Source: Oscillospiraceae bacterium (GTDB taxonomy: Bacteria; Bacillota; Clostridia; Oscillospirales; Oscillospiraceae). From it: a stretch of DNA of 64,000 nucleotides. The stretch covers positions 13 to 64,012 of the forward strand of contig CADCHN010000021.1 of assembly GCA_902801295.1 (NCBI GenBank). The letters are read 5' to 3'. A program made the translations under genes and the position numbers. The notes beneath the pieces are model-generated. The model was not told where the DNA came from and made no database searches. It saw only the letters and a program-made list of their open reading frames with translations. Each line of letters starts with the position of its first letter. Within the stretch, counting starts at the first letter, position 1. This document shows, piece after piece, positions 1 to 64,000 of the stretch.

Positions 1-340
1 ATCTTGAAAAGTCCCTTTTTCCAGGGGGGCTTGGTTTTGTGCGCCTTTTTTCGGTGTGGTACTCAGATTACAATGTTTCAACCTTGTCTCCTCCTGTGTG
101 TCGTTTTTCCGGGTTATGATAATCTTATTATATCGGGTATATGTGCTGTTTTCAACCAGAAATCTCCAAGATGCAGCAAGCTGCCGCATTTCTGCGACAG
201 CTTGCCATTTCGCTCCGCGTAGGGAGCGATCCCCAGATCGCTCCGCAGTTTCCGACAAGGTGCATAGTCTGCGAAGGCATCAAGGGATGCCTCCCTACGC
301 GTTTGCTTCACGAATGACCCCTGCGAGCAAGGGGAAGGCT

Positions 341-1852
341 TTACAGCTCCAGATCCTCCAGCTCGGCGATGATCTCCTTCTGCCGCTCGTAGAAGAGCAG
401 CTCCTTGTTGTGGGCGAAGTACTCCTTGCAGCCGTAGCGGGAGATGAAGCGGGCACCGTAGTAGCTGAAGGTCAGCTCCGTGACCAGGATGACCATCTCC
501 TGCCCCTCTTCAAAGACGTCCTCACAGAATTTGAACATGTTGGAGAGCTTCTTGCCCGCTTCCTCGGCGTGCTTTTTCAGCGCCTTGGTGCGCTTGTCGA
601 AATCGGCTTTCAGCAGGGCAAAGGCGGCGCTGCCGTTCTCCGGTGGCTCGCGGGTCAGAAGCGCCCGCTCGGCCTCCAGCGCGGCGATCACGCTCTGCTG
701 GGCAAACTGATCGTCGGCCGACAGAGAGCCGGATTTCCGCCCGCTCTCCAGGGTCTTCTGCCGCTGGGCGATCTGTTTATTCAGCGCCGCGTCCGGGTCA
801 GCTCCGGGGCGGGCCAGCTCCAGACGCACGGACTTGAGCGCCGCGAGCAGCTCGGTCTGGGCCTTCTCCTCGTTGCAGACCTCCCGCAGCTCGCCTGTCA
901 CCGCGTCCAGCAGCAGGCCCAGCAGGCTCAACCGCTCGTCAAAGCGGGCGGCGCGGGCGCGGCCCTTGATGACCTCCACCGGCTCCCCGGCGAGGATCCT
1001 GTCGATCTGGTAATCCGAGCGGTATTTGTTGAAGAGGTCGTAGTACACGGCGAAGTCCTTGGCGATCCTGCGGTTCTGCAGGTACTGCCCAACCAGGCTC
1101 TCGTCCACCTGGATGCTGTTCTGCTCGAATAGGCGGATCATATCGCTCAAATCCGACCAGCCGCGGGCAGTGACGAAGCTCTTGCCGTCCACCGTGGTCT
1201 CAATCTTATAGAAGTCCGCCTTCTTGATGTCCAGGTAAGTCATGATGGCCGGGTGCACGCCGGAGCGATAGGCATACTCCTTCCACACGTCGAAGTCCGG
1301 CTCCACGTCGATGCGCTTGAGGCGGTCCCAGGTGACGATGTCGAAGTCGCGCACGGAGTTGTTGTACTCGGGCGGGTTGCCTGCCGTGACCACGATCCAG
1401 CCCTCCGGCACCCGGTGGCGGCCGAAGATCTTATACTGCAGGAACTGCAGCATGGAGGGGGCCAGGGTCTCGGAGACGCAGTTGATCTCGTCCAGGAAGA
1501 GGATGCCCTCTTTGAGCCCAGTGGCCTCGGTCATGTCGTAGCAGGCGGCGATGATCTCCGACATGGTGTATTCCGAGACGCTGTATTCCTGCCCGCCGTA
1601 GATTTTGGTCTCGATGAAGGGCAGGCCCAGCGCCGACTGGCGGGTGTGGTGGGTCATGGAATAGCTCACCAGCGCCACGCCCAGCTCCTGGGCGATCTGC
1701 TCCATGATGGCGGTCTTGCCGATGCCCGGAGGTCCCATGAGAAAGATCGGCCGCTGCTTTTCAATGGGGATCACGTAGTTCCCGAACTTGTCCTTGGTGA
1801 AATACGCCGTCATGGCGTGCTTGATCTGTTCCTTGGCTTGTTTGATGTTCAT
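341..1852 (-). CDS. MoxR-like AAA+ ATPase (AAA_5 type) with long C-terminal coiled-coil extension
   Basis: 503-aa ORF. Walker A FLMGPPGIGKT, Walker B ILFLDEINC, sensor-like VVTAGNPPEYN. Last gene of a tight 4-gene minus-strand operon, with a 5-nt gap to the upstream gene. Confidence 0.8.
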   Translation of the reverse strand: MNIKQAKEQIKHAMTAYFTKDKFGNYVIPIEKQRPIFLMGPPGIGKTAIMEQIAQELGVALVSYSMTHHTRQSALGLPFIETKIYGGQEYSVSEYTMSEIIAACYDMTEATGLKEGILFLDEINCVSETLAPSMLQFLQYKIFGRHRVPEGWIVVTAGNPPEYNNSVRDFDIVTWDRLKRIDVEPDFDVWKEYAYRSGVHPAIMTYLDIKKADFYKIETTVDGKSFVTARGWSDLSDMIRLFEQNSIQVDESLVGQYLQNRRIAKDFAVYYDLFNKYRSDYQIDRILAGEPVEVIKGRARAARFDERLSLLGLLLDAVTGELREVCNEEKAQTELLAALKSVRLELARPGADPDAALNKQIAQRQKTLESGRKSGSLSADDQFAQQSVIAALEAERALLTREPPENGSAAFALLKADFDKRTKALKKHAEEAGKKLSNMFKFCEDVFEEGQEMVILVTELTFSYYGARFISRYGCKEYFAHNKELLFYERQKEIIAELEDLEL

Positions 1853-1857
1853 GGCTC

Positions 1858-2763
1858 TTACCCCATCCGCTTTCTGATCTCATCCAAGGCGATCCGATAA
1901 AAATCCGGATAGTTTTCCACCTCGCATGGAATGATTTCGATCCCATAGGCACGCATAAGCAGCGCCTGCTCGGGAGCCACGCCGCGGGTATAGAAGAAGG
2001 TCTTGCTGTCCGGAAAGTTCCGCTGCTTGCAGCAGGCGAGCCACCAAAGCTCAAACTCCGCCGGATCCATCCCAAATCCGAGGATATGGACGTCCCCCAT
2101 CAGGAAGTAGTCGACCCAGCTTCTCGGCAGATAAGCTTTCCCCTGGGATTCGGCTGCTTTGTATCTGGCCATCATGCCGCCCACATAGCGCTGGATCTGT
2201 GCGAGGAGCTTGCCGTAATAGTAATGGCCGATCACGATAGAGCTGGGCTTATAGGCCAGTCCATGAATATGCCAAATGTACCTTTCGTCATCCCGATGCG
2301 GCAGCTTCGTAAAGCGGTGGAGCATCATGTCGTTGCTTCGGTCGAGCTTGTCCACAGTGTAGTATGTACTTCTGCCCGCGCGACCCCGGGAATAACTGGA
2401 CTCCAGCGTCTGCTCCAGCTCATAGGTGTAATTGGTCGTGAGGATCTGCGTTGCGGGAAGGTCAAGGATCTCCTGCAAAAACGCTTTTTTATCCTCCGTC
2501 AGTTTCGCCTGCAGCAGCTTTTCCGATAGGCGTGGCATTTGGCTGTCGATATGGTTGCCTGACACCGCCACGATCTGCATCGTGGCCGGAAGCCTCTCAA
2601 GCTCCGACTGTTCGCAGGTGATCCCGCTCTCCCGGGAGAAATCCGCAATGATCGTCTTCCAGGGCGTTCCCTCGAACAGTTGATTGACGCCGTTGCCCAG
2701 CAACAGAACGGGCGGACGACTGCCCGGGACAAGGGAGGGCAACTCCGAATTCATGTTTTGCAT
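1858..2763 (-). CDS. SIR2-like (SIR2_2 / defence-type sirtuin fold) domain protein
   Basis: 301 aa. N-terminal VLLLGNGVN (Rossmann glycine loop), ILTTNYTYELE (TTNYD-like motif), IWHIHG (catalytic His context), VHILGFGMDPAEFELWWL (GxSxxD-like strand). AGGAG RBS upstream of the ATG at 2763. Confidence 0.6.
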   Translation of the reverse strand: MQNMNSELPSLVPGSRPPVLLLGNGVNQLFEGTPWKTIIADFSRESGITCEQSELERLPATMQIVAVSGNHIDSQMPRLSEKLLQAKLTEDKKAFLQEILDLPATQILTTNYTYELEQTLESSYSRGRAGRSTYYTVDKLDRSNDMMLHRFTKLPHRDDERYIWHIHGLAYKPSSIVIGHYYYGKLLAQIQRYVGGMMARYKAAESQGKAYLPRSWVDYFLMGDVHILGFGMDPAEFELWWLACCKQRNFPDSKTFFYTRGVAPEQALLMRAYGIEIIPCEVENYPDFYRIALDEIRKRMG

Positions 2764-2778
2764 CTCTGTTTCTCCTGT

Positions 2779-4959
2779 TTACTCCGCCACGAAGGGAATG
2801 TTATTCTCTTTGGCGTACTGCTCGGCATAAGAACCCGCCGGAGCGTGGATGGTGAGCTTGGGGCAGTGCGAAAACGCCTCGCTGCCGATACTCGTCACAC
2901 TCGCCGGAATCGTCATCCTCGTAAGGCCGCTGCAGCCGCAGAACGCCTCACCGCCGATAGTCGCCAAACTCACCGGAAGCGTTATACTCGTCAGGCTGCT
3001 GCACCAGGAAAATGCCTTGTATTCGATCCGTGACACGCGTTCAGGGATCGTCACATCTGTCAATTTGAAGCATTCATAGAACGCCCATCCACCAATTTCT
3101 GTTAAGGTCTGAGGCAGCGACGCGCTTGTGAGGCTTCCGCAGTGGGAGAACGCCATGTCCCCGATCATGATCACGCCCTCGGGGATTATCACCCTTGTGA
3201 GGCCGCTGTATTTGTAAAACGCCTTTTCGCCGATCTCTGTTATCGCATCGGGGATGATGACCTCTGTCGCTGTCCCGCAATATTTCTGAAGCTTCGACCC
3301 ATGTATGTCAAATACCCTTCCGGCCAGTTCGTTGAAGCGGCGCTCTTCGATGATCTCGATGCCGAGCTCCTGTGCTTTGCTGGCCTTGGCCGTGTCGGAT
3401 TTCCGGTCGTTCATAATCAGATAATCCACTTTGGACGTAAGAGAAGATGTGAGCTTAGCGCCTTTTTCCAAAAGGAAGGCTTTTAGCGCATCTCTGTTAT
3501 CAAACGTCTCGAGTCTGCTGGTTACGGCGATGTTGAGCCCTTCGATCCCCTCTTGATCCTGGCGGGCAATAGTACGGTCAATGATCGTATCCTGTTCCTT
3601 CTCTTTTCGTTTCTCCAAGTTCTCTTTTTGTTTTGTGCTGATCTTGTTGGCTTGATAGTCCAACATCATGGCAATCAACTCCGCGTTTCCGGTTTTCTGC
3701 GAAGCATTTACATAGAGCTCCATGTTTTTCGGCGTTATCAGCTTTTCCCTGCACATCAGCGACAGCAACGCGGGGTGCTCCATCGCGAGGCTCACAAGTT
3801 TTGCGGCGTTGGTTTTGATGTATTTGGCGTGAACCTCATATTCTGGCGTCTCCCTTGTTCCTCCGTTTTCCGCAAAACCGACAACGGCGTTGGGACGCAG
3901 AGGGGCTGGAAGCCTGGAAATATCCCGGATCAAAAGCGCTGTCTCCCGGTCAAACGCATCCATCCCGATCGTCGACACACTGTCCGGGATTCTCACCTTC
4001 GTTAGACCGCCGCACATGGAGAAAGCACATTGGCCGATCTCCGTCACGTTCTCCGGGATCGTCACGCTCGCGAGGCTCTTGCAGCCGTAGAACGCCGAGC
4101 CGCCGATGCTCGTCACACTGTCCGGGATCGTCACGCTCGTCAGCCCGCTGCAGCCGTAGAACGCCTCGTCGCCGATGCTCGTCACGCTGTCCGGGATCGT
4201 CACGCTTATCAGATTGCTGCACCAACTAAATGCTCTGTTCCCGATTCTTGTCACCCCTTCGGGAATGACAACGTCTCCGCCGGGGCCGTCATATTGAAGC
4301 CCACCGTTCTCGATCGCGAAAAAGCTCCGGTTCAGCAGCGCCAGGGCTTTTTCAGACCCCTTGAACTGAACAGGACCGCAGTTCCAAAAAGCCCGACTGC
4401 CAATGAGCTCCACGCTCTCCGGGAGCACTACACTTTTAAGGCTCTTGCAGTTGCTGAGCGCGTGGCTGCCGATTATCTTTACACTGGCCGGGATCGTCAC
4501 ACTCGTAAGGCTCTCGCAGTTGCTGAACGTACGGCTTCCGATTTCCGTTACGCTCTCGGGGATAACCAGATTTGTAATCAGCCCATTATCTATATAGAGG
4601 TTTCTGGCGCGGGAAAGGGGGTTGCTGTTTTCATCTGCATATTTGATCTGACACCAGGCAGCCAGATCCTGGATGGTCACCGCTGTCAGACTGCTGCATC
4701 CATAAAATGCCATCGTGCCGATGCTGGTCACGCTATCAGGAATGGTCACGCTCGTGAGATACATGCACTTGTAAAACGCATACTCGCCGATACTCGTCAC
4801 GCCCGTCAAGATCGTTACGCTTTTCAGCCCTATGCTGCTTCTGTAGAAAGCCTTGTCGCCAATGCTCGTCACGCCCTCCGGGATGATCACATCCCCGCCG
4901 GGACCGGTATATTTCTTCAAAACACCATTCTCAATAATGAAATCGCTCGCGCTGCTCAT
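2779..4959 (-). CDS. Cytoplasmic BspA-type leucine-rich-repeat (LRR_5) protein with a central BRCT domain
   Basis: Start taken at MSSASDFIIENG (ATG 4959, AGGAGG RBS). The longer track ORF to 5166 overlaps the upstream gene. Many repeats of the form xVTIPxSVTSIGxxAFxxCxSL on both sides of a BRCT-like segment (about nt 3320-3540: NIAVTSRLETF..KVDYLIMNDRKSDTAKASKAQELGIEIIEERRFNEL). No signal peptide. Confidence 0.75.
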   Translation of the reverse strand: MSSASDFIIENGVLKKYTGPGGDVIIPEGVTSIGDKAFYRSSIGLKSVTILTGVTSIGEYAFYKCMYLTSVTIPDSVTSIGTMAFYGCSSLTAVTIQDLAAWCQIKYADENSNPLSRARNLYIDNGLITNLVIPESVTEIGSRTFSNCESLTSVTIPASVKIIGSHALSNCKSLKSVVLPESVELIGSRAFWNCGPVQFKGSEKALALLNRSFFAIENGGLQYDGPGGDVVIPEGVTRIGNRAFSWCSNLISVTIPDSVTSIGDEAFYGCSGLTSVTIPDSVTSIGGSAFYGCKSLASVTIPENVTEIGQCAFSMCGGLTKVRIPDSVSTIGMDAFDRETALLIRDISRLPAPLRPNAVVGFAENGGTRETPEYEVHAKYIKTNAAKLVSLAMEHPALLSLMCREKLITPKNMELYVNASQKTGNAELIAMMLDYQANKISTKQKENLEKRKEKEQDTIIDRTIARQDQEGIEGLNIAVTSRLETFDNRDALKAFLLEKGAKLTSSLTSKVDYLIMNDRKSDTAKASKAQELGIEIIEERRFNELAGRVFDIHGSKLQKYCGTATEVIIPDAITEIGEKAFYKYSGLTRVIIPEGVIMIGDMAFSHCGSLTSASLPQTLTEIGGWAFYECFKLTDVTIPERVSRIEYKAFSWCSSLTSITLPVSLATIGGEAFCGCSGLTRMTIPASVTSIGSEAFSHCPKLTIHAPAGSYAEQYAKENNIPFVAE

Positions 4960-4972
4960 GTGTTTTTCCTCC

Positions 4973-6355
4973 TTATATTTCTTCCTTCTGCAATACCAGT
5001 TTGATCGCCCAGGGCGGCACGTCGTAGTTGTTCTGCCCGTCGTCCACGAAGACGAAGGCGGTCTCATAGTCCGGCTTTTTCGCCGGGAAAGTGCCGAAGC
5101 CGTCGGTGAAGTAGATGAGGCCTTTGAGATTTTGAAACTCCTTTTTCTCCCGCAGCCAGTCCACATAGGAGAACACCGGGCGGAAGTCTGTGCCGCCGAG
5201 ACCGTGGATCGTCATGTTCTTGAGGTAGGCGTCAAATTCCTCTTGCGAGGTGATCTTCGCGTCCTCCTGGATGGTTGCATCGCACTGAATGATGTGTACG
5301 TTGATCTTTGAGAAAAAGCTCTCGGTGCTTTTGAGGATGTTGTAAGTCTTTTGCAGGAAGGTCTGCACCTGCTCGCCCGCCACGGAGCCGGAGGTGTCGA
5401 TGGCGATCACGAACTCCCGGATACGCTTGACCTCCTTGTATTCCAGCGGCTCAATGAGCGGCATTTTTCTGTAGAGCTTCAGTCCGTAGGTGTAGTAGAC
5501 GTAGTCGAATTCCTCGTCGTTGATCTTCATGGCCTCGCCGCGAACGGCGAACTTTTTGAGGAAGGCCGTGTAGTCGTACTTCTCCCGGTTGACCTCCCGC
5601 AGGTTCTGCATCAGATTCCCGGCCCGGTCGCCCTGTTGCTTGGAAAAGGTCTCCATGTCCATCTGCATCTGGCGGGAGATCTCCGACCAGCGCGCCTCGG
5701 CAGCCGAGACGCCGAAGGGCAGAGAAGTGCCTTCCCCCTCTCCGTCGCCATCGCCCTCGCCGGGCTCCACCGAAACACTGACGGAAACCGGTCTGCCCAG
5801 TGCCAGCGCCCGCTCCGCCTCGCTCATGTACCAGAGACGGTGATCGTCGTTGTAAAACGCGCCGCGCAGCTCCGCGATTTTCTCCGGCGGCAGCTGCTTG
5901 TCCAGATAATAGCGGTAAATCTTCTCGGCGGTGAGCTGCTTGATCTCCTTCTGGAGCTCGGAATACACGCTCTTTTGCAGCAGCTCGCGCCGGGTGGTGG
6001 CCGCCTTGAGGCCGAGCCCCGCGATCACGTACTCCGCCGCGATGTCGCAGGCCAAATCCCAGACGTGGTGATCCACCAGCGTGTGCACAAACATGTGCCG
6101 GAACACGCCGTGCAGCACCATGTGGAGATAGGCGCGCGTGACCGCCTCCCGCTCGTCCCTGTACAGGCGCAGGACGTGGGCGGGATCGTAGGCCAGCGCC
6201 TCGCCGTCCGTGGCGAGGGTCAGGCCCTCCACAGCCAGCGGCTCGAGCTGATTGAGCGCCGCGTCCAGAAAGCGCAGATTCACCAGCAGCGTGTTGCGGC
6301 TCAGCCGCAGCACGTCGAGCGCCAGTTTATTTCGTTTTGAAACTTGTTCGTCCAT
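4973..6355 (-). CDS. vWA-like domain protein with N-terminal putative metallopeptidase domain (DUF2201 family)
   Basis: Start at MDEQVSKRN (ATG 6355). N-terminal YLHMVLHGVFRHMF region typical of DUF2201_N. C-terminal vWA/MIDAS-like FVIAIDTSGSV. First gene of the operon that ends with the MoxR ATPase. Confidence 0.75.
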   Translation of the reverse strand: MDEQVSKRNKLALDVLRLSRNTLLVNLRFLDAALNQLEPLAVEGLTLATDGEALAYDPAHVLRLYRDEREAVTRAYLHMVLHGVFRHMFVHTLVDHHVWDLACDIAAEYVIAGLGLKAATTRRELLQKSVYSELQKEIKQLTAEKIYRYYLDKQLPPEKIAELRGAFYNDDHRLWYMSEAERALALGRPVSVSVSVEPGEGDGDGEGEGTSLPFGVSAAEARWSEISRQMQMDMETFSKQQGDRAGNLMQNLREVNREKYDYTAFLKKFAVRGEAMKINDEEFDYVYYTYGLKLYRKMPLIEPLEYKEVKRIREFVIAIDTSGSVAGEQVQTFLQKTYNILKSTESFFSKINVHIIQCDATIQEDAKITSQEEFDAYLKNMTIHGLGGTDFRPVFSYVDWLREKKEFQNLKGLIYFTDGFGTFPAKKPDYETAFVFVDDGQNNYDVPPWAIKLVLQKEEI

Positions 6356-6489
6356 GTCGTTTTTCTGTGTAGGGGCTGCCGCCCTCGGCAGCCCGCATGA
6401 TCCCTTATGTGCGCACCGCGGAGGCACGAGGGCATGCCGCCCTTGTATAATGCAGTGAGGCCGAAGAAGAGGTATACTAGAGTACACGC

Positions 6490-7860
6490 TGTGGATTGGT
6501 TTCCTCCCTTCCGGTTCCGTCAGGAAACTGGTACCCGTAGGCTACAACCACAGTCTTGAATCTGAGAGTTGATGGGTTGGATAACACACGATGTTTCATT
6601 TCAGGCAAGGATACTTCTTTCAAGACCTGTGGCTGACGCAGCGTAATCTGTACAAGGAGTGAATTCCATGTTCTTCGTAGGCATTGACGTCTCTTCCGTG
6701 AAGCATGACTGTTGCATTCTGGATGGCAGTCGAAAAATGATTCGCTCGTTCATGATCCTGAACAGTCGGGAAGGCTTCTCCGCTTTGTCTGCCACGCTCA
6801 TCGAGCTTGCCGCCCCGGAGGATATTAAAATCGGGCTGGAAGCTACCGGCATCTATGGCGACAATCTCGCGCGCTTTCTGAGGCGTAAGGGATTTAATGT
6901 GTGCACCATTAATCCACTGTTATGCAAAAAGCATCAAAGTGCTACCACTCTCAGAAAAACCAAAAACGATCGTTCGGACGCGAAAAACATTGCGCTCATT
7001 GTTGCATCGGAGGACCTTCAGCCCGACCAACCATTATCTTACCATATTGTCGAGCTAAAGTCACTATCCCGCGCAAGATTTCTTACCGTAAAGGACCGTT
7101 CTTCCCTGAAAAACAAGGTTAAACGGCTTGTAACCGTTCTCTTTCCGGAACTGCTTGACGCGTTCACCGACCTGTTTGGCGCCTCGGGCATGGCACTGAT
7201 GACGCGTTATCCTTCGGCTAAGACTCTCGCTGCCTGCAATCTTGACACGCTTACCGAGCTTCTCAGAACCGCCTCCCGCGGTCGCTTCGGCCGGGAGAAA
7301 GCTGAAGCGCTCCGTAAGCTTGCCAAGGAGTCCATCGGCACCTTTTCTGATAGCGCTGTCTTTCAGCTGCGGCTGCTCCTTAAGCGTATTGAGCTTCTTA
7401 ACACTCAGATCGAAATGTATGACGATGAGATCCGTCGCTTGATGGATCAGCTCGACTCTCCGATTCTTTCTCTCCCTGGTATTGGCTATACTCTCGGCGC
7501 TATGATCCTTTCCGAGATCGGCGACATTAAGCGCTTTTCTTCTCCGGCTAAGCTCCTCGCTTTTGCCGGCCTTGAGCCCAGCGTATACCAGTCTGGCAAG
7601 TTCAACCCAGCCTCTGGAAAAATGGTCAAGCGTGGCTCACCTTTCCTTCGCTGGGCCCTTCTACAGGCTGCTACTTACGCCCCTGCTTTCTCCATTACCT
7701 TCGCTGCCTACTACGATAAAAAACGCTTAGAAGGGAAATCTCCCTCTGTTGCTCACTCTCATGTTGCAAAAAAACTCGTTCGTGTTATCTTCGCTCTTCT
7801 CTCCAAAAATGCCTCTTTTATTGACTCTTTTGCTGCTTGACTTTTCATAGTTGGTCTACG
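6490..7860 (+). mobile_element. IS110-family insertion sequence (boundaries approximate)
   Basis: Single DEDD transposase gene preceded by about 170 nt of structured non-coding DNA. No terminal inverted repeats seen, as expected for IS110. Lies between two unrelated minus-strand loci. Confidence 0.6.
6668..7840 (+). CDS. IS110-family transposase (DEDD_Tnp_IS110 + Transposase_20)
   Basis: MFFVGIDVSSVKHDCCILD N-terminus. C-terminal LSLPGIGYTLGAMILSEIGDIKRFSSPAKLLAFAGLEPSVYQSGK..KRGSPFLRWALLQAA. AGGAG RBS 8 nt before the ATG at 6668; the track ORF starts at a GTG at 6659. Confidence 0.9.
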   Translation: MFFVGIDVSSVKHDCCILDGSRKMIRSFMILNSREGFSALSATLIELAAPEDIKIGLEATGIYGDNLARFLRRKGFNVCTINPLLCKKHQSATTLRKTKNDRSDAKNIALIVASEDLQPDQPLSYHIVELKSLSRARFLTVKDRSSLKNKVKRLVTVLFPELLDAFTDLFGASGMALMTRYPSAKTLAACNLDTLTELLRTASRGRFGREKAEALRKLAKESIGTFSDSAVFQLRLLLKRIELLNTQIEMYDDEIRRLMDQLDSPILSLPGIGYTLGAMILSEIGDIKRFSSPAKLLAFAGLEPSVYQSGKFNPASGKMVKRGSPFLRWALLQAATYAPAFSITFAAYYDKKRLEGKSPSVAHSHVAKKLVRVIFALLSKNASFIDSFAA

Positions 7861-7956
7861 GTAAACACTTCTCTTCCTCCGATACCGCGTCACCGGGAAG
7901 CCGCACTCGGGGCAGGGCCAGCTGTCCGTTTTCGTTCCGCATCTCGGGCAAGTCAT
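7759..7956 (-). CDS. Small zinc-ribbon ORF whose 3' part runs into the IS110 right end (possibly truncated or altered by the insertion)
   Basis: MTCPRCGTKTDSWPCPECGFPV (two CxxC pairs) directly downstream of the WYL gene. From about residue 39 the ORF is antisense to the transposase 3' end. Confidence 0.3.
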   Translation of the reverse strand: MTCPRCGTKTDSWPCPECGFPVTRYRRKRSVYRRPTMKSQAAKESIKEAFLERRAKITRTSFFAT

Positions 7957-7968
7957 GTTCTTTTCCTC

Positions 7969-8940
7969 CTATTCCATCGCTTTCTTGACCAGTTCCGCAT
8001 AGGCATCTTTGACGCTTGGGGGGCCGAGGATCTTGATCTTTCCGCCGAACTCGAAGACCCAGGCGAAGAAGGTGGGGCTGACGGAGACCTCGGCGGTGAA
8101 GCTGAAGTGCTCCTCGTCGGCCTTCCTGACCTTGACCTTCTCGCCGAAGTGGTCCAGCACCGTATTCATCATAGTGTTCTCGCACAGCAGCTCCACCTGG
8201 GCGTGCTCGCTGTCGAAGAGCTGGAAAGCCTTTTCCGCGAAGTCCCCGATGCTGTACTGCTTCGGCTTCGGCACGGCCTTGTCCGGCAGGATCGTCGGCA
8301 CCTCGAAGATCCGGTCCACCCGGAAGGTGGCGATCTTCCCGTGCTTGTCCGACCAGCCCACCACGTAGTAAAAATCGCCGTTCCAGGTCAGCGTGTAGGG
8401 GCTGAGGGTGTAGGGCTCTCCGCCGTTTTTGAGCTGGCGGTGCTTCCTGCCGTCGTACTCGAAGTACAAAAAGCGCACCTTGCGCTTTAAATTGATGGCG
8501 TCGTTGAGCGCGTCCATGATGTAATAGATCTGTTCGTTGCCCGCCTTGACCCGGTCGGCAATGCTGATGTTGCGCCGCAGCTGCCCGGCCTCGTTGATAC
8601 TGGCCAGGGTCGTGAGCTTTTCGGTCAGCACGCGGCTCTTTTTCTGGGTAATGAACTTCGAGGACTCCACCGCGTCGATCAGAAGCTTCAGCTCCGGCAG
8701 CTCGAAGAGGCGGCCGGAGAGATAGTACTTGTTCTGGGTGGAGCGGATGGTCTCGATCTCATAGCCCGCCGCGCAGAGCGCGGCGATATCCTTCTGGATC
8801 GTGATGCGGTAGGCCTCCAGCCCCCAGCGCTCCCGCAGGGTGCGCTCGATCTCCACTGTGGAGATGGGGTGGCGCTCGTCGGTCTCGTTTCGCAGTAACT
8901 CCAGGATCCGGAGCATTCTCATCTTGCCGTCGCTTTCCAT
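7969..8940 (-). CDS. WYL-domain transcriptional regulator (HTH-WYL-WCX architecture, BrxR/CapW-like)
   Basis: Start at MESDGKMRMLRILELL (ATG 8940). N-terminal wHTH (RMLRILELLRNETDERHPISTVEI), central WYL-like core (PYTLTWNGDFYYVVGWSDKHGKIATFRVDRI), C-terminal extension. Confidence 0.85.
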   Translation of the reverse strand: MESDGKMRMLRILELLRNETDERHPISTVEIERTLRERWGLEAYRITIQKDIAALCAAGYEIETIRSTQNKYYLSGRLFELPELKLLIDAVESSKFITQKKSRVLTEKLTTLASINEAGQLRRNISIADRVKAGNEQIYYIMDALNDAINLKRKVRFLYFEYDGRKHRQLKNGGEPYTLSPYTLTWNGDFYYVVGWSDKHGKIATFRVDRIFEVPTILPDKAVPKPKQYSIGDFAEKAFQLFDSEHAQVELLCENTMMNTVLDHFGEKVKVRKADEEHFSFTAEVSVSPTFFAWVFEFGGKIKILGPPSVKDAYAELVKKAME

Positions 8941-8968
8941 GGGTGTTCCTCCTTTGTTGTAATGTCCG

Positions 8969-9031
8969 CCGTAGGGGCGCTTCACGAAGCGCCCGTTTTC
9001 TCTCGCGGGCCATTCGTGAATGGCCCCTACG
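8969..9031. repeat. Twin-hairpin palindrome in the WYL gene leader
   Basis: gggcgcttc-ac-gaagcgccc and gggccattc-gt-gaatggccc are each perfect 9-bp hairpins. They are bracketed by cgta...tacg, which makes a larger imperfect dyad. Confidence 0.6.
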
Positions 9032-9044
9032 AATGCCGGGGAAC

Positions 9045-9110
9045 GCAAAAAGGGACGCTCGAATCTGCCTATGCAATTCAAGCATCCCTTCTGTCAAATT
9101 ATTCTATTGT
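9045..9110 (-). promoter_or_regulatory. Conserved promoter/operator-like element, copy A (upstream of the WYL regulator)
   Basis: Shares a 24/24-nt identical block tcccttctgtcaaattattctatt (9085-9108) with 14366-14389 and about 70% identity over about 68 nt. Minus-strand TTGACA at 9092-9097. Imperfect GAAGGGA..TCCCTTC dyad. Confidence 0.55.
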
Positions 9111-9179
9111 CAGTTTACCAGAGTTGTCGAGGATTTGCAACAAAATGTTGGGCGGGAGGTGTTGAGGTTTTAGGACAGC

Positions 9180-9602
9180 TTATTCGTCGTCTTCGTCATT
9201 CCACCCAAGGTCTTCAAAACTTACTTGTTTTTCTTCTTTCTTTGCTTCGACACTAAAACTAACCCAATCGTCATCTGAAAGTCCAATTGCAAAAGATCCA
9301 TGAAGTTCAACAGAGGGAAACTCTTTTTTCAGCGATGCATAGTATTTTATTATCTCTTCATCTAAAAAATGACCTCGAGAGTATACAATATACCCGTGGC
9401 AATCTGATTCAATCTTATCGTCTTTGACGGTTAAATCAAAGATTCCAGCATGTCCATCTGCTGCTTGAAAAACTCCTGCCGGATTGAGCCCAGTGCCCGA
9501 ATAATCTTCCCGCTGTACATCGCCAAACATCTCCGCGTCTTTCGCACGCATCCAAGCAATGATTTCTTGCGTTTGCTCTTTTGCACAGATAATATCTACC
9601 AT
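9180..9602 (-). CDS. Hypothetical acidic protein (140 aa)
   Basis: ORF with a GGAGG RBS, preceded by a consensus-like promoter. AT-richer than its surroundings. Acidic C-terminus (EDLGWNDEDDE). No motif recognised. Confidence 0.5.
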   Translation of the reverse strand: MVDIICAKEQTQEIIAWMRAKDAEMFGDVQREDYSGTGLNPAGVFQAADGHAGIFDLTVKDDKIESDCHGYIVYSRGHFLDEEIIKYYASLKKEFPSVELHGSFAIGLSDDDWVSFSVEAKKEEKQVSFEDLGWNDEDDE

Positions 9603-9627
9603 CTCGCACCTCCAATGTTTTCAACCC

Positions 9628-9733
9628 TATGCTGTACTTCGAATTATAAATTGTAACATTTGGGAAGTCAATCGCAAATCGACCGAAGACGCTCAAAACC
9701 GCCGCAGGTGCGGCGGTTTTGCGACAGTATATC
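9628..9733 (-). repeat. Terminator-plus-promoter cassette, copy A
   Basis: About 105-nt repeat related to 12168-12277. Hairpin aaaaccgccgc-aggt-gcggcggtttt (9695-9720). Minus-strand TTGACT (9666-9671), 17 nt, TATAAT (9643-9648). Confidence 0.7.
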
Positions 9734-9738
9734 AGGCG

Positions 9739-10965
9739 TTATACCAGCGAATCGTCCAGCAGGAAGTCCAGAATGCCGATGTTCAGCACGCCGTTGTCGT
9801 CGTACCAGCGCTTGCGGATGTCGTGGCGTACGATGATCTTCGGGAAAGAGTCGCCGGTCAGGGACAGGGGCTTAACTTCCGCCGCCGCTTTTTCGTCAGT
9901 ATCCAGCGCATAGGCGGACTGGATATAGGTTTTCTTGCCGCCCCGCGAGGCAACGAAGTCGATTTCCCGGGCCACCTGGGCGCTCTGGCCTTTCCTGTTC
10001 TTCTCCGCACCGTAGACGATGCCGATATCCACCTCGCAGCCGCGCACGCGCAGCTCGTTATACAGGATGTTCTCCATGATGTGGGTCATTTCCTGCTGCC
10101 GGAAGCCGGTGCGGGCGCGGCACTCCTCGAACAGATAAGCGTCCGACAGGTGGCCGATATAGGCCGTGACCGTGTTTGCGGCGACGGTGTTTTCCCCCGC
10201 GCGCTTCTGCCGGGAATTCAGGGCGTTGGCGATGTTGTTCGGGTTGGTCAGTGAGCCGACTGAGGAGCAGAGCAGATCCAGCGTTGCACCCAGCACGTCC
10301 TCGCGCCGGATCTTTTTGCGCTCCACGATGTCCTTCAGATAGACCTCGGAAAAAAGCGATTTTAGATAATTCATCTTCGCCGTGTCGTCCGGGCGGGAGA
10401 GGATCAGCGGCATACCGCCGAAAAAGGCATAGTCCTCGAAAGCCTCCGCCTTGTCTCCGCCCACCGCCGCGTAATACTCCGCAAAGCGCAGCGGGTGGAC
10501 ACGGATCTCATCGCTGCGGCCGCGAAACTCGGTGAGGATATCGCTGGAGAGCATGCGGGAATTGCTGCCGGTCACATAGATATCCAGATTGTCCAGCGAT
10601 TTCAGATCGTTGAGCGCGTCGTAAAAGGTGATCTTCTTCCCGTCCGGATTGTAGGGGTTCGGCACCTCGTCGGACATCTGGATCTCATCCACGAAGAGAT
10701 ACCAGCGATCCGGCTGCCCCTCGACCCGCTCCCGCACGGCCTTCGCCAGCTCCAGCGGGTTGCGGTAACGGATATCTTTCGCCAGATCCAGCTCATAGCT
10801 GAGGATGTGATCCTCGGCCACGCCTTGCTCCAGCAGCCAGCGCTTGAAGATCGTGCGCAGCAGATAGCTCTTGCCGCAGCGGCGGATGCCGGTGATGACC
10901 TTGACCTGCCCGTTCCACATATAGGAAATGATCCGATTCAGATAGATGTCGCGTTTGATATCCAT
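9739..10965 (-). CDS. AAA+ ATPase with C-terminal DUF4143 (AAA_14/DUF4143 family)
   Basis: Start at MDIKRDIYLNR (ATG 10965, AGGAGG RBS). Walker A ITGIRRCGKSYLL, Walker B LFVDEIQ. C-terminal part matches the restriction-endonuclease-like DUF4143 arrangement (EIDFV). Confidence 0.8.
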   Translation of the reverse strand: MDIKRDIYLNRIISYMWNGQVKVITGIRRCGKSYLLRTIFKRWLLEQGVAEDHILSYELDLAKDIRYRNPLELAKAVRERVEGQPDRWYLFVDEIQMSDEVPNPYNPDGKKITFYDALNDLKSLDNLDIYVTGSNSRMLSSDILTEFRGRSDEIRVHPLRFAEYYAAVGGDKAEAFEDYAFFGGMPLILSRPDDTAKMNYLKSLFSEVYLKDIVERKKIRREDVLGATLDLLCSSVGSLTNPNNIANALNSRQKRAGENTVAANTVTAYIGHLSDAYLFEECRARTGFRQQEMTHIMENILYNELRVRGCEVDIGIVYGAEKNRKGQSAQVAREIDFVASRGGKKTYIQSAYALDTDEKAAAEVKPLSLTGDSFPKIIVRHDIRKRWYDDNGVLNIGILDFLLDDSLV

Positions 10966-11177
10966 AGAAACCTCCTGTTGAGAACTTGTTAAGTCTATTA
11001 TACAACTTCTCAACAAGAATAATACACTTTACCAATGCTCTTGTCAATGCCGCTGTTGAGAAGTTACGAAAAATATTAGCCAACTTCTCAATAATGTTCC
11101 AGACGAACACGCCGGATTTTCCCGACAGTCGAGAAAATCCGGCGTGTTGTGATCTATCGAACTGTATTAGCCGGGGT

Positions 11178-12143
11178 TTACTGCTCTTCCAAAGCTTTTT
11201 TGTAATCCAGCAGTTCGGCGGTCAACTCAGCGTCATTATATGCTGATCCAAGATCGAAGAAGACGGAATAGGATTCTGCGCTGATACACTTATTAGTCAG
11301 CAGTTCACGAAGCTCCATTCTGTTTTCCGCGGAGAAGATCTCTGTGACGAATTCAATGGCCGCTTGATCCCCTGCGGCCGCTGCTTTCAAATAGCAATCC
11401 CAGGCTTTGTTCAGATCCTTCTCGACGCCTGCAAGTCCTGTCTCGTAAAGCATACCAAGATCCAAAAGTCGGGCCGAATCGTCCGTCCCTGTTATGGTCA
11501 GGGCAAGGAGCTCTGCCAAGGATTCTTTTTCAGATTCGATGCACTCCTGCAGGTATTCCTCATCCCCGACAATGTTTCCCTCATTATCTATTTGCATGGA
11601 TTCATAATCATGATCCTCATCTGAGAAATCATCCTCTTCCGGAATTATGTCTTCTTCCTCCGGGATTACATCGCTAAGATCAATCGTTTCTCCACATTCG
11701 GAGCAATCATAGGTTTCCCCAAATGCTTCCTCTTCGCCCACCAAAAGGCGGCAACCGCAATGAGGGCACTCAAAGGAATACATGATCTCATCCGCATAAA
11801 CCAATTCAGAACGGAAGCGCAAAGAACCGTTTTCAAACTCTATGTCATTGATCGACTCGTCCCCACCGCCGACCTCTTCCTTCATAAAGGTATAATATCT
11901 GAAATTCGCTTGGGGCAAAGCTCGGGCGAGTGAAATAAAGACCCCTTCGTCCACATCGTCCCATCCGTTTACATCCGTCAGCCAGCTAAAAACCAGAGCA
12001 TCCTCCGTATTTTCCTCAACGAAACCATTTCTATGCCTGAAATGGCCGTCATATCCGGTCAGCAAACTAAACAATCTATAGTGGATCTTTCCTTGCCTGC
12101 GTGTTCCGCTAAAGCCGCCTTCAAATCGGGAATCTACACTCAT
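11178..12143 (-). CDS. Hypothetical protein with an internal zinc ribbon, a very acidic linker and a C-terminal Sel1-like repeat
   Basis: 321 aa. CPHCGC..17..CSECG. DLSDVIPEEEDIIPEEDDFSDEDHDYE. LGMLYETGLAGVEKDLNKAWDCYLKAAAAGD. Confidence 0.55.
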   Translation of the reverse strand: MSVDSRFEGGFSGTRRQGKIHYRLFSLLTGYDGHFRHRNGFVEENTEDALVFSWLTDVNGWDDVDEGVFISLARALPQANFRYYTFMKEEVGGGDESINDIEFENGSLRFRSELVYADEIMYSFECPHCGCRLLVGEEEAFGETYDCSECGETIDLSDVIPEEEDIIPEEDDFSDEDHDYESMQIDNEGNIVGDEEYLQECIESEKESLAELLALTITGTDDSARLLDLGMLYETGLAGVEKDLNKAWDCYLKAAAAGDQAAIEFVTEIFSAENRMELRELLTNKCISAESYSVFFDLGSAYNDAELTAELLDYKKALEEQ

Positions 12144-12167
12144 GACACTCCGTCCTTCCTGTTTTTT

Positions 12168-12277
12168 CAGCTATCGCTGTACCTCAAATTATATATATAT
12201 ATATTCAAAGTCAACCGCAAATCGCCCCAAAACGCCCAAAACCGCCGCAGGTGCGGCGGTTTTGCGACAGTATTTGG
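12168..12277 (-). repeat. Terminator-plus-promoter cassette, copy B
   Basis: Same hairpin aaaaccgccgcaggtgcggcggtttt (12238-12264) and flanks (gcgacagtat; caaatcg; TTGACT box) as copy A. An (AT)n tract replaces part of the spacer. Confidence 0.7.
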
Positions 12278-12302
12278 CTTCTTCCTCAAGGGAAAGGCTT
12301 TT

Positions 12303-12488
12303 TCAGAACACCGCGACCCATTGACGGCAGCGCGGGCAGGTACCATGGGGATAGGGCACGGGGATCACCTCATAGTTTTCAAATTCCCACACGATGCCGC
12401 AGTTGGTGCAGGTGCCGACGAAGGTGCCGTGATCCGTCGGGCCGTTCTGGTAGTTGTTGTCTGCGCCGCCGTATTGATCGTCAAACAT
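12303..12488 (-). CDS. Small zinc-ribbon protein (61 aa)
   Basis: Start at MFDDQYGG (ATG 12488, GGAG RBS), 17 nt after the stop of the Sel1-repeat gene. CTNCG...CPRC. Confidence 0.4.
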   Translation of the reverse strand: MFDDQYGGADNNYQNGPTDHGTFVGTCTNCGIVWEFENYEVIPVPYPHGTCPRCRQWVAVF

Positions 12489-12504
12489 CGTCTTGCTCTC
12501 CTGT

Positions 12505-14298
12505 TCAAAACAGTTTCCCGCTGCCGTAGATCTCACTCGGGATGTAATCCCAGCCAAGGCGTTTCTTCATCTCGGGCTTGGTGGCGTCGATGTGAATGCG
12601 CACCTCGATCACGGGATTCATGCGCTTGCTCTCCAGCCTAGAATAGGGAACGGAAGTGATGACCTCCGCCGCATAGGGGATGCCCTCGGCCAGCAGATCC
12701 TTCAGCCAACTGTCTGAAGAAACGTCACCCACGTCGCCGGCTGCCGTCACGAAGTCGATGCGGCTGCCGTCATCGCTCATCCGGAGCGTCACCTGATCGC
12801 CCACGTTCACGCGCTCGCTGCGCTCCTTGCGGTCGCCCTTTTTGGTGTTGGTGAGCTTGCATTCATAGTCCGGCATCGGGCCCATCTCGGCGCGCAGCTG
12901 CTCCAGCATCTCAACGAACTGGGGGTCTCCGCTCTCCGCCGCCTTGCTGAGCCACTTTTCGGCCTGCACCTCGTCCTTTTCCACACCGCTTCCCTGCATA
13001 TAGAGAAGCCCGATGATGCCCGCCGCCTCGGAGTCGGTTTCACTCAGTTCCTCCAGCAGGGACATGGCGCGCTCCCTGTCTACACCGTGATCATAAACCT
13101 TTTCGCCCTCAAAATAGCAGGCGAAAGCGTAGGCCTTGATGGCGCCCGGGTCTCCGTCCTCGATGCCCTCCAGCAGCTCGTCCATGTCGTAGTCCGGCTC
13201 TTTTACGGCAGGCTCCTGGCCAAAGGCCACGTTCACCAGATCGTTGGCCTGCAGATAGCTGAAGAAGCTCATGAGCTCAATATCCGGGGGCAGGGTGCCC
13301 TCGTCGATCAGCTGCTGCCGGTAGCGGTAGAAGTGGGCCATGCTGGACGCCCGCTCGTCGCCAAGCTCGGCCGCCCGGTCGTACCAGAAGATGGACTTCT
13401 CATAGTCAGAGGGGTCGAGGTTAATGTACTGCACCGCGAGCTGGGCAGCCACACGCACGTCGCCCGGCTCCTTTTCCTCCGCCTTGAGCAGATAGCCGAT
13501 GATCCGCTCAACCGGCATGATGGGCCGCGGCTGGTTCCCGCTCTCCAGCGAAATGCTGGCCGCGGCAGCGCAATGGCCCTGCTCGGCTGCCTTGATGGCC
13601 CATTCCAGGGCAGCGTCGTCATCCTGCGGCACGCCGGAGCCGTTCTTGAAGCAGACCGCATAGCAGTACTGGCACTCGGGGCTTCCGAGCTCTGCACCGG
13701 CCTTGTACAGCTCCGCCGCCTTGACGGGATCCTTTTCCACGCCCACGCCGTAATCGTAGCGGGTTCCAAGGCAGTGATAGCCCCGGGGGCAGCCCTGCTC
13801 CACTGAGCGCTGCGCCATCTCAAAGGACTCTTTCTTGTTTTCCTCGCTGGGGTAATTGGCCAGCAGCGTGGAGAATCGGGCCTGGGCCTCCGCGTCCCCC
13901 GCATAGGCTTTCTTTTCAATCTCCGGCGCATCCTTCAGAATCTTGAGCTGGCCGGGGGCGTCCGCGTCGCCGTTTTCAGATGCAAGCTCCATCCAGCGAA
14001 TGGCCTCGGTAAAGTCGCGCTTGATGCCCTCGCCGCGGGCGCACTGGATGCCCATATTGTACTGAGCCACCGGCTCGTCCAGATCGGCTGCCATGCAATA
14101 ATACTCCACGGCCTTCACCGGGTCGCGCTCCACACCGTCCCCGGTCAGGTAGGCAAAGCCCATCTGGAGCATGGCCTCCGGGTCGCCGCTCTCAGCGCCC
14201 ATGTGTTCCCAGAACAGGTCGCGCTTGAATTCGCCGGTCACAGGATCCTTGTAGCCTGCTTTGAAGCTGATGATTCCTCCGTTGTCATTGTTCGGCAT
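12505..14298 (-). CDS. Sel1-like repeat (SLR/TPR-family) protein with a distinct C-terminal about 120-aa domain (weakly HIRAN-like)
   Basis: 597 aa. Many units of the type GDPEAMLQMGFAYLTGDGVERDPVKAVEYY. The C-terminal NVGDQVTLRMSDDGSRIDFVTAAGDVGDVSSDSWLKDLLAEGIPYAAEV fits a HIRAN-type pattern only loosely. Confidence 0.75.
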   Translation of the reverse strand: MPNNDNGGIISFKAGYKDPVTGEFKRDLFWEHMGAESGDPEAMLQMGFAYLTGDGVERDPVKAVEYYCMAADLDEPVAQYNMGIQCARGEGIKRDFTEAIRWMELASENGDADAPGQLKILKDAPEIEKKAYAGDAEAQARFSTLLANYPSEENKKESFEMAQRSVEQGCPRGYHCLGTRYDYGVGVEKDPVKAAELYKAGAELGSPECQYCYAVCFKNGSGVPQDDDAALEWAIKAAEQGHCAAAASISLESGNQPRPIMPVERIIGYLLKAEEKEPGDVRVAAQLAVQYINLDPSDYEKSIFWYDRAAELGDERASSMAHFYRYRQQLIDEGTLPPDIELMSFFSYLQANDLVNVAFGQEPAVKEPDYDMDELLEGIEDGDPGAIKAYAFACYFEGEKVYDHGVDRERAMSLLEELSETDSEAAGIIGLLYMQGSGVEKDEVQAEKWLSKAAESGDPQFVEMLEQLRAEMGPMPDYECKLTNTKKGDRKERSERVNVGDQVTLRMSDDGSRIDFVTAAGDVGDVSSDSWLKDLLAEGIPYAAEVITSVPYSRLESKRMNPVIEVRIHIDATKPEMKKRLGWDYIPSEIYGSGKLF

Positions 14299-14328
14299 GA
14301 TGACGTCTCCCTTTCCTATTTTTTCGCG

Positions 14329-14390
14329 CAGAAGGGACGGTGGAAGCGTCTATGCAGTTCCATCGTCCCTTCTGTCAAATTATTCTATTT
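14329..14390 (-). promoter_or_regulatory. Conserved promoter/operator-like element, copy B (upstream of the Sel1-repeat gene)
   Basis: Perfect 11-bp inverted repeat cagaagggacg (14329-14339) / cgtcccttctg (14364-14374) with a 24-nt spacer. Minus-strand TTGACA at 14373-14378. 24-nt block identical to copy A. Confidence 0.6.
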
Positions 14391-14472
14391 TCATTATAAT
14401 GCGCTGCCATATGATGCGCAACTGTTTTTTCGCCTCCAGCTGCTGCAAAAGAACGACAGTAGGAGCTTTGCC

Positions 14473-16335
14473 TTATAGCTTCGCAAAGATGATCTCCAGA
14501 TCCTCCTCGCTGGTGGGCATGGTTTCGAGGATGTGGTTGTCGATGGCGTCCAGCATGATCTGCTCTTTTTCCTTCAGCCGGTCATAGATAGCCTGATCCA
14601 TGGACCAGGGGCCGTCGTTGGTCTGATAGCCGGTCTCCAGGTAGTAATACTGGGTGTACTGCCCCTCCGGCAGACCCAGGCGATGGATGCGGTCCTTGGA
14701 CTGGAGCAGATGCACCAGGTTGTAGCTGTACTCAAAATACACCGCGTCGTGGCAGACGCTGTGCAGGGACACCGACTCCGCCAGCGTGTGGGGATTCGTC
14801 AGAAGGACCTGGATCTCGCCGCTGCGAAAATCGGACAAAATCTGCTGGCGTTCCTCCAGCGGCACCTCGCCGTAGACGCAGCGGCAGCGGACGCCGCGCT
14901 TTTCCAGCTCTGCGGAAAGGCGGTGAATGGAGTCGATGAAGATGCACCAAAGGATAACTGGCTTGCCCTCCTGCGTCAGCTTCTCCGTCAGCTCCACGCA
15001 TTTGCGGAATTTGGACGGCACACCGCAGCCCTCGATCAGAGCGCGGACCTCGCCGCTGTAGTCGGCATAGTCGATCTCGTCAGCGTCCACGCTGTCGTCC
15101 AGCAAATATTCAAAGTTCTTGAGGCTCAAGTTCTCCAACAGGGCGCGGGGATTGGATTCCAGCTGCAGGATGCGGATCAGCAGCGCCAGCTTGTTCTTCT
15201 TATACTTCATGGACAGGATCTTCAAGATCCGGTTCTCGTCCGGCGTGGCCTCCGTCGGCACCATGGTGTCGGGATTGGCACGGGGGACGCCCAGCTGATC
15301 CTTGGTGGTGCGGCAGAAGAAGGGCTGCAGCTTGTCGTTGACCGCCTGCACGTCCTGGACCGCGGGCTTGCGGAGCTGAGCGGGCGTGAAGCCGAAGAAT
15401 TCCTCATACTCGTAGGGGAAGAGAATGTGCAGCAGGTTATACACGTCCGTATAGGCATTGGGCAGCGGCGTTCCGGTGAGGGCGATCACATAGGCCGCGT
15501 CCCTGGCCACGTTCAGGGCATGGGAGGCATACTCGCCGCCGATGCGCTTGACCTTGTGCACCTCGTCGAAGACCAGAAGCGTCCGATCCTCGGCCAGCGT
15601 CTTGAGAATGTCGTCCAGCTGCCCGACGGACTCATAATTGACCAGGATCAGGTTGCATCCGCCTGACTCGTATTCCAGCGCAGTGCGGCGATCCTTGGTA
15701 CCCTTGTAGGCCGGGTTGTGGATGTTCAGGACCCGCAGCGGCTCCTTCGCACCGAAGCAGGCCGTGAACTCGTCCATCCAGGAGCCGAAGGCGTTTTTCG
15801 GGCAAATGACCAGGATGCGTTTGACCGCGCCTTTGGCGGCAAGATAGGCATAGACGCCCAGCACCGAGGCCGTCTTGCCCGAGCCGGGAACGGAGAAGTT
15901 GGCGGACTTCTGCATGGCGCACATGAAGAAGCTGTCCCACATCTGCCGCTCCCGCAGGGGGCGCACCATTCTGCTGTCCACAACGGCTTTATATTTCTCA
16001 TAGCGCTCGGCCAGCTTGGGATCGTGGGCTTTCAGTTCCGCACCCAGGCGGGAGCGGATCTCGATGTGCATCTCTCTGGCGGCAATATAGTCCCGCAGGG
16101 CGTTGGACACCGTAAAGGCCGTGTCACGCTTTTCGCTTTCCCGGGTCACCAGATCGATGACTTTTTTGTAATCCAGGTAGGTTAGGGCGGGCTTGAAGCG
16201 CAGGAAGCCCGGCAGCGCCTCTTTCACATAGCGCCGCAGGAAGAGCTTATAGAAGCTCCCGGCCAGAAGGGCGTCCGTTTCCTCGGCAGGCAGACGCATC
16301 AGCAGCGCGCCGTCATAGTCCAGCAGCCACATCAC
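14473..16335 (-). CDS. SNF2-family helicase/translocase
   Basis: 620 aa. Walker A VPGSGKTA, DEVH box LLVFDEVHKV, LTGTPLPN, helicase-C motif VI QSKDRIHRLGL. The start overlaps the stop of the upstream gene (ATGA at 16332-16335). Confidence 0.85.
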   Translation of the reverse strand: MMWLLDYDGALLMRLPAEETDALLAGSFYKLFLRRYVKEALPGFLRFKPALTYLDYKKVIDLVTRESEKRDTAFTVSNALRDYIAAREMHIEIRSRLGAELKAHDPKLAERYEKYKAVVDSRMVRPLRERQMWDSFFMCAMQKSANFSVPGSGKTASVLGVYAYLAAKGAVKRILVICPKNAFGSWMDEFTACFGAKEPLRVLNIHNPAYKGTKDRRTALEYESGGCNLILVNYESVGQLDDILKTLAEDRTLLVFDEVHKVKRIGGEYASHALNVARDAAYVIALTGTPLPNAYTDVYNLLHILFPYEYEEFFGFTPAQLRKPAVQDVQAVNDKLQPFFCRTTKDQLGVPRANPDTMVPTEATPDENRILKILSMKYKKNKLALLIRILQLESNPRALLENLSLKNFEYLLDDSVDADEIDYADYSGEVRALIEGCGVPSKFRKCVELTEKLTQEGKPVILWCIFIDSIHRLSAELEKRGVRCRCVYGEVPLEERQQILSDFRSGEIQVLLTNPHTLAESVSLHSVCHDAVYFEYSYNLVHLLQSKDRIHRLGLPEGQYTQYYYLETGYQTNDGPWSMDQAIYDRLKEKEQIMLDAIDNHILETMPTSEEDLEIIFAKL

Positions 16336-17546
16336 AGATTCTCCCGCAGCTCGGCGATTACGGCCTCCAGCCGGTCAAGCTGCCGCTCGAAACGGCGCAG
16401 CTCGCTGTCGTTCATCTTCAGCAGAATATTGGCGTCGATATCGTCCAGGAAGCTGGTGGCCTTCTCGGCCAGCTGGATGGGGCGGTTGCGGGTCTCATTT
16501 TTCTTGACCTTGGTCGTGGCCTTCTCGAGGGAGCGATCCAGCGCCTCAGTGATCTCGGTATTGGTGCGGATCTCCTCCCGGATGCTCTCGCTGCTGACCT
16601 TGCCCACCGGCGGAAGGCTGTCCACGACCTGCATGGCCAGTTCCTGCTGCTCGGAGAGGAACTCCTCCTGATACTCGCTGCCTACGATGGCCTTGATGCT
16701 GCGGATATAGCGGGTCATGTCCCCGGAGGGCTTCATGAGAATGTTGGTAAAGACCGCGATCTTGATGTCCTCCGCCTCGTCCTCCGTGCGGCACTTTTTC
16801 ATCAGCCGTGCAAGCTCCTCCAGAGGGAAAACTACCTGCAGGTCGCGGGCAATATAAAACTGCTTCGGCGCGTTAATGAATTCCAGGAAGTCCACCATAA
16901 GCTGGGCTGTCTCCATACGGGATCTTACCTGAGCGGGCGTCTCGTTGGTGCTCTTGGCATATTCCTCAACGGTCAGCAGCCCGGTGTCGATGATATCGTT
17001 GTACACGCCGACCAGCCGATCCACGGGGTTGTAGTCCACGCGGGCCTCTTCTCCGTGCTGGATCGACAGCTCCAGCATTTTGATCTGCTTGGCGCTGTGC
17101 TCGATGCTGTGATCGAGGATGACGGTCTCAAAGTACCCAAAACGGGGATTCTTCTGCTGCAGGCGGCGCAGACAGGTGAAGCGGCGGTTGCCGTCGATGA
17201 TGCGCCCGTCGCACAGGATCACGCCCGGTTCCCGCTGATCCACCATCTCGATGTTGTTCTGGGTCTTCTTGATGGCGTCCGGATTGCTTTCGATGATGAA
17301 CTGTTCGATCAGGGCGTTGTAGGCCTCCCGATCGGCGGAGCTTGGCGCCTGGCCGCCGTGCTGGGACTTATACTGACTGATCCAGGTAGCGATGCGGTCG
17401 TTCTGATCGTTGTAAAAGAGCTGATCCAGCTTTACCTTATAGACAGGGTAGGCCTTGGTGATGCCGTCGATGGTCAGCTTGCGGCTGAGCGTGGTGGGTT
17501 CCACAAGGTGCAGGGCGAGGCCCTCGGTCAACAGATTCATGTTCAT
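16332..17546 (-). CDS. ParB/Srx-fold (ParB N-terminal-domain-like) protein
   Basis: 404 aa. VKLDQLFYNDQNDRI (ParB box-I-like) and ILCDGRIIDGNRRFTCLRRL (DGxxR box as in ParB/DndB/DUF262). Helical C-terminal half. 4-nt overlaps with both neighbours. Confidence 0.6.
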   Translation of the reverse strand: MNMNLLTEGLALHLVEPTTLSRKLTIDGITKAYPVYKVKLDQLFYNDQNDRIATWISQYKSQHGGQAPSSADREAYNALIEQFIIESNPDAIKKTQNNIEMVDQREPGVILCDGRIIDGNRRFTCLRRLQQKNPRFGYFETVILDHSIEHSAKQIKMLELSIQHGEEARVDYNPVDRLVGVYNDIIDTGLLTVEEYAKSTNETPAQVRSRMETAQLMVDFLEFINAPKQFYIARDLQVVFPLEELARLMKKCRTEDEAEDIKIAVFTNILMKPSGDMTRYIRSIKAIVGSEYQEEFLSEQQELAMQVVDSLPPVGKVSSESIREEIRTNTEITEALDRSLEKATTKVKKNETRNRPIQLAEKATSFLDDIDANILLKMNDSELRRFERQLDRLEAVIAELRENL

Positions 17547-20236
17547 ATCTCCTCAAAATATGTATCGTAATCCAGGTATACGGTTTCCATGATGCTATCG
17601 TAATAGAGGCTGCTCTCCTTAATAAGCCCGGTCAGCTTGTCTTTGTCCAGAACAATACCGTATTCTTGCTCCAAAAGATCTTTCAAATCGTAGATCTCGA
17701 TCTTTTCTCTATCCAACAGGAGTTCAGTCAGCAGGTCTTCCAGCACGATAGCACGCTGACCGCTGTAAAGGAGCCGTGTTCCGCCCATGCGGCGGGCAGA
17801 AAAGCGGGGATCTTCACAGATAAGAGAGGAATAAAACCAGTCGTCAAAGCCGAGATCGTCCAGATCATGGGCAAAGCCCTCTCTACGGATTGCATGAATG
17901 GTAAAGATCCGATCGGGTCCGACCCATTTCAGAACCCGGTCGCAGTAATCGGCGAGCTTCTCTTTCGTAACACCGCCCGCTTCCAGGCGCCGGATGTGGA
18001 TCAGTCGGTGTGGCTCAAATTCGATGATTACCTTTGCTTTGCGCAGGGCCGACAGTTCACTGAGATAGGCACTGAGGATGCTGATTCGCGGATCGATCTC
18101 GTGCAGATCGGTGATATCGGAGTCCGTCAACAGGTGATCAAAGTAATCCGAAGCGCTGGAATATCTTTTGCTGACGATATAACCCGAAAAGACATGATAG
18201 CCGAGCGATTTCAGCGAATATGGGTTTATATACACGCCCTCCGATTCCGGAAAGTGCGTGCTGTAAATCCGGTTCACTTCGGATATCGTGTAAAAATCCT
18301 TCGTCATCATCTGATGCATAGCAGAGAACTGTTCCGGCGGCAGAGCGGGCGAGTCAATGGTAAACAAACCGTTATGGTAGTACTCTTGAAGGCAGCTAAG
18401 GATATTGGCCCCGGCAGAATCCGCCCGCATTCCGTAGGCCTCTTCATATTTCTTTGAGAGCTCATGCCATCCGATCGGCGCATATTGCATCAGAAGCTCC
18501 AACGCCTGATCCGCATGGCTGCCGTTGCCGATGAAAAGAATCGGATTTCTGGAAAAGACGATTTCAGGTTTCCTTTCTTTCCAGATTTTTTTCAGCAGAT
18601 TGTGAAGCTCATACTCGTCCCGAATATCATATTCTCGCATCAGCTCCGGAAACTGGCGGAAGAACAGCAGGGTGGAGAGCGCTGCATCTGTGTACTGTTC
18701 CAAATTCAAGGTGCTGAACAACTCGTTGAAATCATGCTCTTGCAAGTTGTAATAACGCAGACGTTTTCCGGGGAGCCATAAAGCATAATCGCAGGCGTTC
18801 AGCTTGTTTTCATATGCCCTGCTTTCAATCTGAAGCGAAGGATCAGCAGACAAGCCAAGATCCTCCAAAACCATACCATACAGGCCGAGAAAATCAGTAT
18901 AGCTCGTCTGATCCCGACAATACTGACTGACAACATAGCGTACAAGATCAGGGCGTTTCTTCAGAATCCGAACACCGTCGATGACCACGAACTGTTTGTA
19001 CACCGCCCGCTCGATCTGCCGCCGCATCTTAACGGAGATGCTTTCGTCCTCCAGGGCCTTCTCAAGCGGTTGGGTATCGGTCTGTTTTCTGCCGGTTACG
19101 ATTTCCAAGAAATAAAAGACTTCATCCGGCTCATCAAAGGCAAGGCGAAAATCTTCTGGAGAGAAGTAGTACGTCTGAAAAACATACATATACCGATCTT
19201 CTCTTAGGTGAGGATGACCGGCCAACGCCTTCTTCTGAATTTGTCTGACGCGCTCTCTGGTAATATCATATACAGAGGCTGTTTCTTCGAGCGTTTTACC
19301 GCTCAGCCTGTAAATCAGAACTTCCTTTTGACGCTCATCCTTCAACCCTGCCGCATAGTCCACAGCGCTCAGATAACGCCGCAGTACCGTGGAACCATTT
19401 CTCTCAATTCTCTCTTCGTTTTCCAACTCGTCAATGAGAGATACAGTAGTTGCGCCGCTGGCAAGTCGCGTTTCCATATAATCCATGAGCTCTGCCATGG
19501 AGGCTTGATCCTCATGGGCTTCCAGATAATCACAGATCGCATTTTTCTGCGCGCTGCGCATCTCGCTTTCCTGGAAAAGGCAACTCAGAAGAGTTTCCCG
19601 ATCATAAGCGTTGCCGTCACGCAGCTGCTCCAGTTTCAAGGCCCAAGTGCCGGTCATTCCGCCAAAAACATTGGCCAGATCTTCCGCCAGGGCAGCGATT
19701 TCATTGTTGCCGGATGCGGACATTCCCGTGGCTTGATCAGAGAGCCGGAGAGACAGTTCTGACACCGCAGCGAGAATCTCCTCTGCGGTTTTGCGTCCCA
19801 TGTTCTTTACCGCGAGAAGGTCTTCCAAGCTTTTTCCGACAAGCTGTGAGGCGGTTGTCCAGCCTTCTCGGTTCAGGCAGTTTCTTGCCCGGACGGATAG
19901 GCCCATTTCTGAGATTGGGAGATCATAGAGCAACACGGGGGGATCCTCCGCAGTGGAGCCCGACACTAAGATATCATCTGCTTGAGAATCATCTTCAGGG
20001 AGATCTTCTTTATCGACAAGTCGAAATTGGGTTCCGCTATCGCCGGTCAGTTCCGCGCGAATCCGCATGATTTCCTCAAGCGAAGTTTTCCCAAGATTAC
20101 GAATATCAAGAAACTGATCTTCCGGATAATCCAGAAACTCACCGACTGTATGAAGCTTTACCCTGTTCATGCAATTGGTCACCCGGACGGACATTTGCAA
20201 TACTGAAATATCATCTTCTCGCGTTACATACTTCAC
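17543..20236 (-). CDS. Multidomain protein: two RNAP alpha-subunit C-terminal-domain-like HhH modules, a sigma-70 region-4-like HTH and about 560 aa of unrecognised sequence
   Basis: 897 aa with a GTG start. aa 10-63: LQMSVRVTNCMNRVKLHTVGEFL..IRNLGKTSLEEI. aa 105-162: MGLSVRARNCLNREGWTTASQLV..VKNMGRKTAEEI. aa 290-338: KEVLIYRLSGKTLEETASVYDITRERVRQIQKKAL. Markedly lower GC than the two downstream genes. Confidence 0.7.
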   Translation of the reverse strand: MKYVTREDDISVLQMSVRVTNCMNRVKLHTVGEFLDYPEDQFLDIRNLGKTSLEEIMRIRAELTGDSGTQFRLVDKEDLPEDDSQADDILVSGSTAEDPPVLLYDLPISEMGLSVRARNCLNREGWTTASQLVGKSLEDLLAVKNMGRKTAEEILAAVSELSLRLSDQATGMSASGNNEIAALAEDLANVFGGMTGTWALKLEQLRDGNAYDRETLLSCLFQESEMRSAQKNAICDYLEAHEDQASMAELMDYMETRLASGATTVSLIDELENEERIERNGSTVLRRYLSAVDYAAGLKDERQKEVLIYRLSGKTLEETASVYDITRERVRQIQKKALAGHPHLREDRYMYVFQTYYFSPEDFRLAFDEPDEVFYFLEIVTGRKQTDTQPLEKALEDESISVKMRRQIERAVYKQFVVIDGVRILKKRPDLVRYVVSQYCRDQTSYTDFLGLYGMVLEDLGLSADPSLQIESRAYENKLNACDYALWLPGKRLRYYNLQEHDFNELFSTLNLEQYTDAALSTLLFFRQFPELMREYDIRDEYELHNLLKKIWKERKPEIVFSRNPILFIGNGSHADQALELLMQYAPIGWHELSKKYEEAYGMRADSAGANILSCLQEYYHNGLFTIDSPALPPEQFSAMHQMMTKDFYTISEVNRIYSTHFPESEGVYINPYSLKSLGYHVFSGYIVSKRYSSASDYFDHLLTDSDITDLHEIDPRISILSAYLSELSALRKAKVIIEFEPHRLIHIRRLEAGGVTKEKLADYCDRVLKWVGPDRIFTIHAIRREGFAHDLDDLGFDDWFYSSLICEDPRFSARRMGGTRLLYSGQRAIVLEDLLTELLLDREKIEIYDLKDLLEQEYGIVLDKDKLTGLIKESSLYYDSIMETVYLDYDTYFEEI

Positions 20237-20269
20237 CGAACCATCCGCCTTCCGTCAGCATTTCAAATG

Positions 20270-20298
20270 ATTATACCATGCTGGGAAAGAAATGACAA
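20270..20298 (-). promoter_or_regulatory. Sigma-70-type promoter for the 897-aa/ParB-like/SNF2 operon
   Basis: Minus strand TTGTCA (20293-20298), 17 nt, TATAAT (20270-20275), about 35 nt upstream of the GTG start. Confidence 0.55.
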
Positions 20299-20362
20299 AA
20301 GATATTTTAGCCTATTTGGCGAGATGCTGAAAAACTTCAACAGCTCAAGCTCAGACTGCAAC

Positions 20363-20383
20363 TTTGAAACAAATAATTTCAAA
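20363..20383. promoter_or_regulatory. Palindrome TTTGAAA-n7-TTTCAAA (candidate repressor operator)
   Basis: Perfect 7-bp arms immediately upstream of the -35 of the S24-repressor promoter, in the divergent intergenic region. A second dyad, ctgtttc (20399-20405) / gaaacag (20428-20434), brackets the -10. Confidence 0.4.
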
Positions 20384-20389
20384 AAAGAA

Positions 20390-20418
20390 TTGACACGGGC
20401 TGTTTCAAGTGATATATT
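20390..20418 (+). promoter_or_regulatory. Sigma-70-type promoter for the LexA/CI-like repressor gene
   Basis: TTGACA (20390-20395), 17 nt, TATATT (20413-20418). Confidence 0.6.
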
Positions 20419-20458
20419 CTTTTCGCAGAAACAGTCTGTTCTGTTTTGGAGGGGCCTT

Positions 20459-21067
20459 ATGCGAAGGAAAGACGAATCGAAGAAACCGATCATCGCAGAT
20501 TTCATCAACGCGTTTTTTTATGAACACGATAAGGTTCCCAGCGTGAGAGAGATCGTTGAGGGAACCGGAATTCCGCTTTCGACCGTTCACCGTTATCTTG
20601 TGGATATGCAGGAAAAGGGCGAGTTGAGTTATAATGGCTATCGCAGCGCGCGTACAAAAGAAATGAGTGAGGTTTCCCCCATTCATGGCATCGCGGTGCT
20701 CGGTACTGTTGCTTGCGGTCCCGGCCAGGAGGAAGAGCAGCGTTTTGTCGAGACGATCCGTATGCCCGAGACACTGGTCGAGAAGGGAGACTATTTTGCC
20801 CTGATTGCCAAAGGAGAAAGCATGATCGGTGCGGGCATCTTCCCCGGAGATTATGTTTTTGTGAAAAGGCAGGAAACCGCAAACGAGGGAGATCTTGTCA
20901 TCGCACTCTTTGACGGAAAGAACAATCTGAAAAAGCTCGGCTTCGATCAGAAGAACAAAAAGTTCATTCTGCATTCCTGCAATCCTGATGCGGAAAAATA
21001 TCCTGACATTATTGTGGACGAGTTGCAGATCCAGGGAATTGTGAAAGGCTCGTATCATAAGCACTGA
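20459..21067 (+). CDS. LexA/CI-like S24-peptidase transcriptional repressor
   Basis: Start at MRRKDESKK (ATG 20459, GGAGG RBS). N-terminal wHTH (VPSVREIVEGTGIPLSTVHRYL), then an S24 fold with the Ser motif AKGESMIGAGI and Lys in NNLKKL. Confidence 0.8.
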   Translation: MRRKDESKKPIIADFINAFFYEHDKVPSVREIVEGTGIPLSTVHRYLVDMQEKGELSYNGYRSARTKEMSEVSPIHGIAVLGTVACGPGQEEEQRFVETIRMPETLVEKGDYFALIAKGESMIGAGIFPGDYVFVKRQETANEGDLVIALFDGKNNLKKLGFDQKNKKFILHSCNPDAEKYPDIIVDELQIQGIVKGSYHKH

Positions 21068-21089
21068 TCACGGAGGAAACAGAGAGAAA

Positions 21090-21362
21090 TTGAAAAACGT
21101 CACCCCAGAAGATCGTCTTCGACTTCCTTCTTTCGATTGCCCGAATCCAAACTGCGCGGCAAAGAATATCGCGTTCGCAGTCAACCGGGAAGCGAAGAAT
21201 GAATCGGAACTGATCCCTCTGGAATACATTTCAGAAAACACTCCCGCAGATTTCGCAGTCATCTGTCCGAAGTGCAAGAGCAAATATGTTTTGTACCGGC
21301 ATCGGGAAACGCCGATCATTCCATTTTACAATCGTCCTTTATACGGTAGAGTTGCCACTTAA
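21090..21362 (+). CDS. Small hypothetical zinc-ribbon protein (TTG start)
   Basis: CPNPNC...CPKCKSKY. 22 nt after the repressor stop. No homology recognised. Confidence 0.35.
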   Translation: MKNVTPEDRLRLPSFDCPNPNCAAKNIAFAVNREAKNESELIPLEYISENTPADFAVICPKCKSKYVLYRHRETPIIPFYNRPLYGRVAT

Positions 21363-21750
21363 ACAAACTGAATACATTGGCATAGTGAGCCGTCCTCCCA
21401 CCCGTGAATGTGGAAGCAAAGGGCAGGTATCAAGTCCAAAAAAGCATCACGCAGCAGCGGAAAATGCGCGTGATCTTTGGCTTGATGCCTGCCTTCTTTT
21501 TTATCTTTTTTGCGCCGGCCTGATTTTCTTCGACAGCATTTTTCATCAGTATTCTGTTAGATTAGGAAGAAGAAACGTGAAAAAATGGCGCGGGGGAAGC
21601 GGTTTCTTACTTAGAGCAAGTATCGACCCGTGGCCCAAAATTCGAGGTAGCCGAATTTTTGCCGCGGTCAGAACTTGTTGGGGAGTGCCTTCCCCAAACC
21701 CAGCAGAACGAAAGAAACGATCATTTTTTCGCACAGGAGGTGCATCAAAA

Positions 21751-23586
21751 ATGCGAGGACCGTACGACACGCCCAAGCGCAGTCATGTAATCAAAACGCG
21801 CCTGGACGATGACGAGTACGAATTCTTTTTACGCAAGTGCCAGGTCTACGGGATGAATCAATCGGAAATGATCCGCACATCTTTGGAGAAGCTTCAGATT
21901 TATCCCGTGATCAAATTCTCGTCGGTGAACAAGGAGCTTTTATCAAAAGTCGATGAACTCATCACCGAGGGAAAACGCATCGGGAACAATCTCAATCAGA
22001 TTGCCCGTGCGCTCAATTCCGGATATCCCGATCAATCGCTATCATCAGATATCCGCCGCGCCCTCGGCGATCTGGCGGAATGGAAATATGAAATCCTGCA
22101 GGAGGTGGGAAGCGCCATTGGCAACGATCAAACATTTGAGCTCGAAAAACTCGGACCTCGGGGCCGCCGAGCGTTACTTGATCTTTCACTCGCCTACAAC
22201 AAAAATCTCTCCCGCGGCGATGTGAAGACCCATCATTACATCATCAGTTTTGATCCGAGAGACGCGGAGGAAAACGGATTGACGATGGATCGGGCACAAG
22301 CGTTAGGCCTCGAGTTTTGCAAAAAGCATTTCCCCGGCCATCAGGCTTTGGTCTGCACGCACCCGGACGGGCACAACAAAAGCGGCATCATTCATGTGCA
22401 CATTGTCATCAACAGTCTGCGTATCGAGCGCGTTCCCATGATGCCGTACATGGACAAAGCCTGCGATACACTTCCCGGCATGAAGCACCGATGCACCGCA
22501 GCCGCGCTCCGTTATCTCCGTGCGGAAGTGATGGAGATGTGCCAGCGTGAGGGGCTGTATCAGATCGATTTGCTGAACGGCAGTAAGAACCGAATCACAG
22601 AATGTGAGTACTGGGCGCAGAAGCAGGGACAGAAAAAGCTCGACGAAGAAAACGCCGAGCGGATTGCGAACGGAGAAGAACCGAAGCAAACGAAGTTTGA
22701 AACGGATAAGCAAATCCTGCGCCAGCAGATCCGAGCAGCGCTGAAGAAATCCAAAACGCTGGACGAATTCTTTGATGTGCTTTTGGAGGATTACGGTGTT
22801 GCGGTGAAAGAAAGCCGCGGACGATTCAGCTATCTGACGCCGGATCGCACGAAGCCGATCACATCCCGCAAGCTGGGCGACGATTTTTCCAAAGAAGCGA
22901 TCCTCGCCGCACTGGAGAATCATGCAAAGCAGATCATTCCTTCCGTCCATCAGAGGCCGGACATTTCTGTCACGCCCGCGGCAAAACCCGAGATTGAAAG
23001 ACTGATCGATCTGGAAGCGAAACGCGCCGAAGGAAAGGGAGAAGGCTACATCCATTGGGGCAAGACCTTCAATCTGAAAACCATGGCCAAGACGCTGATC
23101 TATTTGCAGGAAAACGGTCTGACCGATCTGGACGCGCTCGACGCCGCACTTGCAGAAGTGCATGAAAAAGTAAAGACCAGCCGTGCCGATATAAAAGCGA
23201 TCGAGGCGAAGCTGAACAAGAAGAAAGATTTACAGCGGCAGGTTTTGAACGCCCACTCCGGAAAGAATTTGCACGCGGAGTACCTAAAGCTGCCGAAGAA
23301 AAAGCAGGAGAAATTTTACGAAGAAAACCGCCCGGCGCTCATGCTCTACGACGCGGCCATGCGGTATTTCAAAGAAAACGGGATCAAAACGATTCCTACT
23401 GTCAAGCGAATCCAGGACGAAATTGAAGATCTGACTTCGCAGAAAAACGCTGGTTACACAGAATACCGCGAGAGTCAGAAACGCGAAAAGGAGCTGCAGA
23501 CCGTCAAGGCCAATATTGAAACAATACTTCGACAGCAGGAGCCGGAGATCGGGCAGGAGCGCAAAACGCGCGAGCAGGAACTTTAG
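21751..23586 (+). CDS. MobC-like mobilisation protein fused in frame to an N-terminally deleted relaxase (MobA/VirD2-type Relaxase domain); probably a rearranged, non-functional relaxase
   Basis: ATG 21751 with an AGGAGG RBS; the track ORF from 21286 is an upstream read-through. MobC part: RSHVIKTRLDDDEYEFF..IGNNLNQIARALN. Relaxase part: DVKTHHYIISFDPRD, HPDGHNKSGIIHVHIVINS (HxH metal motif). The relaxase N-terminus lies in another frame (next entry). Confidence 0.7.
   Translation: MRGPYDTPKRSHVIKTRLDDDEYEFFLRKCQVYGMNQSEMIRTSLEKLQIYPVIKFSSVNKELLSKVDELITEGKRIGNNLNQIARALNSGYPDQSLSSDIRRALGDLAEWKYEILQEVGSAIGNDQTFELEKLGPRGRRALLDLSLAYNKNLSRGDVKTHHYIISFDPRDAEENGLTMDRAQALGLEFCKKHFPGHQALVCTHPDGHNKSGIIHVHIVINSLRIERVPMMPYMDKACDTLPGMKHRCTAAALRYLRAEVMEMCQREGLYQIDLLNGSKNRITECEYWAQKQGQKKLDEENAERIANGEEPKQTKFETDKQILRQQIRAALKKSKTLDEFFDVLLEDYGVAVKESRGRFSYLTPDRTKPITSRKLGDDFSKEAILAALENHAKQIIPSVHQRPDISVTPAAKPEIERLIDLEAKRAEGKGEGYIHWGKTFNLKTMAKTLIYLQENGLTDLDALDAALAEVHEKVKTSRADIKAIEAKLNKKKDLQRQVLNAHSGKNLHAEYLKLPKKKQEKFYEENRPALMLYDAAMRYFKENGIKTIPTVKRIQDEIEDLTSQKNAGYTEYRESQKREKELQTVKANIETILRQQEPEIGQERKTREQEL
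22118..22225 (+). pseudogene. Orphan relaxase N-terminal remnant in the +1 frame
   Basis: TTG (22118) 9 nt after AGGAGG gives (M)ATIKHLSSKNSDLGAAERYLIFH, then nonsense and a stop at 22225. This looks like the normal start of this relaxase family and overlaps the end of the MobC homology. Confidence 0.55.
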
Positions 23587-23620
23587 CCCCGGCGTCACGC
23601 TTTAAGCATGAAGAAACGAA

Positions 23621-23705
23621 GCGATCATGCGGTTTGCAGATCGCGATTCTGATGGGGCAATACGATTTGACCTGTAACCCGGTTTTCCGGGTTTTAGAGC
23701 GTGAC
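23621..23705 (+). repeat. About 85-nt intergenic unit 1 (ends in hairpin cccgg-tttt-ccggg plus a T-run)
   Basis: Aligns with 23758-23842: gcgNtcatgcg..cgattNtga..aatacgattt..cccg(g/a)ttt(t)c(c)gggttt. Confidence 0.6.
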
Positions 23706-23757
23706 AGATTTCAATGTCAGAGGGTTCGGAGTGGAAAAATAGAGCAACAAAAATCCA

Positions 23758-23842
23758 GCGTTCATGCGATTCCTGCTACACGATTTTGACGAGGGAATAC
23801 GATTTCACGTCTGCCCCCGATTTCGGGTTTCTAAACACTAAC
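23758..23842 (+). repeat. About 85-nt intergenic unit 2
   Basis: Diverged direct repeat of 23621-23705 with its own terminal hairpin cccga-ttt-cggg plus ttt. Confidence 0.6.
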
Positions 23843-24205
23843 AATAATCCGGCAGCTCACTGCCGCTGCGAAAATGAAATTTGAGCCAAAACGGATAATC
23901 GTCAGATTTATCCGGTCAAGGGATTGGGGAGCTGTCATCCCCAACGAGATGGCTGAAGGAAGCAAAACTCATTTTGGAGTTTTCGTATTTGCAAGGCGTA
24001 TCTTGCTTTGAGCAAGTTACAGCCTTAGCGAAAGACGAAAACGGAGAATCAGAGTTTTTGGCTGCCATAGCCGTATCTTGCTTTAGAAATGCCGCAGAAA
24101 GAATTATTAAAGAAATTGCTGTCGAGTACTTGCAAAGGATACCCCGCAGTTTGGGGTTAGTGAGAGAAGAGAGTCGTTCCCATCAAGGAAAAAAGGAGAG
24201 AACAC

Positions 24206-24478
24206 ATGGCAAAACGAAAAAAGGAAGATCCATATGACCTGTGCACCTGCTATGAGCCGAGCGAGCCGACGCCGGAAGAATTCATTGATCCCGGTGATCG
24301 GGAGCAGACGCTTGCGGATACCGCGTTCTATTTAACGGATGAAAACGGCGTCGAGTACTATTGCTGCGGAAATACCAAAATCAAGATCACGGAGCATTTC
24401 GCAGAAGACGGGAAAAGCATGGGCGAGCTTCTGGAAGATCTCATCATCCGCGAAGCGAAGAAAAACGCCAAAGGTTAA
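24206..24478 (+). CDS. TnpW-like transposon-encoded small protein
   Basis: 90 aa. The C-terminal GNTKIKITEHFAEDGKSMGELLEDLIIREAKK matches the pattern I recall for TnpW of Tn4451-type elements. Sits immediately upstream of the serine recombinase. Confidence 0.55.
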   Translation: MAKRKKEDPYDLCTCYEPSEPTPEEFIDPGDREQTLADTAFYLTDENGVEYYCCGNTKIKITEHFAEDGKSMGELLEDLIIREAKKNAKG

Positions 24479-24586
24479 CGCTTTAAATCGTTAAATTCCA
24501 CAATTGAATCTTCCCCACGCTTATAGTATAATTTCATCAGGAAGTATTGTAAGCGTGGGTTGTTTCACACGAAGGAGGCTTGCTAT

Positions 24587-26203
24587 TTGAAGCAACCATA
24601 CAATACCGCACTATACATGAGACTCAGCCGTGATGACGAGAAATACGGCGACAGCGTTTCCATTGAGACGCAAAGAACGATCCTCCGACAGTTCGCAAGC
24701 GACAACAATCTCCATGTGGTCGATGAGTACGTCGATGACGGATGGAGTGGAACCAATTTCGAGCGTCCGGACTTCAAGCGCATGATGGACGATGTGGAGT
24801 CCGGAAAGATCAACTGCATTGTCACGAAAGACCTTTCCCGTTTTGGCCGTGAGCATGTGATGATGGATTATTATCTGGAGTTCATGTTCCCGCAAAAACA
24901 CATCCGCTACATCGCCGTCACAGAGAACGAGGACACCGAAAAGGGCCTGAGCGATTTTGTTCCCTTCAAGAACCTGTTCAACGAGTGGTTTGCCAAGGAT
25001 ACCAGCCGCAAGGTAAAAGCGGCGTTAAGAGCAAAGCACGCCGCCGGGGAAAGAACGGCTACTTATGCTCCTATCGGATACAAAAAAGACCCAGATGCGA
25101 AAAACAAGATCGTGATCGACGAGGAAACCCGTTGGGTCGTCGAGAAGATTTTTGATCTTGCTGCCCATGGGTGCGGCGCGGCAAAAATCGCCCGGGTGTT
25201 GTATGACGAAAAGATCCCGACTCCCGCCTATTGGCATTTTATGCGTCAGGGGAAGTTTGATTACGTCTTTGAAGATGCCCCGGAGGATAAAGCGTATTCC
25301 TGGTCCCTTGCGAACATCAAGAACATCCTGAAGGACGAGACCTACATCGGCAACACGATCCATCACAAACAGTCGACCATATCCTATAAGAACAAGAAGG
25401 TCGTTCAGAATCCGAAGGAAGAGTGGGTTTGGGTCGAGAACACGCACGAGCCGATCATTTCAAAGGATTTGTTCGACCAGGTGCAGGAGCAGATTGCCAC
25501 CCGGCGCAGGATGCAGAAGGATGCGACGACACAGATTTTTGCCGGTCTTCTGAAATGTGCCGACTGCGGATGGTCAATGACTTTTGCCCGGAACGCCAAC
25601 GCGAAGAACCCTTTCGGTTATTATGTCTGTGGTAGGCATAGGGCGTATCGCTATAAGGGCGGAGAATGTACCAGGCACTATCTTCGGTATGATGTGCTGT
25701 ACGCCTACGTTTTGGAGCGAATCCAGCATTGGGCGAAACGAGCCAAGACGGATGAAAACAGACTCCTGGAGGATCTTCTCAAGTCCGGAGATCGGGAACG
25801 CGCCGCTGCGGTCAAGAAACAGACAGCCGAGCTGAAAAAGGCGGAAAAGCGCAAGGCTGAGTTGGACAATATGTTCGCCAAGATGTACGAGGATTGGGCT
25901 GCGGGCCGCATCACGGAAAGCAATTTCAACATGCTCTCTCAGAGATATCAGAAGGAGCAGGAAGAGCAGGAGCAAAAGATCCAAGACTGCAAAACGAAGC
26001 TGGCTGCAGGAGAGCAGACCGTTGAGGACGCCCAAAAGTGGGTCGAGCTGATCAAGCAGATCGGCGTGCCCAAGGAACTGACTGCGGAGCTTCTAAATGC
26101 TCTGATCGAGAAGATCATTGTCCATGAAGCAACGGAAGACGACTTCGGCTTCCGGCAGCAGGAAATCGAAATCATCTTCCGCTTCGTTGGCAAGATCGAT
26201 TGA
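24587..26203 (+). CDS. Large serine recombinase (resolvase domain + recombinase domain + zinc-ribbon/coiled-coil)
   Basis: TTG start at 24587, 8 nt after GGAGG (alternative ATG at 24617). Catalytic YMRLSRDDE..SIETQR. VTKDLSRFGRE. Recombinase-domain YAPIGYKKD. Cys cluster CADCGW..CGRH. C-terminal coiled coil. Confidence 0.9.
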   Translation: MKQPYNTALYMRLSRDDEKYGDSVSIETQRTILRQFASDNNLHVVDEYVDDGWSGTNFERPDFKRMMDDVESGKINCIVTKDLSRFGREHVMMDYYLEFMFPQKHIRYIAVTENEDTEKGLSDFVPFKNLFNEWFAKDTSRKVKAALRAKHAAGERTATYAPIGYKKDPDAKNKIVIDEETRWVVEKIFDLAAHGCGAAKIARVLYDEKIPTPAYWHFMRQGKFDYVFEDAPEDKAYSWSLANIKNILKDETYIGNTIHHKQSTISYKNKKVVQNPKEEWVWVENTHEPIISKDLFDQVQEQIATRRRMQKDATTQIFAGLLKCADCGWSMTFARNANAKNPFGYYVCGRHRAYRYKGGECTRHYLRYDVLYAYVLERIQHWAKRAKTDENRLLEDLLKSGDRERAAAVKKQTAELKKAEKRKAELDNMFAKMYEDWAAGRITESNFNMLSQRYQKEQEEQEQKIQDCKTKLAAGEQTVEDAQKWVELIKQIGVPKELTAELLNALIEKIIVHEATEDDFGFRQQEIEIIFRFVGKID

Positions 26204-26271
26204 ATTGTAAAAGAGTATCCTTAACGAAAGGAAACCGGGGACGGGAGTCCCCTTTCTGCGTTTAATCTATG

Positions 26272-26305
26272 CCAAAAGGGAACTTTTTCGAAAGTTTCCT
26301 TTTGG
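26272..26305. repeat. Near-palindrome ccaaaagggaactttttcgaaagtttccttttgg (candidate recombinase att half-sites / element end)
   Basis: About 15-bp imperfect arms around a tttcgaaa core, 70 nt downstream of the serine recombinase stop. Confidence 0.3.
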
Positions 26306-26307
26306 CC

Positions 26308-26365
26308 GCTTCAAGCTGTCGACACTTTGTCGACAGCTTGAAGCGCGCCGCAAACTGCGGCGCGC
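26308..26365 (-). terminator. Two abutting GC-rich hairpins downstream of ypeB
   Basis: 16-bp perfect stem gcttcaagctgtcgac/gtcgacagcttgaagc (26308-26344) and 9-bp stem gcgcgccgc/gcggcgcgc (26343-26365), just after the ypeB stop at 26374. Confidence 0.55.
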
Positions 26366-26373
26366 CGTCGATT

Positions 26374-27651
26374 TCAGCCGATGAGAATGTCCTCCTGCTT
26401 GCCGGTGTCCGCGTTAAGATAGACGCGCACGCTCTTTCCGCTGTCGTCCAGACAGCTGAGCTCATAGCAGGCCAGGCTCTGCCCGTCCGCGCCTGCGAGA
26501 CTCACGCGGCGCACTTCCCGCAGATGCAGCCCGGCGGGAACGAGTGCCTTTGCCTCCGCCTCGGAGAAGGGCCAGTCGCTCGCCGCGCCCTCCCCGGCCG
26601 CCCGGCTCAGATCCAGCGCGTAGATCGAGCCGTCGTCCAACGCGACGGCAACGCCGATCTCGTGATCCAGACCCGTCACGCCGTCGGTCTCGGCGCTGCC
26701 GCGCAGCTCCAGCAGGTTGCCGCGTCGCGTGCTCTCCTCCCAGCGCAAGCCCTCATAGCCCAGCGCGCGGAGCGCTTCCTCCGCCGCGGCGCGGGCCTCG
26801 TCGTCGCTGAGGCGGCTCTCGCTGACGAGCCGCGAATCCCGCAGCTGCTCGATGCCGTTCGCCGTCACCGTGACGCTTTTGCCGTCATGCGTCAGCAGCA
26901 GCCGCCCCTGATCCTCAAAGCGCGCCGCGATCTCCGGTTCCTCCGGCCCGCACTCGAGCAGCGCCGCCGCCTGCTCGCGCGCCCGCGCCTCGTCCACAGG
27001 CTGTGCCTGCTCCTCCTCGTGCGCGGAATACTGCCCGTGGTAGACGAGCTTCTGTGCCGCCGGGAAGTCCCGTGCATAGTCGCCCAGGCGCGCGCTCAGA
27101 AACGAGGGCGCCTCGTCGAGGATATTGGCCACCTGCGTCTCCCGGCTGTCCATCGTCAGCAGCCCGTCGCGAAGGTCCCCGTGCATACCGCGCAGGCTGT
27201 CGGCCAGCTCCGCCGCCGTCGCAGAGAGCTCGACAAGATTGCTTCTCTGCTCGTCGCTCAGTCCCTCCTCCGCCGCCTCGCGGCAGAGGGTGAAGGCGTA
27301 GTCGCCGCTCAGGCTGATGAAGCGCTTGAGTTCCTCCATTTCCACCGTCGAAAAGGGCAGCGCGGAGAGCGCCGTGCCGGCCCGGCCGGCGTCGGCGTAG
27401 ATCTCGGCACAGACCTTCGCGCACATGGCGCCGTCCCCGGCGTAGCAGCTCTTTTCCAGCGAGGCGCTCAGATCGTTCAGCGCGCCGACGGTTTCCTCAA
27501 AAGCGCGGTCGGCGTCGATGGCCGTCTGGCGGCGATAAGCGCGCAGATGCCCCCAGCTTACCGCGGAAAACAAGCTCAGCGCCACGAGCGCAGCGGCGGA
27601 AAAACTCATGAGGCGCACCAGCGCGCGGCGGGACAGTTTACGTTTTGACAT
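26374..27651 (-). CDS. ypeB: YpeB-like spore germination protein (N-terminal TM, PepSY-type C-terminal domains)
   Basis: Start at MSKRKLSRRALVRLMSFSAAALVALSLF (ATG 27651). Overall YpeB-like layout, about 425 aa. Confidence 0.6.
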   Translation of the reverse strand: MSKRKLSRRALVRLMSFSAAALVALSLFSAVSWGHLRAYRRQTAIDADRAFEETVGALNDLSASLEKSCYAGDGAMCAKVCAEIYADAGRAGTALSALPFSTVEMEELKRFISLSGDYAFTLCREAAEEGLSDEQRSNLVELSATAAELADSLRGMHGDLRDGLLTMDSRETQVANILDEAPSFLSARLGDYARDFPAAQKLVYHGQYSAHEEEQAQPVDEARAREQAAALLECGPEEPEIAARFEDQGRLLLTHDGKSVTVTANGIEQLRDSRLVSESRLSDDEARAAAEEALRALGYEGLRWEESTRRGNLLELRGSAETDGVTGLDHEIGVAVALDDGSIYALDLSRAAGEGAASDWPFSEAEAKALVPAGLHLREVRRVSLAGADGQSLACYELSCLDDSGKSVRVYLNADTGKQEDILIG

Positions 27652-27717
27652 GAAAAAATCACCTCTGTTGGGACTTATTTTTCCCAACAGAGGCGATACT
27701 ATGTGTAAATCCTGTTG

Positions 27718-29193
27718 TCAGCCGAGTTTTTCAAGGCCGATGCGCAGGCGGCGCAGGGTCTCTTCGCGGCCGAGGATGCGGCAGATCTCCACCGCGCCGC
27801 CGGGCGTGACGGCCTTGCCGGCCGCGGCGATGCGAACGGGCCACATGATTTTGGCGTTTTTCACGCCCTGCTCTTCGGCCATCTTCACCATCGCGTTCAG
27901 GATGCTCTCATCGTCCCAGACAGGCAGCGCCTCAAAGATCGGGATAATCTGCGAAAGCACTTCGCGGGAGCTCTGCTCGTCAGACTTGGACTTTTTGTGC
28001 ACGAAAAGCTCCGTGCCGTAGTCCGGCAGCTCGTCGAAGAAGTCCAGCTTCTCGGGGATGTCGGTCAGCACCTCGGTGCGCTGCTGCAGCAACGCCGCGA
28101 TCGCGGCCGCGTCATAAGCGGGATTCTTGACCGCCCGACGGATCCAAGGCTCGGCGATCTTGGCAAAAGCCTCCGGCGTCATGGCGCGGATGTACTCGCT
28201 GTTGAAGTAGCGCAGCTTCTCGATGTCGAAGATGGCGGGCGATTTGGAGATGCCGGCCATGTCAAAGGCGGCCTTCAGCTCGTCCAGGCTGAAGATTTCC
28301 TGTTCGCCGCGCGGGCTCCAGCCCAGCAGCGCCACGTAGTTGAGCACCGCGTCAGTCAGGAAGCCCTGGGCGATCAGGTCCTCATAGGAGGGGTCGCCGT
28401 GGCGCTTGGACATCTTGTTGTGCGCGTCGCGCATGACGGGCGAGCAGTGGACGTACTTCGGAATGTCCCAGCCGAAGCCCTCGTACAGGAGATTGTACTT
28501 CGGTGCGGAGGAGAGGTACTCGCTGCCGCGCACGACGTGGGTGATGCCCATGAGGTGGTCGTCCACGACGTTGGCAAAGTTATAGGTGGGCAGGCCGTCG
28601 CGTTTGATGAGCACCTGGTCGTCAAGCGTGGTGTTCTCCACGGTGATATCGCCGAAGATCTCATCGTGGAAGGTGGTCGTGCCCTCGTGCGGGATGCGCT
28701 GGCGGATGACATAGGGCTCGCCCGCGGCGGCGCACGCGTCGGATTCTTCCTGGCTCAGGCTGCGGCAGGGATCGTCCGCGCGGTCGAACTGGCCGCTGTC
28801 CTCCTCGCTCTCGGTCTTCTCGCAGAAGCAGCGGTAGGCGTGGCCGCGGCTCATCAGCAGCTCTGCGTATTCTTTATAGAAGGGACGGCGCTCGGTCTGC
28901 ACATAGGGCGCCACGGGGCCGCCCACGTCCGGGCCCTCGTCGTGCTCGAGGTGGCACTCGGCCATGGTCTTGTAGATCACGTCCACCGCGCCCTCAACGA
29001 GGCGTCCCTGGTCGGTATCCTCGATGCGCAGGATAAACTTGCCGCCGTTGTGGCGGGCGATCAGGTAGGTGTAGAGCGCCGTGCGCAGATTGCCCACGTG
29101 CATATAGCCGGTGGGAGAGGGGGCGAAACGCGTGCGCACCTCGTTTTTGGGGATGCGCGCCTCCATGTCCTCAAACCAGGTCATGTCTTTCAT
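27718..29193 (-). CDS. gltX: Glutamyl-tRNA synthetase
   Basis: RTRFAPSPTGYMHVGNLRTALY (HIGH region), KMSKRHG (KMSKS), 491 aa. Confidence 0.95.
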   Translation of the reverse strand: MKDMTWFEDMEARIPKNEVRTRFAPSPTGYMHVGNLRTALYTYLIARHNGGKFILRIEDTDQGRLVEGAVDVIYKTMAECHLEHDEGPDVGGPVAPYVQTERRPFYKEYAELLMSRGHAYRCFCEKTESEEDSGQFDRADDPCRSLSQEESDACAAAGEPYVIRQRIPHEGTTTFHDEIFGDITVENTTLDDQVLIKRDGLPTYNFANVVDDHLMGITHVVRGSEYLSSAPKYNLLYEGFGWDIPKYVHCSPVMRDAHNKMSKRHGDPSYEDLIAQGFLTDAVLNYVALLGWSPRGEQEIFSLDELKAAFDMAGISKSPAIFDIEKLRYFNSEYIRAMTPEAFAKIAEPWIRRAVKNPAYDAAAIAALLQQRTEVLTDIPEKLDFFDELPDYGTELFVHKKSKSDEQSSREVLSQIIPIFEALPVWDDESILNAMVKMAEEQGVKNAKIMWPVRIAAAGKAVTPGGAVEICRILGREETLRRLRIGLEKLG

Positions 29194-29231
29194 AACGGGT
29201 TCCTCCGAATATCGTATGTGATAGCTTTCCT

Positions 29232-29282
29232 ATTTTATTTTGCATTTACCCCGTTGTCAAGATGCAGTTGATTTGATATATT
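29232..29282. promoter_or_regulatory. Back-to-back gltX and trpS promoters with overlapping -35 hexamers
   Basis: Plus strand: TTGTCA (29254-29259), 17 nt, TATATT (29277-29282). Minus strand: TTGACA (29255-29260), 17 nt, TAAAAT (29232-29237). Confidence 0.5.
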
Positions 29283-29326
29283 TAATATCATCATCGTCTG
29301 AAATCCCGCAGAAACGAGGTACGCAT

Positions 29327-30343
29327 ATGGACACTGTCACTGAAAAGAAAAAAGTGATGCTCTCGGGCATCAAGCCCACCGGGGATCTGACCCTCGGCTC
29401 CTATCTCGGCGCCATCAAGAACTGGGCCGAGCGCGCCGAGCAGTACGACTGCTACTACTTCATGGCCGACCTGCACGCGCTCACCACGCGCAATAACCCC
29501 GCCGATCTGCGCCGCCGCACGCTCGAGCAGCTCGCGCAGTATGTGGCCTGCGGCCTCGACCCGCAGAAAAACACGCTCTTTATCCAGAGCCACGTCCCGC
29601 AGCATGCCGAACTCGGCTGGATTTTGAACTGCTACACGATGTTCGGCGAGCTCAGCCGCATGACCCAGTTCAAGGACAAGAGCGCGAAAAACGCCGACAA
29701 CATCAACGGGGGCCTCTTCACCTATCCCGCGCTGATGGCGGCGGATATCCTGCTCTACCAGCCGGATTACGTCCCTGTGGGCGAGGATCAGAAGCAGCAC
29801 GTGGAGCTGACGCGCGACGTGGCCCAGCGCTTCAACAAGCTCTACGGCGAGACCTTCCGCATGCCCGAGCCCTTCATCCCCAAGGTAGGCGCGCGCGTGA
29901 TGGATCTGCTCGACCCGCACAGCAAGATGTCCAAGTCCGACGAGATCGGCAACGGCCGCGTCTGCCTGATGGACGATCCGGCGGACATCATGCGCAAGTT
30001 CAAGCGCGCCGTCACCGACTGCGACACCGAGCGCTGCGTGCGCTACGACCCGGAGAACAAGCCGGGCGTGGCAAACCTCATGAGCATCTACGCCGCCGTC
30101 ACCGGCAAGAGCTTTGCCGAGATCGAGGCGGAGTTTGACGGCAAGGGCTACGGCTTCTTCAAGCCCGCCGTGGGCGAGGCCGTCGTCGAGACCCTGCGCC
30201 CGATCCGCGAGGAAGCCCAGCGCATCATCAAGGACAAGGCCTATCTGGAAACCATGTGCCGCGACGGAGCCGAACGCGCCTCTTACATAGCCGAAAAGAC
30301 CCTGCGCAAGGTGCGCAAGAAAGTGGGTCTTGTGGCAAAATAA
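29327..30343 (+). CDS. trpS: Tryptophanyl-tRNA synthetase
   Basis: Start at MDTVTEKKKVMLSGIKPTGDLTLGSYLG (ATG 29327). KMSKS motif HSKMSKSD. 338 aa. Confidence 0.95.
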   Translation: MDTVTEKKKVMLSGIKPTGDLTLGSYLGAIKNWAERAEQYDCYYFMADLHALTTRNNPADLRRRTLEQLAQYVACGLDPQKNTLFIQSHVPQHAELGWILNCYTMFGELSRMTQFKDKSAKNADNINGGLFTYPALMAADILLYQPDYVPVGEDQKQHVELTRDVAQRFNKLYGETFRMPEPFIPKVGARVMDLLDPHSKMSKSDEIGNGRVCLMDDPADIMRKFKRAVTDCDTERCVRYDPENKPGVANLMSIYAAVTGKSFAEIEAEFDGKGYGFFKPAVGEAVVETLRPIREEAQRIIKDKAYLETMCRDGAERASYIAEKTLRKVRKKVGLVAK

Positions 30344-30361
30344 GCCAAGAGGTTCCGACCT

Positions 30362-31399
30362 ATGCTCTCTTTTCTTCCCGCGTGGCTGCGCACGGCGCTC
30401 GCGCTTTTCTGCTCCGGCGCGCTCTGCCATCTCTTCACGCCGCCCGTCCGCTCGCTTGCGCTGCGGCTCGGCGCCGTTGACCGCCCCGGCGGTCGGCGCG
30501 TCAACCGCTCCCCGGTGCCGCGGATGGGCGGTCTTGCCATCTCGCTGGGGTTTCTGGCCGTCATTCCCGCGCTGTGCCCGCCGGAAAGGCCGGTGTTCGG
30601 TCTGCTCGGCGGCGCGCTGCTGATCGTTCTGATGGGCGCGCTGGATGATCTCTTCGATCTGCGGCCCGCCGTCAAGCTGCTCGCGCAGCTGGCCGCGGCG
30701 GCTGTCGCCGTGCGCGGCGGCGTCGTCCTCGGCGCGGTGTCCTCCCTCTCCGGCGAAAGCATCGCTCTGCCCCATCCCCTCGCCGCCGCGCTGACGATGC
30801 TGTGGATCGTCGCCTGCACCAACGCCGTCAACCTCATCGACGGGCTGGACGGGCTGGCCGTCGGCGTGTCCGCCATCGGCTCGCTGAGCATGCTGCTGGT
30901 GGCGCTGGCCGTCTCGGCACCCGCCGTGGCGGTGCTGCTGGCCGCGCTCAACGGCGCCTGTCTGGGCTTTCTGCCCTATAACCGCAGCCCGGCCCGCATT
31001 TTCATGGGCGACGCGGGCTCGCAGTTTCTCGGCTTTGTGCTGGGCGCCGCGAGTGTGATGGGCCTGCTGAAATTCCACACGCTCGTCAGCTTTTTCGTGC
31101 CGCTGCTGGCGCTTTTTGTTCCCCTCGCGGACACGGCCTTCGCCGTGATCCGCCGTCTTGTGCGTGGGCAGAGCCCCTTTCACGCCGACCGGGGGCATAT
31201 CCACCACCGGCTGCTCGATCTGGGGCTGAGCCAGAAGCAGGCCGTGGCGCTGCTCTACGGCCTGTCCTCGCTGCAGGGTCTGGCAGCGGTGCTGCTGGCC
31301 GGGACCGACGCACTCTCTCGCGCCGTGAGTCTGCTGCCGGCCTTCGCGCTGTCGCTGGCCGTCTGGCTGCCGGTGCTCCGCAGCCCGCCGGAACGGTAG
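30362..31399 (+). CDS. MraY-like glycosyltransferase family 4 (undecaprenyl-phosphate GlcNAc-1-phosphate transferase, TagO/WecA type)
   Basis: Polytopic membrane protein. PRMGGLAI, NAVNLIDGLDGLA, FMGDAGSQFLGF motifs. Confidence 0.85.
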   Translation: MLSFLPAWLRTALALFCSGALCHLFTPPVRSLALRLGAVDRPGGRRVNRSPVPRMGGLAISLGFLAVIPALCPPERPVFGLLGGALLIVLMGALDDLFDLRPAVKLLAQLAAAAVAVRGGVVLGAVSSLSGESIALPHPLAAALTMLWIVACTNAVNLIDGLDGLAVGVSAIGSLSMLLVALAVSAPAVAVLLAALNGACLGFLPYNRSPARIFMGDAGSQFLGFVLGAASVMGLLKFHTLVSFFVPLLALFVPLADTAFAVIRRLVRGQSPFHADRGHIHHRLLDLGLSQKQAVALLYGLSSLQGLAAVLLAGTDALSRAVSLLPAFALSLAVWLPVLRSPPER

Positions 31400-31410
31400 A
31401 ATAATCATTG

Positions 31411-31448
31411 AAAGCACAGCTCCTCATGATGGGGAGCTGTGCTTTTTT
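31411..31448 (+). terminator. Rho-independent terminator after the GT4 transferase gene
   Basis: agcacagctcc-n9-ggagctgtgct followed by tttttt. Confidence 0.8.
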
Positions 31449-31499
31449 ATATATGTAGTCGTCCGAAGCCTGTGCACACGTCCCGGGCAGAAATAACCG

Positions 31500-31528
31500 T
31501 TGAAAAAAGGCGTGAAATGCGGTATGAT
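31500..31528 (+). promoter_or_regulatory. Sigma-70-type promoter of the VTC operon
   Basis: TTGAAA, 17 nt, TATGAT, 30 nt upstream of the ATG at 31559. Confidence 0.55.
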
Positions 31529-31558
31529 GAGATGTAATATTGTTTTGGGAGCACAGCC

Positions 31559-32281
31559 ATGCAGGAAACGATCCTGACCTTCAAGCGCTACGAAAAAAAA
31601 TACCTGCTCAGCGCCCGGAAATTTGATCTGCTCTGGGAGCGGATGCGCGAGCATCTGGTGCCGGATCTCTTCTTTCAGAGCACCGTGTGCAGCATCTACT
31701 ACGACAGCGACGATTTTTCCCTGATCCGCCACTCGCTGGATCGGCCGGTGTACAAGGAAAAGCTCCGGCTGCGCAGCTACAATGTGCCGAAGCCGGACGG
31801 CGCGGTGTTTGTGGAGCTGAAAAAGAAGTTCCGCGGCGTGGTATACAAGCGCCGGGTGCAGATGAGCGCCGCGGCGGCAGAGAGCTATCTCGCCGGGCAG
31901 ACACGGCCGGACGAGGACGGGCAGATCCTGCGGGAGATCGACTATTTCCTGCATACCCACCCGGTTTCGCCCAAGGTCTACATCGCCTGCGAGCGCGAGG
32001 CCTGGGTCGATCGGGAGGAGCCGGAGCTGCGCATCACCTTTGACCGCAATCTCCGCTGGCGTGACACCGACCTGCACCTGACCGCCGGCAGCGAGGGCGC
32101 GCCGCTGCTCGATGAGGGCGAGGTGCTGATGGAGATCAAGATCCCGGGGGCAGCGCCATTGTGGCTGGCCCATCTGCTCAGCGAGCTGGAGATCTTTCCC
32201 ACCAGCTTTTCCAAATACGGCACCTGCTATCGGCAAGACCTGCTTGAGAAATATTTTAACGGAGTGATCGTTTGTGTTTAA
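31559..32281 (+). CDS. VTC-domain (polyphosphate-polymerase-like, CYTH/TTM fold) protein
   Basis: FKRYEKKYLL start, SIYYDSDDF, KLRLRSY, VELKKK motifs typical of bacterial VTC-domain proteins. Confidence 0.8.
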   Translation: MQETILTFKRYEKKYLLSARKFDLLWERMREHLVPDLFFQSTVCSIYYDSDDFSLIRHSLDRPVYKEKLRLRSYNVPKPDGAVFVELKKKFRGVVYKRRVQMSAAAAESYLAGQTRPDEDGQILREIDYFLHTHPVSPKVYIACEREAWVDREEPELRITFDRNLRWRDTDLHLTAGSEGAPLLDEGEVLMEIKIPGAAPLWLAHLLSELEIFPTSFSKYGTCYRQDLLEKYFNGVIVCV

Positions 32282-32936
32282 CAGTGTAATTTCCACCAGC
32301 CTGACCCTGTCCGCCTTTCTGATCTGCCTCGGCGGCGCCATCGTGCTCGGCGTGCTGACCGCGCTGGTCTTTTCCTTCCGCAGCCGCAGCAGCAGCTCGC
32401 TGAATGTGGCGCTGGCCATGCTGCCTCCGATCGTGACCCTGGTCATCATGATGGTCAACGGCAGCATCGGCGCGGGTCTCGCCGTCGCGGGCACCTTCTC
32501 GCTGGTGCGCTTCCGCAGCGCGCCCGGCACAGCCAAGGAGATCTGCGGCGTGTTCATGGCCACGGCCATCGGCCTGGCCTGCGGCATGGGCTATGTGGGC
32601 GTCGCGGCCCTGTTCTTCGTCGTGATGGGCGTTTTTGTGCTGCTGCTCAGTCTGCTGCGCATGGGCGAAGTCAGCAGCTCCTACCGCCATCTGAAGATCA
32701 CCATTCCGGAAACGCTGGAGTACGACGGGCTGTTCGACGATCTTTTCGCCAAATACACCAGCCGCCACGAGCTGGTGAAGGTCAAGACCACCAACATGGG
32801 CACACTCTATGAGCTGAGCTACGACATCTACCTCAAGGACGGCGAGATCAAAAAGGAATTCATCGACGCAATTCGCTGCCGCAACGGCAACCTGAATGTC
32901 AGCTGCGGCCGCCAGAACGACAAGGAAATGCTCTGA
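32274..32936 (+). CDS. DUF4956-family membrane protein
   Basis: GTG start overlapping the VTC gene end. 4-5 TM segments, then a soluble C-terminus. This is the canonical partner of VTC-domain genes. Confidence 0.65.
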   Translation: MFNSVISTSLTLSAFLICLGGAIVLGVLTALVFSFRSRSSSSLNVALAMLPPIVTLVIMMVNGSIGAGLAVAGTFSLVRFRSAPGTAKEICGVFMATAIGLACGMGYVGVAALFFVVMGVFVLLLSLLRMGEVSSSYRHLKITIPETLEYDGLFDDLFAKYTSRHELVKVKTTNMGTLYELSYDIYLKDGEIKKEFIDAIRCRNGNLNVSCGRQNDKEML

Positions 32937-32949
32937 GGCGGGAGGAACC

Positions 32950-34287
32950 ATGAAAAAACTGCTTGCATTGTTGCTGCTCTGCACGCTTCTGCTCTCTCTC
33001 TCGGCCTGCGCCGACCCCGTGATCGGGGAGACGCCTGCGGAGGCGCCGATCAGCGCCGATTCCGCCCAGGCGCCGGAGGCCGTGATTCTTCTCGAAGGCG
33101 ACAGCGTCAGCGCCTCCGTGCGCGGCGTGACCGTCAGCGGCAGCGTTGTCACGATCGGCGCGCCGGGGAGCTACACCGTCCGCGGCACGCTCAACGACGG
33201 GCGCATCATCATTGACCTGAAAGAGAATCCCGGCAAGGTCACGCTCTTCCTCGACGGAGCGGATATCACCTGCCTGACGGACAGCGCGATTTATCTTGTC
33301 CAGGCCAAGGAGCTCAATCTCGTGCTGGCCGCGGGCAGCGAAAACCGCGTCGTCTCCGGCACTGAGGCCGATCTCGCCGCCTATGACGAGACCCGGCAGG
33401 GCGCCGCCGTCTTCGCTGAGGACGACCTGGACATCCAGGGCGAGGGCTCCCTCACGGTGCTCGGCTATCTCAACAACGGCATCACCTGCAAGGACGATAT
33501 CAAACTCAAAGGCGGCGAGCTTTCCGTGCTCGCCGCCAACAATGGCATCCGCGCCAGCGAATCGGTGACGATGAGCGGCGGTGCGGTGACCATCCAGTCC
33601 GGCAACGACGCACTCAAGGCCAGCTCCGCGAAAAAGGCGGGCAAGGGCTTTGTCCAGATCGACGGCGGCGAGCTCACGGTCTCCGCCGGCGGCGACGGCG
33701 TTTCCGCCGAAACGGAGCTGCGCATTTCCGGCGGCAGCCTTACTGTGGCGGCGGCGGGAGATTCCTCGCTCGTCAGCTGCAAGGGTCTCAAGGGCAAAAC
33801 CGGCGTGACGATCTCCGGCGGCACGATCACAGTCAAAGCCACGGACGACGGCATTTCCTGCGCCGACACGGTGAGCATCACCGGAGGCGAACTGCTGGTT
33901 CAGTCCGGCGCGGACGGCATTCAGGGCGGCAAGAAGGGCACCGGCTTCGGCGACACGGTCGGCTCTGTCATCATCGAGGGCGGCCGTATTCTCATCAGCG
34001 CCTACAACAAGCCCGTGGACGCCAAGGCCAGCTTTCAGATTTCCGGCGGCACGCTGCTCGCCTGCGGCCGCGGCACGCCCAGTCCTTCCGGCGAGATTCC
34101 GTGGCTGCTGTACACGGTCAAGGGAAGCGCGGGCGATGCGCTCATCGTCAAGGCCGGCGACGAGCCCGGCCTGACCGCGGCCTACGCCTACAGCACCGTT
34201 TTCTTCGCCGATCCAACGCTGAGCGAGGGCCAGAGCTATTCACTGCAGGCCGGTTCACAGAAGCTGGAGGCCATCGCCTCCCGCTGA
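32950..34287 (+). CDS. Lipoprotein, beta-helix carbohydrate-binding-domain family (Cthe_2159-like)
   Basis: MKKLLALLLLCTLLLSLSAC lipobox. Repetitive G-rich beta-helix-like repeats (ITISGG.LTV.A..DGI). Usual third gene of VTC/DUF4956 operons. Confidence 0.6.
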   Translation: MKKLLALLLLCTLLLSLSACADPVIGETPAEAPISADSAQAPEAVILLEGDSVSASVRGVTVSGSVVTIGAPGSYTVRGTLNDGRIIIDLKENPGKVTLFLDGADITCLTDSAIYLVQAKELNLVLAAGSENRVVSGTEADLAAYDETRQGAAVFAEDDLDIQGEGSLTVLGYLNNGITCKDDIKLKGGELSVLAANNGIRASESVTMSGGAVTIQSGNDALKASSAKKAGKGFVQIDGGELTVSAGGDGVSAETELRISGGSLTVAAAGDSSLVSCKGLKGKTGVTISGGTITVKATDDGISCADTVSITGGELLVQSGADGIQGGKKGTGFGDTVGSVIIEGGRILISAYNKPVDAKASFQISGGTLLACGRGTPSPSGEIPWLLYTVKGSAGDALIVKAGDEPGLTAAYAYSTVFFADPTLSEGQSYSLQAGSQKLEAIASR

Positions 34288-34332
34288 TCCGCGGATGATC
34301 GCGCCCCGACAAACTCGCCGGGGAATAAAAGG

Positions 34333-35853
34333 ATGAATGACATGATGAAAAAACTGCTATCCCTGCTGCTTGTGCTCCTGTTTCTTTTGCCGGCCGGCGG
34401 CGTAGCCCTGGCTGAGAGCGCGGCGCAGGAGCCGGAGGACTGGATCGAAATCTCTGACCTTGACGGGCTGCTGGCCGTGGCGGACGATCCAGACGGCAAT
34501 TATCTGCTGACCGCGGATATCGACATGGCCGGCATTGACTGGAAGCCGATCCCCTTCCGCGGCTTCTTTGACGGGGCCGGGCATACGCTTTACAACCTCC
34601 AGATCGGCACGGTCGGCGAGGAGGTGCGCGTCACGCGCGACGGCAACCTCAAATCCTATGACACCGTCTTCTCCGGCTTCTTCTCCGTGCTGGAGAACGC
34701 CACCGTCCGCGATCTGCAGATTGTCGGCGCGACTTTGGCCGTGGACGGTACGGATCACTGCTTTGTCGGACTTCTCGCCGGCTACATGTACCGCAGCAGT
34801 ATTCAGGGCTGCTCCGTGCAGGGCCGCGCATGGCTCATCAACCACGCCGTGCAGAGCGGCGTCGGGGGTCTTGTCGGCTATGGCGCCGGCGATTTCGGCT
34901 ACTGCAGCGCAGACGTGGAGCTGGTTTTTGAAGACCGCAATCTGGAATCGCGCTGCGAGCAGTTCATGGGCGGCATCCTGGCCTGCGGTCTTGTCAACAT
35001 TGAGGACTGCAAAGTGCAGATCGACGGCTACGACTCCTGCCACGGCTACGTCCACAACGGCGGCCTTGTCGGCATGTATTACTACTGCGGCATGGATGTG
35101 CACGCCCAGTCCGTGCGCCGGAACGAGATCCGCGGGCAGATCAGCTTCTTTGAGGACAACCCGGATCGCCGCGCCTATTGCGAGCCCACGCTGGGCGAGG
35201 AAATGTCCGTGCCCGGCAACTACTACAGCAACGAGAGCGAATTCGAGCGCAACGAAACCCGGGACTATGACAAGGTGCTGCTGCCGGAGCAGTGCGAGGA
35301 GCCGGAATACCACACCACCCTCACCTCTCCCACCTGCGACACCTGGGGCTATGTGCTCCACGAGTGCAAAAACTGCGGCTATCATTGGACGGACACGTAT
35401 TTCCCGCCCCAGCACACACCGGGCGATTGGGAGATCGTGGAGTCCGCTGACGAGACGCACGAGGGTGTGCGCGAAAAGCACTGCACCGTCTGCGGCGAGC
35501 TGATCGTACGCGAGAGCTACTCCTATGAGCCGCCCGAGCCGGTCTACTCCGAGGAGATCGTCGCCGTCCAGGGCGTGGAAAGCACCGAAACCCTGGGTGT
35601 GCTCTTCCACGGCAGTGCCCAGGCCATGCGCGCCAAGGACGCGACCGGCCTTCTGATCTGGAGCTCCGACGACCCGGCGATCGCCAGCGTCGATCAAAAC
35701 GGCACGATCCACGGGCTTTCGCGCGGACAGACCACCGTCCGTTACAGCTCTGAGGACGGCCTTTACAGCGGCGTTTGCACCGTCACGGTCTATTACAGCT
35801 TCTGGCAATGGCTGCTGATCGTCTTTTTCTTCGGCTGGCTCTGGTATGTTTAA
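34333..35853 (+). CDS. Secreted/membrane-anchored protein with GLUG-like repeats and a Big_2 Ig-like domain
   Basis: Signal peptide. GFFDGAGHTLYNL and GGLVGY-type GLUG motifs. Cys-rich segment. LIWSSDDPAIASVDQNGTIHGLSRGQTTV (Big_2). C-terminal TM helix. Confidence 0.55.
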   Translation: MNDMMKKLLSLLLVLLFLLPAGGVALAESAAQEPEDWIEISDLDGLLAVADDPDGNYLLTADIDMAGIDWKPIPFRGFFDGAGHTLYNLQIGTVGEEVRVTRDGNLKSYDTVFSGFFSVLENATVRDLQIVGATLAVDGTDHCFVGLLAGYMYRSSIQGCSVQGRAWLINHAVQSGVGGLVGYGAGDFGYCSADVELVFEDRNLESRCEQFMGGILACGLVNIEDCKVQIDGYDSCHGYVHNGGLVGMYYYCGMDVHAQSVRRNEIRGQISFFEDNPDRRAYCEPTLGEEMSVPGNYYSNESEFERNETRDYDKVLLPEQCEEPEYHTTLTSPTCDTWGYVLHECKNCGYHWTDTYFPPQHTPGDWEIVESADETHEGVREKHCTVCGELIVRESYSYEPPEPVYSEEIVAVQGVESTETLGVLFHGSAQAMRAKDATGLLIWSSDDPAIASVDQNGTIHGLSRGQTTVRYSSEDGLYSGVCTVTVYYSFWQWLLIVFFFGWLWYV

Positions 35854-35871
35854 ACCAGTTGATAACAAAAA

Positions 35872-35898
35872 ACTCCCGTACCGGTTCGGTACGGGAGT
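35872..35898. terminator. Bidirectional rho-independent terminator between convergent genes
   Basis: actcccgtaccg-gtt-cggtacgggagt flanked by an A-run and a T-run. Confidence 0.8.
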
Positions 35899-35910
35899 TT
35901 TATTTCGCAA

Positions 35911-36177
35911 TTAATCGAGAACGTAGGGCAGGAGAGCGATCTGACGGGCGCGCTTGATCGCCTCGGTCAGCTCACGCTGGTGCATGGCGCACACGCCGGT
36001 GGTGCGGCGGGGCAGAATCTTGCCGCGCTCGGACAGATAACGGCGCAGCTTCGCGGTGTCCTTGTAATCGATGAACGTGGCCTTGTCCACGCAGAACTGG
36101 CAAACCTTGCGGCGTTTGCGGTTCTTGGGGTTGTTCTTATCGAAAGCCAAAGCGGTATCCTCCTTATTTAGTATCAA
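35911..36177 (-). CDS. rpsR: 30S ribosomal protein S18
   Basis: [55 protein letters not shown]. Confidence 0.95.
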
Positions 36178-36184
36178 AGTGCCG

Positions 36185-36318
36185 ATTGAAAAGTCGTTTT
36201 ATATCGTTTTTGACGCAGCTTTGCCGCGGCAAAAACACCCTGTGGCGAGCGACGCGAGCCCTCGCGCCGACCAAACGAGGCTTGTCCTCCGTAAGCCGAG
36301 TGCGATGAGCGCGGGTCG
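36185..36318 (-). repeat. REP-like intergenic repeat (same family as 52563-52774, inverted orientation)
   Basis: The reverse complement aligns at about 75% with the yidD-yidC spacer element (..cgagggctcgc..cagggtgtttttgcc.ggcaaagc..caaaaacgat..). Confidence 0.55.
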
Positions 36319-36347
36319 TCGATTGTAAAACGACGTTTTACAATCGA
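36319..36347 (-). terminator. Perfect hairpin immediately after the ssb stop (no clear U-tract)
   Basis: tcgattgtaaaa-cgacg-ttttacaatcga. Confidence 0.4.
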
Positions 36348-36348
36348 A

Positions 36349-36843
36349 TTAAAACGGCAGCTCGCCGTCGTCATCGCCCAGATCGGTGAAGGGAGAGGGT
36401 GCGGGGTTGACCGTGCGGGGAGCCTCATAGTTGCTGCTCCGGCCGCCGTCGTAGCCGCCGCTCCGATTCGAGTCGTAGGCGCTGGCGCGGGGTGCCTCAT
36501 AGTTGCCGTCGCTGCTGTCGCGGCGGCTTTCGCCAAAGTAGACGTTGTCAACGTTGATTTCCCAGCTGGTGCGGTTGTTGCCGTCGCGATCCTGCCACTT
36601 GCGGCTCTGCAGGCGGCCGGAGACAACGATCATGCTGCCCTTGCGGAAATACTTGTTGACAAACTCAGCCGTGGAACGCCAGGCGGAGCAGTCGATAAAA
36701 TCGGTCTGCCGCTCGCCGCCGTCGCGGCCGCCGAAATCGCGGTCAACGGCCACGGTGAACGAAGCCACCGGCGTCTGGCTCTGGGTATATCTGAGCTCGG
36801 GATCCCGGGTCAGACGGCCCATAATGACAATGTGGTTGAGCAT
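36349..36843 (-). CDS. ssb: Single-stranded DNA-binding protein
   Basis: MLNHIVIMGRLTRDPELRYT OB-fold N-terminus, Gly/Ser-rich linker, acidic tail DDDGELPF. Confidence 0.95.
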   Translation of the reverse strand: MLNHIVIMGRLTRDPELRYTQSQTPVASFTVAVDRDFGGRDGGERQTDFIDCSAWRSTAEFVNKYFRKGSMIVVSGRLQSRKWQDRDGNNRTSWEINVDNVYFGESRRDSSDGNYEAPRASAYDSNRSGGYDGGRSSNYEAPRTVNPAPSPFTDLGDDDGELPF

Positions 36844-36855
36844 CTTTGACGCTCC

Positions 36856-37152
36856 TTACTCTGCACGCAGGGTAATCAGGCGACGCAGGATGCCGTCGGT
36901 GATACCGAGGATACGGTCCAGCTCAGCGGGGAACTCGGGGCCGCTCGTGAACTTCATCAGCACATAGGTGCCCTCGGAAATGTAGTTGATCTCGTAAGCG
37001 AGCTTGCGCTTACCCATCTCCTCCAGTTCCTCGAGCGTACCATTTGCTTCCACAAGTGCCTTGAACTTCTCGACGACCGCAGCGGTCTCTTCCTCGCTCA
37101 GGTTGGGGTTGATGATGTACATCACTTCGTACTTTTCGCTTGCTTTTGCCAT
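36856..37152 (-). CDS. rpsF: 30S ribosomal protein S6
   Basis: Start at MAKASEKYEVMYIINPNLSEEE (ATG 37152). rpsF-ssb-rpsR order. Confidence 0.95.
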   Translation of the reverse strand: MAKASEKYEVMYIINPNLSEEETAAVVEKFKALVEANGTLEELEEMGKRKLAYEINYISEGTYVLMKFTSGPEFPAELDRILGITDGILRRLITLRAE

Positions 37153-37269
37153 GGTTGCACCTCCTTTTGGTCTTTTGGCCCCCGGTCGCTGCCGGGAGCA
37201 AGGAAAATTCTGTCCATACGGACAGGCCATATTATTATATCGGTTTTTTTCGGATTGTCAAGCACCTTT

Positions 37270-38100
37270 TTACAGTTTTTCCATGGTTTTTGCGTCCTTT
37301 TCCTTGACAAAATAGTGCCGGGCAATCCAGCGGGACAGGCCGTCCAGCCCCGGATAGACCAGGCGTTCGCTCATGTTGAGCTGGTCGAGCATATCGCGCA
37401 CGCGCCAGCGCAGGTTTCGGTCGATGACGTACTTGACGGTGTTATGCGTGTGCCGATCCAGAAAGCCCTCCACATCTTCCATATCCATCGGGATGACGGA
37501 GAAGAAGGAATACTGGTTGACGATGCGCGAGTCGATGCTGGGCGGCTCGATGACGACCATGGAGCGGTCGCCCATGTCGCGGTCGTAGGCGGCAATATCT
37601 GCGGCGGCTCGGTCAAGCATGTCGACAGAGAACACCTCCGCCTTGTTGCGTTCCATGATCTCCTGATAACGCGGCGGCAGCAGGGCGTGCAGTTCCTTGA
37701 TATCCACGCGCCAGACCATGCAGTCGTGCTGCTCCATGTGCTCGAGATTGTCCTCGCTGACGGCGAAATGCAGCGCCACCAGCGCCGACTGCGTCCAGTC
37801 CAGCAGCCGCGTGGGCAGGCCGTGGTGCTGGCCGAGGAACATCTGCCGCCAGACGGACTGCGCGATTGTCGGGTCCTCCATGACGGCGTATTTGGCAAAA
37901 TTCTTCAAAATCGCGGGCTCCAGCGTCCGCTGCAGCTCCTTGCAGTTGCGCCGCAGGCTCGTGACCATGGAGAAATCCGCGTTGGCCATGCCGCGGTAAA
38001 CGTACAGGCTGCGGTTGCGCCCCAGATCGGGCCGGTAGGGCTGGTCCGACAGCAGAGGGATCAGATCCTCCACGCGTTTGATTCTGATTTCCCGGATCAT
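37270..38100 (-). CDS. FRG-domain protein
   Basis: LYVYRGMAN (F/YRG motif), GQHHGLPTRLLDWTQSALVALHFA, SRIVNQYSFFSV. Confidence 0.75.
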   Translation of the reverse strand: MIREIRIKRVEDLIPLLSDQPYRPDLGRNRSLYVYRGMANADFSMVTSLRRNCKELQRTLEPAILKNFAKYAVMEDPTIAQSVWRQMFLGQHHGLPTRLLDWTQSALVALHFAVSEDNLEHMEQHDCMVWRVDIKELHALLPPRYQEIMERNKAEVFSVDMLDRAAADIAAYDRDMGDRSMVVIEPPSIDSRIVNQYSFFSVIPMDMEDVEGFLDRHTHNTVKYVIDRNLRWRVRDMLDQLNMSERLVYPGLDGLSRWIARHYFVKEKDAKTMEKL

Positions 38101-38157
38101 ACGCTCTCCTCTTTTCTTCTTTTATATGCAACAGTATATCACGGCTCGTCAAGGGGT

Positions 38158-38188
38158 AAAAAAGTGCCTGCGATTTCTCGCAGGCACT
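38158..38188 (-). terminator. Rho-independent terminator after the giant surface-protein gene
   Basis: agtgcctgcga-tttc-tcgcaggcact with a T-run on the minus strand. Confidence 0.75.
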
Positions 38189-38204
38189 TTCGTTTTGATT
38201 GGGG

Positions 38205-41200
38205 TCAGGCTCTGTTCTTTCTCTTCTTCTGCTCGATCACAAGCACGGCCATTGCCGCGGAAGATGCAGCCATCAGCGCAATCCAGAGGCCCAGGTTAGC
38301 GTCGTCGCCGGTCTTCGGGGTCTTTCCGCCACTGCCGCCGCTGCTGGTTCCGGTCCAGACGAGGAGCAGCGGGGAGGTGCCGTGCACAGTGAAGCTCAGC
38401 GTGCTGCCGCTCTTCGTGACGGTGGGCATCTCGCCTTCGCCTGCCTTATGACCGTTGCAGTCCTCACCGAAGAGGTGCAGCGCGACGAAGCGATCCGTGG
38501 CGGCCGCGCCGTCGGGAACGGCAATGCTGACCTTTACGCCCTTGGTCGGGAACTGGTCGGCCGTGATGGGCAGCCATTCGCTGCCGTCAAAGTACTCGAC
38601 CTGGATTTCGTAAAGCTTGTTGCCTTTGACCGTCGTAGTGCCAAGACGGCGCTTGAGCGTGTTGAGCATCGCGGTCTTCATCGCGTCGACGGTGGCATAG
38701 CGCTCCTTGAGCGCGGTGGGCACCACGGTGTTGTTCGTGGCAACTGCTCTCAGCTCATACCAGTGAGCGTAAAGCGTCGTGCTCTCGGTCAGCTTGTCGC
38801 CCTGCACAACCTCCAGGCCGCCTTCCGCGGCGTCAAACCAGCCGCCGAAGAGGTAGCCGTCTCTCTCCTGAGGCGTGGGCAGCGCGGGCACGGTGCCGTC
38901 TACGCCGAGGCGCAGACGGGTGACGGAGACCTTGCCGCCGTTGGCGTCCAGAACAATGTGCAGCGGCTCTTCAATCGGTGCGGGAGATTCGGTGGGTTCG
39001 GGAGATTCGGTCGGCTTAGGCTCCTCTTCCTTCACGGTGAACTTGAAGGTGGCGATCTCGCTTTCCACGCCGTCCTTCACGGCCTTGACCTGAATGGTCA
39101 CGTCCTCGTTGACGGTGAACTTGTCGCCCTTGGTCCAGGTCTTGCCGCCGTCGGTGCTGTACTCAATCTCAGCGCCCTCGGTCTCGCTGCTGAACGTGAG
39201 CTGGGTGCCCTTTTCGACCTCGCCGGCTTCCGGCGTCACGGTCGGAGCGGCGGGCTGATCGGTTGCGGGCAGCGTGCAGACAACGTCCGCGCGGTCGCGG
39301 ATACGGATGCGCGGGAAGGGTCCCTCGGGAGCATTGAAGGTGTCGTCGTAGGAAGCAAGGCCGGTGGCCTTGATCTCCGCGCCGACTTCGCAGTTTTCCA
39401 CTTCCTTGCCGGTGGTGATGTAACCGTCGATGAACACACGGGCCAGATTGCCCTCGGCGTCCTTGACCATGATGGTCTGGATCAGGCCGTTTTCAACCTC
39501 CACGCTCTCGACCGTGCCCTTGACGGTGACGAGCTTGCCTTCCGCGGAGCGGTCGTTGAGCTCGGAGGCCTTGATCTCGGTGGGTTCCACGGAGCCTTCG
39601 CCGATCACCTCGATGGTCTGCACCTGCAGCTCGGGCTCGCCCTGGTAGAAGTCGGTGTGCCCGACGATGCGGACCTTGTCGCCGATCTTATACTCGCCGG
39701 AGACCGGGAAGCAGCAGATGCCGGCCGTGTCGTCCTGCACATAGATGCAGTCGAAGAAGGCGGTATCCTTGTCATAGCCGGAGGCGTTGGAGGTCACGAC
39801 GCCCTCGATCGTGAAGCGGTAGCCGGTGTCGTCCGGCTTGGAGGCGGCGCGCACATCGGCAATCGGAGTGACCTTGCCTTCGGTCTCCTTGTCGAGCACG
39901 TCGAGCTCGACGTTCGCGGTGTAGGTGTATTCTTTGCCGTCCAGCTCGACGATCGCCGTCACGGTGACGGTGGTGAGCTTGGCGGTGTCAATGGTATGCT
40001 TGAAGTTCACAGGCAGCGTGCCGCCGGCAGGGATGCTGTAGCCGGTGGTGTCGGTGCCGATCACTTCGCCGCCGTTGACGGTGTAGACCAGAGACTTGAC
40101 GGTGGCCGCCGCTTCCTCGTTATTGTAGAGGGTGGTGACCAGCGTGGCTTCCTCGCCCTTGTAGACGGGATCGGTCTCGGCCTTGATGTCGGTGATGCCG
40201 AGCTTGATGGGCTTGCCGACCCAGATCGGCGCGGTCACGGCCAGGTCGCCGTCCTTCTGGGTCACGCGGATGAAGTAGTAGCTGTACTCGGGCTCAAGCT
40301 CCGCATTGAGCTGGCCGGAGCTGAGCTCTTCCGCCTTGTCCCAGGTATAGGCGGTCTTGCCGCCGTCAACGACGACTTCCACCTTGCTGACGGCGTCGCT
40401 CGAGTCGGGATCGTAGAGAGTGACATTGATGTTCAGCTTCTCGGGCGTCTCTTCCTCGCTGAAGATGGTGCCCATCGGCATGTTGTTGAGCGTGTAGTAG
40501 ATCTGGAGGTTCTTGTCCTCGGTGGCGTACACGCGCAGCGCGCGGATCGCGTCGTAGATGCCCTGCTCGGTGAAGTCGTTGGTCAGGATAACGTCGCGGG
40601 CGTCGTTGGCGTTGCCCCAGCGTCCCTTGTGGTTATCCTGGTTGTTGGTGGGCGCCACGTGCCAGCCCTTGTCCAGCGCGATGATGTACTGCTCGTAGCT
40701 GGGGTAATAGCCGCCCTGGCCGATCTGGCCCTCGCCGTTGCCGACCTCGACCAGGAACATATGCGCGTCCGTCGCCTCGTCCCAGTAGCTGAAGTCGGTG
40801 AAGTTGCCGAAGGTGGTGCCCGGGTGGTTAAACTGGTTCAGGCTGTTGCCCTTGTTGATGGTCTGGTAGTAGAGCTTCATGCCGGCGTCGCCGCTCTTGT
40901 TGTTCAGCTCGGCGTTGTTTCGGGACACCAGGCCGTCGCTGTCAAAGGTGTTGATGTGGCCGGGGCCGCCGGACCAGGTCATCTCAAAGCCAGCGAGGGC
41001 GACGATGTCGCTCTGGCTCTTGTTGAATTTCTCGACCGCATCCTTGTACTCGGCCCACAGCGCGGCGCTGGACTCGGTCATCAGACTCTTGTCGTTGAGA
41101 GCGTCGGCGGGGTTGGCGGCAGAGGTGGTATCAAAGTAGTTGGAGTGGTCGGTGAAAGCCACAAACTGCACGTTCGCGCTCTTCGGCAGGGAGGCAATGT

Positions 41201-44200
41201 ACTCCAGCGCGGTCTCCAGCGAGCCGGAGCCGTCGGAATAGGTGGTGTGGGAGTGCAGCTGGCCGAAGTAGAGCTGGTAGTCCGCAATGCCGACGGTGAA
41301 GCTCCAGGTCTTTTCGACTTCGACGCCGTCGGAGCGCTTGACCGTAATAGTTACGGTTGTGCGGCCGTCCTTCAGCTCCTCGGCTGGCGTGTAGCTCAGC
41401 ACGCCGTTTTCGAACTTGGCCTCAACGGTCTCGCCGTTGACGGTCATTGTGAATTCGGGATTCTCGCCCGCGTTGCCGATCTTCGCGGAGATGGTGGGCT
41501 TCTTCTCGTCGCGGGTCTGGGCGTTGGGCGCCGGGGTCAGTTCCTCGAAGAAGGGTTCGTCAACGATGGCGACGGTCTTCTCGCCGCTGTAGACAATGCC
41601 GTAGCTGTTCTTCACCTCAACCTTGATGGTGAAGCTCTCGGGGGCGTTCTCCCCGTCGATTTCGGCGGCGGGAATGGTGAAGCTGACAGCCTTGGACGGC
41701 TCAAGGCCCGTCACGGTGCCGGTCTTGTCGCCGGCGGTGTAGGTGACGGTGAGGGTCTCGATCGTCTCGGCCAGATCATCCAGCGTGAAGGAGCAGAGGT
41801 AATCCTGCTCGACGAAGCGGGAATCCTCGCAGTCGAAGATGACGTTGGGATCCTGCACGACGTCCTCACGGATTTCGGTGCCGTCGACCACTTCATAGAA
41901 GTTGAAGAGGAAGATGTCCGGCTCTTTCGGCTTGAAGGTCCAGCCGGAGAAGACGCTCGAGTAATACTCGATGCAGACAGGCGTGCCGTTGTAATTGGCT
42001 TCCCTGTTATAAATAATGTAGCTGTCGCCGTTCTTGGTCAGGAACCACTTGGCGGTATCGGGCAGCTTGCCGTCCTCGCCCTTCTCGACGAAGAAGAGTT
42101 CCTCCGCATTGTTCGAGGCCAGGTACTTGCCGTTGATCTCAAAGCTGTAGTAGCGGCCCATCGTGTCGATCTTGAAGACATAGGCGCCGTTGCCGGCCTT
42201 AGCCTTGTCGCCCTCGATCGTGGTCGGAACCGCGGTCAGGGAGTAGGTAGCCTCCTTGGCCAGACCCAGAGAGGCCTGAGCGTTGGGGCTGTAGGCCACA
42301 TACTGCTTGCCCTTCTCCAGCACGCCGTCCCATTCGCCGTCGTCATAGGCCGCGACCGCGTCCTCGGGATTGACCAGATAGAACTGGAGGGCATAATCGG
42401 TGTTCTTGAGCTGGCTCGTATAGGGAGCAAAGCCGGAAAAGACCTCCGTGCCGTTGCGCAGGAAAGCCTCGATATAAACCGGGAGCTCGGTGCTGTCCTT
42501 GGTGAGAGTCAGGGTGCTGCTCTTGATGTACCAGGTATGGTCTGCTGCGCTGAAGGGCAGCAGGTTCCAGTCGTGCACCGTGTCGCCGTTGTAATTCGGA
42601 TTGACGGTCAGCTCCGCATACGTGCCGCTGGGCCACACGGAGATGCACTGGGTCTCGTCGTCGTTGGAATAGAAGCTGTAAGTGCCGTCAGCGTTGACTT
42701 TCACCTTCCACACGAAGTCGCTGGTGAAGTTGACGACCTTGCCGTTTTCCAGCGTGGCGCTGTTGGCCTTCAGATACCAGTCGCCGTTGGGCTTGGAGCT
42801 GATGGCGGTCATGTGGCTGGGGCTGTAGATGGCGACGGTCGCGCCGTCGGTCAGCTGATCCAGACTCGTGATCAGATCGCCCTCGACGGGTTCGGGCGGC
42901 ACATCCTCGGTCTTGACCAGATAGAACTGCATGCCGTAGGCAGCCTCGGTCAGCTTCTCTTCGGAGGTGGTATAGCCGCAGAATACCAGCTGCGTATCGC
43001 CGCTGACCTTTTTGTTGAAGATTTCAATGTAGGCGCTGCCATAATTATTGGCCAGCGTGCTGCTCTTGATATAATAGGTATTGGTCTCGGCGTTGCAGGG
43101 ATCGATGCTCCAGTTGGAGTCGCCGCCGTCCACGCTCTTGTTGGAGGTCAGCTCGACATAGTTTCCGCTCAGCCAGCCGGTCACGGCTTTATCGCCCTGC
43201 TCAAAGCAATAGCTGCCGTCCTCGTTGACGCGCACCGTCCAAACCAGGTTTGCCGCGGGATTGACCGCTTTATCGCCCTCAATCGTCACATCGGCGGGGG
43301 CCAGATACCAGTCGCTTCCCACCACATCGGAGCTCATGGCCTTGGCGCTGTTCGGATTGTAAATCACGATCTTCGCGCCGTCGGTCAGCTGAGCCAGGTC
43401 GGTGACCAGGCCCTCGGTCTCCGCGGGCTCCTCCGCCTTGACGGTGTAGGCGAAGCTCGCGATCGCGCTCTCCACGCCGTCCAGCACGGCCTTGACCTGA
43501 AGCGTCACGTCCTCATTGACCGTGTAGGTCTCGCCCTCGGTCCAGGTCTCGCCGTCGGTGCTGTAGGAAATCACCGCGCCCTCGGTCTCACAGCTGAAGG
43601 TCACCACGGTGCCCTTTTCCACTTCGCCCGCGGCCACGTCCGCCGTCGGAGTCGCTACCGTGATCGGCTCCTCGCCCTTGACCGTGATCTCGCTGTCGAG
43701 GGTGTTGCGCAGCTGCAGCATGGAGTTGTTGATGCCGACAGCCAGCGTCACGTCAACTTTGTCACCGACCTTGACACGCCAGACGCCTTCGTTCTTTTCG
43801 ATCGCAGCCTTATAGAGCTGGATGGTCTTGCCCTCGGCGTCCGTAAACGTAATATTCGGATTGGAAAATTGCCCGTTCTTGTCGTAGACCTCAGTTACTT
43901 CGAGGCCGGTCAGCTTCACGTAGGTGCAGACGTCCGCCGTCGTCAGCGCGCCGATCGTCGTCTCCTTCGCAGTCAGCGTCAGGCCCTCGGACTTCTCGTA
44001 GGTCTGGCCGGTCAGCTCCGGCAGGCCGCGGTAGGTCGCGCGGGCGCCGGTAAAGATCACCGTATCGCCCAGGGCGAGATCGGTCGGCGCGGTGTCAAAG
44101 TAGAGGCAGATGCCGCCGGTCGCGTCCTGCACAAAGACGTTCTTTGTCTCGATCATTGTCACGACGCCCTTGACCGTAAACTCTGCGCCGGTCTCGCCGG

Positions 44201-45344
44201 CCAGTGCCTCGGCGATCGTGTTGATTTCGGGAGTCGGCTCGGGGGTCTCGTCCAGCGCGAAGAACTGGAAGGTGTAGATCTCCGCCTTGCTGGCGTTCAT
44301 CCCATAGACCGTGAAGTAGCCGCTGTAGTATTCGATATACTGCGGCTTGCCGCTGTATTGCGCGTTCACGCTCTTGATGAAGTGGCCGTTGGCCGCATCC
44401 TCCAGCTCAAAGAGCGTATAATCGCCAAGCTCTTCAACGAACTTCAGGTCGGTGGTATCCATGTAGAGATACTTGCCGTCCTCGTTGACGAAGCTGAACT
44501 TGCCGTCCCCGTTGACGGACACGGTCAGAATCGCCGCGCCCTCGGGAACGTTCAGCCTGCCGTCCTCGGTAAGCGTCGCGTCCGCAGCGGTCAGCTCAAT
44601 TTTCGTGGTTTTGCCGGAATATGTATATTCCTCGGCCGTGACAGCCTTGCTGTCCGCCGGATAGTAGATCACGACCTTATCACCGTCGGCAGGGCTGCTC
44701 TTCAGCGTCGCCGTAACGGCAGCGGGCGCAGTGGTCGGCTCCGGCGTATCGGTTGGGTCGGGCTCCTCAGACGGATCCGGGTCCACGACCACAATATCAT
44801 CGGTTCTCAGCTTCCAGAACGCGAGCGTCTGATCCTTGATATTGTTGTTGATGCTGGTATAGCATCTCCAATCCTGTCCGTTGTAGACGCCGAGGTAGCG
44901 CGTATCACCGTTCGGATCCGCCGCGGTCAGATAGCCGTCCGTTACAGACCAGACTGCTTCCGTGTCTCCGATGCGAACGCCGTTATTGGCCGCAGTCAGA
45001 TAAAGGGATGCGCCATTCGCGCTTTTGATCGTATAACCGGCGTCCGTCTGGGTCAGCGTCCAGGAGAAGTCCTCCGTGCTGTCAACCGTCAGCGTATCGC
45101 CGGATACAGTTCCGGTCAAGACCAGCGGCTGCCCCTGGCTGCCGCTGCCGGTGGTCGGCAGCACCCAGGTCGCGTCGCCCTTGGTCATCGTAATGGCCAC
45201 GGTGTCGTCGGCGGAGATGTCCGCCAGCTCGACCTTCTGCCAGGTCGCACCGTCATCCGCCGCAAAGGCAGCCGCCGGCAGCAGCGAAAGCAGCATGCCA
45301 AGCAGCAGCACCATCGACAGGATCTTACTCATTCTCTTCTTCAT
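38205..45344 (-). CDS. Giant (2379 aa) cell-wall-anchored multidomain surface protein with a PHP-type phosphoesterase domain and OB-fold-like modules (ExeM/NucH-like extracellular nuclease/phosphoesterase candidate)
   Basis: Signal peptide MKKRMSKILSMVLLLGMLLSLLPAAAFA. LYFGQLHSHTTYSDGSG..FVAFTDHSNY (PHP). Two FTVKGVVT../FTIEGVVT.. OB-like modules. Two CHB_HEX_C-like repeats (GEVEKGT..TFS.ETEGA.I.YSTDG). A Listeria-Bacteroides repeat (GYLFGGWF). C-terminal TPKTGD sorting-signal-like motif, TM helix and KKRKNRA. Confidence 0.85.
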   Translation of the reverse strand: MKKRMSKILSMVLLLGMLLSLLPAAAFAADDGATWQKVELADISADDTVAITMTKGDATWVLPTTGSGSQGQPLVLTGTVSGDTLTVDSTEDFSWTLTQTDAGYTIKSANGASLYLTAANNGVRIGDTEAVWSVTDGYLTAADPNGDTRYLGVYNGQDWRCYTSINNNIKDQTLAFWKLRTDDIVVVDPDPSEEPDPTDTPEPTTAPAAVTATLKSSPADGDKVVIYYPADSKAVTAEEYTYSGKTTKIELTAADATLTEDGRLNVPEGAAILTVSVNGDGKFSFVNEDGKYLYMDTTDLKFVEELGDYTLFELEDAANGHFIKSVNAQYSGKPQYIEYYSGYFTVYGMNASKAEIYTFQFFALDETPEPTPEINTIAEALAGETGAEFTVKGVVTMIETKNVFVQDATGGICLYFDTAPTDLALGDTVIFTGARATYRGLPELTGQTYEKSEGLTLTAKETTIGALTTADVCTYVKLTGLEVTEVYDKNGQFSNPNITFTDAEGKTIQLYKAAIEKNEGVWRVKVGDKVDVTLAVGINNSMLQLRNTLDSEITVKGEEPITVATPTADVAAGEVEKGTVVTFSCETEGAVISYSTDGETWTEGETYTVNEDVTLQVKAVLDGVESAIASFAYTVKAEEPAETEGLVTDLAQLTDGAKIVIYNPNSAKAMSSDVVGSDWYLAPADVTIEGDKAVNPAANLVWTVRVNEDGSYCFEQGDKAVTGWLSGNYVELTSNKSVDGGDSNWSIDPCNAETNTYYIKSSTLANNYGSAYIEIFNKKVSGDTQLVFCGYTTSEEKLTEAAYGMQFYLVKTEDVPPEPVEGDLITSLDQLTDGATVAIYSPSHMTAISSKPNGDWYLKANSATLENGKVVNFTSDFVWKVKVNADGTYSFYSNDDETQCISVWPSGTYAELTVNPNYNGDTVHDWNLLPFSAADHTWYIKSSTLTLTKDSTELPVYIEAFLRNGTEVFSGFAPYTSQLKNTDYALQFYLVNPEDAVAAYDDGEWDGVLEKGKQYVAYSPNAQASLGLAKEATYSLTAVPTTIEGDKAKAGNGAYVFKIDTMGRYYSFEINGKYLASNNAEELFFVEKGEDGKLPDTAKWFLTKNGDSYIIYNREANYNGTPVCIEYYSSVFSGWTFKPKEPDIFLFNFYEVVDGTEIREDVVQDPNVIFDCEDSRFVEQDYLCSFTLDDLAETIETLTVTYTAGDKTGTVTGLEPSKAVSFTIPAAEIDGENAPESFTIKVEVKNSYGIVYSGEKTVAIVDEPFFEELTPAPNAQTRDEKKPTISAKIGNAGENPEFTMTVNGETVEAKFENGVLSYTPAEELKDGRTTVTITVKRSDGVEVEKTWSFTVGIADYQLYFGQLHSHTTYSDGSGSLETALEYIASLPKSANVQFVAFTDHSNYFDTTSAANPADALNDKSLMTESSAALWAEYKDAVEKFNKSQSDIVALAGFEMTWSGGPGHINTFDSDGLVSRNNAELNNKSGDAGMKLYYQTINKGNSLNQFNHPGTTFGNFTDFSYWDEATDAHMFLVEVGNGEGQIGQGGYYPSYEQYIIALDKGWHVAPTNNQDNHKGRWGNANDARDVILTNDFTEQGIYDAIRALRVYATEDKNLQIYYTLNNMPMGTIFSEEETPEKLNINVTLYDPDSSDAVSKVEVVVDGGKTAYTWDKAEELSSGQLNAELEPEYSYYFIRVTQKDGDLAVTAPIWVGKPIKLGITDIKAETDPVYKGEEATLVTTLYNNEEAAATVKSLVYTVNGGEVIGTDTTGYSIPAGGTLPVNFKHTIDTAKLTTVTVTAIVELDGKEYTYTANVELDVLDKETEGKVTPIADVRAASKPDDTGYRFTIEGVVTSNASGYDKDTAFFDCIYVQDDTAGICCFPVSGEYKIGDKVRIVGHTDFYQGEPELQVQTIEVIGEGSVEPTEIKASELNDRSAEGKLVTVKGTVESVEVENGLIQTIMVKDAEGNLARVFIDGYITTGKEVENCEVGAEIKATGLASYDDTFNAPEGPFPRIRIRDRADVVCTLPATDQPAAPTVTPEAGEVEKGTQLTFSSETEGAEIEYSTDGGKTWTKGDKFTVNEDVTIQVKAVKDGVESEIATFKFTVKEEEPKPTESPEPTESPAPIEEPLHIVLDANGGKVSVTRLRLGVDGTVPALPTPQERDGYLFGGWFDAAEGGLEVVQGDKLTESTTLYAHWYELRAVATNNTVVPTALKERYATVDAMKTAMLNTLKRRLGTTTVKGNKLYEIQVEYFDGSEWLPITADQFPTKGVKVSIAVPDGAAATDRFVALHLFGEDCNGHKAGEGEMPTVTKSGSTLSFTVHGTSPLLLVWTGTSSGGSGGKTPKTGDDANLGLWIALMAASSAAMAVLVIEQKKRKNRA

Positions 45345-45677
45345 GGGGTACCTCCTTGAAGCGGGCTCGCAAGGTTTATGTCAACCCGTTTACATAAGTA
45401 TACGCATGATATTATATCAGAAATTTTCTGATTTGCCAGCGGTATTCAGCAAAAAAATCGTGAAAGATCATAGAATTTTTTGGGCTGTTTTTATGAAAAG
45501 CGCCAAAAATGGAAAATCCCGAAAAATTAAGATTTTAAGCGGGTTTTCCAGACTTTTTATTGTCATTATTGCGTTTCTTTTTTGTAACTTTTCAGGGCAA
45601 AACGCGGCCTCTCTCTTGACAGAAAAACGGGAACTTGATATGCTGGTTTCATCGCATCAAAACGGAGATCGGACAGC

Positions 45678-46844
45678 ATGAAAAACGCAAAAAAATACCG
45701 TCTGTGGGCCTGGCTCGCCGCGGAAAAATGGGGTCTTTTGCTGCTGCTGGCGGCAGCGCTCGTCTTTCTCGGCGCGAGGCTCTGGCTTGGCGCGGACGAA
45801 ACCAAGACGGCGCCCAGCGGGGATTATGCCGAATACGAAAAGGGCGTCGTCGTGGACATTCTCAGCGACAGCAGTGCGCCGGACGAGGCCTCGGACGGCG
45901 GCTGGCGCGGCGAGCAGCTGATGACCGTCGAGCTGCAGACCGGGCAGTACGCGGGCAAAACGCTGCTGGTCAGCAACTATATCGGCCCGCTGTTCGGCGT
46001 GCCGCTGCGCGCTGGCGACAGCGCCGCGCTGATCGTAAACACCTATGCAAGCGGCGAGATCCGCGCGACGGTCTATGAATACAACCGCATCCCCGCGCTG
46101 ATCGGCGTGGTGCTGCTCTTTGTGCTGGCGACGGTGCTGGTCGGCGGCAAAACCGGCCTGAAGTCCCTGATCGGGCTTGCCGTCACGGTCGTTTGCCTGT
46201 TCTGGGTGCTGATCCCGCTGCTGCTGCGCGGCGCGCCGACGCTGCCGACGGTGTTTCTCTGCTGCGTATTCATTTCGGCCGTTGCCTTTACGATCCTCGG
46301 CGGATTGCACCGCAAAACCGTCTGCGCGATGCTCGGTACGGTGGCGGGCGTGGCGCTGGCGATGCTCTTCGGTCTCGCGGCCCAGGCGCTGGCGCGCATC
46401 GACGGGCTGCGCATGAGCGACGTGGAGCCGCTGCTGCAGCTGCGCCAGACCGGCGTGCCGATCGGGCTGCGGTATCTGCTCGTGGGAGGCGTCATCATCA
46501 GCGCGCTCGGTGCGGTGATGGACGTGGCGATGAGCATCTCCTCCGCGCTGGAGGAGGTCCATGCCGCCAATCCCGACTACGGCGCGAGGGAGCTCTTCCG
46601 TTCCGGTATGAACATCGGCCGCGACATGGTCGGCACGATGACCAATACCCTGATCCTCGCCTTCCTCGGCAGCGGCTTTACGATGATTATTTACTTGTAT
46701 TCGCTGGGCCTTGCCCGCTATCAGCTGCTGCCCTCGGCCTACATGGCCATCGAGCTCATCAGCGGCCTGTCAAGCAGCGTCGGCATGATCCTCGCCATCC
46801 CGCTGACGGCGCTCATCAGCGCGGCGGCGCTGGGCAAAAGATAG
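45678..46844 (+). CDS. YibE/F-family membrane protein
   Basis: N-terminal TM, extracytoplasmic beta-domain (..GDSAALIVNTYASGEIRATVYEYNR), then 6-7 TM helices. Confidence 0.65.
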   Translation: MKNAKKYRLWAWLAAEKWGLLLLLAAALVFLGARLWLGADETKTAPSGDYAEYEKGVVVDILSDSSAPDEASDGGWRGEQLMTVELQTGQYAGKTLLVSNYIGPLFGVPLRAGDSAALIVNTYASGEIRATVYEYNRIPALIGVVLLFVLATVLVGGKTGLKSLIGLAVTVVCLFWVLIPLLLRGAPTLPTVFLCCVFISAVAFTILGGLHRKTVCAMLGTVAGVALAMLFGLAAQALARIDGLRMSDVEPLLQLRQTGVPIGLRYLLVGGVIISALGAVMDVAMSISSALEEVHAANPDYGARELFRSGMNIGRDMVGTMTNTLILAFLGSGFTMIIYLYSLGLARYQLLPSAYMAIELISGLSSSVGMILAIPLTALISAAALGKR

Positions 46845-46856
46845 AATCTGATGAAG

Positions 46857-46892
46857 AAAACTCCCGGGAGGATTTCTCCTCCCGGGAGTTTT
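46857..46892. terminator. Hairpin aaaactcccgggagga-tttc-tcctcccgggagtttt, copy 1
   Basis: 13-bp perfect stem flanked by an A-run and a T-run. Identical copy at 47068-47105. Confidence 0.75.
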
Positions 46893-47067
46893 CAGCTTGT
46901 CAAAAAAGCCTCGCAGAGTTTTTTCGCCGCTGCGAAAAAAGAAATCGGATCGTGTTTTCCGGGGGCGTGTACCTCGGAAAACACACCTTGCGCCCTGCAA
47001 GTGTGCGCAGCAGGGCGAACCCCCTCAACGGAGAGCCCAGCGAAGCGGGGCTCCGTTGATGCGTGCT

Positions 47068-47105
47068 CAAAACTCCCGGGAGGATTTCTCCTCCCGGGAG
47101 TTTTT
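47068..47105. terminator. Identical hairpin, copy 2
   Basis: Same 36-nt sequence, 175 bp downstream of copy 1, next to the stop of the convergent S66 peptidase gene. Confidence 0.75.
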
Positions 47106-47114
47106 GCCTGTCTG

Positions 47115-48152
47115 TCAACGTGTCGCCGGTTCCAGCAGCGTCAGGCGTTTTCGTTCGCAGTCGAGCTCATAGCGCAGTCCGAGCGGGAACACCCCGATCG
47201 GGTAGCTGTGGCCGACGTTGACGTTGTACAGAATCGGCAGCTCCGGCCGCCCGGCCTCAAAGCCGACCACCTGCCGCAGCACCTCCTGGTAACTGTCAAA
47301 TTTGTCCTCCGCGGCGGGCTTGCCGAATACGATGCCGCTGACGCGCGAAAGGATCCCCTGCGCCTGCAGCCCGCGCAGATACCAGCGCAGCAGGTCGTCC
47401 GGCATATCCTCCTCGCTGGTTTCCAGCAGCAGGAGCTTCCCTTCCCATTCCTGCGGCGCGGGCCAGAGCGCAGTTCCCATCAGTTCGACAAACACGTCCA
47501 CGCAGCCGCCGAGCAGCTCGCCCTCGACCTTCCCGCTGCCCTGCAGGACTTGATAGCCGGTGTTTTTCCGGCGCGGCCGGGGAATGGTCTGATTTTCCTC
47601 CGCCCAGGGTACCTTTTCCTTTTCGAAGGCGCAGAAGCCGCTGCAGGGGATATCCAGCGTTGGCTGGGGTGAAAAGAGCGTGCGCTCCATCATGTCGCGC
47701 GTGTACTCGTTGATCGACACATACTCCGCCACGTCGCACATCAGCGACAGGCCATAGTAGGACACAAGTCCCGCCTTGCGCATCATGAAGTGGTTGGTCG
47801 TCGTGTCGGAAAAGCCGGTAAAGATTTTGGGGTTTGTACGCAGGACGTCAAAGTCGATGTACGGCAGCAGACGGATCGTATCGTCCCCGCCGATGGCACA
47901 GATCACCGCCCGGATCTCCGGGTCGCGGAAGGCGTCCATCAGGTCCTGTGCGCGGGCCTCGGGATGGCGGTAGAGGTAATCCGTGCCGCGCAGCGCGTTC
48001 GGCATCGCACACACGCGCAGGCCGTAGTCGCGCTCGAGCCGCTCTTTGGCGATGCGGTATTTGTGGATCAGCTGCGGTTCGCCCAGAATGCCGCTCGAGA
48101 GTGACACCACGGCGACCTTGTCCCCGCGTGAGAGGTGTTTGGGTTTGAGCAT
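47115..48152 (-). CDS. S66-family LD-carboxypeptidase / MccF-like serine peptidase
   Basis: LSRGDKVAVVSLSSG, IFTGFSDTTT (nucleophile Ser), NVNVGHSYP (His). Confidence 0.85.
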   Translation of the reverse strand: MLKPKHLSRGDKVAVVSLSSGILGEPQLIHKYRIAKERLERDYGLRVCAMPNALRGTDYLYRHPEARAQDLMDAFRDPEIRAVICAIGGDDTIRLLPYIDFDVLRTNPKIFTGFSDTTTNHFMMRKAGLVSYYGLSLMCDVAEYVSINEYTRDMMERTLFSPQPTLDIPCSGFCAFEKEKVPWAEENQTIPRPRRKNTGYQVLQGSGKVEGELLGGCVDVFVELMGTALWPAPQEWEGKLLLLETSEEDMPDDLLRWYLRGLQAQGILSRVSGIVFGKPAAEDKFDSYQEVLRQVVGFEAGRPELPILYNVNVGHSYPIGVFPLGLRYELDCERKRLTLLEPATR

Positions 48153-48212
48153 TGTTTTCCTCCTGAAGAAAAGCGGGGGCGCCGGAGCGCCCCCGTTGTC
48201 GTTAATGAAATC

Positions 48213-49940
48213 TTACTTTTTGTTGCCGAACAGGCCGCGGATGATGCTCTTGGCGCCCGAGCGCATGACGGAGCTGAGCGCATTGGAGGCGGCACGCTTG
48301 GCCATGGTGCCGGCGGAGACAGTCTTGCCGCCGGTGATGGTGTTGACGATATTGGTGGTCATGGAGCTGGCCATGGAGGACGCGGCGTTGGACGCTGCGC
48401 GCTCAAAGGTGCTCGTGACGGCCTTTTTCTTCTTCTCGGCCTCCTTGGCGGCGGCAGCGGCGGCCTTTTCCTCCGCCTTGGCGGCAGCGGCGGCTTCGCG
48501 CTCGGCGGCCTTTGCGGCGGCGGCTTCTTCCTTCTGGCGCTGCTTCTCGGCGGCGGCCTCCTCGCGCAGACGCTGGCGCTCGGCCTCGGCCTCCTCCTTC
48601 TGGCGCTGCTTCTCCGCGGCAGCAGCCTCGGCCTCCTCCTGACGGCGGGCCTCCAGCTCCTCGTTGGCGCGGATCAGGATCTCATAGGCAGACTCGCGGT
48701 CCACCTGCTGGCGGTACTTGATGTCGAACTCGTCCGCGGCGATCAGGCGCTGCACGTCGCCCGCGTCGGCCGCGCCCATCAGGCTCTGCGGCGGCAGGAT
48801 CCTGGCGCGCTCGACCATCGTGGGGATGCCCTTTTCATCCAGGAAGCTGACCAGCGCCTCGCCGACACCGAGCTCCATCAGCACGGTCTCGCTGTCGAAG
48901 TTGGGATTGACGCGGAAGGCGGCAGCGGCGGCGCGCACGGCCTTCTGCTCGGCCGGCGTGTAGGCGCGCAGCGCGTGCTGCACACGGTTGGACAGCTGCG
49001 CCAGCACATCGTTGGGGATATCGCTGGGGCTCTGGCTGATGAAGTAGACGCCCACGCCCTTGGAGCGGATGAGCTTGACAATCTGGACGATCTTCTGCAC
49101 GAGGGCCTTGGGGGCGCCGTTGAAGAGCAGGTGCGCCTCGTCGAAGAAGAAGATCATGCGGGGCTTTTCGAGATCGCCCACCTCGGGCAGTTTTTCGTAC
49201 AGCTCCGTCAGCATCCACAGCAGGAAGGTGGAGTACACCGTGGGGCTCTGGATCAGACGGGTGCTGGTGAGGACGTTGATGAAGCCGCGGCCGTCGAAAT
49301 CGGTGCGCATCCAGTCGCGGATGTCGAGATCGGGCTCGCCGAAGAACTGCTCGCCGCCCTCGGCCTCGAAGGCCAGCAGCGCGCGCTGGATGGCGCCGAC
49401 GCTGGCGGCGGAGACGTTGCCGTACATCGTGGTAAACTCCGCGCGGTTATCGCCCACGAACTGCAGCATGGCGCGCAGATCCTTCAGATCCAGCAGCAGC
49501 AGACCGTGCTCATCGGCCACTTTAAAGACGATGTTCAGCACGCCGGTCTGGATCTCGGTGAGGTTCAGCAGACGGCCCAGCAGGGTCGGGCCCATGTCGG
49601 AAATGGTCACGCGCACGGGATGGCCGGTTTCGCCGAAGATATCCCAGAAACGGGTGGGATAGCCCTTGTACTGGAAGCCCTCCAGGCCGAAGCGCTCGAT
49701 GCGGCGCTGCATATCCTCGGTGTCGCGGCCAGGACGGCACATGCCGGACAGGTCGCCCTTGATATCAGCCAGAAACACGGGCACGCCCATGTCGGAGAAG
49801 GACTCTGCCATCACCTTCATGGTGATGGTCTTGCCGGTGCCGGTAGCGCCCGCGATCAGGCCGTGGCGGTTGGCCATCTGCGGCAGCAGGTACAGGTTCT
49901 TGTCAGACTGTGCAAGCCAAATCTTTTTATCGGAAACCAT
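48213..49940 (-). CDS. HerA-like/DUF853 (YjgR-type) P-loop ATPase with an Ala/Glu/Lys-rich repetitive C-terminal tail
   Basis: [16 protein letters not shown] Walker [13 protein letters not shown] Walker B. C-terminal [38 protein letters not shown] repeats. Confidence 0.85.
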
Positions 49941-50060
49941 AGAGAACCCTCCAGTTTTTTTAATATAAATTCATCATATCACAGTTTTTTTCACGGTACA
50001 ATACAAAAGGATAAAAAATCGGCGTATCCCGGGTTGGGATACGCCGATTTTTTTGCGCGC

Positions 50061-50288
50061 TTACTGCAGCTTTTCCAGGAATTCCACAATTCTCTGCACG
50101 GTAAACAGGTTGGCGGCCTCCTCGTCGGAGATGCTGATGCCGAACTCGTCCTCGATGTTCATGATCAGCTCCACCACGTCCAGAGAGTCCGCGCCTAGAT
50201 CGTCGATGAGGTTGGTCTCCATCGTGATCTTCTCGGGATCGATCTCGAACTGCGCGGCCAGCGCGTCTCTCACTTTTTCAAAATACAT
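50061..50288 (-). CDS. acpP: Acyl carrier protein
   Basis: LGADSLDVVELIMNIEDEF (phosphopantetheine Ser in DSL). Start chosen at MYFEKV (ATG 50288, GGAGG 7 nt upstream). Confidence 0.85.
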   Translation of the reverse strand: MYFEKVRDALAAQFEIDPEKITMETNLIDDLGADSLDVVELIMNIEDEFGISISDEEAANLFTVQRIVEFLEKLQ

Positions 50289-50345
50289 AATCATACCTCC
50301 GATGTGCCTGTGCGGCGCATAAAGTTTTGATAATTCTCAAGCGGG

Positions 50346-51185
50346 TCAGGCCCACTCGCGGCTCTGGGGCTTGTTGCTGGGCTGCTCGGGCTTGACGTAG
50401 CTCACCACGACGCGGCGGTTGGGCTCGACGCCGGTGGAGGAGGTGGTCACACCCTCGTAGTTCTGCAGCGCGGTGTGGATCACGTGGCGCTCATAGGAAT
50501 TCATCGGCTCGAGAGCCATGCTGCGCTTGTACTTGATGGCCTTTTCCGCCATCTTCTCGGCCAGCTTCGTCAGGCTCTCCTCGCGCTTGCTGCGGTAGCT
50601 CTCGGCATCCACGCTGATGTGCATGTGCTTATCGCTGCCGCGGTTGACCACGTAGTTGGTCAGGTGCTGGATGGCGTCGAGGGTCTCGCCCCGGCGGCCA
50701 ATGATGGCGCCCATGCCGCCGCCGGTGAGATTGACGTTCACGCCGCCGTTGTCGCGGGGGCTGATCTCAATGCCGGCCTTGACGTTCATGCGCTCGAGCA
50801 GGCCGCTCAGAAAGCTGCGGATCGCGGCGTATTCGGGGTTTTCATCCGCCGGCGCTGCCTCTTCGGCCTTCGGCTCTTCGACGGTCGGAGCGCTGACTTC
50901 GACCTTCGCGGCAGGCGCAGGCTCCTCGGCCTTCGGCTCCTTCGCAGGGCGGGTGGTCTTTTCCGGCGCGGGCGTCGGGGCGGGAGCGGCGGGCTCCGGA
51001 TCGGGCACCTCGTAGCTCACGCGGATCACCGCGGGGGACGCGCCGATGCCCAGGAAGCCGGACTTGGGCAGCTCCAGGATCTCATACTCGTAGGCCATGG
51101 AGTCCCGGTCGAGTCCAAGCTCAGCCAGGGCCGCAGCGAGAGCCTCGTCCACAGTCTTGGCGCGCTTTTCCAAAGTTTTTGTCAT
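50346..51185 (-). CDS. jag: Jag/KhpB RNA-binding protein (Jag_N, KH, R3H)
   Basis: N-terminal AKTVDEALAAALAELG, KH IIGRRGETLDAIQHL, R3H LEPMNSYERHVIHTAL. Downstream of yidC. Confidence 0.85.
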   Translation of the reverse strand: MTKTLEKRAKTVDEALAAALAELGLDRDSMAYEYEILELPKSGFLGIGASPAVIRVSYEVPDPEPAAPAPTPAPEKTTRPAKEPKAEEPAPAAKVEVSAPTVEEPKAEEAAPADENPEYAAIRSFLSGLLERMNVKAGIEISPRDNGGVNVNLTGGGMGAIIGRRGETLDAIQHLTNYVVNRGSDKHMHISVDAESYRSKREESLTKLAEKMAEKAIKYKRSMALEPMNSYERHVIHTALQNYEGVTTSSTGVEPNRRVVVSYVKPEQPSNKPQSREWA

Positions 51186-51210
51186 AGTATCCTTACACTC
51201 CTGTGTTTGC

Positions 51211-52500
51211 TCATTCTTCGGCCGCGGCCTCTACGCTCTCGTCGATGGCGGGAGCGTCCTCAGACGCCAGGGCGGCCTGGGCGGTGGCCTCCTCGGCCAT
51301 CTCGGGGTTGGTGTAGCGGTCTTCCACATAGGCGCGGCCGCGGGCATAGCGACGGTTGCCGACCTGGGAAGCGGGCTTTTCCGTCTCCTGGATGCCGAGG
51401 CGCTCACGGCGAGCGGCGCGGTCGGCGCGGTCAAGGGCGGCCTTGCGCTCGTCGCTCTTCTGCTTTTCGCTGGCCTGGATCTTCTTCTTGCTGGTGTTGA
51501 CGTTCTGCTCGGTTTTTCCCTCGGCGCGCAGGCGCTCGGTCTCCAGGCGCTTGGCCTCGAGTTCACGTTCCCGATCGCTGCGGTTGGCCTCGCGGACGGC
51601 GTCCTCCTCGTCCATCTTCTTTTTGAGGATGCCGGTGAGGATCACTTCGCGGATCATGCCGAAAACACTGTTGGCGATCCAGTAAATGCCCATGGCGGCG
51701 GGCATCGAGAAGCAGAACCAGATGCTCATCAGCGGCATCATCAGGTTCATGCCCTTCATCATGCCCTGCGACTGCTCGTTGCCGGCGGGCTGGGGGTTCA
51801 TGGCGGTGGAGAGCTTCATGCTCAGCCAGCTCATGAGGGCGGAGATCGGCGGGATCAGGAACAGTCCGATGGCGGCCCAGGTGTAGGGGCCGGCCCAGAG
51901 GGTGCTGATCGCGGGCGTCTCGCCCAGGTTCACGCCGAGGAAGCTCAGGTCGATGTTCATCAGGCCGTCCACCTGGCCCTTGAGCGCCGTCTGCACGGCG
52001 TCCCAGTTCTGGTGAACGAGGTTCGTCAACTCGATTTCCGCGTAATACGAGGCACGGCCGGAGGTCGCCAGCTCAATGCCCGCGTTCTCGAAGTAAGTCT
52101 TCAGCGCGGCCACCACGGTGTCGCCGGCGGGTGCGCCCGCGTACATCATGCGGGTGATCGGCAGGATGACAATGCGGTAGATCGGGATGATCAGGAACAT
52201 CGGCAGCAGCGACCAGAGGCAGCCGGACAGCGGATTGATGCCCTCTTCCTGATAGAGCTTCTGCATCTCCGCGTTGAGCTGCTGCTGGTTGCCGGCGTGG
52301 CGCTTCTGCAGCTCCTGGATGCGGGGCTGCAGACGGGTGGTGCGCATGGTGCTCTTCTTGCTCTTGGCCATAAACGGAGCGAGAACCAGGTTGATCGCCA
52401 GGGAGAAGAGAACCAGTGCCAGGCCGTAGTTGCCGGTCAGGTTGTAAAACCAGACCATCAGCTTGGCAAACGGCCAGGACAGATATTCCCAGAATGTCAT
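51211..52500 (-). CDS. yidC: YidC/Oxa1-family membrane protein insertase with a long basic C-terminal tail
   Basis: GNYGLALVLFSLAINLVLAPF, MQKLYQEEGINPLSGCLWSLLPM. Confidence 0.9.
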   Translation of the reverse strand: MTFWEYLSWPFAKLMVWFYNLTGNYGLALVLFSLAINLVLAPFMAKSKKSTMRTTRLQPRIQELQKRHAGNQQQLNAEMQKLYQEEGINPLSGCLWSLLPMFLIIPIYRIVILPITRMMYAGAPAGDTVVAALKTYFENAGIELATSGRASYYAEIELTNLVHQNWDAVQTALKGQVDGLMNIDLSFLGVNLGETPAISTLWAGPYTWAAIGLFLIPPISALMSWLSMKLSTAMNPQPAGNEQSQGMMKGMNLMMPLMSIWFCFSMPAAMGIYWIANSVFGMIREVILTGILKKKMDEEDAVREANRSDRERELEAKRLETERLRAEGKTEQNVNTSKKKIQASEKQKSDERKAALDRADRAARRERLGIQETEKPASQVGNRRYARGRAYVEDRYTNPEMAEEATAQAALASEDAPAIDESVEAAAEE

Positions 52501-52562
52501 AGCTTGCTCCTAATTGATTATTTCCGCTGCGAAACTTCGCTTCACAACGGAGAGACTCGCAT

Positions 52563-52774
52563 ATATCGCGCTCGGCATACGGGAGCAAGCCTCGCTTGAT
52601 CGATACGAGGGCTCGCTCAGCTCGCCTCAGGGTGTTTTTGCCAGGGCAAAGCCCTGCCAAAAACGATGAAACCTGTTTTGGAGCGGTCATACGAGGGCTC
52701 GCTCAGCTCGCCTCAGGGTGTTTTTGCCGGGGCAAAGCCCTGCCAAAAACGATGAAACCTGTTTTGGAGCGGTC
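52563..52774 (+). repeat. REP-like intergenic element with a 2 x 86-bp tandem duplication
   Basis: 52603-52688 and 52689-52774 differ at one position (ccaggg vs ccgggg). Each holds the hairpin tttttgc-cagggc-aaa-gccctg-ccaaaaa. Lies between yidD and yidC. Confidence 0.8.
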
Positions 52775-52795
52775 AGAGGGAGTCTTTCTGTGTTC

Positions 52796-53041
52796 TTACC
52801 GGGGTCTGTTTTCGCTGTTAAGTTCGGGGACAGGGTCGTAAATGCCGCGCTTCCCGTGATAAAAGGGATGGCAGCAGCAGATGCGTTTGGTCGCCATCCA
52901 GCCGCCCCGGAGGGCGCCGTAACGTTCGATGGCGGTCAGTGCATAGGCCGAGCAGGTGGGCATAAAACGGCAGCAGGGCGGGCGCGCCGGGGACAGAAAG
53001 CGCTGATAGAAGCGGATCAGCCAGATCAGCACCTGTTTCAT
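52796..53041 (-). CDS. yidD: Membrane protein insertion efficiency factor YidD
   Basis: [31 protein letters not shown]. Confidence 0.85.
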
Positions 53042-53385
53042 GCGTCTTCCTCCCGGATCAGTCCAAGCTTGCCGCAGGCCTCCAGAAACGACGCCTCCAG
53101 TCTGCGGTAGGGCGCGTTGACGCTGCGCCCGCGGGCCACGACCACGATGTCCCAGCCCTGCTTGAGGACGGGCTCGCTGAGTCGGACGATCTCCCGCAGA
53201 CGACGGCGGACGCGGTTGCGCACCACGGCGTGGCCGAGTTTGACGGACACGGTGTAGCCCAGGCGGTTCTCTCCGCGCCGGTTCGGGCGGCAGTAGAGCA
53301 CCAGATAGGGCGTGGCCGCGCTCTTTCCCCTGGCGTACAGGCGCCGGAAATCACTGTTCTTTTTCAATGTGCGCCGGACGTTCAA
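53038..53385 (-). CDS. rnpA: Ribonuclease P protein component
   Basis: [28 protein letters not shown]. 4-nt overlap with yidD. Confidence 0.9.
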
Positions 53386-53511
53386 AGGAATAGCACCTCG
53401 TTTTGCTGAAGCGAAAAGCGGCTTTGCTGTCGATTTTGCTGCACAAACACCGATAGGGCGGATCTCTCCGCCCTGAAAATCACTGTGTGTTTGACCTGCT
53501 CATGAGTGGGA

Positions 53512-53646
53512 TCAGTAGCTGAGCTTGGCTCTGCCTTTTGCTCTGCGGCGGGCAAGGACCTTGCGGCCGTTCGCAGTCTTCATTCTCTTGCGGAAGCCGT
53601 GCTCTTTCTTGCGCTGGAGCTTCTTGGGCTGGTAGGTACGAAGCAT
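53512..53646 (-). CDS. rpmH: 50S ribosomal protein L34
   Basis: Not in the ORF track (44 aa). The reverse complement translates to [44 protein letters not shown]. Confidence 0.9.
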
Positions 53647-53719
53647 TGTTCACTGCACTCCTTTCAGGCGTAATACTCAACATCGAAGGAAGGGTCCTCC
53701 GAAGTAGTTGACAAAAAAT

Positions 53720-53745
53720 CACCCGGCGGCAGATACCGCCGGGTG
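53720..53745 (-). terminator. Hairpin cacccggcgg-n6-ccgccgggtg with a minus-strand T-run (terminator of the antiporter gene, overlapping the rpmH transcription start region)
   Basis: 10-bp GC stem. A-run at 53713-53718 on the plus strand. Confidence 0.6.
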
Positions 53746-53748
53746 GCT

Positions 53749-53777
53749 ATTATAAATAAAAAATGTCAATCTGTCAA
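53749..53777 (-). promoter_or_regulatory. Consensus sigma-70 promoter upstream of rpmH
   Basis: Minus strand TTGACA (53772-53777), 17 nt, TATAAT (53749-53754). Confidence 0.65.
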
Positions 53778-53798
53778 CCAAAACTTGTTCCGATCGCT

Positions 53799-55094
53799 TC
53801 AGCGCTTTTTCGCAGCGGCCTCGGCCAGCTTGCGCTCACGGCGGGTGAGAACCTCCTGGCTGCGCGGCTGGATGTCTCCGGCCTTTGTCAGCGCCCACTT
53901 GGTCATCAGCGGGCCGACCAGCTCGTAGATCAGCACGGCAAAGAGCACAATGTTGCGGATCATCGGCCCGTCCCCGGGGAGCTTGGCGGCCGTGACGCAC
54001 ATGCCCAGGGCAACGCCCGCCTGCGGCAGCAGCGTGATGCCCAGATATTTGATGACGTTGCCGCTGCAGCGCACCAGCCGCGCCGACTCGCGCGCGCCGA
54101 AATATTTGCCGGCCGAGCGGGTGAGGATATAGATCACGCCGATCAGCACCGCGCTGCCCCTGGCAAACACGCCGAGCTCCAGCTCCGCGCCGGAGATCAC
54201 GAAAAACAGCACCATCAGCGGCGCCGACCACTTGTCCGCGCGCCCCATGATCTCCTCCGACAGCGGGCAGAGATTGCAGAAGACGCTGCCCATCATCATG
54301 CACACCAGCAGCGACGAGAAACTGATCTTCACCGGTCCGGCGGGGATGCGCAACATGGCGAGAGCCACCGTGACGAACACGAAGCCGATGGTCATGGCCA
54401 GGCGGTTGGTGTTGGAGTGGAACAGCTTTTCGAGTTCCGTCAGCGCGATGCCGGCGAGCGTGCCGAGCACCAGCGAGCCGACGATCTCGATCAGCGGGTC
54501 GACGACGATGGAGATCAGGTCCACCGAACCTGCGCTCAGGGCCTTGGCAATACCGAAGGACACGGCGAAAAGCACGAGGCCCACCGCGTCGTCCAGCGCG
54601 ACAATCGGCAGCAGCAGATCGGTCAGCGGGCCCTTGGCCTTGTACTGGCGCACGACCATCAATGTCGCGGCCGGCGCCGTGGCGGCGGCGATGGCGCCGA
54701 GGGTGATGGCCGCGGGAACGGAGAGCGCGTGCGGCGCGATGAGACACACGAGCAGCAGCGCCGCGTCCACCAGCAGCGTCGCGGCCACGGCCTGCAGCAC
54801 GCCGATCACCAGTGCCTGTTTGCCGGTCTCGCGCAGCTGCGAGAGGCGAAACTCATTGCCGATCGAAAAGGCGATAAAGCCAAGCGCGACCTGGGAAATG
54901 AGGCCCAGGCTCTCGAGCTCTTCGGCGCTGCCGAAGCCGAGTCCCGGGATATGCAGTGCGCCGATGCAGCAGGGCCCGATCAACACGCCCGCGATCAGAT
55001 ACGCCGTCACGTCAGGCAGCTTGAACTTGCCGAGCACACGGGTCATCATCAATCCCGCGAACATGGCGACGGATAAAGACAGTAATTCTAACAT
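53799..55094 (-). CDS. Cation:proton antiporter (Na+/H+ exchanger family, CPA2-like)
   Basis: 431 aa, 12 or more TM segments. N-terminal LKLPDVTAYLIAGVLIGP motif typical of the family. Confidence 0.8.
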   Translation of the reverse strand: MLELLSLSVAMFAGLMMTRVLGKFKLPDVTAYLIAGVLIGPCCIGALHIPGLGFGSAEELESLGLISQVALGFIAFSIGNEFRLSQLRETGKQALVIGVLQAVAATLLVDAALLLVCLIAPHALSVPAAITLGAIAAATAPAATLMVVRQYKAKGPLTDLLLPIVALDDAVGLVLFAVSFGIAKALSAGSVDLISIVVDPLIEIVGSLVLGTLAGIALTELEKLFHSNTNRLAMTIGFVFVTVALAMLRIPAGPVKISFSSLLVCMMMGSVFCNLCPLSEEIMGRADKWSAPLMVLFFVISGAELELGVFARGSAVLIGVIYILTRSAGKYFGARESARLVRCSGNVIKYLGITLLPQAGVALGMCVTAAKLPGDGPMIRNIVLFAVLIYELVGPLMTKWALTKAGDIQPRSQEVLTRRERKLAEAAAKKR

Positions 55095-55211
55095 GATTCA
55101 ACCTTCTTTCAAGCCGCGCCATTATAGCCCTCTCGCCGCTGTTTTGCAAGCCCTGAATATAAAAACTCCGCCGGCGTTCCGGCGGAGTTTTTGCCTTTGA
55201 ATGATTCTTTT

Positions 55212-58148
55212 CTACCAGTCGAAGCTGTCGGTGCCGGCGATGACCTTTTTGACGGTTAGCGTATCCTTCAGTTTGATCGTGCCGCTGCCATCCACGTCTC
55301 CGACGAGGAAGGGCAGGCCGCTGAGGGTCGCCGTGCCGGCAATGTGCTTTTTCAGCATCAGGTTATCCTTCAGCGCCACCTTGCCGTTCAGGTCAACGTC
55401 GCCCTTGAGCGCGATGGCGAGATGGTTGACGCCTCCTCTCAGCGCTAGCGTGAAGGTGTGATAGCTCCCGTCCATCGTGCATTCGCGCACCATGTACTCG
55501 TCGCCGAGCCGCGCCGCGACCAGCAGTGCCTTGTTCCCGTCGTCGTTTTCGACCGTAAAGCCGATACTGTCGCCATTGAGGTCAACATAGTCGAGGTAGG
55601 TCCACACCTTGCTGCCGGCATAGTTCGCGGCCCAGACCACATCCGACGCGCCCTGTGTGCCGTCAATGAGCGAACTCCAGCCCGTGCCGTTCGCCGGATA
55701 CGAGGCCAGGACGACGTCGGTCGCTCTGAAAACATTGGTGCCGAAGCTCGGTGCGTCGCCGTGGAAGTCCACGCATATCACGCTGCAACTGGCAAAAGCG
55801 TAGTTGCCGATCGCAGTCAGGCTGTCGGGCAGATAGACCTTATTGAGCATGACCATGCCGTAGAAGAGGTAATCGCCCAGCCTGGTGACGCCGTTATAGG
55901 AAAAGAGGGACTTGCACTCCTCCCGGAAGTTATAAAAGCCCGGGAATTGTCTGGGATAGTCCCAGGTTGAGCCGCTTCCGGAAATGTCCAGCGAGCCATA
56001 GGAGCTCAGATACCAGGTCACGTTGTCGCCGATCTTGTTGTCGCAAGCCCAGGTGATCGTGCCGTCGTAGTCCTGCATCACATCCGAGGTCCAGGAATAC
56101 ACCGGGTAGTAGAGCGCCACGGCGTCAACGCCCTGGAAGGCGCTGCTGCCGATCGTCGGCGCGTGGCCGCGGAAGCGGATCCGGTACAGCGAGGAGCAGC
56201 TGCGGAAGCAGTATCTGTCGACCAGCTCCACGTCCTTCCCCAGGTCTGCCGTCTCCAGGGCGGCCAGGTAGTCGAACAGGTATTTCCCCAGGGCGGTGAC
56301 GCCATCCTCCACGACAAGGCTTTTGATTTCACTCTTATTGCCGTAAAAAGAGGGATATCCGGTGACAAAATCCCAGGTCGGACCCGTGCCGGAGAGCGTC
56401 AGCGTGCCGTCCCCGCTCAAGGTCCAGGTCACATCGTCGCCAACCTGGCCTTTGCACATCCAGGTGATCGTGCCGCCGTAATCCTGCATCACCGAGGAGG
56501 TCCAGGACGAGTCGCCCGCCGGATACCAGGCCGTCGCCGTGACGCCGGAAAAGCAGTTGGAGGCGAAGGTCGGGGCGCTGCCCTTGAAGGTGATCGTCCG
56601 GAGCGCCGTCATCCGGCTGAACGCATACGCGGAGATCGAAGTCAGACTGGCGGAGAGATCGACGGTCGTGATCCGATCCATGCCGTAGAGCAGATAGGCG
56701 CCCACGCCGGTGACGCCGCTGCCGAACACAGCGGAGATGCACTCGGAACGGAAGGCATAAAATGCGGGCCACTTGGTGCTGAAGCCCCAGGTCGCGCCGC
56801 TGCCGCTGAAAAACAGCGCGCCGTTGCTGTATAGATTCCAGGTCACATTGTCGCCGATCTTGTCGTCACAGACCCAGCTCAGCGTACCGCCGTAGTTCTG
56901 GCGCACATCCGAGGTCCAGTCCCACACCGGGGGATAGTACGCCGTCGCGGTGAGGCCGCTAAAGGCATTTTTGCCGATATTCGTCGGCGGGTGCCCCAGG
57001 AAATGGATCTCTGTGATGGCGGAGCAGCCATAGAAAGCGTCGCTGCTGATGTCCTTCACGGAGGCCGGAAGGTCGAGCCTTTTGAGCCCTATGCAATCGG
57101 AGAACGCCGCCCGCTCGATAGATTCCAGCGTATCGGGAAGGGAAATGCTCTCCATCTTGCGCTGACTGGTGAAAAGACCCAGTCCCAAGCTCGTAATGCC
57201 GGAGCCCACCGTGACGGAGAGGATCCCGCTGATACTGAAAAAGCTTGGGTCCATGTACGTATTTCCCGAAGACCCGCTGGCAGAATATGTGGTGTTCTCA
57301 TAGCTCCAGGTCTTGCCGCTGCCGCTGAGGCTCAGCGCGCCGGAAGCCGGGTCGAAGTCCCAGGCGACATCATCGCCGCACCAGCCGTGATAGCCCGCCG
57401 TCCAGGTGAGGCTGCCGCCGTAATTCTGCCGCACGGACGCGGTCCAGCTGCTGTTGTCCGGCGGATACCAGGCCGTGGCGGCGGTGCCTTGAAAGGTCAG
57501 GGTGGGAAAAACCGGCGCATCCCCCAGGAAGCTGATCTCCTCCAGAGAGCTGCAGTTGCTGAAGGCAAAGCCTCCCAGATTCGGCCCGCCCCGGAGGGTC
57601 ACGCGCCTAAGACCGCTGCAGTCGGAGAAAGCTTTCAGGCCGATCGAAGTGATGGAGCGTCCGAGGTCCACATAGTCAAGCGCTCTGCAGTAGATAAAAG
57701 CTGCTTCGCCGATGCTTTTCAGCGTGTACGGCAGCGAGTGGCCCTGCTCTTCGGACCAGGCCATGCTGGAGCAGCCGGCAAAGGCGTAGGCGCCGATATG
57801 GGTGACGCCGTTGCCGATGGTCAGCCTGGTGATCCGGCCGCTGTACGTGTTGAACCAGGGGGACGGGCTGCTTACCGAATAGTCGTACATATCGCCGCTG
57901 CCGCTGATCTGAAGCAGCATGTCGTCGAAGAGCATCCAGTTCAGACTGTCGCCGCATTTCCCGCTGGCGATCACGGAGGCCTGGCGCTCCGCATCCGGCC
58001 CGGGCGCAGTGGCATCCGGCTCATCAATGACGGAAAGGACTTCGTCCTCCGGTTCGTCCACGATCACGATGTCCTCGGCACTCGCCGCGGGCAGCAGCGA
58101 CAGGCAGAGGCAGAGGCAAAGCAGCAGGGCAAAAAAACGCTTGCTCAT
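55212..58148 (-). CDS. Secreted BspA-type LRR (LRR_5) protein with a C-terminal type-I dockerin
   Basis: Start at MSKRFFALLLCLCLCLSLLPAASA (ATG 58148). Repeated modules ..GDNVTW.L...G.L..SGSG.TW.. plus LRR_5 units. Dockerin duplicates GDVDLNGKVALKDNLMLKKHIAG and GDVDGSGTIKLKDTLTVKKVIAG. Confidence 0.8.
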   Translation of the reverse strand: MSKRFFALLLCLCLCLSLLPAASAEDIVIVDEPEDEVLSVIDEPDATAPGPDAERQASVIASGKCGDSLNWMLFDDMLLQISGSGDMYDYSVSSPSPWFNTYSGRITRLTIGNGVTHIGAYAFAGCSSMAWSEEQGHSLPYTLKSIGEAAFIYCRALDYVDLGRSITSIGLKAFSDCSGLRRVTLRGGPNLGGFAFSNCSSLEEISFLGDAPVFPTLTFQGTAATAWYPPDNSSWTASVRQNYGGSLTWTAGYHGWCGDDVAWDFDPASGALSLSGSGKTWSYENTTYSASGSSGNTYMDPSFFSISGILSVTVGSGITSLGLGLFTSQRKMESISLPDTLESIERAAFSDCIGLKRLDLPASVKDISSDAFYGCSAITEIHFLGHPPTNIGKNAFSGLTATAYYPPVWDWTSDVRQNYGGTLSWVCDDKIGDNVTWNLYSNGALFFSGSGATWGFSTKWPAFYAFRSECISAVFGSGVTGVGAYLLYGMDRITTVDLSASLTSISAYAFSRMTALRTITFKGSAPTFASNCFSGVTATAWYPAGDSSWTSSVMQDYGGTITWMCKGQVGDDVTWTLSGDGTLTLSGTGPTWDFVTGYPSFYGNKSEIKSLVVEDGVTALGKYLFDYLAALETADLGKDVELVDRYCFRSCSSLYRIRFRGHAPTIGSSAFQGVDAVALYYPVYSWTSDVMQDYDGTITWACDNKIGDNVTWYLSSYGSLDISGSGSTWDYPRQFPGFYNFREECKSLFSYNGVTRLGDYLFYGMVMLNKVYLPDSLTAIGNYAFASCSVICVDFHGDAPSFGTNVFRATDVVLASYPANGTGWSSLIDGTQGASDVVWAANYAGSKVWTYLDYVDLNGDSIGFTVENDDGNKALLVAARLGDEYMVRECTMDGSYHTFTLALRGGVNHLAIALKGDVDLNGKVALKDNLMLKKHIAGTATLSGLPFLVGDVDGSGTIKLKDTLTVKKVIAGTDSFDW

Positions 58149-58322
58149 GGTTTTTCCTCCTTTATCTTTACACCCGTCCGACTCTCGTCGGTCCCGTTTG
58201 AATGACGTACAAGCTTCCAAAATAACTATATCGTTTTACCGTGTAAAAGTCAAGGCGAAAAGCACGCCGCGGCAGGGCTTTTCATAGGATGGAGCAAGTT
58301 TTCGATCCGAGGAGGATGTCTG

Positions 58323-59285
58323 ATGCTGATTGTTCAGAAATTCGGCGGCAGCTCGCTGGCAGGGCCGGAGCGCCTGCGCCGCGCCGCCGCGATCATATCC
58401 AAAACCCGCCGTCAGGGGCACGCGGTGATCGCCGTCGTGTCCGCCATGGGAGACACGACCGACGACCTGCTGACGCTTGCCCACGAGCTGACGCCCTCTC
58501 CCCCGCCCCGTGAGCTGGACGCGCTGCTCGGCACCGGCGAGCAGCAGTCCGCGGCGCTGCTGGCCATCACGCTCGACAGCATCGGCGAGGCCGCCCGTTC
58601 CCTCTCCGGTGCCCAGGCCGGCATCTTCGCCGCCGGCGCGCACGGGGACGGGCGCATTGCGCTGATGTTCCCCCGCCGCCTGCTGGAAACGCTGGACGAG
58701 GAGCGCGTGGCCGTGGTCTGCGGCTTTCAGGGTCTTGACGCCGAGGGCGACCTGATCACGCTCGGCCGCGGCGGTTCGGACACCAGCGCCGTGGCGATCG
58801 CTGCTGCGCTGCGCGCCGACCGCTGTGAGATCTACACCGACGTGGACGGCATCTACACCGCCGATCCCCGCCTGCTGCCGGAGGCGCGGTATTTGACCGC
58901 CGTCGACTACGAGGATATGCTGCGTCTGGCAGAGGCCGGCTCCCAGGTGCTGCACGACCGCTCGGTTCGCCTGGCGATGGAGCAGAACGTGACGATCACG
59001 CTGCGCTCCTCCTTCACCGGGGAGGGCGGCTCCGTCGTGCGCCGGCTGGATGAATCCGAGCGTCCGCCCTACGCGGGTCTGACGCGGAACGCGGAGGCGG
59101 GCACGCTGACGCTGGTCGGGCGCGACGCAGGTGCCGAGGGGCTCTCCCGTCTGGTGCTGGCGCTGGCCGAGGAGGGCCTGCCGGTGCTCGGCGGCGCTCT
59201 GGGCGAGGGCTATCTGCGCGTACAGCTGCCGCCGGAGCGCCTCGAAGAGGGCATGCGGCTCTGCCATCGCCTGTTTCTGGAATGA
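58323..59285 (+). CDS. Aspartate kinase (short form, reduced ACT region)
   Basis: [56 protein letters not shown]. Confidence 0.85.
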
Positions 59286-59373
59286 ATCTTAAAAAACGCC
59301 GCAGAATTTGCCAAGCGGCGCAGATTGTGCTATTCTGAAGAAAATAACCCACCGAAATCTGACAGGAGCCAAT

Positions 59374-60288
59374 ATGAAACGAAGGATTCTTGCAGCGGCG
59401 CTTCTTCTCGCGCTGCTGCTGAGCGGCTGCGGCGGCGAAGCTCCGCCGCCCGCCGAAACATCTGCGGCAGCGACGCCGGCGTCCACGCCCAAACCGACGC
59501 CGGCGCCGACCCCCACGCCGGAACCGGAGCCTCCGGCCGAACAATTCCCCTATGACTACGAGGAACTGCTCGCCGACACGGAGGATTTTTCCCTCGCCGT
59601 GACGGCGCTCGGCGTGGACCGCGAGGACAACTGGGTCGTCCATCTGCGCCTGGAGAACCGCTCCCATGAAATCATGAGCTTCCGCTTCCTCTACCAGAGC
59701 ATCAACGGGCTTGCGATCGAGGACACGCTGACCTACCGCGTCGCCGTCGGCGGCGTGCTGGAGCCGAGCTTTCGCATCCTGCGGGAGGAGATGGCCGCGT
59801 GGGGCTTCGATGAGCCGGTGCAGTGGAGCTTTACGCTGAAGGTCACTTCCGCCGAGGCCAACCGCGAGCCCTGCTTCTTTGAGGAGCTGTCGGCCTCTCC
59901 CTTCGGCGAGAAAAACGCCGTACGCTATGAATATCTCCCCGGCCCGATGGACTTCGTTGCGATGGACAACGACTATGCCACGGTCTATATCACCGGCTGG
60001 GAGCCGGAGGACGGGGGCTTGAGCATCGAGTACGTGGCTGTGAGCCGCTGTGACAAGCCGCTGCTGCTGGTGCTGCCGGACGGGGAGGTTTTGCTGGACG
60101 GCCGGGCGCACAGCGCCACGCTGAAGGACGGCTTCGGCGCCTATGCCACGCTGATGGGCTACATCCCGGCGGCGGACTGGCCGGGGGACGCCCGTCCCCA
60201 GTCCATCGAGCTGCGTCTTGCGCTGGCTGACCCCGGGGAATGGGGTGACCCGATCATCGACGACACTGAGGTTGTTTTCAGTCATTAA
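59374..60288 (+). CDS. Hypothetical lipoprotein
   Basis: MKRRILAAALLLALLLSGC lipobox, Pro/Thr/Ala linker. No recognised domain. Confidence 0.55.
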   Translation: MKRRILAAALLLALLLSGCGGEAPPPAETSAAATPASTPKPTPAPTPTPEPEPPAEQFPYDYEELLADTEDFSLAVTALGVDREDNWVVHLRLENRSHEIMSFRFLYQSINGLAIEDTLTYRVAVGGVLEPSFRILREEMAAWGFDEPVQWSFTLKVTSAEANREPCFFEELSASPFGEKNAVRYEYLPGPMDFVAMDNDYATVYITGWEPEDGGLSIEYVAVSRCDKPLLLVLPDGEVLLDGRAHSATLKDGFGAYATLMGYIPAADWPGDARPQSIELRLALADPGEWGDPIIDDTEVVFSH

Positions 60289-60335
60289 AAAAGCATCCGG
60301 GAGGCGTTGCCTCCCGGATGCTTTCTATTGTCAAA

Positions 60336-61184
60336 CTATGACAGGCTGCGTTCCGCGGCCTCGACCAGGTGCGCCATCAGCACCGACGGGGTGACCGCGC
60401 CGACGCCGCCGGGCACCGGGCTCACCGCCGCAGCGATCTGGCCGGCCTCCTCGGTACGCACGTCGCCGCAGAGCTTACCGTCCACGCTGTTGACGCCGAC
60501 GTCCAGGATCACCTGGCCGGGGCGCGTGTGTTCACTGCCGATCAGTCCCGCGCGGCCCGCGGCGACGACCAGGATGTCCGCCTCGCGGCAGACGGCGGGC
60601 AGCTCCGGCGTACGGCTGTGGCAGAGGGTGACGGTGGCGTCCCGCTGCAGCAGCAGCTGTCCCACCGGGCGGCCGATGACGAGGCTGCGCCCGACGACGG
60701 CGGCGCGCTTGCCCGCCGGGTCGATCCCGTAGAATTTCAGCATCTCCAGGCAGGCCTGGGCCGTGCATGGGGCGAAGGCGTCCTTCCGCCCGGCAAAGAG
60801 CGCGCCGAGCGCGCGGCAGCCCATGCCGTCCAGATCTTTTTCCGGCACGAGCGCGTCGCAGACCTTGACGCTGTCCATGTGCTTCGGCAGCGGCCGCAGC
60901 AGCAGGCAGCCGTGGATCAGAGGATCGGCGTTCACTTCTTCGATTTTGGCGATCAGCGCCTCCTGCGTGCAGTCCGCGGGCAGCGCGATGCTCTCCGCCG
61001 CGCAGCCGAGCTTTTCACAGTTGCGCAGGATGCTGCGCTCATAGGTCATGTCGCCCGGGTCCTCGCCCAGACGGATCACCGCCAGACGCGGCGTCACGCC
61101 CTGTTCCGCCAGCGCCGCGACGCGCCGCGCCAGATCTTCCTTGATCGCGTCCGCCACCGGGCGGCCAAGCAGCTGTTCAGCCAT
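60336..61184 (-). CDS. folD: Bifunctional methylenetetrahydrofolate dehydrogenase/cyclohydrolase
   Basis: Start at MAEQLLGRPVA (ATG 61184, GGAGGAGG RBS). TPRLAVIRLGEDPGDMTYERS, VVGRSLVIGRPV, SPVPGGVGAVT. The track ORF extends spuriously to 62363. Confidence 0.92.
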   Translation of the reverse strand: MAEQLLGRPVADAIKEDLARRVAALAEQGVTPRLAVIRLGEDPGDMTYERSILRNCEKLGCAAESIALPADCTQEALIAKIEEVNADPLIHGCLLLRPLPKHMDSVKVCDALVPEKDLDGMGCRALGALFAGRKDAFAPCTAQACLEMLKFYGIDPAGKRAAVVGRSLVIGRPVGQLLLQRDATVTLCHSRTPELPAVCREADILVVAAGRAGLIGSEHTRPGQVILDVGVNSVDGKLCGDVRTEEAGQIAAAVSPVPGGVGAVTPSVLMAHLVEAAERSLS

Positions 61185-61376
61185 GATGATTCCTCCTCCG
61201 GCCCGCGGGCCGTTTTTTGTTTTTCCCCACTTTACCACAGCAGCGCGCGGAAAGCAAGGCGGGCTTTCTTTATTTAAATAGTTGTTTACAAGGTTTCCCG
61301 GATTTGATATAATTATCGTGGTTAAATAGCATAGTCCATTCCAACCATACAGGAAATTCGGAAAGGAGATCATACC

Positions 61377-62699
61377 ATGGGTCTTATCAAAGCAGCGCTG
61401 GGTGCGGCAGGCGGCGTTCTGGCCGACCAGTGGAAAGAGTATTTTTATTGTGAAGCCATCCCCGCCGACGTGCTGGTCACCAAGGGCGTCAAGCGCACGG
61501 GCGGCCGTTCCTCCAATACCAGAGGCAGCGACAACATCATCTCCAACGGCTCCGTCATCGCCGTGGCCGACGGCCAGTGCATGATCATCGTGGAGCAGGG
61601 CAAGGTGGTCGATCTCTGCGCCGAGCCGGGCGAATACACTTACGACAGCTCCAGCGAGCCCTCCCTCTTCTGCGGCAGTCTGGGTCAGAGCATCAAGGAA
61701 GTGTTCAAAAACATCGGCAAGCGCTTTACCTTCGGCGGCGAGGCCCCGATGGATCAGCGCGTGTACTACTTCAACACCAAGGAGCTGGTCGGCAACAAGT
61801 ACGGCACGCCCTCCCCGGTGCCCTTCCGCGTGGTAGACAACAACATCGGCCTGGACGTCGATATTTCGATCCGCTGCTTCGGTGAATACAGCTACCGCGT
61901 CTCCAACCCGATCCTCTTCTACACCAACATCTGCGGCAATGTCAGCTCCGCCTACACCCGCGGCCAGATCGACGGCCAGCTCAAAACCGAGCTGCTGACC
62001 GCCCTGCAGCCCGCCTTCGCCCGCATTTCCGAGATGGGCATCCGCTACAGCGCCCTGCCCGGCCACACCCAGGAGCTGGCTGACGCGCTCAACGACGTCC
62101 TCTCCGCCAAGTGGCGCGATCTGCGCGGCATTGAGATCGTCTCCTTCGGCGTGTCCTCCGTCAAGGCCAGCGAGGAAGACGAGGCCATGATCAAGGAGCT
62201 GCAGCGCAACGCCACCTTCCGCAATCCCAACATGGCCGCGGCGCACCTGGTCGGCGCGCAGGCGGCAGCCATGCAGGCGGCGGCCTCCAACGAAGGCGCC
62301 GGCGCCCCGATGGCCTTCATGGGCATGAACATGGCCGGCCAGGCCGGCGGCTTCAACGCCCAAAGCCTGTACCAGATGGGTCAGCAGCAGCCCGCGGCTC
62401 CCGCCGCCCCGGCCGCCGACGCCTGGACCTGCCCGAGCTGCGGCAAGCCCGCCACCGGCAAGTTCTGCCCGGAGTGCGGCACGAAGAAGCCCGAGCCCGC
62501 TGCCGTCGATTTCTGGACCTGCCCGACCTGCGGCGCGAAGAATCAGGGCAAATTCTGCTCCGAGTGCGGCGCGAAAAAGCCCGCCGGCGTGCCCCAGTAC
62601 CGCTGCGACAAGTGCGGCTGGCAGCCTGCCGATCCCACCAAGCCGCCCAAGTTCTGCCCCGAGTGCGGCGACCCCTTTGACGACGGCGATATCGTCTGA
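61377..62699 (+). CDS. SPFH-domain protein with C-terminal tandem zinc ribbons (COG4260-like)
   Basis: MGLIKAALGAAGGVLADQWKEYF N-terminus. Three CPxCG..FCxECG ribbons at the C-terminus. Confidence 0.75.
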   Translation: MGLIKAALGAAGGVLADQWKEYFYCEAIPADVLVTKGVKRTGGRSSNTRGSDNIISNGSVIAVADGQCMIIVEQGKVVDLCAEPGEYTYDSSSEPSLFCGSLGQSIKEVFKNIGKRFTFGGEAPMDQRVYYFNTKELVGNKYGTPSPVPFRVVDNNIGLDVDISIRCFGEYSYRVSNPILFYTNICGNVSSAYTRGQIDGQLKTELLTALQPAFARISEMGIRYSALPGHTQELADALNDVLSAKWRDLRGIEIVSFGVSSVKASEEDEAMIKELQRNATFRNPNMAAAHLVGAQAAAMQAAASNEGAGAPMAFMGMNMAGQAGGFNAQSLYQMGQQQPAAPAAPAADAWTCPSCGKPATGKFCPECGTKKPEPAAVDFWTCPTCGAKNQGKFCSECGAKKPAGVPQYRCDKCGWQPADPTKPPKFCPECGDPFDDGDIV

Positions 62700-62761
62700 T
62701 TTCCATGCTTTTCACAGGGCGGCGCACGCCGCCCTGTACCTTTCAGTAAGGAGGCTGGCTC

Positions 62762-63859
62762 ATGGCAAGCCAAATCACCAACTACCAGTGCCCGGCCTGT
62801 ACCGGCCCGCTGCATTTTGTCGGCGCCTCCGGCAAGCTGGAGTGCGAATACTGCGGCAGCAAATTTTCCGTGCAGGAGATCGAGGCGCTCTACGCCGACA
62901 AGGTCGACGCCGCCGAAGCGGCCGGCGTGCAGGCGCAGTCCGCCGAGGCGGCGCAGGCGGCCGAGGAATACAGCTTTCAGCAGGGTGCGGAGGGCCTGAA
63001 GGTCTACAGCTGTCCGAGCTGCGGCGCGGAGCTCTTCTGCGATGAGACGACCGCCGCCACCAGCTGCCCCTACTGCGGCAACCCGACCGTTGTGCCCGGC
63101 CAATTCCACGGCCAGCGGAAGCCGGACTACGTCCTCCCCTTCAAGCTGGACAAAGCCGCGGCCGTCGCCGCACTGAAGAACTATTACAAAGGCAAAAAGC
63201 TGCTGCCCCGCGCTTTCACCGACCAGAACCACATCGAGGAGATCCGTGGCGTTTACGTCCCCTTCTGGCTCTTCGACGGGCGCGTGTCGGCGGATATCCG
63301 CTACGCCGCGACCCGGGTGCGCAGCTTCACCAGCGGCAAATACCGCATCACCGAGACCGACCACTATGACGTCCGCCGCGCCGGCACGCTGGACTTCCGG
63401 CGCATCCCGGCCGACGGCTCCACCAAGATGCCCGATGCGATGATGGACTCCATCGAGCCCTTTGACTACAGCGATCTCAAGCCCTTTTCCACGGCCTATC
63501 TGCCGGGCTTTCTTGCAGACATCTACGACGTGTCCGCCAAAGACGCCTCCGAGCGTGCGGAACGCCGGGCCTGCAACACCTCCGTTGCCGAGATGAACGC
63601 CACCGCCGCCGGCTATGCCAGCTGCACGCCGGTCAGCCAGACGGTGGAAATGCCGCGCATCAAGGCAAAATACGCCCTGCTGCCGGTGTGGATGCTCGCC
63701 ACGCGCTGGAACGGCAACAGCTATCTCTTCGCCATGAACGGCCAGACCGGCAAGCTCATCGGCGACCTGCCCGTGTCGATGGGGCGCTGGTGGGCCTGGT
63801 TCTTCGGTATCGCCGGACCGCTGGCCGCCGTGCTGGCCGCGATCCTGTTTCTGATGTGA
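62762..63859 (+). CDS. Zinc-ribbon protein with a C-terminal TM anchor (usual neighbour of COG4260 genes)
   Basis: YQCPACTG..CEYCGS and CPSCGA..CPYCGN ribbons. C-terminal WWAWFFGIAGPLAAVLAAILFLM. Confidence 0.55.
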   Translation: MASQITNYQCPACTGPLHFVGASGKLECEYCGSKFSVQEIEALYADKVDAAEAAGVQAQSAEAAQAAEEYSFQQGAEGLKVYSCPSCGAELFCDETTAATSCPYCGNPTVVPGQFHGQRKPDYVLPFKLDKAAAVAALKNYYKGKKLLPRAFTDQNHIEEIRGVYVPFWLFDGRVSADIRYAATRVRSFTSGKYRITETDHYDVRRAGTLDFRRIPADGSTKMPDAMMDSIEPFDYSDLKPFSTAYLPGFLADIYDVSAKDASERAERRACNTSVAEMNATAAGYASCTPVSQTVEMPRIKAKYALLPVWMLATRWNGNSYLFAMNGQTGKLIGDLPVSMGRWWAWFFGIAGPLAAVLAAILFLM

Positions 63860-63867
63860 GGAGGGAG

Positions 63868-64000
63868 ATGGCCATGAAAAAACGACTGTTTTCCCTGCTG
63901 CTTGCCCTCCTGCTGCTGACGCTCTGCCTGCCCGCGGCCTTCGCCGAGGACGCCGCGCCCGCGGAGGAGACCGCATCGGTTGAGGAGACTGCGCCGGTCG
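63868..64000 (+). CDS. 5' end of a secreted protein gene (truncated by the window edge)
   Basis: MAMKKRLFSLLLALLLLTLCLPAAFAED signal peptide after a GGAGGGAG RBS. No stop before the window ends. Confidence 0.4.
   Translation, partial: MAMKKRLFSLLLALLLLTLCLPAAFAEDAAPAEETASVEETAPV

Follow-up and report, generated by a model that had tools for sequence, protein, structure and literature searches.

A SIR2-like gene is a rare passenger of a hypervariable MoxR–vWA–LRR_5 island in gut and rumen Clostridia

The vWA–MoxR ternary conflict systems, described by Kaur, Burroughs, Iyer and Aravind in 2020 (PMC7159879) and extended in 2021 (PMC8195603), lock a MoxR ATPase and a MIDAS-bearing vWA protein to a repeat-containing, sensor-like third component and carry variable effector domains. 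A 64,000-nucleotide stretch of DNA from an Oscillospiraceae bacterium (hereafter the window) contains an operon that shares this organization, and its MoxR protein passes the Pfam threshold for bpMoxR (PF20030; 28.8 bits against a cut-off of 27). The island represented by this operon differs from the published systems in several respects. Where those systems use VMAP, iSTAND, TERNS3, a beta-propeller or FtsH as third component, the island has BspA-type LRR_5 proteins, frequently several of them. Its DUF2201-type vWA protein has a zincin-like domain at the N terminus and lacks the C-terminal effector or EAD adaptor domain that defines the published systems. Furthermore, its effectors are separate small genes, and its hosts are unicellular gut Clostridia, in which it is carried by mobile elements. 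The two papers mention neither BRCT nor Clostridia and link neither LRR nor SIR2 to a vWA–MoxR system; LRRs are confined there to background passages or the references, and the sole mention of SIR2 concerns another system. We found no description of the Clostridial MoxR–vWA–LRR_5 island in the literature. This island is best seen as belonging with the ternary conflict systems, with a function that we infer.

The operon comprises four minus-strand genes for a DUF2201 vWA protein, a cytoplasmic LRR_5–BRCT–LRR_5 protein, a SIR2_2 protein and a MoxR ATPase (Table 1). The open reading frame listing and junction sequences give intergenic gaps of 13 nt (4960–4972), 15 nt (2764–2778) and 5 nt (1853–1857), exactly as the first-pass annotation had reported. 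Shine–Dalgarno-like sites precede the LRR and SIR2 starts, and the length given for the LRR–BRCT protein assumes a start at the ATG behind a GGAGG site. The complete gene order is found again on four independent contigs (L089–L092), and thus the operon is not a chance juxtaposition. Two short contigs (L093 and L100) show the LRR–BRCT, SIR2 and MoxR genes. The SIR2 proteins of relatives sharing the window gene order are 70–76% identical to that of the window. All four components also occur together in a distant lineage (L080) in the order vWA–SIR2–LRR/BRCT–MoxR, where SIR2 identity is 32%.

Table 1. Coordinates of the operon and its surroundings in the window.
Feature	Position (nt)	Strand	Details
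Strong sigma-70-like promoter, TTGAAA-17-TATAAT	127..155	-	Downstream of MoxR; 11/12 matches
MoxR-type AAA+ ATPase	341..1852	-	503 aa
Stand-alone SIR2_2/AbiH-like protein	1858..2763	-	301 aa
Cytoplasmic LRR_5 - helical linker - BRCT - LRR_5 protein	2779..4959	-	726 aa
DUF2201_N (zincin-like) + DUF2201 vWA protein	4973..6355	-	460 aa
IS110-family insertion segment, transposase 6659-7840	6358..7952	+	Between operon and WYL regulator
WYL-WCX transcription regulator	7969..9081	-	Likely true start near 8943

All four gene identities proposed in the first-pass annotation hold in Pfam profile searches. The MoxR protein matches AAA and AAA_5 as well as the PHROG 1297 ATPase (2e-38), and carries a Walker A motif at G40–T47 (GPPGIGKT, nt 1712–1735) and a Walker B motif at D121–E122. 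It has more than 8,000 database relatives, the best 120 of which are at least 76% identical. The vWA protein matches DUF2201_N (8e-9), DUF2201 (4e-14) and PHROG 1314 (2e-39). Its MIDAS motif, D320-T-S-G-S324 (nt 5384–5398), is almost unchanged among 60 homologs, in which the Asp, Thr and both Ser residues are invariant and the Gly is present in 57. Both His residues of an HxxxH motif (H78 and H82, nt 6110–6124) are likewise invariant in these homologs, and at position 79, 54 of the 60 have M, I, V or S and Glu is absent from the tally. The zincin-like domain thus lacks a catalytic Glu, and the MIDAS site is intact.

The LRR protein matches Pfam LRR_5 (3e-135) in five stretches either side of a BRCT domain at approximately residues 474–539 (nt 3343–3540; Pfam 3e-8). 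This domain is of the LigA type, and in PHROGs and NCBIfam it matches the C terminus of NAD-dependent DNA ligase. Direct reading of the N terminus (MSSASDFIIENGVLKKYTGPGG...) reveals neither a signal peptide nor a hydrophobic segment, consistent with the cytoplasmic location proposed earlier. The BRCT region also matches the C-terminal half of PDC-S48 (9e-11), a PADLOC candidate in which a DEDDh exonuclease is fused to a BRCT domain. The N-terminal half of PDC-S48 is matched by a DUF1351–RNase_T exonuclease from the islands of relatives (1.7e-13), so that the two halves reside on different proteins in the islands. The window has no exonuclease gene.

The 301-aa protein scores above the Pfam SIR2_2 cut-off (1.4e-7; 32.1 bits versus 24.5), and all four motifs named in the first-pass annotation (LLLGNG, TTNY, HIHG and ILGFGMD) are present. 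Within the family alignment, G23-N24-G25 (nt 2689–2697), N111 of TTNY (nt 2431–2433) and H165 and H167 of WHIHG (nt 2263–2271) are invariant. An AlphaFold model (pLDDT 90.4, pTM 0.90) has KomC of Kongming, ThsA of Thoeris and DSR2 as its top Foldseek matches (E values of 4.5e-8 to 1e-6, TM scores of 0.55–0.66), and a profile search against PDB sequences aligns the GxG and TTNY motifs with those of KomC and ThsA. The protein is thus predicted to adopt a SIR2 fold in which the catalytic Asn and His motifs are conserved. Sequence identity to the three defence proteins is 12–16%, and the modelled window protein contains a beta-hairpin insertion between its Asn and His motifs. KomC is also a small stand-alone SIR2 protein and is activated in trans, although its partners KomA and KomB are absent from the window. 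In contrast, ThsA has a SLOG or Macro domain and DSR2 a 700-aa sensor region that the window protein lacks. AbiH (PF14253), a lactococcal single-gene abortive infection protein, is also stand-alone and of similar length (roughly 300–350 aa), and many SIR2 family members have precomputed AbiH matches. However, the window protein falls below the PF14253 cut-off (22.2 bits versus 30.9) and matches none of the PADLOC AbiH models.

Comparison with relatives changes how the operon should be read. The first-pass annotation held that MoxR and vWA genes are normally adjacent and that the LRR–BRCT and SIR2 genes form a special insertion between them. An upstream vWA gene could be identified for 55 MoxR relatives; the two genes adjoin in 24 of these and are separated in 31, which indicates that bracketing is the usual layout rather than a special insertion. 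Twenty of the 31 split pairs have LRR_5 genes, usually one to four, between their halves. Of 80 MoxR-sampled loci, 56 contain LRR_5 genes, which therefore represent the usual third partner, whereas SIR2 is present in only one of the 80. The LRR–BRCT and SIR2 insert does recur in the relatives noted above, but SIR2 is not a regular partner of the pair.

SIR2 is instead found, optionally, in a variable slot immediately upstream of MoxR, where DUF4760 or an unnamed 157-aa gene (p157) may stand in its place. Across 98 loci, this slot holds p157 in about 13, DUF4760 in about nine and SIR2 in eight, and slot genes mostly overlap the MoxR start by 4 nt (ATGA). SIR2 overlaps MoxR in this manner in five loci (L030 and L089–L092), whereas the corresponding junction in the window has no overlap. 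Among relatives, identity declines from MoxR (62–97%) through vWA (54–92%) and SIR2 (32–76%) to LRR (31–51%). Cassette exchange is evident in the closest relative, L097: its MoxR and vWA proteins are 97% and 92% identical to those of the window and the cassette flanks share 88–90% DNA identity, yet the cassettes between vWA and MoxR are unrelated save for LRR repeats, and the L097 island has no SIR2 gene.

The operon is therefore one allele of a widespread, hypervariable mobile-element island of gut and rumen Clostridia. Its constant parts are a WYL regulator, the DUF2201 vWA protein and a highly conserved MoxR ATPase. Two parts vary. The first is a set of one or several cytoplasmic LRR_5 proteins, among which are fusions to BRCT, to DUF4132, to TIR (in sister island L081) and, in one case, to p157 (L087). 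The second is a small gene translationally coupled to MoxR that encodes a SIR2-like, DUF4760 or 157-aa protein. The SIR2-type gene is a rare, optional passenger.

The window copy is carried by an integrative mobilizable element and lies behind a WYL regulator gene and an IS110 copy. Mobilizable elements bearing the island carry TnpV, integrases and relaxases, and near the operon lie a mobilizable-element backbone and PDC-S01, a PADLOC candidate defence gene. The regulator matches Pfam WYL and WCX and the PADLOC WYL models (1.8e-27); its gene is conserved as the opening gene of the island, which it heads in seven other loci (L084–L088, L097 and L102), and is preceded on the minus strand by a promoter-like site at 9130–9101. 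The IS110 transposase, noted in the first-pass annotation and confirmed by Pfam (DEDD_Tnp_IS110 and Transposase_20), separates the operon from this gene and promoter, and therefore the window copy may be misregulated or silent.

Mobile-element carriage, the WYL regulator, PDC-S01 and hypervariable cassettes all fit a defence or conflict role. With moderate confidence, we favour a conflict system, directed against phages or plasmids, in which NAD+ cleavage by the SIR2-like protein would be the output of this allele. The LRR(–BRCT) protein would bind an invader-derived ligand, the vWA protein would hold the LRR protein through its MIDAS site, MoxR would use ATP to remodel or free the complex, and the SIR2-like protein would then cleave NAD+ and arrest the infected cell. 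We infer each of these biochemical steps, including the NTP-gated NAD depletion proposed in the first-pass annotation, as well as the trigger, the direction of regulation and the control of SIR2 by the other three proteins. The TIR–LRR_5 fusion of sister island L081 would be another NAD-related effector. Conceivably the island follows the functional logic of eukaryotic NLR-type receptors, in which LRRs sense a ligand, an NTPase acts as a switch and the effector consumes NAD; TIR–LRR_5 fusions in sister islands are a further point in common. However, the island ATPase is a MoxR AAA+ protein on a separate polypeptide rather than a STAND NTPase, and its LRRs are of the BspA type, so this is an analogy that implies no architectural homology. 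PADLOC 2.0, suggested earlier as a check, matches the operon to no system; this counts against the favoured reading, as do the 5-nt gap at the SIR2–MoxR junction, the IS110 insertion and the absence of a C-terminal effector or adaptor from the vWA protein.

The rarity of SIR2 in MoxR islands counts against this conflict-system reading and would suit an autonomous abortive-infection gene of the AbiH or KomC type that landed in a recombination-prone slot and is unregulated by MoxR, vWA or LRR. The best 150 family representatives are all stand-alone proteins of about 300 aa, many with the AbiH matches described above. MoxR/vWA is present in seven of 80 SIR2-sampled genomes, and 43 of the 80 fetched loci, many on short contigs, lack MoxR, vWA, LRR and TIR, as do 17 of the 35 loci flanked by 5 kb or more on either side. 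Because about half of the homologs have no such neighbour, functional coupling is not required, and SIR2 is evidently able to function, or at any rate to persist, in the absence of the MoxR/vWA pair. Some homologs adjoin SbcCD within an island that also encodes Cas9, an AbiA-type RT and Dcm/Vsr, a setting that suits the conflict-system reading as well, and others adjoin comEA-like genes. Nevertheless, a 300-aa protein made up entirely of a SIR2 fold has no obvious sensor, and the 4-nt overlaps with MoxR speak against autonomy. SIR2 also directly adjoins LRR_5 genes in 20 of 80 genomes and TIR-protein arrays in 11, often with overlaps of 1 to 20 nt, and its MoxR-linked members occupy at least six scattered positions in the SIR2 tree, in several gene orders. 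We regard full autonomy as rather unlikely, and an immunity role for the putative NAD-cleaving protein as plausible.

The strong conservation of MoxR and vWA across families is unusual for immune genes and would also suit a chaperone whose client is non-immune. Known MoxR–vWA pairs such as RavA–ViaA, CbbQO and NorQD are maturation chaperones, and the island pair could similarly mature or assemble cytoplasmic LRR_5 proteins for some other need of the mobile element or cell, such as establishment after transfer, counter-defence or competition between elements, with SIR2 acting on them as a deacylase or ADP-ribosyltransferase. Carriage on mobilizable elements and the lack of a PADLOC system match agree with such a role. 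However, cassettes that turn over between conserved flanks, fused or neighbouring TIR, DEDDh-exonuclease and SIR2 genes, and a WYL regulator typify defence loci, and the best structural matches are defence NADases rather than protein deacetylases. We consider a non-immune island distinctly improbable. We give still less credence to the possibility that the window holds a decaying or silenced allele, in which IS110 insertion deleted small upstream genes and cut the operon off from its WYL gene and promoter, preventing expression as in intact islands. Homology with L097 does end at 6357 and resume at 7953, and the approximately 0.9 kb at this position in L097 carries two small genes, p72 and p199, that are missing from the window. 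A scan of positions 6356–6658 revealed no consensus promoter, and the MoxR of a relative (L093) is cut down to 105 aa. Yet none of the four window frames is broken and their catalytic motifs are conserved, a SIR2 cluster at 96% identity represents 55 sequences and a MoxR cluster at 97% identity 115, and the ends of IS elements often supply outward promoters.

The island probably goes on past the window edge, given that the window begins only 340 nt beyond the MoxR stop. In L097, MoxR is followed by three more LRR_5 genes, and window positions 83–340 align with the stretch ahead of them. The promoter downstream of MoxR faces the window start. It is followed by an AGGAGG and then, near position 80, by a TTG start, and the next island gene is probably transcribed from it.

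The operon consists of four co-directional minus-strand genes separated by gaps of 13, 15 and 5 nt, as read from the ORF list and the junction sequences, and the starts of the LRR and SIR2 genes are preceded by GGAGG and AGGAG ribosome-binding sites, respectively. The first-pass annotation had described these genes as tightly spaced, with the domains listed in the table, and had placed an IS110 nearby; coordinates, gaps and Pfam matches all agree with that description, and the IS110 transposase is likewise found by Pfam.

Features of the operon and of the mobile element around it
Feature	Coordinates	Strand	Description
MoxR	341-1852	-	503 aa; AAA, AAA_5 and, just above threshold, bpMoxR PF20030 (Pfam)
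SIR2-like protein	1858-2763	-	301 aa; SIR2_2 above curated threshold, AbiH below threshold (Pfam)
LRR-BRCT protein	2779-4959	-	726 aa; five LRR_5 stretches around a BRCT domain, aa 474-539 (Pfam)
vWA protein	4973-6355	-	460 aa; DUF2201_N and DUF2201, with a VWA match as well (Pfam)
IS110 segment	6358-7952		1.6 kb, upstream of the operon; transposase 6659-7840
WYL-WCX regulator	7969-9081		Promoter-like site 9130-9101
AAA_14/DUF4143 ATPase	9739-11016	-	PADLOC single-gene candidate PDC-S01, 1.4e-87
Smaller Sel1-repeat protein	11178-12143	-	
Larger Sel1-repeat protein	12508-14298	-	
Mobilizable-element backbone	14473-26203		SNF2 helicase, 404-aa protein of no named family, S24 LexA-like repressor, relaxase
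Backbone 897-aa protein			Two RNAP alpha-CTD domains and sigma-70 region 4
Large serine recombinase	24560-26203		End of the element backbone

The 301-aa protein had been assigned to the SIR2 fold from short motifs, and this assignment held when profiles were applied: the protein scores 32.1 bits against SIR2_2 (PF13289; cut-off 24.5), in agreement with its fold and its Asn/His residues. Its family consists of stand-alone proteins of ~300 aa and comprises 1150 clusters (50% identity) at E <= 1e-3 and 139 at E <= 1e-30. An alignment of 31 members, which are 33-76% identical to the window protein, reveals several invariant or nearly invariant elements, namely G23-N24-G25, N111-Y112 (within TTNY), W164-H165-x-H167-G168 and HYYYGK. 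N111, H165 and H167 are retained in 31 of 31 homologs, and H165 and H167 are candidate catalytic His residues. The profile of this alignment retrieves KomC and ThsA among solved structures, with the GxG and TTNY motifs lining up. Furthermore, the AlphaFold model of the protein is confident (pLDDT 90.4, pTM 0.90), and Foldseek matches it best to KomC, BcThsA and DSR2 among PDB entries (E 4.5e-8 to 1e-6, TM 0.55-0.66), all of which are phage-defence NADases. Thus, alignment, profiles and model give good support to a SIR2 fold that carries the catalytic Asn/His signature, and the protein is a predicted NADase. Its match to AbiH (PF14253) reaches only 22.2 bits against a cut-off of 30.9, and membership of that family was rejected. 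An AbiH match is often carried by its relatives, and so the SIR2-like family borders on AbiH.

In the vWA protein, which ends with its vWA domain, the Asp, the Thr and both Ser of the MIDAS motif (D320-T-S-G-S324) are invariant in 60 of 60 homologs, and 57 of the 60 keep the Gly. The same protein has HxxxH as its 'metallopeptidase' motif, with both His residues invariant among the 60 homologs; the position of the catalytic Glu is occupied by a hydrophobic residue or Ser in 54 of the 60 tallied. This pattern suggests that the N-terminal zincin-like domain is probably not catalytic but binds metal or plays a structural part. MoxR carries canonical Walker A (GPPGIGKT) and Walker B (DE) motifs, read from the sequence, scores 28.8 bits against bpMoxR (cut-off 27) and has relatives in more than 8000 clusters (90% identity). 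The BRCT domain of the operon is of the NAD-dependent DNA ligase type.

Two independent samples of relatives were used to examine gene neighbourhoods, with neighbours and slot occupants counted on all ORFs by phmmer labels. Sample (a) comprised 80 species-representative genomes encoding a SIR2 relative. Sample (b) comprised 80 metagenome loci picked by exact peptide patterns, which restrict it to MoxR proteins 63-97% identical to that of the window. An upstream vWA gene was identifiable in 55 of the 80 MoxR loci, and the expectation that the MoxR-vWA pair is normally contiguous fails in this clade, where the two genes are separated in 31 of the 55 loci and contiguous in 24. One to four LRR_5 genes lie between the separated partners in 20 of the 31 cases, and a gene for a protein of ~309 aa does so in 11. 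Across sample (b), 56 of the 80 loci carry LRR_5 genes, and a single one of the 80 carries SIR2. Thus, a bracketed pair is the commoner layout in this MoxR clade, and its constant companion is LRR_5 rather than SIR2.

The same picture emerges from the SIR2 side. MoxR and/or vWA genes occur in 7 of the 80 loci of sample (a), all 7 with LRR_5 genes, and LRR_5 directly adjoins SIR2 in 20 of 80, often with an overlap of 1-20 nt. No MoxR, vWA, LRR or TIR gene was found in 43 of the 80 loci, nor in 17 of the 35 SIR2 loci flanked by 5 kb or more on each side. One SIR2 homolog of 54% identity stands alone beside SbcCD, in an island that also encodes Cas9, a reverse transcriptase of the AbiA type and a Dcm/Vsr pair. 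When the SIR2 proteins are arranged by neighbour joining (no bootstrap), those linked to MoxR occupy at least six distinct positions of the tree, intermixed with LRR-linked, TIR-linked and unlinked ones. The link of SIR2 to the island, meaning the MoxR-vWA-LRR_5 gene set carried on mobile elements in gut and rumen Clostridia, is facultative. Gene orders among the relatives' loci include vWA-SIR2-LRR/BRCT-MoxR (L080), vWA-LRR-SIR2-MoxR-LRR (L030), vWA-LRR-p157-MoxR-SIR2-Sel1 (L024), LRR-vWA-MoxR-SIR2-Sel1 (L004) and SIR2-LRR-vWA-MoxR (L027).

The gene order of the window, for which recurrence elsewhere had been posed as a check, is also that of relatives whose SIR2 is 70-76% identical, which rules out a unique arrangement. 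Loci L089-L092 carry vWA, LRR-BRCT-LRR (as one or two genes), SIR2 and MoxR, followed by further LRR-BRCT genes, and the short contigs L093 and L100 show the partial order LRR-BRCT, SIR2 and MoxR. On the former contig, MoxR is called at only 105 aa (L093:4367-4684), a truncated gene or an assembly error, beside intact LRR-BRCT and SIR2 genes (SIR2 75% identical).

A separate setting for SIR2-like genes is provided by TIR arrays in 11-13 genomes. Zinc-ribbon-TIR_2 proteins of ~800 aa adjoin SIR2 in 11 of the 80 loci of sample (a) (L012, L013, L022, L026, L029, L035, L039, L061, L067, L073 and L078), usually as arrays with an SPFH protein; in about nine genomes, the SIR2-like gene is accompanied by a small membrane protein and by a zinc-ribbon SPFH protein (Band_7_1). 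These loci recall Thoeris but lack the SLOG domain.

Comparison with L097, the island of the closest relative, reveals how the parts of the operon diverge. Its MoxR and vWA proteins are 97% and 92% identical to those of the window, and the DNA of the WYL, vWA and MoxR genes is 88-90% identical, whereas the cassettes between vWA and MoxR are unrelated: 3.1 kb encoding LRR-BRCT-LRR and SIR2 in the window, and 1.7 kb encoding a single 520-aa LRR-BRCT protein in L097. Unrelated cassettes between ~90%-identical flanks are a signature of cassette exchange as read from the two sequences. Among relatives generally, identity to the window proteins spans 62-97% for MoxR, 54-92% for vWA, 32-76% for SIR2 and 31-51% for LRR. 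The LRR genes are therefore the least conserved part, and they differ completely between islands with ~90%-identical flanks; on both grounds, a housekeeping LRR protein of the lineage was rejected.

In the best-sampled relatives, the island begins with a WYL-WCX gene, followed by the small genes p72 and p199, sometimes an LRR_5 gene, vWA, one to five LRR_5 genes, a small variable gene, MoxR, one or more LRR_5 genes, a DUF1351-RNase_T (DEDDh) exonuclease gene and TnpV. The gene directly upstream of MoxR varies among 98 loci: vWA (~28), LRR_5 (~20), p157 (~13), the gene for the 309-aa protein (11), DUF4760 (~9) or SIR2 (8). When the occupant is p157, DUF4760 or SIR2, it nearly always shares 4 nt with the start of MoxR, and one protein fuses LRR_5 to p157 (L087:5193-7388). 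This swapping of occupants, together with the overlaps and the fusion, suggests that the position upstream of MoxR is a slot for alternative output modules. The p157 protein (for example, L084:9531-10004 and L024:5455-5940) has no match in Pfam, NCBIfam or PADLOC; it keeps an RNRLIH (Rx4H, HEPN-like) motif, a hint from this motif that it may be a HEPN RNase. In the L128-L146 sub-clade, where MoxR is about 70% identical, the order is vWA, the ~309-aa gene (for example, L129:9034-9963) and MoxR, with LRR_5 genes absent; neither Pfam nor PADLOC matches the 309-aa protein, which may be a different third component.

The LRR partners themselves carry additional domains. Among 70 scanned, fusions were found to BRCT (11), DUF4132 (11), DUF6273 (2), ankyrin repeats (2) and TIR_2 (1), and the island with an 88%-identical MoxR encodes TIR both fused to LRR_5 and as a free protein. 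The DUF4132-LRR_5 fusion is exemplified by L089:12660-17534 and occurs in 10 other island LRR partners. In E. coli, the DUF4132 proteins YehI/MolR adjoin the MoxR-like ATPase YehL and the vWA protein YehP, which would tie the islands to a wider MoxR-vWA-DUF4132 theme.

In the window, the IS110 segment replaces the ~0.9-kb p72/p199 region that lies between WYL and vWA in the closest relative (L097:5972-6883). Both p72 and p199 are missing from the window, and the operon is thus cut off from its usual upstream region. The AAA_14/DUF4143 ATPase gene lies two genes upstream of WYL; the gene in between (9180-9602) is a 140-aa ORF that belongs to no known family. Beyond it are two Sel1-repeat genes; the family of the larger protein directly follows SIR2 in L004 and L024, and a Sel1-repeat protein unrelated to the larger one follows the SIR2-like gene in L019, another relative's locus. 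This hints at Sel1-repeat proteins as another partner that recurs with the SIR2 gene or the island. The element backbone gives way from ~26.3 kb to chromosomal genes, including ypeB, a class I Glu/Gln-type tRNA synthetase (likely gltX) and a Trp/Tyr-type tRNA synthetase. Backbone and junction together identify the operon as cargo of an integrative mobilizable element, which accounts for the high similarity of MoxR among Oscillospiraceae, Lachnospiraceae and other families.

At the other end, the MoxR stop lies 340 nt inside the window start, and the intervening stretch is non-coding. A near-consensus promoter (TTGAAA-17-TATAAT at 155-127, minus strand) faces out of the window; AGGAGG and, near position 80, a TTG start lie downstream of it. 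Window positions 1-340 align with the stretch after MoxR in L097, ahead of three large LRR_5 genes. This promoter and the alignment indicate that the island probably extends past the window edge.

The described third components of vWA-MoxR ternary systems are VMAP, iSTAND/iSTAND2, TERNS3, beta-propeller and FtsH (Kaur et al. 2020, PMC7159879). Like these systems, the operon has a MoxR-clade ATPase with intact Walker A/B and a vWA partner with a MIDAS. In contrast, its third gene shows only LRR_5 and BRCT in Pfam, and none of the described third components was matched by Pfam among 70 partner proteins of related islands. The vWA protein also lacks a C-terminal effector or EAD adaptor, and an EAD or Death-like domain has no Pfam match in any operon protein, within Pfam sensitivity. 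Moreover, the island hosts are not multicellular bacteria, unlike those of the ternary systems. PMC7159879 and PMC8195603 mention neither BRCT nor Clostridia and tie neither LRR nor SIR2 to vWA-MoxR systems.

Thoeris, DSR, Kongming and SIR2-HerA were each rejected. Thoeris requires ThsA (SIR2 plus a SLOG or Macro/TM sensor) and the TIR protein ThsB in one operon; the window protein is SIR2 fold throughout its 301 aa, its PADLOC match to ThsA is 13 bits and the operon has no TIR gene. DSR1 and DSR2 are proteins of ~1000 aa with an N-terminal SIR2 domain and a large C-terminal sensor, and alignment with DSR2 covers only its SIR2 domain. No KomA (deaminase) or KomB (HAM1-like) gene of Kongming (KomABC) was found by Pfam in the operon and ~24 kb around it. 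The neighbours of SIR2 are LRR-BRCT and MoxR rather than HerA, as the sole HerA-like gene (48213-49940) lies 45 kb off among chromosomal genes. PADLOC-DB 2.0 gave no system-level match for the operon, only weak IetA, LmuA and ThsA matches and a PDC-S48 match on the BRCT region; on this basis, a known defence system was rejected. Because the bpMoxR match and the MIDAS are present and the other SIR2 systems each fail a defining feature, the operon is best classed as a vWA-MoxR ternary-type system with a SIR2-family effector.

A phage origin of the MoxR-vWA pair was also rejected. PHROGs hold families homologous to the pair, and a tblastn search of 50,697 phage records found close matches only among short 'Bacteriophage sp.' contigs from faeces that lack annotation, with 26-27% identity to cultured phages among the matches listed; an IMG/VR scan returned one contig. 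Literature searches on DUF2201, MoxR with LRR, LRR_5 with defence, and SIR2 with bacterial LRRs found no description of the island. Its architecture is abundant and apparently undescribed.

We give even odds to the reading that the operon encodes a conflict system following the scheme put forward by Kaur et al. for the vWA-MoxR ternary systems. The reading draws on observed folds, motifs, operon structure, recurrence and cassette turnover, and on a mobile context that resembles those of defence loci. In the order of activities that we infer, the LRR_5(-BRCT) protein would be a diversifying ligand sensor, the vWA protein a MIDAS adaptor and MoxR an ATP-driven switch or resetter, and the SIR2-like protein of the window allele would consume NAD+ and so cause growth arrest. 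The main rival, a reading to which we give about one chance in four, is that the SIR2 gene works autonomously, as a module like AbiH or KomC, and merely lodges in the variable slot, as might be expected from the rarity of SIR2 in islands and from the unrelated neighbours of half of the SIR2 relatives. A non-immune chaperone-client function of the mobile element has in its favour the extreme conservation of MoxR and vWA and the known chaperone roles of MoxR pairs; we regard this function as improbable. Less probable still is that the window copy is misregulated owing to IS110, a proposal compatible with any other reading.

The whole island family is a more interesting object than the four-gene allele. 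Our tentative proposal for it, held with somewhat less confidence than the conflict-system reading of the operon, is a very common split-receptor innate immunity of gut and rumen Clostridia, carried on mobile elements, in which one conserved MoxR-vWA machine would serve rapidly exchanged LRR_5 receptors and swappable effectors, with the window operon as an NAD-depleting allele. The receptors would be cytoplasmic, some with BRCT, DUF4132 or TIR modules, and the MoxR-coupled slot would take a SIR2 NADase, DUF4760 or the 157-aa Rx4H protein. Such an LRR-based repertoire would be distinct from STAND/Avs and from the actinobacterial and cyanobacterial ternary systems. Should the island prove immune, few uncharacterised defence architectures in the gut Firmicutes of humans and ruminants would be as abundant, and the cytoplasmic BspA-type LRR proteins, which are very numerous in Clostridia, would gain a function. 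The island would also represent a new design that assembles LRR sensor, ATPase switch and NADase from separate genes around a MoxR-vWA chaperone. If not immune, it would nonetheless define the client class of a large, unstudied MoxR-vWA family. The variable slot beside MoxR offers a direct route to testing effector swapping.

Two further observations concern other regions of the window. A 7.1-kb stretch (38199-45359) is open on both strands (2386 aa plus, 2379 aa minus) and has no large tandem repeats. Pfam matches (CHB_HEX_C, DUF5689 and Flg_new) fall only on the minus-strand product, which is therefore probably a giant surface protein, the plus-strand ORF being spurious. A second LRR_5 gene (55212-58220, minus strand) encodes a 1002-aa protein whose C-terminus carries a type I dockerin. 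This paralog, secreted and of the cellulosome type, is only ~25% identical to the cytoplasmic LRR protein of the operon and suggests a fibre-degrading, Oscillospiraceae/Ruminococcaceae-like host.

What the first reader, a model, noticed from the sequence alone, without database searches (positions are those of the whole stretch)
9045..14390. The WYL regulator gene and the Sel1-repeat gene share the same promoter/operator element
Seen in the sequence:
- 9045-9110 (upstream of the WYL gene) and 14329-14390 (upstream of the Sel1-repeat gene, in the gap after the SNF2 gene) align over about 68 nt.
- They share an identical 24-nt block, tcccttctgtcaaattattctatt, which contains a minus-strand TTGACA -35 box, and a common ctatgca core.
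- Copy B has a perfect 11-bp inverted repeat, cagaagggacg / cgtcccttctg, whose arms bracket the core promoter. Copy A has an imperfect version.

Established knowledge: WYL-domain HTH proteins (BrxR, CapW) are autoregulated repressors that bind dyads at the promoters of BREX, CBASS and other defence operons, and release them on a stress or infection signal.

Inference: the WYL protein probably autoregulates and co-regulates at least the Sel1/zinc-ribbon unit. That would tie the 8-14 kb genes to the SNF2 triad as one regulated island.
Basis: partly seen in the sequence, partly recalled or inferred. Interest (0 to 1): 0.65.

Follow-up and report, generated by a model that had tools for sequence, protein, structure and literature searches.

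The report
Shared promoter-leader hairpin of WYL operons
The two look-alike stretches are real copies of a conserved control module (a promoter followed by a transcribed hairpin) that precedes WYL regulator genes in rumen Clostridia and has been reused in front of a neighbouring Sel1/zinc-ribbon operon. The hairpin lies downstream of the promoter and is too long to be a typical WYL operator.

Summary
An exact 24-mer (0 expected by chance) and an alignment of about 80 nt link 9040-9120 (5' of the HTH-WYL-WCX gene) with 14321-14401 (5' of the Sel1-597/Zn-ribbon operon). Both genes are on the minus strand.

There are 31 distinct instances from rumen Oscillospirales. All but three lie directly 5' of a WYL gene. 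The three exceptions each drive a Sel1/Zn-ribbon unit 5-6.5 kb upstream of a WYL gene, so the link between WYL and Sel1/Zn-ribbon recurs.

The promoter reading does not hold:
- TTGACA is not conserved.
- The conserved promoter is an extended -10 (TGnTAWAMT) with a GTTGCR -35, upstream of the 24-mer.
- The dyad therefore lies at about +13 to +58 of the transcript.
- It is a 45-46 bp palindrome that pairs down to a 4-7 nt apex. 92.6% of cells are paired and 14 of 16 pairs show compensatory changes. A U-rich tail and the Shine-Dalgarno sequence (SD) follow.
- Known WYL operators are 19-27 bp.

My best reading is a transcribed leader stem-loop acting as a leaky terminator or insulator. A likelier WYL operator is the DriD-like CAACA-N3-TGTTG palindrome overlapping -35, which copy B lacks. 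WYL binding remains untested. The SNF2 triad lacks the module.

The parts
9040..9120 (-). Copy A of the promoter-leader module (extended -10 through hairpin and tail), 5' of the WYL gene
   Evidence: Covariance-model hit, 76.0 bits, full length; alignment with copy B
14321..14401 (-). Copy B of the promoter-leader module, 5' of the Sel1-597/Zn-ribbon operon
   Evidence: Covariance-model hit, 74.8 bits, full length
9112..9120 (-). Extended -10 TGGTAAACT of the WYL promoter. Predicted transcription start is near 9105 (inferred).
   Evidence: TGnTAWAMT sits in the same alignment columns in all 31 instances
9135..9140 (-). -35 TTGCAA, 17 nt upstream of the -10
   Evidence: GTTGCR is conserved in WYL copies and in second copies
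9048..9092 (-). Hairpin A: 5' arm 9076-9092, apex 9065-9075, 3' arm 9048-9064
   Evidence: -27.9 kcal/mol, z = -5.6 as minus-strand RNA; -18.3 kcal/mol on the other strand
14329..14374 (-). Hairpin B: 5' arm 14358-14374, apex 14346-14357, 3' arm 14329-14345
   Evidence: 17-nt arms, 94% complementary; -28.5 kcal/mol, z = -7.6
14393..14398 (-). -10 TATAAT of copy B, with -35 TTGCGC at 14416-14421. Predicted transcription start is near 14386 (inferred).
   Evidence: Same register as the -10 of copy A in the alignments
9138..9150 (.). Palindrome CAACA-TTT-TGTTG overlapping the -35 of the WYL promoter. Candidate WYL operator. Absent from copy B.
   Evidence: Conserved in WYL copies of the close family; CGACA-N3-TGTCG in L019 and L021. 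Resembles the DriD site CGACA-N5-TGTCG, which overlaps -35 (PMC10853764, PMC13004042).
9125..9142 (.). Palindrome TGTTG-N8-CGACA in the -35/-10 spacer of the WYL promoter
   Evidence: Exact match to TGTYG-N8-CRACA; conserved in orthologues
9160..9177 (.). Upstream palindrome TGTCC-N8-CAACA, at about -55 to -72
   Evidence: conserved in orthologues
14441..14458 (.). Weaker palindrome TGTCG-N8-CAGCA upstream of copy B's -35
   Evidence: One mismatch to the pattern; a similar site lies upstream of the SNF2-triad promoter at 20325-20342
8971..9030 (-). GC-rich nested palindromes inserted between hairpin A and the WYL Shine-Dalgarno sequence. Absent from copy B.
   Evidence: the whole-leader fold is -78.6 kcal/mol
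7969..8943 (-). HTH-WYL-WCX regulator gene (324 aa)
   Evidence: Pfam WYL 3.9e-14, WCX 6.3e-7, HTH_11 0.007. Closest PDB sequences are five WYL-domain entries (E 4.5e-5 to 1.8e-4), of which 8tp8 is verified as DriD.
12505..14298 (-). Sel1-repeat protein (597 aa), first gene behind copy B
   Evidence: Pfam Sel1, 6.8e-51
12303..12488 (-). 61-aa Zn-ribbon ORF, second gene behind copy B
   Evidence: 78% identical to the L004 56-aa ORF and 75% to part of the L012 338-aa ORF. Both lie in operons driven by a second copy of the leader.
6659..7840 (+). IS110-family transposase inserted between the WYL gene and its usual downstream partner DUF2201 (4973-6487)
   Evidence: Pfam. Absent in same-species contigs L223, L225 and L226.

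Best explanation
The shared element is a compact promoter-plus-leader module.

Layout:
- The promoter is a sigma-70-type extended -10 (TGnTAWAMT) with a GTTGCR -35.
- Transcription starts about 7 nt after the -10. That is roughly at the first bases of the exact 24-mer (inferred).
- The dyad is therefore transcribed. It forms a 17-20 bp stem-loop at about +13 to +58.
- A pyrimidine/U-rich tail (YUUYU-GCR-U-rich) follows, then the Shine-Dalgarno sequence.

Proposed function (inferred, not shown): the hairpin acts in cis as nucleic-acid structure. I think it most likely works as a leaky intrinsic terminator or insulator. It would stop read-through from the upstream cassette and throttle the strong promoter. 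It may also affect mRNA stability or translation.

Distribution: the module is the standard 5' region of one family of HTH-WYL-WCX genes in rumen Oscillospirales. Cassette recombination has placed it in front of Sel1/Zn-ribbon operons beside those genes, so both units share one post-initiation control point.

WYL protein's own operator: this is more probably the short CRACA/TGTYG palindromes around -35 of the WYL promoter. They are DriD-like in half-site and position, and copy B lacks them.

How sure: that the hairpin itself, rather than a protein half-site pair, is the selected feature, about 0.75. The terminator/insulator role specifically, about 0.3-0.35.
For: - Promoter position: TGnTAWAMT is present in the same columns of all 31 distinct instances, 14-28 nt upstream of the stem. 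TTGACA is not conserved.
- Structure: 92.6% of cells are paired, against 77.2 +/- 1.1 in shuffles (0 of 500 reach it) and 45-58% when partners are slid. 14 of 16 pairs show double changes.
- An independent MAFFT/RNAalifold run on 13 sequences gives 10 of 16 pairs with compensatory changes.
- Pairing is kept in both the outer and the inner stem, down to a 4-7 nt apex. A single WYL dimer covers about 20-27 bp, so it cannot explain this (PMC9122588, PMC9122601, PMC10853764).
- Copies A and B in the same genome differ in the inner stem (GCUUGAAU versus GAUGGAAC), yet each keeps its pairing.
- Stability: -28 kcal/mol, z = -5.6 and -7.6.
- G.U cells outnumber A.C cells 53 to 9 on the sense strand.
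- In loci without an insertion the stem ends 7-11 nt before the SD. The tail is U-rich and the SD stays unpaired in whole-leader folds.
- No other terminator-like site lies between the SNF2 stop codon and the Sel1 start codon on the minus strand.
- Arm sequences of this kind occur as ordinary terminator-like stems in unrelated viral contigs.
- Recurrence: second copies in the window, L012 and L004 all head operons containing the homologous Zn-ribbon module, with a long Sel1 protein in the window and L004.
Against: - No transcript ends were mapped. The metatranscriptome data are contigs only and break at the palindrome.
- Strand asymmetry is not robust. RNAfold finds the sense strand more stable in only 20 of 32 cases, and copy B folds better as antisense (-33.7 versus -28.5 kcal/mol).
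- The U-tract is interrupted and poor in copy B (UUCUGCGCG).
- No alternative antiterminator structure fits in the 12-20 nt before the stem. A regulated attenuator would therefore need an unknown trans factor.
- The outer stem is conserved in sequence (AGAAGGGAC, GAAAGGAC or GGAGGGC) and is similar between the two copies within a genome. This would also fit recognition by a protein.
- In BrxR of E. fergusonii the operator also lies between the -10 and the start codon (PMC9122601).
- The alignment used for the pair counts was fitted to the model.
Confidence: 0.5

Rival explanations
1. The dyad is the DNA operator of the WYL protein, which is the reader's idea with the geometry corrected. A WYL dimer, or two dimers, would bind the palindrome just downstream of the -10 and block promoter escape. 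This would repress both its own operon and the Sel1/Zn-ribbon operon until a signal such as ssDNA releases it. The RNA hairpin would then be an unavoidable by-product.
For: - The element is strictly associated with WYL genes across 59-98% protein identity.
- There is a precedent. BrxR R-BOX1 lies between the -10 and brxR, and a second R-BOX lies upstream of brxA in the same island (PMC9122601).
- The outer arms are conserved in sequence and are similar between the two copies within a genome: window AGAAGGGA, L012 GAAAGGAC.
- WYL homologues without the hairpin carry Q or N where hairpin-bearing ones carry K, R or S in the presumed recognition helix (YRITIQ-K-DI). This rests on few independent lineages.
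Against: - The palindrome is 45-46 bp with pairing selected along its whole length. Measured wHTH-WYL-WCX sites are 19-27 bp: BrxR 10-11 + 5 + 10-11, CapW 19-24, DriD 20-21 (PMC9122601, PMC9122588, PMC10853764).
- The centres of the conserved outer arms are about 35 bp apart.
- The inner stem differs between copies A and B in one genome, yet stays self-complementary.
- The 5' side of the apex (GGAAYUGCAUAR) is conserved without its complement in several lineages. That is not dyad-symmetric.
- L097 and L098 have the same recognition helix as the window but different arms, AGGAGGGCRG.
- A better-fitting candidate operator exists around -35.
Confidence: 0.27
2. The similarity is only a footprint of cassette shuffling. 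Copy B would be a leader carried along when a Sel1/Zn-ribbon cassette recombined out of another WYL operon, with no present regulatory meaning.
For: - Copy B is closer to the WYL leaders of L004 and L007 than to copy A. The second copy in L012 is nearly identical to the WYL leader of L017.
- The copy B + Sel1 + Zn cassette is present or absent among strains: an RNA contig joins 12270 directly to 14477.
- A second duplicated terminator-promoter module (D12) shows that the region is built from modules.
Against: - The transferred copies keep the promoter, the full pairing and the tail. They are the only promoters available for their operons.
- The same arrangement arose in three genomes.
- Both copies are invariant in 14 loci fetched from 8 same-species contigs in different rumen samples, of 22-23 contigs read that carry the cassette proteins.
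Confidence: 0.1
3. The stem encodes a short leader peptide. The 5' arm would act as its Shine-Dalgarno sequence, with an NUG start inside the stem (for example MELHRRFHRPFCAKK* in copy B). Translation of this peptide would open the hairpin, giving translation-coupled attenuation.
For: AUG, GUG or UUG sits at the same stem position in many instances. Several of these small ORFs stop at or just before the main SD (sequences, read by eye).
Against: - No start codon is present in L007, L016, L100, L101, L104 or L138.
- A start codon is found at that position about as often as chance predicts.
- The apparent peptide conservation follows from the nucleotide pairing constraint.
Confidence: 0.05

Closest known systems
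BrxR R-BOX1/R-BOX2 of the E. fergusonii pEFER defence island (PMC9122601)
   Same: A wHTH-WYL-WCX gene has an inverted repeat between its -10 box and its start codon. A second related box sits in front of another operon of the same island. Autoregulation plus co-regulation is the proposed logic.
   Different: The R-BOX is 11 + 5 + 11 bp (27 bp), and its spacer is not self-complementary. Here the palindrome is 45-46 bp and pairs to the apex with compensatory changes. BrxR binding has been shown by EMSA. Nothing has been shown here.
DriD operator of Caulobacter crescentus (PMC9186387, PMC10853764, PMC13004042)
   Same: The verified DriD entry 8tp8 is among the five closest solved sequence relatives of this WYL protein, all annotated as WYL-domain proteins or, for 8tp8, a DeoR-family regulator (E 4.5e-5 to 1.8e-4 over the WYL-WCX region). 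The WYL promoter carries CAACA-N3-TGTTG overlapping -35 (CGACA-N3-TGTCG in L019 and L021). The DriD site is CGACA-N5-TGTCG and also overlaps -35.
   Different: The spacer is 2 bp shorter. Copy B lacks it. DriD is an activator, and the direction of regulation here is unknown.
CapW palindromes at CBASS promoters (PMC9122588)
   Same: A WYL-family regulator with a palindromic site at its cognate promoter.
   Different: CapW sites are 19-24 bp, overlap the -10, and serve divergent genes. Here the dyad lies downstream of the -10, is twice as long, and the genes are co-directional.
Leader intrinsic terminators (attenuators) and 5' stem-loop mRNA stabilisers of Firmicutes (own knowledge)
   Same: A GC-clamped stem flanked by an A-rich 5' side and a U-rich 3' side, placed between the promoter and the SD.
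   Different: There is no competing antiterminator fold. The U-tract is interrupted. The stem begins about 13 nt from the predicted 5' end rather than at it. No Rfam family matches.

Membership tests
wHTH-WYL-WCX transcription regulators (the protein 7969-8943) | WYL domain | tested here: met
   Pfam PF13280, E 3.9e-14, above the cut-off; PADLOC WYL, 1.2e-27
wHTH-WYL-WCX transcription regulators (the protein 7969-8943) | C-terminal WCX dimerisation domain | tested here: met
   Pfam PF25583, E 6.3e-7, 30.1 bits against a cut-off of 23.9
wHTH-WYL-WCX transcription regulators (the protein 7969-8943) | N-terminal winged HTH | tested here: inconclusive
   HTH_11 reaches only E 0.007, below the cut-off. 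The conserved YRITIQKDI...RSTQNKYY stretch looks like a recognition helix plus wing. No structure was predicted.
wHTH-WYL-WCX transcription regulators (the protein 7969-8943) | Binds a palindromic operator; responds to ssDNA or another ligand | not testable with these tools
   Needs EMSA, footprinting and ligand assays
BrxR/CapW-type operator (the dyad) | Palindrome of about 19-27 bp matching one wHTH dimer | tested here: not met
   The dyad is 45-46 bp and paired throughout. Reference sizes come from PMC9122601 and PMC9122588.
BrxR/CapW-type operator (the dyad) | Overlaps the -10, or lies between the -10 and the regulator's start codon | tested here: met
   The stem starts 14-28 nt after the conserved extended -10
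BrxR/CapW-type operator (the dyad) | A second box in front of a co-regulated operon | tested here: met
   Copy B in the window; second copies in L012 and L004
DriD-type operator (CRACA/TGTYG palindromes at the WYL promoter) | CGAC-N7-GTCG palindrome overlapping -35 | tested here: inconclusive
   CAACA-N3-TGTTG (equivalent to CAAC-N5-GTTG) overlaps -35 and is conserved in the close family; CGACA-N3-TGTCG in L019 and L021. The spacing differs by 2 bp. TGTYG-N8-CRACA occurs 14 times against 6.4 expected.
Intrinsic terminator / leader attenuator (the hairpin) | Stable GC-rich stem-loop | tested here: met
   -28 kcal/mol, z = -5.6 and -7.6; conserved with covariation
Intrinsic terminator / leader attenuator (the hairpin) | Uninterrupted U-tract directly after the stem | tested here: inconclusive
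   Tails are U-rich but interrupted: UUUUUGCGUU in A, UUCUGCGCG in B, UUUUUGCUUUUU in L019. The consensus terminator scan did not call them.
Intrinsic terminator / leader attenuator (the hairpin) | Alternative antiterminator fold, or a known antiterminator binding site | tested here: not met
   Only 12-20 A-rich nt precede the stem. Whole-leader folds show no competitor.
Any curated RNA family (Rfam 15) | Match to a covariance model | tested here: not met
   No match with E <= 1 in 7800-20600 on either strand

The most novel reading that the evidence does not exclude
The stem-loop is a previously undescribed class of cis-regulatory leader RNA dedicated to WYL-headed conflict/defence operons. 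It would be read by a trans factor, possibly the nucleic-acid-binding WYL-WCX part of the regulator itself. One protein would then control initiation through a DriD-like DNA site and elongation or translation through the RNA hairpin. Cassettes such as the Sel1/Zn-ribbon unit would join the regulon simply by acquiring the leader.
Probability: 0.12. Interest if true: 0.7.

Novelty: new variant of a known kind. Interest (0 to 1): 0.42.

Why it matters
WYL regulators are emerging as the switches of many defence islands. Their known operators are short palindromes in Proteobacteria. This work defines a sequence-and-structure module, with a covariance model and 31 instances, for a large family of uncultured rumen Clostridia.

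The module has three uses:
- It marks the 5' end of WYL operons.
- It shows which neighbouring cassettes share their control.
- It separates two candidate control layers: a DriD-like site at -35 and a transcribed hairpin.

It also corrects the island model for this window. The WYL gene belongs with the downstream DUF2201/LRR-BRCT/SIR2/MoxR genes, from which a polymorphic IS110 now separates it. It does not belong with the SNF2 triad.

If the hairpin proves to be a regulated RNA element, that would add a post-initiation layer to WYL-controlled immunity.

Tried and rejected
Rejected. TTGACA is not conserved and the -10 is poor.
- **TAGAAT inside the 24-mer as a -10, with TCGACA or ATGGCA as -35.** Possible as a secondary promoter in the window lineage only. 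It is not conserved elsewhere.
- **ECF-sigma-like reading GGAAC-N17-CGTC inside the hairpin.** The spacer varies from 17 to 20 nt, and 'CGTC' changes in step with the other arm. Rejected.
- **Leader peptide inside the stem.** Six lineages have no start codon. Kept only as a 5% rival.
- **SD sequestration by the 3' arm.** Whole-leader folds leave the SD free.
- **Strand-asymmetry test for RNA versus DNA.** G.U to A.C is 53:9, but the sense strand is more stable in only 20 of 32 cases. Reported as suggestive only.
- **Metatranscriptome runs for 5' ends.** Only assembled contigs are available, and they break at the palindrome. Not informative.
- **Rfam.** No match.
- **Viral contigs scanned for the arm patterns.** 49 loci were found, but the model finds no true copy there. 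The hits look like ordinary terminators.
- **Literature search for an RNA motif upstream of WYL genes.** Nothing relevant.
- **Recognition helix versus arm sequence.** Mixed signals, too few independent lineages.

Full report
**Observation**

The window carries the exact 24-mer TCCCTTCTGTCAAATTATTCTATT twice, at 9085-9108 and 14366-14389. No shuffle gave any match, even with three mismatches allowed. The similarity extends over about 80 nt. A covariance model matches 9040-9120 and 14321-14401 end to end. Copy B has 17-nt arms at 94% complementarity and copy A has 15-nt arms at 87%.

All genes here are on the minus strand:
- an 897-aa protein with two RNAP alpha-CTD domains and sigma-70 region 4 (17543-20236)
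- a 404-aa protein
- an SNF2 helicase (14473-16335)
- copy B
- Sel1-597 (12505-14298)
- a 61-aa Zn-ribbon ORF (12303-12488)
- a Sel1/Zn-ribbon protein of 321 aa
- an AAA_14/DUF4143 protein
- a 140-aa ORF
- copy A
- the HTH-WYL-WCX gene (7969-8943)

**Origin and relatives**

The sequence comes from a rumen bacterium. DNA runs holding it are bovine and sheep gut metagenomes. The closest species representative is Ruminococcaceae bacterium RUG11086: 96% WYL identity and 92-94% nucleotide synteny over the SNF2 triad, the WYL promoter, the WYL gene and DUF2201. The WYL protein has thousands of homologues. I fetched 173 related loci through exact-protein look-ups, one genome scan and one metagenome scan.

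**Where the promoter is**

Orthologous WYL upstream regions keep the element, but TTGACA is not conserved. L007-L010 read GATATTTTAGAAGGGA at that place, and most other lineages have nothing like it. What is conserved, in the same alignment columns of all 31 distinct instances, is an extended -10. It reads TGGTAAACT in copy A, TATAAT in copy B and TGnTATAAT in most others. A GTTGCR -35 lies 17 nt upstream.

The exact 24-mer begins about 3 nt before the predicted start site, and the stem starts at about +13. This start site is inferred and was not mapped. The arms therefore do not bracket the core promoter. They lie in the transcribed leader.

**What the dyad is**

The palindrome is 45-46 bp and pairs down to a 4-7 nt apex.
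- On 31 distinct sequences, 92.6% of cells form standard pairs. Column shuffles give 77.2 +/- 1.1% (0 of 500 reach the observed value) and slid partners give 45-58%. Of 16 pairs, 14 show changes on both sides.
- That alignment was fitted to the model. An independent MAFFT/RNAalifold run on 13 sequences already gave 10 of 16 compensatory pairs.
- The outer 9 bp are conserved in sequence (AGAAGGGAC, GAAAGGAC or GGAGGGC). The inner stem varies freely but stays paired.
- Copies A and B of this one genome differ in the inner stem (GCUUGAAU versus GAUGGAAC), and each keeps its own complement.
- The 5' side of the apex (GGAAYUGCAUAR) is conserved without its complement in several lineages.

Measured operators of wHTH-WYL-WCX dimers are much shorter. 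BrxR uses 10-11 + 5 + 10-11 bp (PMC9122601), CapW 19-24 bp (PMC9122588) and DriD 20-21 bp (PMC10853764). A single dimer cannot explain selection for pairing along 45 bp. A long palindrome is also not two adjacent palindromes. I conclude that the hairpin itself is the selected feature.

Evidence on which strand matters is only suggestive. G.U cells outnumber A.C cells 53 to 9 on the sense strand, and copy A folds at -27.9 kcal/mol in sense against -18.3 in antisense. However, the sense strand is the more stable in only 20 of 32 sequences, and copy B prefers antisense.

**What follows the stem**

The 3' arm ends in YUUYU. A GCR and more U follow, then the SD 7-11 nt later. Four lineages are exceptions, including copy A, where a GC-rich structured insertion sits in between (8971-9030). 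The SD stays unpaired in whole-leader folds. No other terminator-like site lies between the SNF2 stop and the Sel1 start on the minus strand.

The arm patterns by themselves occur in unrelated viral contigs as ordinary terminator-like stems. The model finds no true copy there. No Rfam family matches. Together this fits a leaky intrinsic terminator or insulator in the leader. That role is inferred.

**Is it tied to WYL, and to the Sel1 unit?**

In about 2.1 Mb of WYL-homologue (related) loci, every strong hit lies directly 5' of a WYL gene, with three exceptions:
- copy B in the window
- L012 4643-4726 (59.5 bits), 5.3 kb upstream of that locus's WYL copy
- L004 3508-3589 (33 bits), 6.4 kb upstream

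All three head operons that contain a homologous Zn-ribbon module. The window 61-aa ORF is 78% identical to the L004 56-aa ORF and 75% identical to part of the L012 338-aa ORF. In the window and in L004 the operon also carries long Sel1 proteins. The L004 unit (547 aa plus Sel1-1154) is homologous to genes that in L011 follow the WYL gene inside one operon (46-50% identity).

Copy B resembles the WYL leaders of L004 and L007 more than copy A. The second copy in L012 is almost identical to the WYL leader of L017. The leaders therefore moved by recombination between WYL loci. An RNA contig that joins 12270 to 14477 shows strains lacking the whole copy B + Sel1 + Zn cassette. The functional link between the WYL and Sel1/Zn-ribbon units is thus well supported by comparison. 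Who reads the shared element is not.

**A better candidate for the WYL operator**

WYL copies, but not the second copies, carry short palindromes around -35:
- CAACA-TTT-TGTTG (9138-9150), overlapping -35
- TGTTG-N8-CGACA (9125-9142), in the spacer
- TGTCC-N8-CAACA (9160-9177), further upstream

These are conserved in orthologues, and L019 and L021 have CGACA-N3-TGTCG. The pattern TGTYG-N8-CRACA with at most one mismatch occurs 14 times in the window against 6.4 expected. Five of those lie in promoter regions of the island, including weak matches upstream of copy B (14441-14458) and of the SNF2-triad promoter (20325-20342).

The closest solved relatives of the protein by sequence are five WYL-domain entries (E 4.5e-5 to 1.8e-4), among them 8tp8, which the paper confirms is DriD. 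The DriD site is ATACGACAGTTACTGTCGTAT and overlaps -35 (PMC10853764, PMC13004042). This is a lead, not a test. The spacing differs by 2 bp, and part of the pattern was derived from the very sites it scores.

**The island model**

The WYL gene's conserved neighbours are downstream: a small ORF, DUF2201, LRR_5/BRCT, and MoxR or DUF4132 proteins. In the window these are DUF2201 (4973-6487), LRR_5+BRCT (2779-5166), SIR2_2 (1858-2763) and a MoxR-like AAA protein (341-1852). An IS110 element (6659-7840) separates them from the WYL gene. That element is absent in same-species contigs L223, L225 and L226.

Upstream neighbours vary: the SNF2 triad in L001 and L014, Sel1 genes in L004, an integrase in L007. 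The triad's promoter has no copy of the module. The element therefore does not tie the SNF2 triad to the WYL gene.

**Verdict**

The finding is real and more interesting than a chance repeat, but the proposed mechanism needs revision. The shared element is a promoter-plus-leader module with a conserved transcribed stem-loop. A leaky terminator or insulator role is my best guess. WYL binding to the double-stranded dyad, in the manner of a BrxR R-BOX, remains a live rival at about 0.27.

It is a new variant of a known kind of arrangement: a regulator gene and a neighbouring operon sharing a box. It occurs in an unstudied lineage, has a structure not found in Rfam, and I found no description of it in the literature searched.

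Noticed in passing
9665-9730 and 12208-12273 (minus strand): A second duplicated regulatory module, 92% identical over 66 nt. It is a terminator hairpin (AAAACCGCCGCacctGCGGCGGTTTT) followed directly by a TTGACT-17-TATAAT promoter. One copy lies 5' of the 140-aa ORF and the other 5' of the 321-aa Sel1/Zn-ribbon gene. Two copies also occur in L014, and a similar one in L025.
   Followed up: partly
8971-9030: Nested GC-rich palindromes (GTAGGGG...CCCCTAC enclosing two 9-bp hairpins) are inserted between hairpin A and the WYL SD. The element is unique in the window. Insertions with different sequences sit at the same place in L014 and L025. Its function is unknown.
   Followed up: partly
6659-7840 (+): An IS110-family element lies between the WYL gene and DUF2201. 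It is polymorphic: same-species contigs L223, L225 and L226 lack it and have the WYL gene followed directly by DUF2201.
   Followed up: yes
17543-20236 (-): An 897-aa protein with two RNA polymerase alpha-CTD domains and a sigma-70 region 4 heads a conserved triad with a 404-aa protein and an SNF2 helicase. The architecture is unusual and suggests interference with, or mimicry of, the transcription machinery.
   Followed up: no
12270 / 14477: A metatranscriptome contig (run X35) joins 12270 to 14477 with 6 extra letters. It skips copy B, Sel1-597 and the Zn-ribbon ORF. The cassette is therefore present or absent among rumen strains. ACTGTCG motifs lie near both junctions.
   Followed up: partly
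9125-9142, 9160-9177, 11054-11071, 14441-14458, 20325-20342: Palindromes of the form TGTYG-N8-CRACA cluster in the promoter regions of the island (14 in the window against 6.4 expected). They could be the real operator set of the WYL protein, or cassette-junction sequences.
   Followed up: partly
11010-11090 (-): Three copies of TTGAGAAGTT, two inverted and one direct, flank the TTGACA-17-TATTAT promoter of the AAA_14/DUF4143 gene. They look like an operator for some other regulator.
   Followed up: no
341-6487 (-): The cluster downstream of the WYL gene (DUF2201 VWA/metallopeptidase, LRR_5+BRCT, SIR2_2, MoxR-like AAA) looks like a conflict or defence system. In other loci the same WYL family sits next to SbcCD, LigA, HerA-like and DUF4132 genes.
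   Followed up: partly
52603-52774: An 86-nt unit is repeated twice in tandem at 99% identity and contains an internal hairpin (GTTTTTGCCAGGGCAAAGCCCTGCCAAAAAC).
   Followed up: no
L018, L037, L020, L023, L024 (WYL homologues, 61-68% identity): These homologues lack the leader hairpin but keep the extended -10 and the ACAGAAT...TATGCAT remnants. They carry Q or N instead of K, R or S in the presumed recognition helix (YRITVQ-Q/N-DI).
   Followed up: partly

Follow-up and report, generated by a model that had tools for sequence, protein, structure and literature searches.

A probable AbiR-family anti-phage operon on an integrative mobilisable element of a gut Oscillospiraceae-type Clostridium

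Three minus-strand genes (g1, g2 and g3) in the window, i.e. the whole stretch of 64,000 nucleotides that was analysed, are almost certainly a bacterial defence system against phages. The operon is likely to be an AbiR-family system, acting against phages and probably against mobile elements, and to be carried as cargo by an integrative mobilisable element of a gut Oscillospiraceae-type Clostridium. AbiR of Lactococcus lactis plasmid pKR223 has been a named system for about 25 years and is viewed as a rare peculiarity of lactococci. The original reports on this abortive-infection system are reportedly those of Twomey in 2000 and Yang in 2006, and we know of no mechanism for it.

Results

Comparison with AbiR

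In lactococcal AbiR, AbiRa/i is sigma70-like, AbiRb/ii is ParB-like (superposed on PDB 5K5D) and AbiRc/iii joins an N-terminal SauUSI (7CLG)-like nuclease to a Snf2 helicase; a complex of the three proteins is predicted, the system is toxic without M.LlaKR2I, and phage DNA replication is reduced (PMC13064643). LlaKR2I belongs to the Sau3AI/MutH endonuclease family (PMC4471560). The window likewise holds sigma70-like, ParB-like and Snf2 genes in the same order on mobile DNA, and three genes in the order a-b-c were found both in the window operon and in 34 homologous loci. Relatives of the window triad also have a PLD-Snf2 fusion and adjoin restriction-modification (R-M) genes of the Sau3AI/LlaKR2I type. 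The sequence-only reading of this DNA knew of no named system with this composition; that claim is superseded by the published description of AbiR as the same three-gene set (PMC13064643), and a match to a named system is what the reading itself had said would count against its proposal.

The window copy differs from the prototype in three respects. Its g3 lacks the N-terminal SauUSI/PLD-like nuclease domain of AbiRc, no methylase was found near it within window positions 1-32.6 kb, and its g1 has two alpha-CTD modules, of which the description of AbiRa makes no mention and which the enterococcal copies lack. It would therefore be an AbiR variant. The order of the genes, their architecture and the linkage of relatives to R-M genes are the grounds for the family assignment, AbiRa, AbiRb and AbiRc having been compared by published description and not by alignment, and on this footing we consider it probable. 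Searching for homologues with the g1 of Enterococcus as the query brought up no protein named AbiRa.

Operon layout

The three genes are a conserved, co-transcribed module in a single operon, with the following features:

17543..20236, minus strand: g1, AbiRa-like multi-domain putative DNA-binding/sensor protein, 897 aa (ORF, Pfam, AF2, Foldseek)
16332..17546, minus strand: g2, AbiRb-like protein with a ParB fold; 404 aa, or more probably 402 aa from a start at 17540 (ORF, AF2, Foldseek)
14473..16335, minus strand: g3, 620 aa, AbiRc-like SNF2 ATPase of the short type that lacks the PLD nuclease domain (ORF, Pfam)
20270..20298, minus strand: sigma-70-type operon promoter, TTGTCA-17-TATAAT, TG-extended (11/12 matches)
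20390-20418, plus strand: divergent promoter facing the S24 repressor gene

The single promoter that had been proposed ahead of the three genes was recovered as the top-scoring promoter-like site in 14000-20700, with the GTG start codon of g1 about 34 nt downstream. ATGA overlaps had been claimed at both gene junctions. One is present at g1/g2 (17546-17543), but the g2/g3 junction reads GTGATG, where the overlap is GTGA if g3 starts at the GTG (16335), and 1 nt, with the stop codon, if it starts at the ATG (16332). Since the g2 homologues are all 402 aa in length and all begin MNLL, and since a GAGGAG Shine-Dalgarno sequence suits the second g2 ATG (17540), the real g1/g2 junction is probably TGA-AC-ATG. 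The three genes are tightly coupled whichever start codons apply, and in most of the homologous loci, too, neighbouring genes overlap by 4-8 nt or lie 1-3 nt apart. A search of the g1/S24 intergenic region for operator-like repeats yielded only short repeats at chance level.

The g1 protein

The following parts of g1 were delimited:

20039..20224, minus strand: alpha-CTD copy 1, aa ~5-66 (Pfam PF03118, Foldseek)
19730..19930, minus strand: alpha-CTD copy 2, aa ~103-169 (best Pfam stretch aa 105-159)
19217..19507, minus strand: winged helix and sigma-70 region 4 HTH, aa ~244-340 (Sigma70_r4 at aa 300-338)
17546..19204, minus strand: C-terminal array of about seven winged-helix units, aa ~345-897 (AF2, Foldseek)

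Both the tandem alpha-CTD modules and the sigma-70 region 4 HTH recognised by the sequence-only reading were borne out. Pfam RNA_pol_A_CTD matched two stretches of g1 (E=6.5e-33), and these superposed on solved alpha-CTDs with TM 0.8-0.9, an rmsd of about 1 Å and at most 43% identity (Foldseek); a disordered linker lies between them (aa 80-102, AF2 pLDDT <50). The equivalents of E. coli R265, N268, C269, G296 and S299 (the '265 determinant') are kept in 31-42 of 42 g1 homologues. Sigma70_r4 matched with E=1.1e-9 (Pfam), and in the TRERVRQI motif R327, E328, R331 and Q332 are invariant among the 42 homologues, with T326 and R329 kept in 41. The Foldseek matches for g1 include 3N97, an alpha-CTD with sigma-4 on UP/-35 DNA. 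The C-terminal residues, about 560 in number, had been described as unrecognisable; AF2 and Foldseek resolve them into the winged-helix array, modelled mostly at pLDDT 80-94 with a recurring H-H-H-E-E pattern and matching UFL1/DDRGK1, SelB WH1-4, Ctf18-Dcc1 and Stn1. This array is the family-defining part of g1. The 'sigma-like' subunit of AbiR is thereby recast as alpha-CTDs (0-3 copies), sigma region 4 and a winged-helix array, with the promoter-DNA-contact residues kept. Alpha-CTD modules were absent from the enterococcal (E. faecalis) homologues, and long g1 homologues carry N-terminal LRR_5 in sensor-like fusions.

These domains might also suggest that g1 regulates the element, as a transcription factor or in an alternative sigma-like capacity, with g2 and g3 as accessory chromatin-type factors. 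The invariant -35-contact residues of region 4, the UP-element-contact residues of the alpha-CTDs and the 13 loci with a stand-alone g1 beside housekeeping genes are all in keeping with such a role. However, sigma region 2, responsible for core binding and -10 recognition, was not detected in g1, for which the NCBIfam sigma matches (weak ones to sigma70-ECF and RpoS) cover regions 3-4 only, at scores far under the cut-offs. The alpha N-terminal domain is also absent, the rpoA models aligning twice but over no more than their final ~65 positions (92 bits, with cut-offs at 228-523), and g1 can therefore function neither as a sigma factor nor as a subunit of RNAP. As g1 is moreover tied to a ParB-like gene in 57/80 loci, with relatives showing linkage to nuclease-helicase fusions as well, a regulatory role is extremely unlikely.

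The g2 protein

The earlier ParB/Srx call for g2 held at the level of fold and failed at the level of profile HMMs. The AF2 model (pLDDT 86.6) gave 22 top Foldseek PDB matches that were all ParB/Noc/Spo0J/pNOB8-ParB (probability ~1.0, E down to 1.3e-4), with 5K5D also among the matches. No match to g2 was obtained in Pfam (ParBc included), NCBIfam, PADLOC or PHROGs, and searching the PDB by sequence, with g2 as a single sequence or as a 20-sequence profile, returned nothing significant and no ParB. The Enterococcus and Lactococcus homologues reached PF18763 (ddrB-ParB) at sub-threshold level only (E 0.002-0.016). As the sequence profiles gave nothing significant, the assignment rests on the fold search, by which g2 has the fold of the ParB N-terminal domain and, behind it, an HTH domain.

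At least 3,170 clusters of g2 homologues were found. DGNRR is present in 59/60 unique homologues and DGNRR[FY]T in 55/60, together with YNDQNDR (49/60) and LEL.[IL]QHG (55/60). Like the chromosomal ParB/Noc CTP-dependent clamps, g2 has the N-terminal fold and the HTH domain, and an arginine-rich DGNRR, preceded by an N..R box (YNDQNDR), putatively in place of GERR (box II of ParB); DGNRR lies at the strand-helix junction where ParB has GERR, an equivalence taken from secondary-structure order and not from residue-level superposition. Unlike these clamps, g2 has Asn instead of the GERR glutamate, contains an additional helical insertion (aa ~60-100) and ends in a long coiled region. The C-terminal extension of the long g2 forms had no match in Pfam, NCBIfam or PDB sequences.

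A ParB fold could also belong to a plasmid or ICE maintenance, partition or exclusion module, in which DNA marked by the ParB-like protein is remodelled by the SNF2 protein in the service of the mobile element. RefSeq does name some g2 homologues 'ParB/RepB/Spo0J family partition protein', and the genes are carried on plasmids and on the integrative mobilisable element. Nevertheless, neither a ParA partner nor parS-type, centromere-like repeats were found at the g2 operon. On plasmids the genes lie in IS-flanked cargo with toxin or R-M genes and not in rep/par regions, many copies are chromosomal in unrelated contexts, and the AbiR prototype has a demonstrated anti-phage phenotype. A maintenance function is accordingly very unlikely.

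The g3 protein

That g3 is a complete SNF2 ATPase was confirmed by Pfam matches above the cut-offs to SNF2-rel_dom (1.8e-17) and Helicase_C (1.6e-11), in addition to ResIII, and by intact motifs I, II and VI (GSGKT, DEVH, QSKDRIHRLG), which are kept in 34/35 homologues. The Pfam scan of the window g3 gave no PLD match. The protein aligns, at 55% identity, to residues 235-853 of an 855-aa PLD-SNF2 form from Cohnella, and 15 unique long g3 homologues have an N-terminal PLDc_2 with a conserved FHDK...GSNNET. The PLD of two long representatives (Cohnella and L. plantarum) matched the PbeA PLD with E ~1e-67 to 1e-70.

Distribution and co-occurrence

The signature component of AbiR defines a large family. 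Counted with the C-terminal region alone as the query, the g1 family comprises at least 1,375 clusters at 50% identity, with 1,158 representatives at E<=1e-10; a g1 relative is encoded in 163 species, and the family ranges over gut Clostridia, Bacilli, Fusobacteriota and other phyla. The expectation that the three genes would co-occur across genomes was upheld, g1-g2-g3 being present in the same order in 34/80 species-level loci, with g1 identities of 28-77%. At 19/80 loci g1 was accompanied by a long g2, and a ParB-like gene was closely linked to g1 in the 57 loci cited above. The family shows at least three architectures, namely with SNF2, with PLD-SNF2, and with an extended ParB and no helicase. 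At the g1-only loci (13/80) the neighbours were housekeeping genes (ABC transporters, PGK, BlaR1 and similar). Hidden divergent g2 or g3 genes were sought there with the family HMMs, and none was found; g1 may thus also act as a stand-alone protein.

Homologues of g2 and of g3 were each found on 66 plasmids with an identical genus breakdown. The triad is carried by dozens of Enterococcus (E. faecalis) plasmids, in their cargo regions, so that a common, unannotated candidate defence module is flagged on clinically relevant enterococcal plasmids. A tblastn search of PLSDB with g1 and g2 gave no lactococcal plasmid with the triad, and none of the lactococcal plasmids there had a g1 homologue.

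Genomic context and methylase linkage

The setting that had been taken to indicate defence or mobile-element conflict is present in full: the neighbours in the window are WYL, IS110, S24 repressor, MobC/relaxase and serine recombinase genes, and SIR2/AbiH-like and MoxR/VWA genes also occur in the window. Elsewhere, a locus of the g1 family adjoins BREX, and a distant g1 homologue adjoins a Pbe-like locus.

Among the ORFs scanned in window positions 1-32.6 kb, no DNA methyltransferase was found; any methylase serving the window operon may be unlinked. The 111 flanking ORFs of the 34 triad loci were pooled, a Pfam scan giving one C5 methylase match and phmmer giving Dcm + MutH-type pairs. A Dcm + MutH/Sau3AI-type R-M pair directly adjoins the triad in Paraclostridium (L031) and Pseudobutyrivibrio (L080), and such a pair adjoins g2-g3 on an L. 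plantarum plasmid; linkage of the LlaKR2I type was found at loci L031, L080 and L095. An adjacent methyltransferase was present at only 2/34 triad loci and was rejected as a conserved feature. Methylase linkage is the exception and not the rule in the g1-g3 family. A conserved adjacent S24 repressor was also rejected, no recurrent S24 being present in the 111 flanking ORFs.

Other known systems

Models of BREX, DISARM, Dpd, Zorya, Pbe and MZA gave partial, domain-level matches to g1-g3 with scores far under the cut-offs, and no PglZ/PglX, DrmA/B, DpdA, ZorA/B or CxC-ABC genes are present in the operon. In PglW of type 2 BREX, the DNA-binding/sensing segment consists of a helical domain resembling alpha-CTD and, after it, several winged helices (PMC12839542), and the PADLOC PglW model matched g1 aa 105-242 (E=1.2e-10). 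PglW departs from g1 in its N-terminal enzymes, which are of kinase and nuclease type, in the inactive STAND region at its C-terminus, and in lacking both sigma region 4 and ParB/SNF2 partners; over the whole protein, g1 scored far under the family cut-off (35.7 against 990 bits). MzaA (MZA, Gao_Mza) ends in a sigma-70 region-4-type HTH that is matched in g1 (NCBIfam NF041931 on g1 aa 291-339, E=1.6e-6), but the HTH alone matches (27 against 800 bits) and its partners are of the MutL/Z1226 type and not ParB/SNF2.

The PLD of the long g3 relatives resembles that of PbeA, the HKD-SF2 helicase of CxC-ABC (Pbe), although the g3-family helicase module is of the SNF2 and not the Pbe SF2 type, and CxC-ABC ATPase and DndE are absent. 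DISARM (DrmC+DrmD) shares the SNF2 and PLD pairing and Dpd (DpdB+DpdE) the ParB-like and SNF2 pairing, but the window operon has neither DrmA/B/M nor TGT/DpdA genes.

No system-level match for g1 or g2 was found in PADLOC-DB 2.0.0, NCBIfam or PHROGs. This might suggest an undescribed conflict system, AbiR-like in outline yet evolutionarily unrelated, as might the lack of the PLD domain and methylase partner in the window, AbiR being known here by description. PADLOC evidently has no AbiR models, however, as the Lactobacillales homologues also match nothing in it; its silence is uninformative on AbiR, and it was rejected as a test of membership. AbiR is among the systems tracked by DefenseFinder. 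Architecture, gene order, PLD-SNF2 homologues and LlaKR2I/Sau3AI-type R-M linkage all coincide with the published AbiR, and an unrelated system is distinctly unlikely.

Discussion

For an AbiR-type system, a mechanism of promoter-like docking, clamp loading and roadblock may be proposed. As the UP-element- and -35-contact residues are retained, g1 could be the targeting or sensing subunit, using its alpha-CTDs and sigma-4 HTH to dock on DNA that is AT-rich or resembles a promoter, and the idea of a promoter-directed machine fits these conserved residues. The winged-helix array, together with the LRR extensions of relatives, would read an infection cue. Recruited by g1, the ParB-like g2 would act as an NTP-gated DNA clamp or nickase, and the SNF2 translocase g3 would move along the bound DNA and block the replication of phage DNA, an effect that lactococcal AbiR is reported to have. 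In relatives with an N-terminal PLD (HKD) on g3 the endpoint would probably be DNA cleavage; the PLD-less form of the window would instead have to rely on translocation or a roadblock, on ParB-type nicking, or on an unlinked nuclease. In the AbiR prototype, the LlaKR2I m5C (GATC) methylase would protect self-DNA. These findings yield testable hypotheses on the way in which a defence system may read promoters or transcription take-over.

A more speculative possibility, which we consider rather unlikely, is that the alpha-CTD and sigma-4 modules of g1 are a decoy of RNAP promoter recognition, baiting the phage factors that hijack or modify RNAP. Once a factor was captured, clamp and motor (the ParB-like and SNF2 proteins) would be released onto DNA, and LRR sensors would extend the set of baits in relatives. 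If this were true, AbiR-type systems would be guards of transcription take-over, which would account for most copies needing no adjacent methylase. Candidate phage factors for such a bait are alpha-CTD ADP-ribosyltransferases, AsiA-like anti-sigma factors and alpha-CTD-binding activators.

Organisation of the operon

Three minus-strand genes (g1, g2 and g3) were present at the positions assigned to them by the sequence-only reading, and the promoter proposed for them was the best consensus match in the region.

20298-20270, minus strand: promoter of the g1 operon, TTGTCA-17-TATAAT with a TG extension
17543-20236, minus strand: g1, 897 aa, GTG start
16332-17546, minus strand: g2, ORF of 404 aa
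14473-16335, minus strand: g3, ORF of 620 aa
20390-20418, plus strand: promoter of an S24/LexA-like repressor, TTGACA-17-TATATT

Both junctions had been described as ATGA overlaps. The g1/g2 junction does read ATGA, but the real arrangement is probably stop-2 nt-start, because the g2 homologues are all 402 aa long with the N-terminus MNLL, and the spacing of an upstream GAGGAG Shine-Dalgarno sequence suits the second ATG, at 17540. The g2/g3 junction reads GTGATG instead. In 34 homologous loci the junctions were mostly overlaps of 4-8 nt or gaps of 1-3 nt, and the coupling of g1, g2 and g3 is genuine whichever starts are used. The operon is a conserved, co-transcribed module.

The promoters of the operon (minus strand) and of the repressor (plus strand) lie back-to-back, about 90 bp apart, in 20237-20470, and translation of the repressor, annotated as a 266-aa ORF, probably begins downstream of 20418. 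The repressor is probably the mobile element's own regulator, as its adjacency to the three genes was not kept at other loci.

The g1 protein

The two alpha-CTD modules and the sigma-70 region 4 HTH recognised in g1 by eye were recovered with Pfam (RNA_pol_A_CTD in two stretches, E=6.5e-33; Sigma70_r4 at aa 300-338, E=1.1e-9). Models of rpoA and of sigma factors matched g1 only at these terminal modules and far under the family cut-offs; the alpha-NTD and sigma region 2 were absent in these searches, and g1 is therefore neither an RNAP alpha subunit nor a sigma factor. An AlphaFold2 model built on an alignment of 42 sequences (pLDDT 83.6) gave the following layout.

aa ~5-66: alpha-CTD 1
aa 80-102: disordered linker
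aa ~103-169: alpha-CTD 2
after alpha-CTD 2: helical segment, then winged helix, then sigma-4 HTH
aa ~345-897: about seven helix-helix-helix-strand-strand units

In Foldseek searches, the alpha-CTDs superposed on solved alpha-CTDs with TM 0.8-0.9 at about 1 A and identity of up to 43%. The C-terminal 560 aa, in which nothing had been recognised at sequence level, matched tandem winged-helix proteins (UFL1/DDRGK1, SelB WH1-4, Ctf18-Dcc1 and Stn1), and this part of g1 is thus a winged-helix array.

In the E. coli alpha-CTD, the UP element is contacted by R265, N268, C269, G296 and S299, and a helix of sigma-70 region 4.2 recognises the -35 element. When g1 was aligned with the alpha-CTD of RpoA and with region 4.2 of sigma-70 from E. 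coli, the equivalents of the UP-element contacts were found to be kept in both alpha-CTD copies among 42 homologues (R in 40-41, N in 38-40, C in 25-31, G in 39-42 and S/T in 39). At the position of K298, Lys is present in copy 2 (36/42) and, for most homologues, also in copy 1 (26/42), but copy 1 of the window g1 has Thr. Within the -35 recognition helix of g1, TRERVRQI, R327, E328, R331 and Q332 are invariant, and T326 and R329 are present in 41 of the 42. That the operon is a transcription regulator, a reading to which these contact residues might lend themselves, is unlikely. The earlier proposal that the alpha-CTD and sigma-4 modules are bait for phage factors that hijack RNAP is improbable.

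The g1 of Enterococcus faecalis aligns to the window g1 only from residue ~305 onward and gave no alpha-CTD match, and long relatives carry as many as three alpha-CTDs together with BspA-type LRRs at the N-terminus. The sigma-4 HTH and winged-helix array therefore form the constant core of g1, and the alpha-CTDs and LRRs are variable front ends. Four representative homologues of 1380-1520 aa (P0319, P0367, P0374 and P0392) bear BspA-type LRR_5 repeats at the N-terminus as well as two or three alpha-CTDs. LRR_5 genes also flank two other triad (g1-g2-g3) loci, and the window has a separate LRR_5-BRCT gene. Loci of Flavonifractor, Pseudoflavonifractor and Faecalibacterium have an additional g1 paralogue, shorter at ~660 aa, between g1 and g2 (L033, 10694-12685; L034, 10709-12691; L038, 7219-9198); the L033 paralogue had no Pfam match.

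The g2 and g3 proteins

No profile library and no PDB sequence search recognised g2, but the ParB boxes claimed for it correspond to strongly conserved motifs in a ParB fold: the top 22 Foldseek matches of its AF2 model (pLDDT 86.6) were all ParB (CTP/CDP-bound), Noc, Spo0J or pNOB8 ParB. Among 60 unique homologues, DGNRR was present in 59, DGNRR[FY]T in 55, YNDQNDR in 49 and LEL.[IL]QHG in 55. Judging from the order of secondary structures, the DGNRR, YNDQNDR and LEL.[IL]QHG motifs would occupy the positions of ParB boxes II, I and III, respectively. Enterococcal and lactococcal homologues gave sub-threshold matches to a ddrB-like ParB model over the DGNRR region, and some homologues are named ParB-family proteins in RefSeq.

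The claim that g3 is a complete SNF2 ATPase held, with SNF2-rel_dom, ResIII and Helicase_C matches in Pfam and intact GSGKT, DEVH and QSKDRIHRLG motifs. In about half of the triads, g3 is ~856 aa long and the added N-terminus is a PLD/HKD domain (PLDc_2), with FHDK...GSNNET kept by at least 90% of the 15 unique sequences; in the two representatives tested, it was similar to the nuclease domain of PbeA (E about 1e-67 to 1e-70). This domain is absent from the window g3. The module combines a multi-HTH protein (g1), whose promoter-DNA-contact residues are preserved, and a ParB-fold protein (g2), in which an arginine motif is invariant; the SNF2 motor of g3 appears catalytically intact, as does the PLD nuclease in half of the relatives.

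Distribution and variants

At least 3,170 clusters of g2 homologues were found, and a search with just the winged-helix region of g1 retrieved 1,375 cluster representatives (50% identity), of which 722 had E<=1e-30. With one genome per species, a g1 relative was present in 163 species, mostly Bacillota (Oscillospiraceae, Lachnospiraceae, Paenibacillus, Cohnella, Neobacillus, Paraclostridium and Parvimonas), and also in Leptotrichia, Desulfovibrionaceae, Spirochaetia and Muribaculaceae. Co-occurrence of the three genes across genomes, a check proposed earlier, was borne out among the 80 loci retrieved.

Table. Classes of g1-family loci
Full triad g1-g2-g3, same order: 34/80
Triad cut by contig end: 2/80
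Degenerate triad: 2/80
g1 plus longer g2 (540-600 aa, extra ~170-aa C-terminus), either order, no SNF2: 19/80
g1 alone, complete flanks: 13/80
Undetermined: 9/80
No intact g1 ORF called: 1/80

Stand-alone g1 genes neighbour ABC transporters, PGK, BlaR1 and similar housekeeping genes. The two-gene variant is listed at L006, L007, L008, L053, L058, L060, L065-L068, L070-L072, L075-L077, L079, L082 and L086-L089; the conserved extra ~170 aa of its long g2 had no match in Pfam, NCBIfam or PDB sequences. In L007 and L008, the pair immediately follows BREX PglZ-BrxL, and a ThsA_Macro gene neighbours one g1-family locus. Homologues of g2 and of g3 were each on 66 plasmid records with identical genus breakdown, 52 of them Enterococcus, where the whole triad belongs to a cargo region bounded by IS elements, with MazF and Fic genes next to it, and is annotated 'sigma factor-like HTH DNA-binding protein / hypothetical / DEAD/DEAH box helicase'.

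In L010 (95-10327), a g1 homologue (1180 aa, 27% identical) and a 423-aa unknown gene precede a Pbe-type CxC-ABC/HKD-helicase locus (small protein, HKD-SF2 helicase with dnd_restrict_1 at E=9e-98, DndD-like ABC ATPase and 147-aa gene), which suggests that proteins of the g1 type can also be combined with other restriction modules.

Probable relationship to AbiR

PADLOC, NCBIfam and PHROGs gave only domain-level partial matches to the operon: PglW over the g1 alpha-CTD, MzaA over the g1 HTH, and ZorD/DpdE/DrmD/PbeA over the g3 helicase. The system had been taken as undescribed, but its composition matches AbiR of the lactococcal plasmid pKR223, a three-gene system that a review of the Abi systems of lactococci covered in 2026 (PMC13064643). 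There, AbiRi/AbiRa is sigma-70 factor-like, AbiRii/AbiRb is ParB-like and was superposed on PDB 5K5D (also among the g2 Foldseek matches), AbiRiii/AbiRc joins an ATP-dependent restriction endonuclease domain (SauUSI, 7CLG) at its N-terminus to an Snf2 helicase at its C-terminus, and a ternary complex is predicted. AbiR lowers phage DNA replication, and the LlaKR2I methylase is required, the system being toxic without it (PMC13064643). LlaKR2I is a Sau3AI/MutH-family GATC endonuclease (PMC4471560). AbiR is included in DefenseFinder, and its association with R-M systems was noted by Makarova et al.

Similar linkage was observed in Paraclostridium ghonii (Dcm - ORF - MutH/Sau3AI-like - g1-g2-g3(PLD)) and Pseudobutyrivibrio (g1-g2-g3(PLD) - MutH/Sau3AI-like - Dcm), and on the two plasmids described below. 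Since the three domain architectures, gene order, PLD fusion and LlaKR2I-type R-M linkage coincide, the operon is probably homologous to AbiR, and a truly new system is unlikely. The defence or conflict reading is supported by this match and by the defence-island associations; a partition or maintenance module, which the ParB likeness of g2 might bring to mind, is unlikely. The operon is probably an AbiR-type variant: its AbiRc lacks the PLD nuclease domain, its AbiRa bears alpha-CTDs, and it has no linked methylase.

Two plasmid loci have g2-g3 pairs without any g1, directly downstream of R-M genes: L. lactis pIBB109_AgSa_3 (L094, 4002-12016), right after a type III Mod/Res pair, and an L. 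plantarum plasmid (L095, 5733-12983) with the order Dcm - IS remnant - g2 - g3(PLD) - MutH/Sau3AI endonuclease - Vsr. The ParB and SNF2 genes may thus form, as a pair, an independent module that accompanies R-M systems.

In an AbiR-type mechanism, g1 would target the complex to DNA, possibly to promoter-like UP/-35 architecture as in PDB 3N97 (also a Foldseek match of g1); alternatively or additionally, its variable front ends might sense a sign of infection. g2 could serve as a clamp gated by NTP or as a nickase, with g3 as the translocase. Phage DNA replication would be blocked as a result, which is the phenotype published for AbiR, and in PLD forms there would also be cleavage. Self-protection by methylation is documented for the AbiR prototype only; a methylase is adjacent in 2 of the 34 triad loci, and no DNA methyltransferase was found in the window among the ORFs scanned (1-32.6 kb). 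AbiR is a named system with a phenotype, its family is much larger than had been recognised, and the RNAP promoter-recognition modules preserved in g1 give a mechanistic handle that can be tested directly.

Surroundings of the operon

The operon is cargo of a mobilisable element, and the context described earlier was all found. To its right lie the divergent repressor, MobC and relaxase, and a large serine recombinase; to its left are Sel1-repeat proteins, an AAA_14/DUF4143 ATPase, a WYL-WCX regulator and IS110. G+C falls across the region, from about 0.62 to 0.46-0.59.

344-1852, minus strand: MoxR-type AAA+ ATPase, left of IS110
1861-2763, minus strand: SIR2_2/AbiH-like protein, left of IS110
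2782-5166, minus strand: LRR_5 + BRCT protein, left of IS110
4976-6487, minus strand: DUF2201 VWA-like metallopeptidase, left of IS110
9739-11016, minus strand: AAA_14/DUF4143 ATPase
11178-12143, minus strand: Sel1 + zinc-ribbon protein
12505-14298, minus strand: 597-aa Sel1-repeat protein, C-terminal ~110 aa non-Sel1, directly downstream of g3
38205-45344, minus strand: 2,379-aa surface-type protein (CHB_HEX_C, Flg_new, DUF5689)

All four genes left of IS110 are defence-like, and possibly the SIR2 gene and the MoxR/VWA pair each represent a defence system of their own. The three genes in 9739-14298 come directly after g3, and AAA_14 ATPases also flank 3 of 34 other triad loci. A 2,386-aa plus-strand ORF mirroring the surface-type protein had no family match and is probably spurious. 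In the 766-aa ORF at 21286-23586 (plus strand), fused MobC/NikA-like and relaxase matches begin at aa ~163; the first ~160 codons resemble an over-extension, and the gene or genes probably start later.
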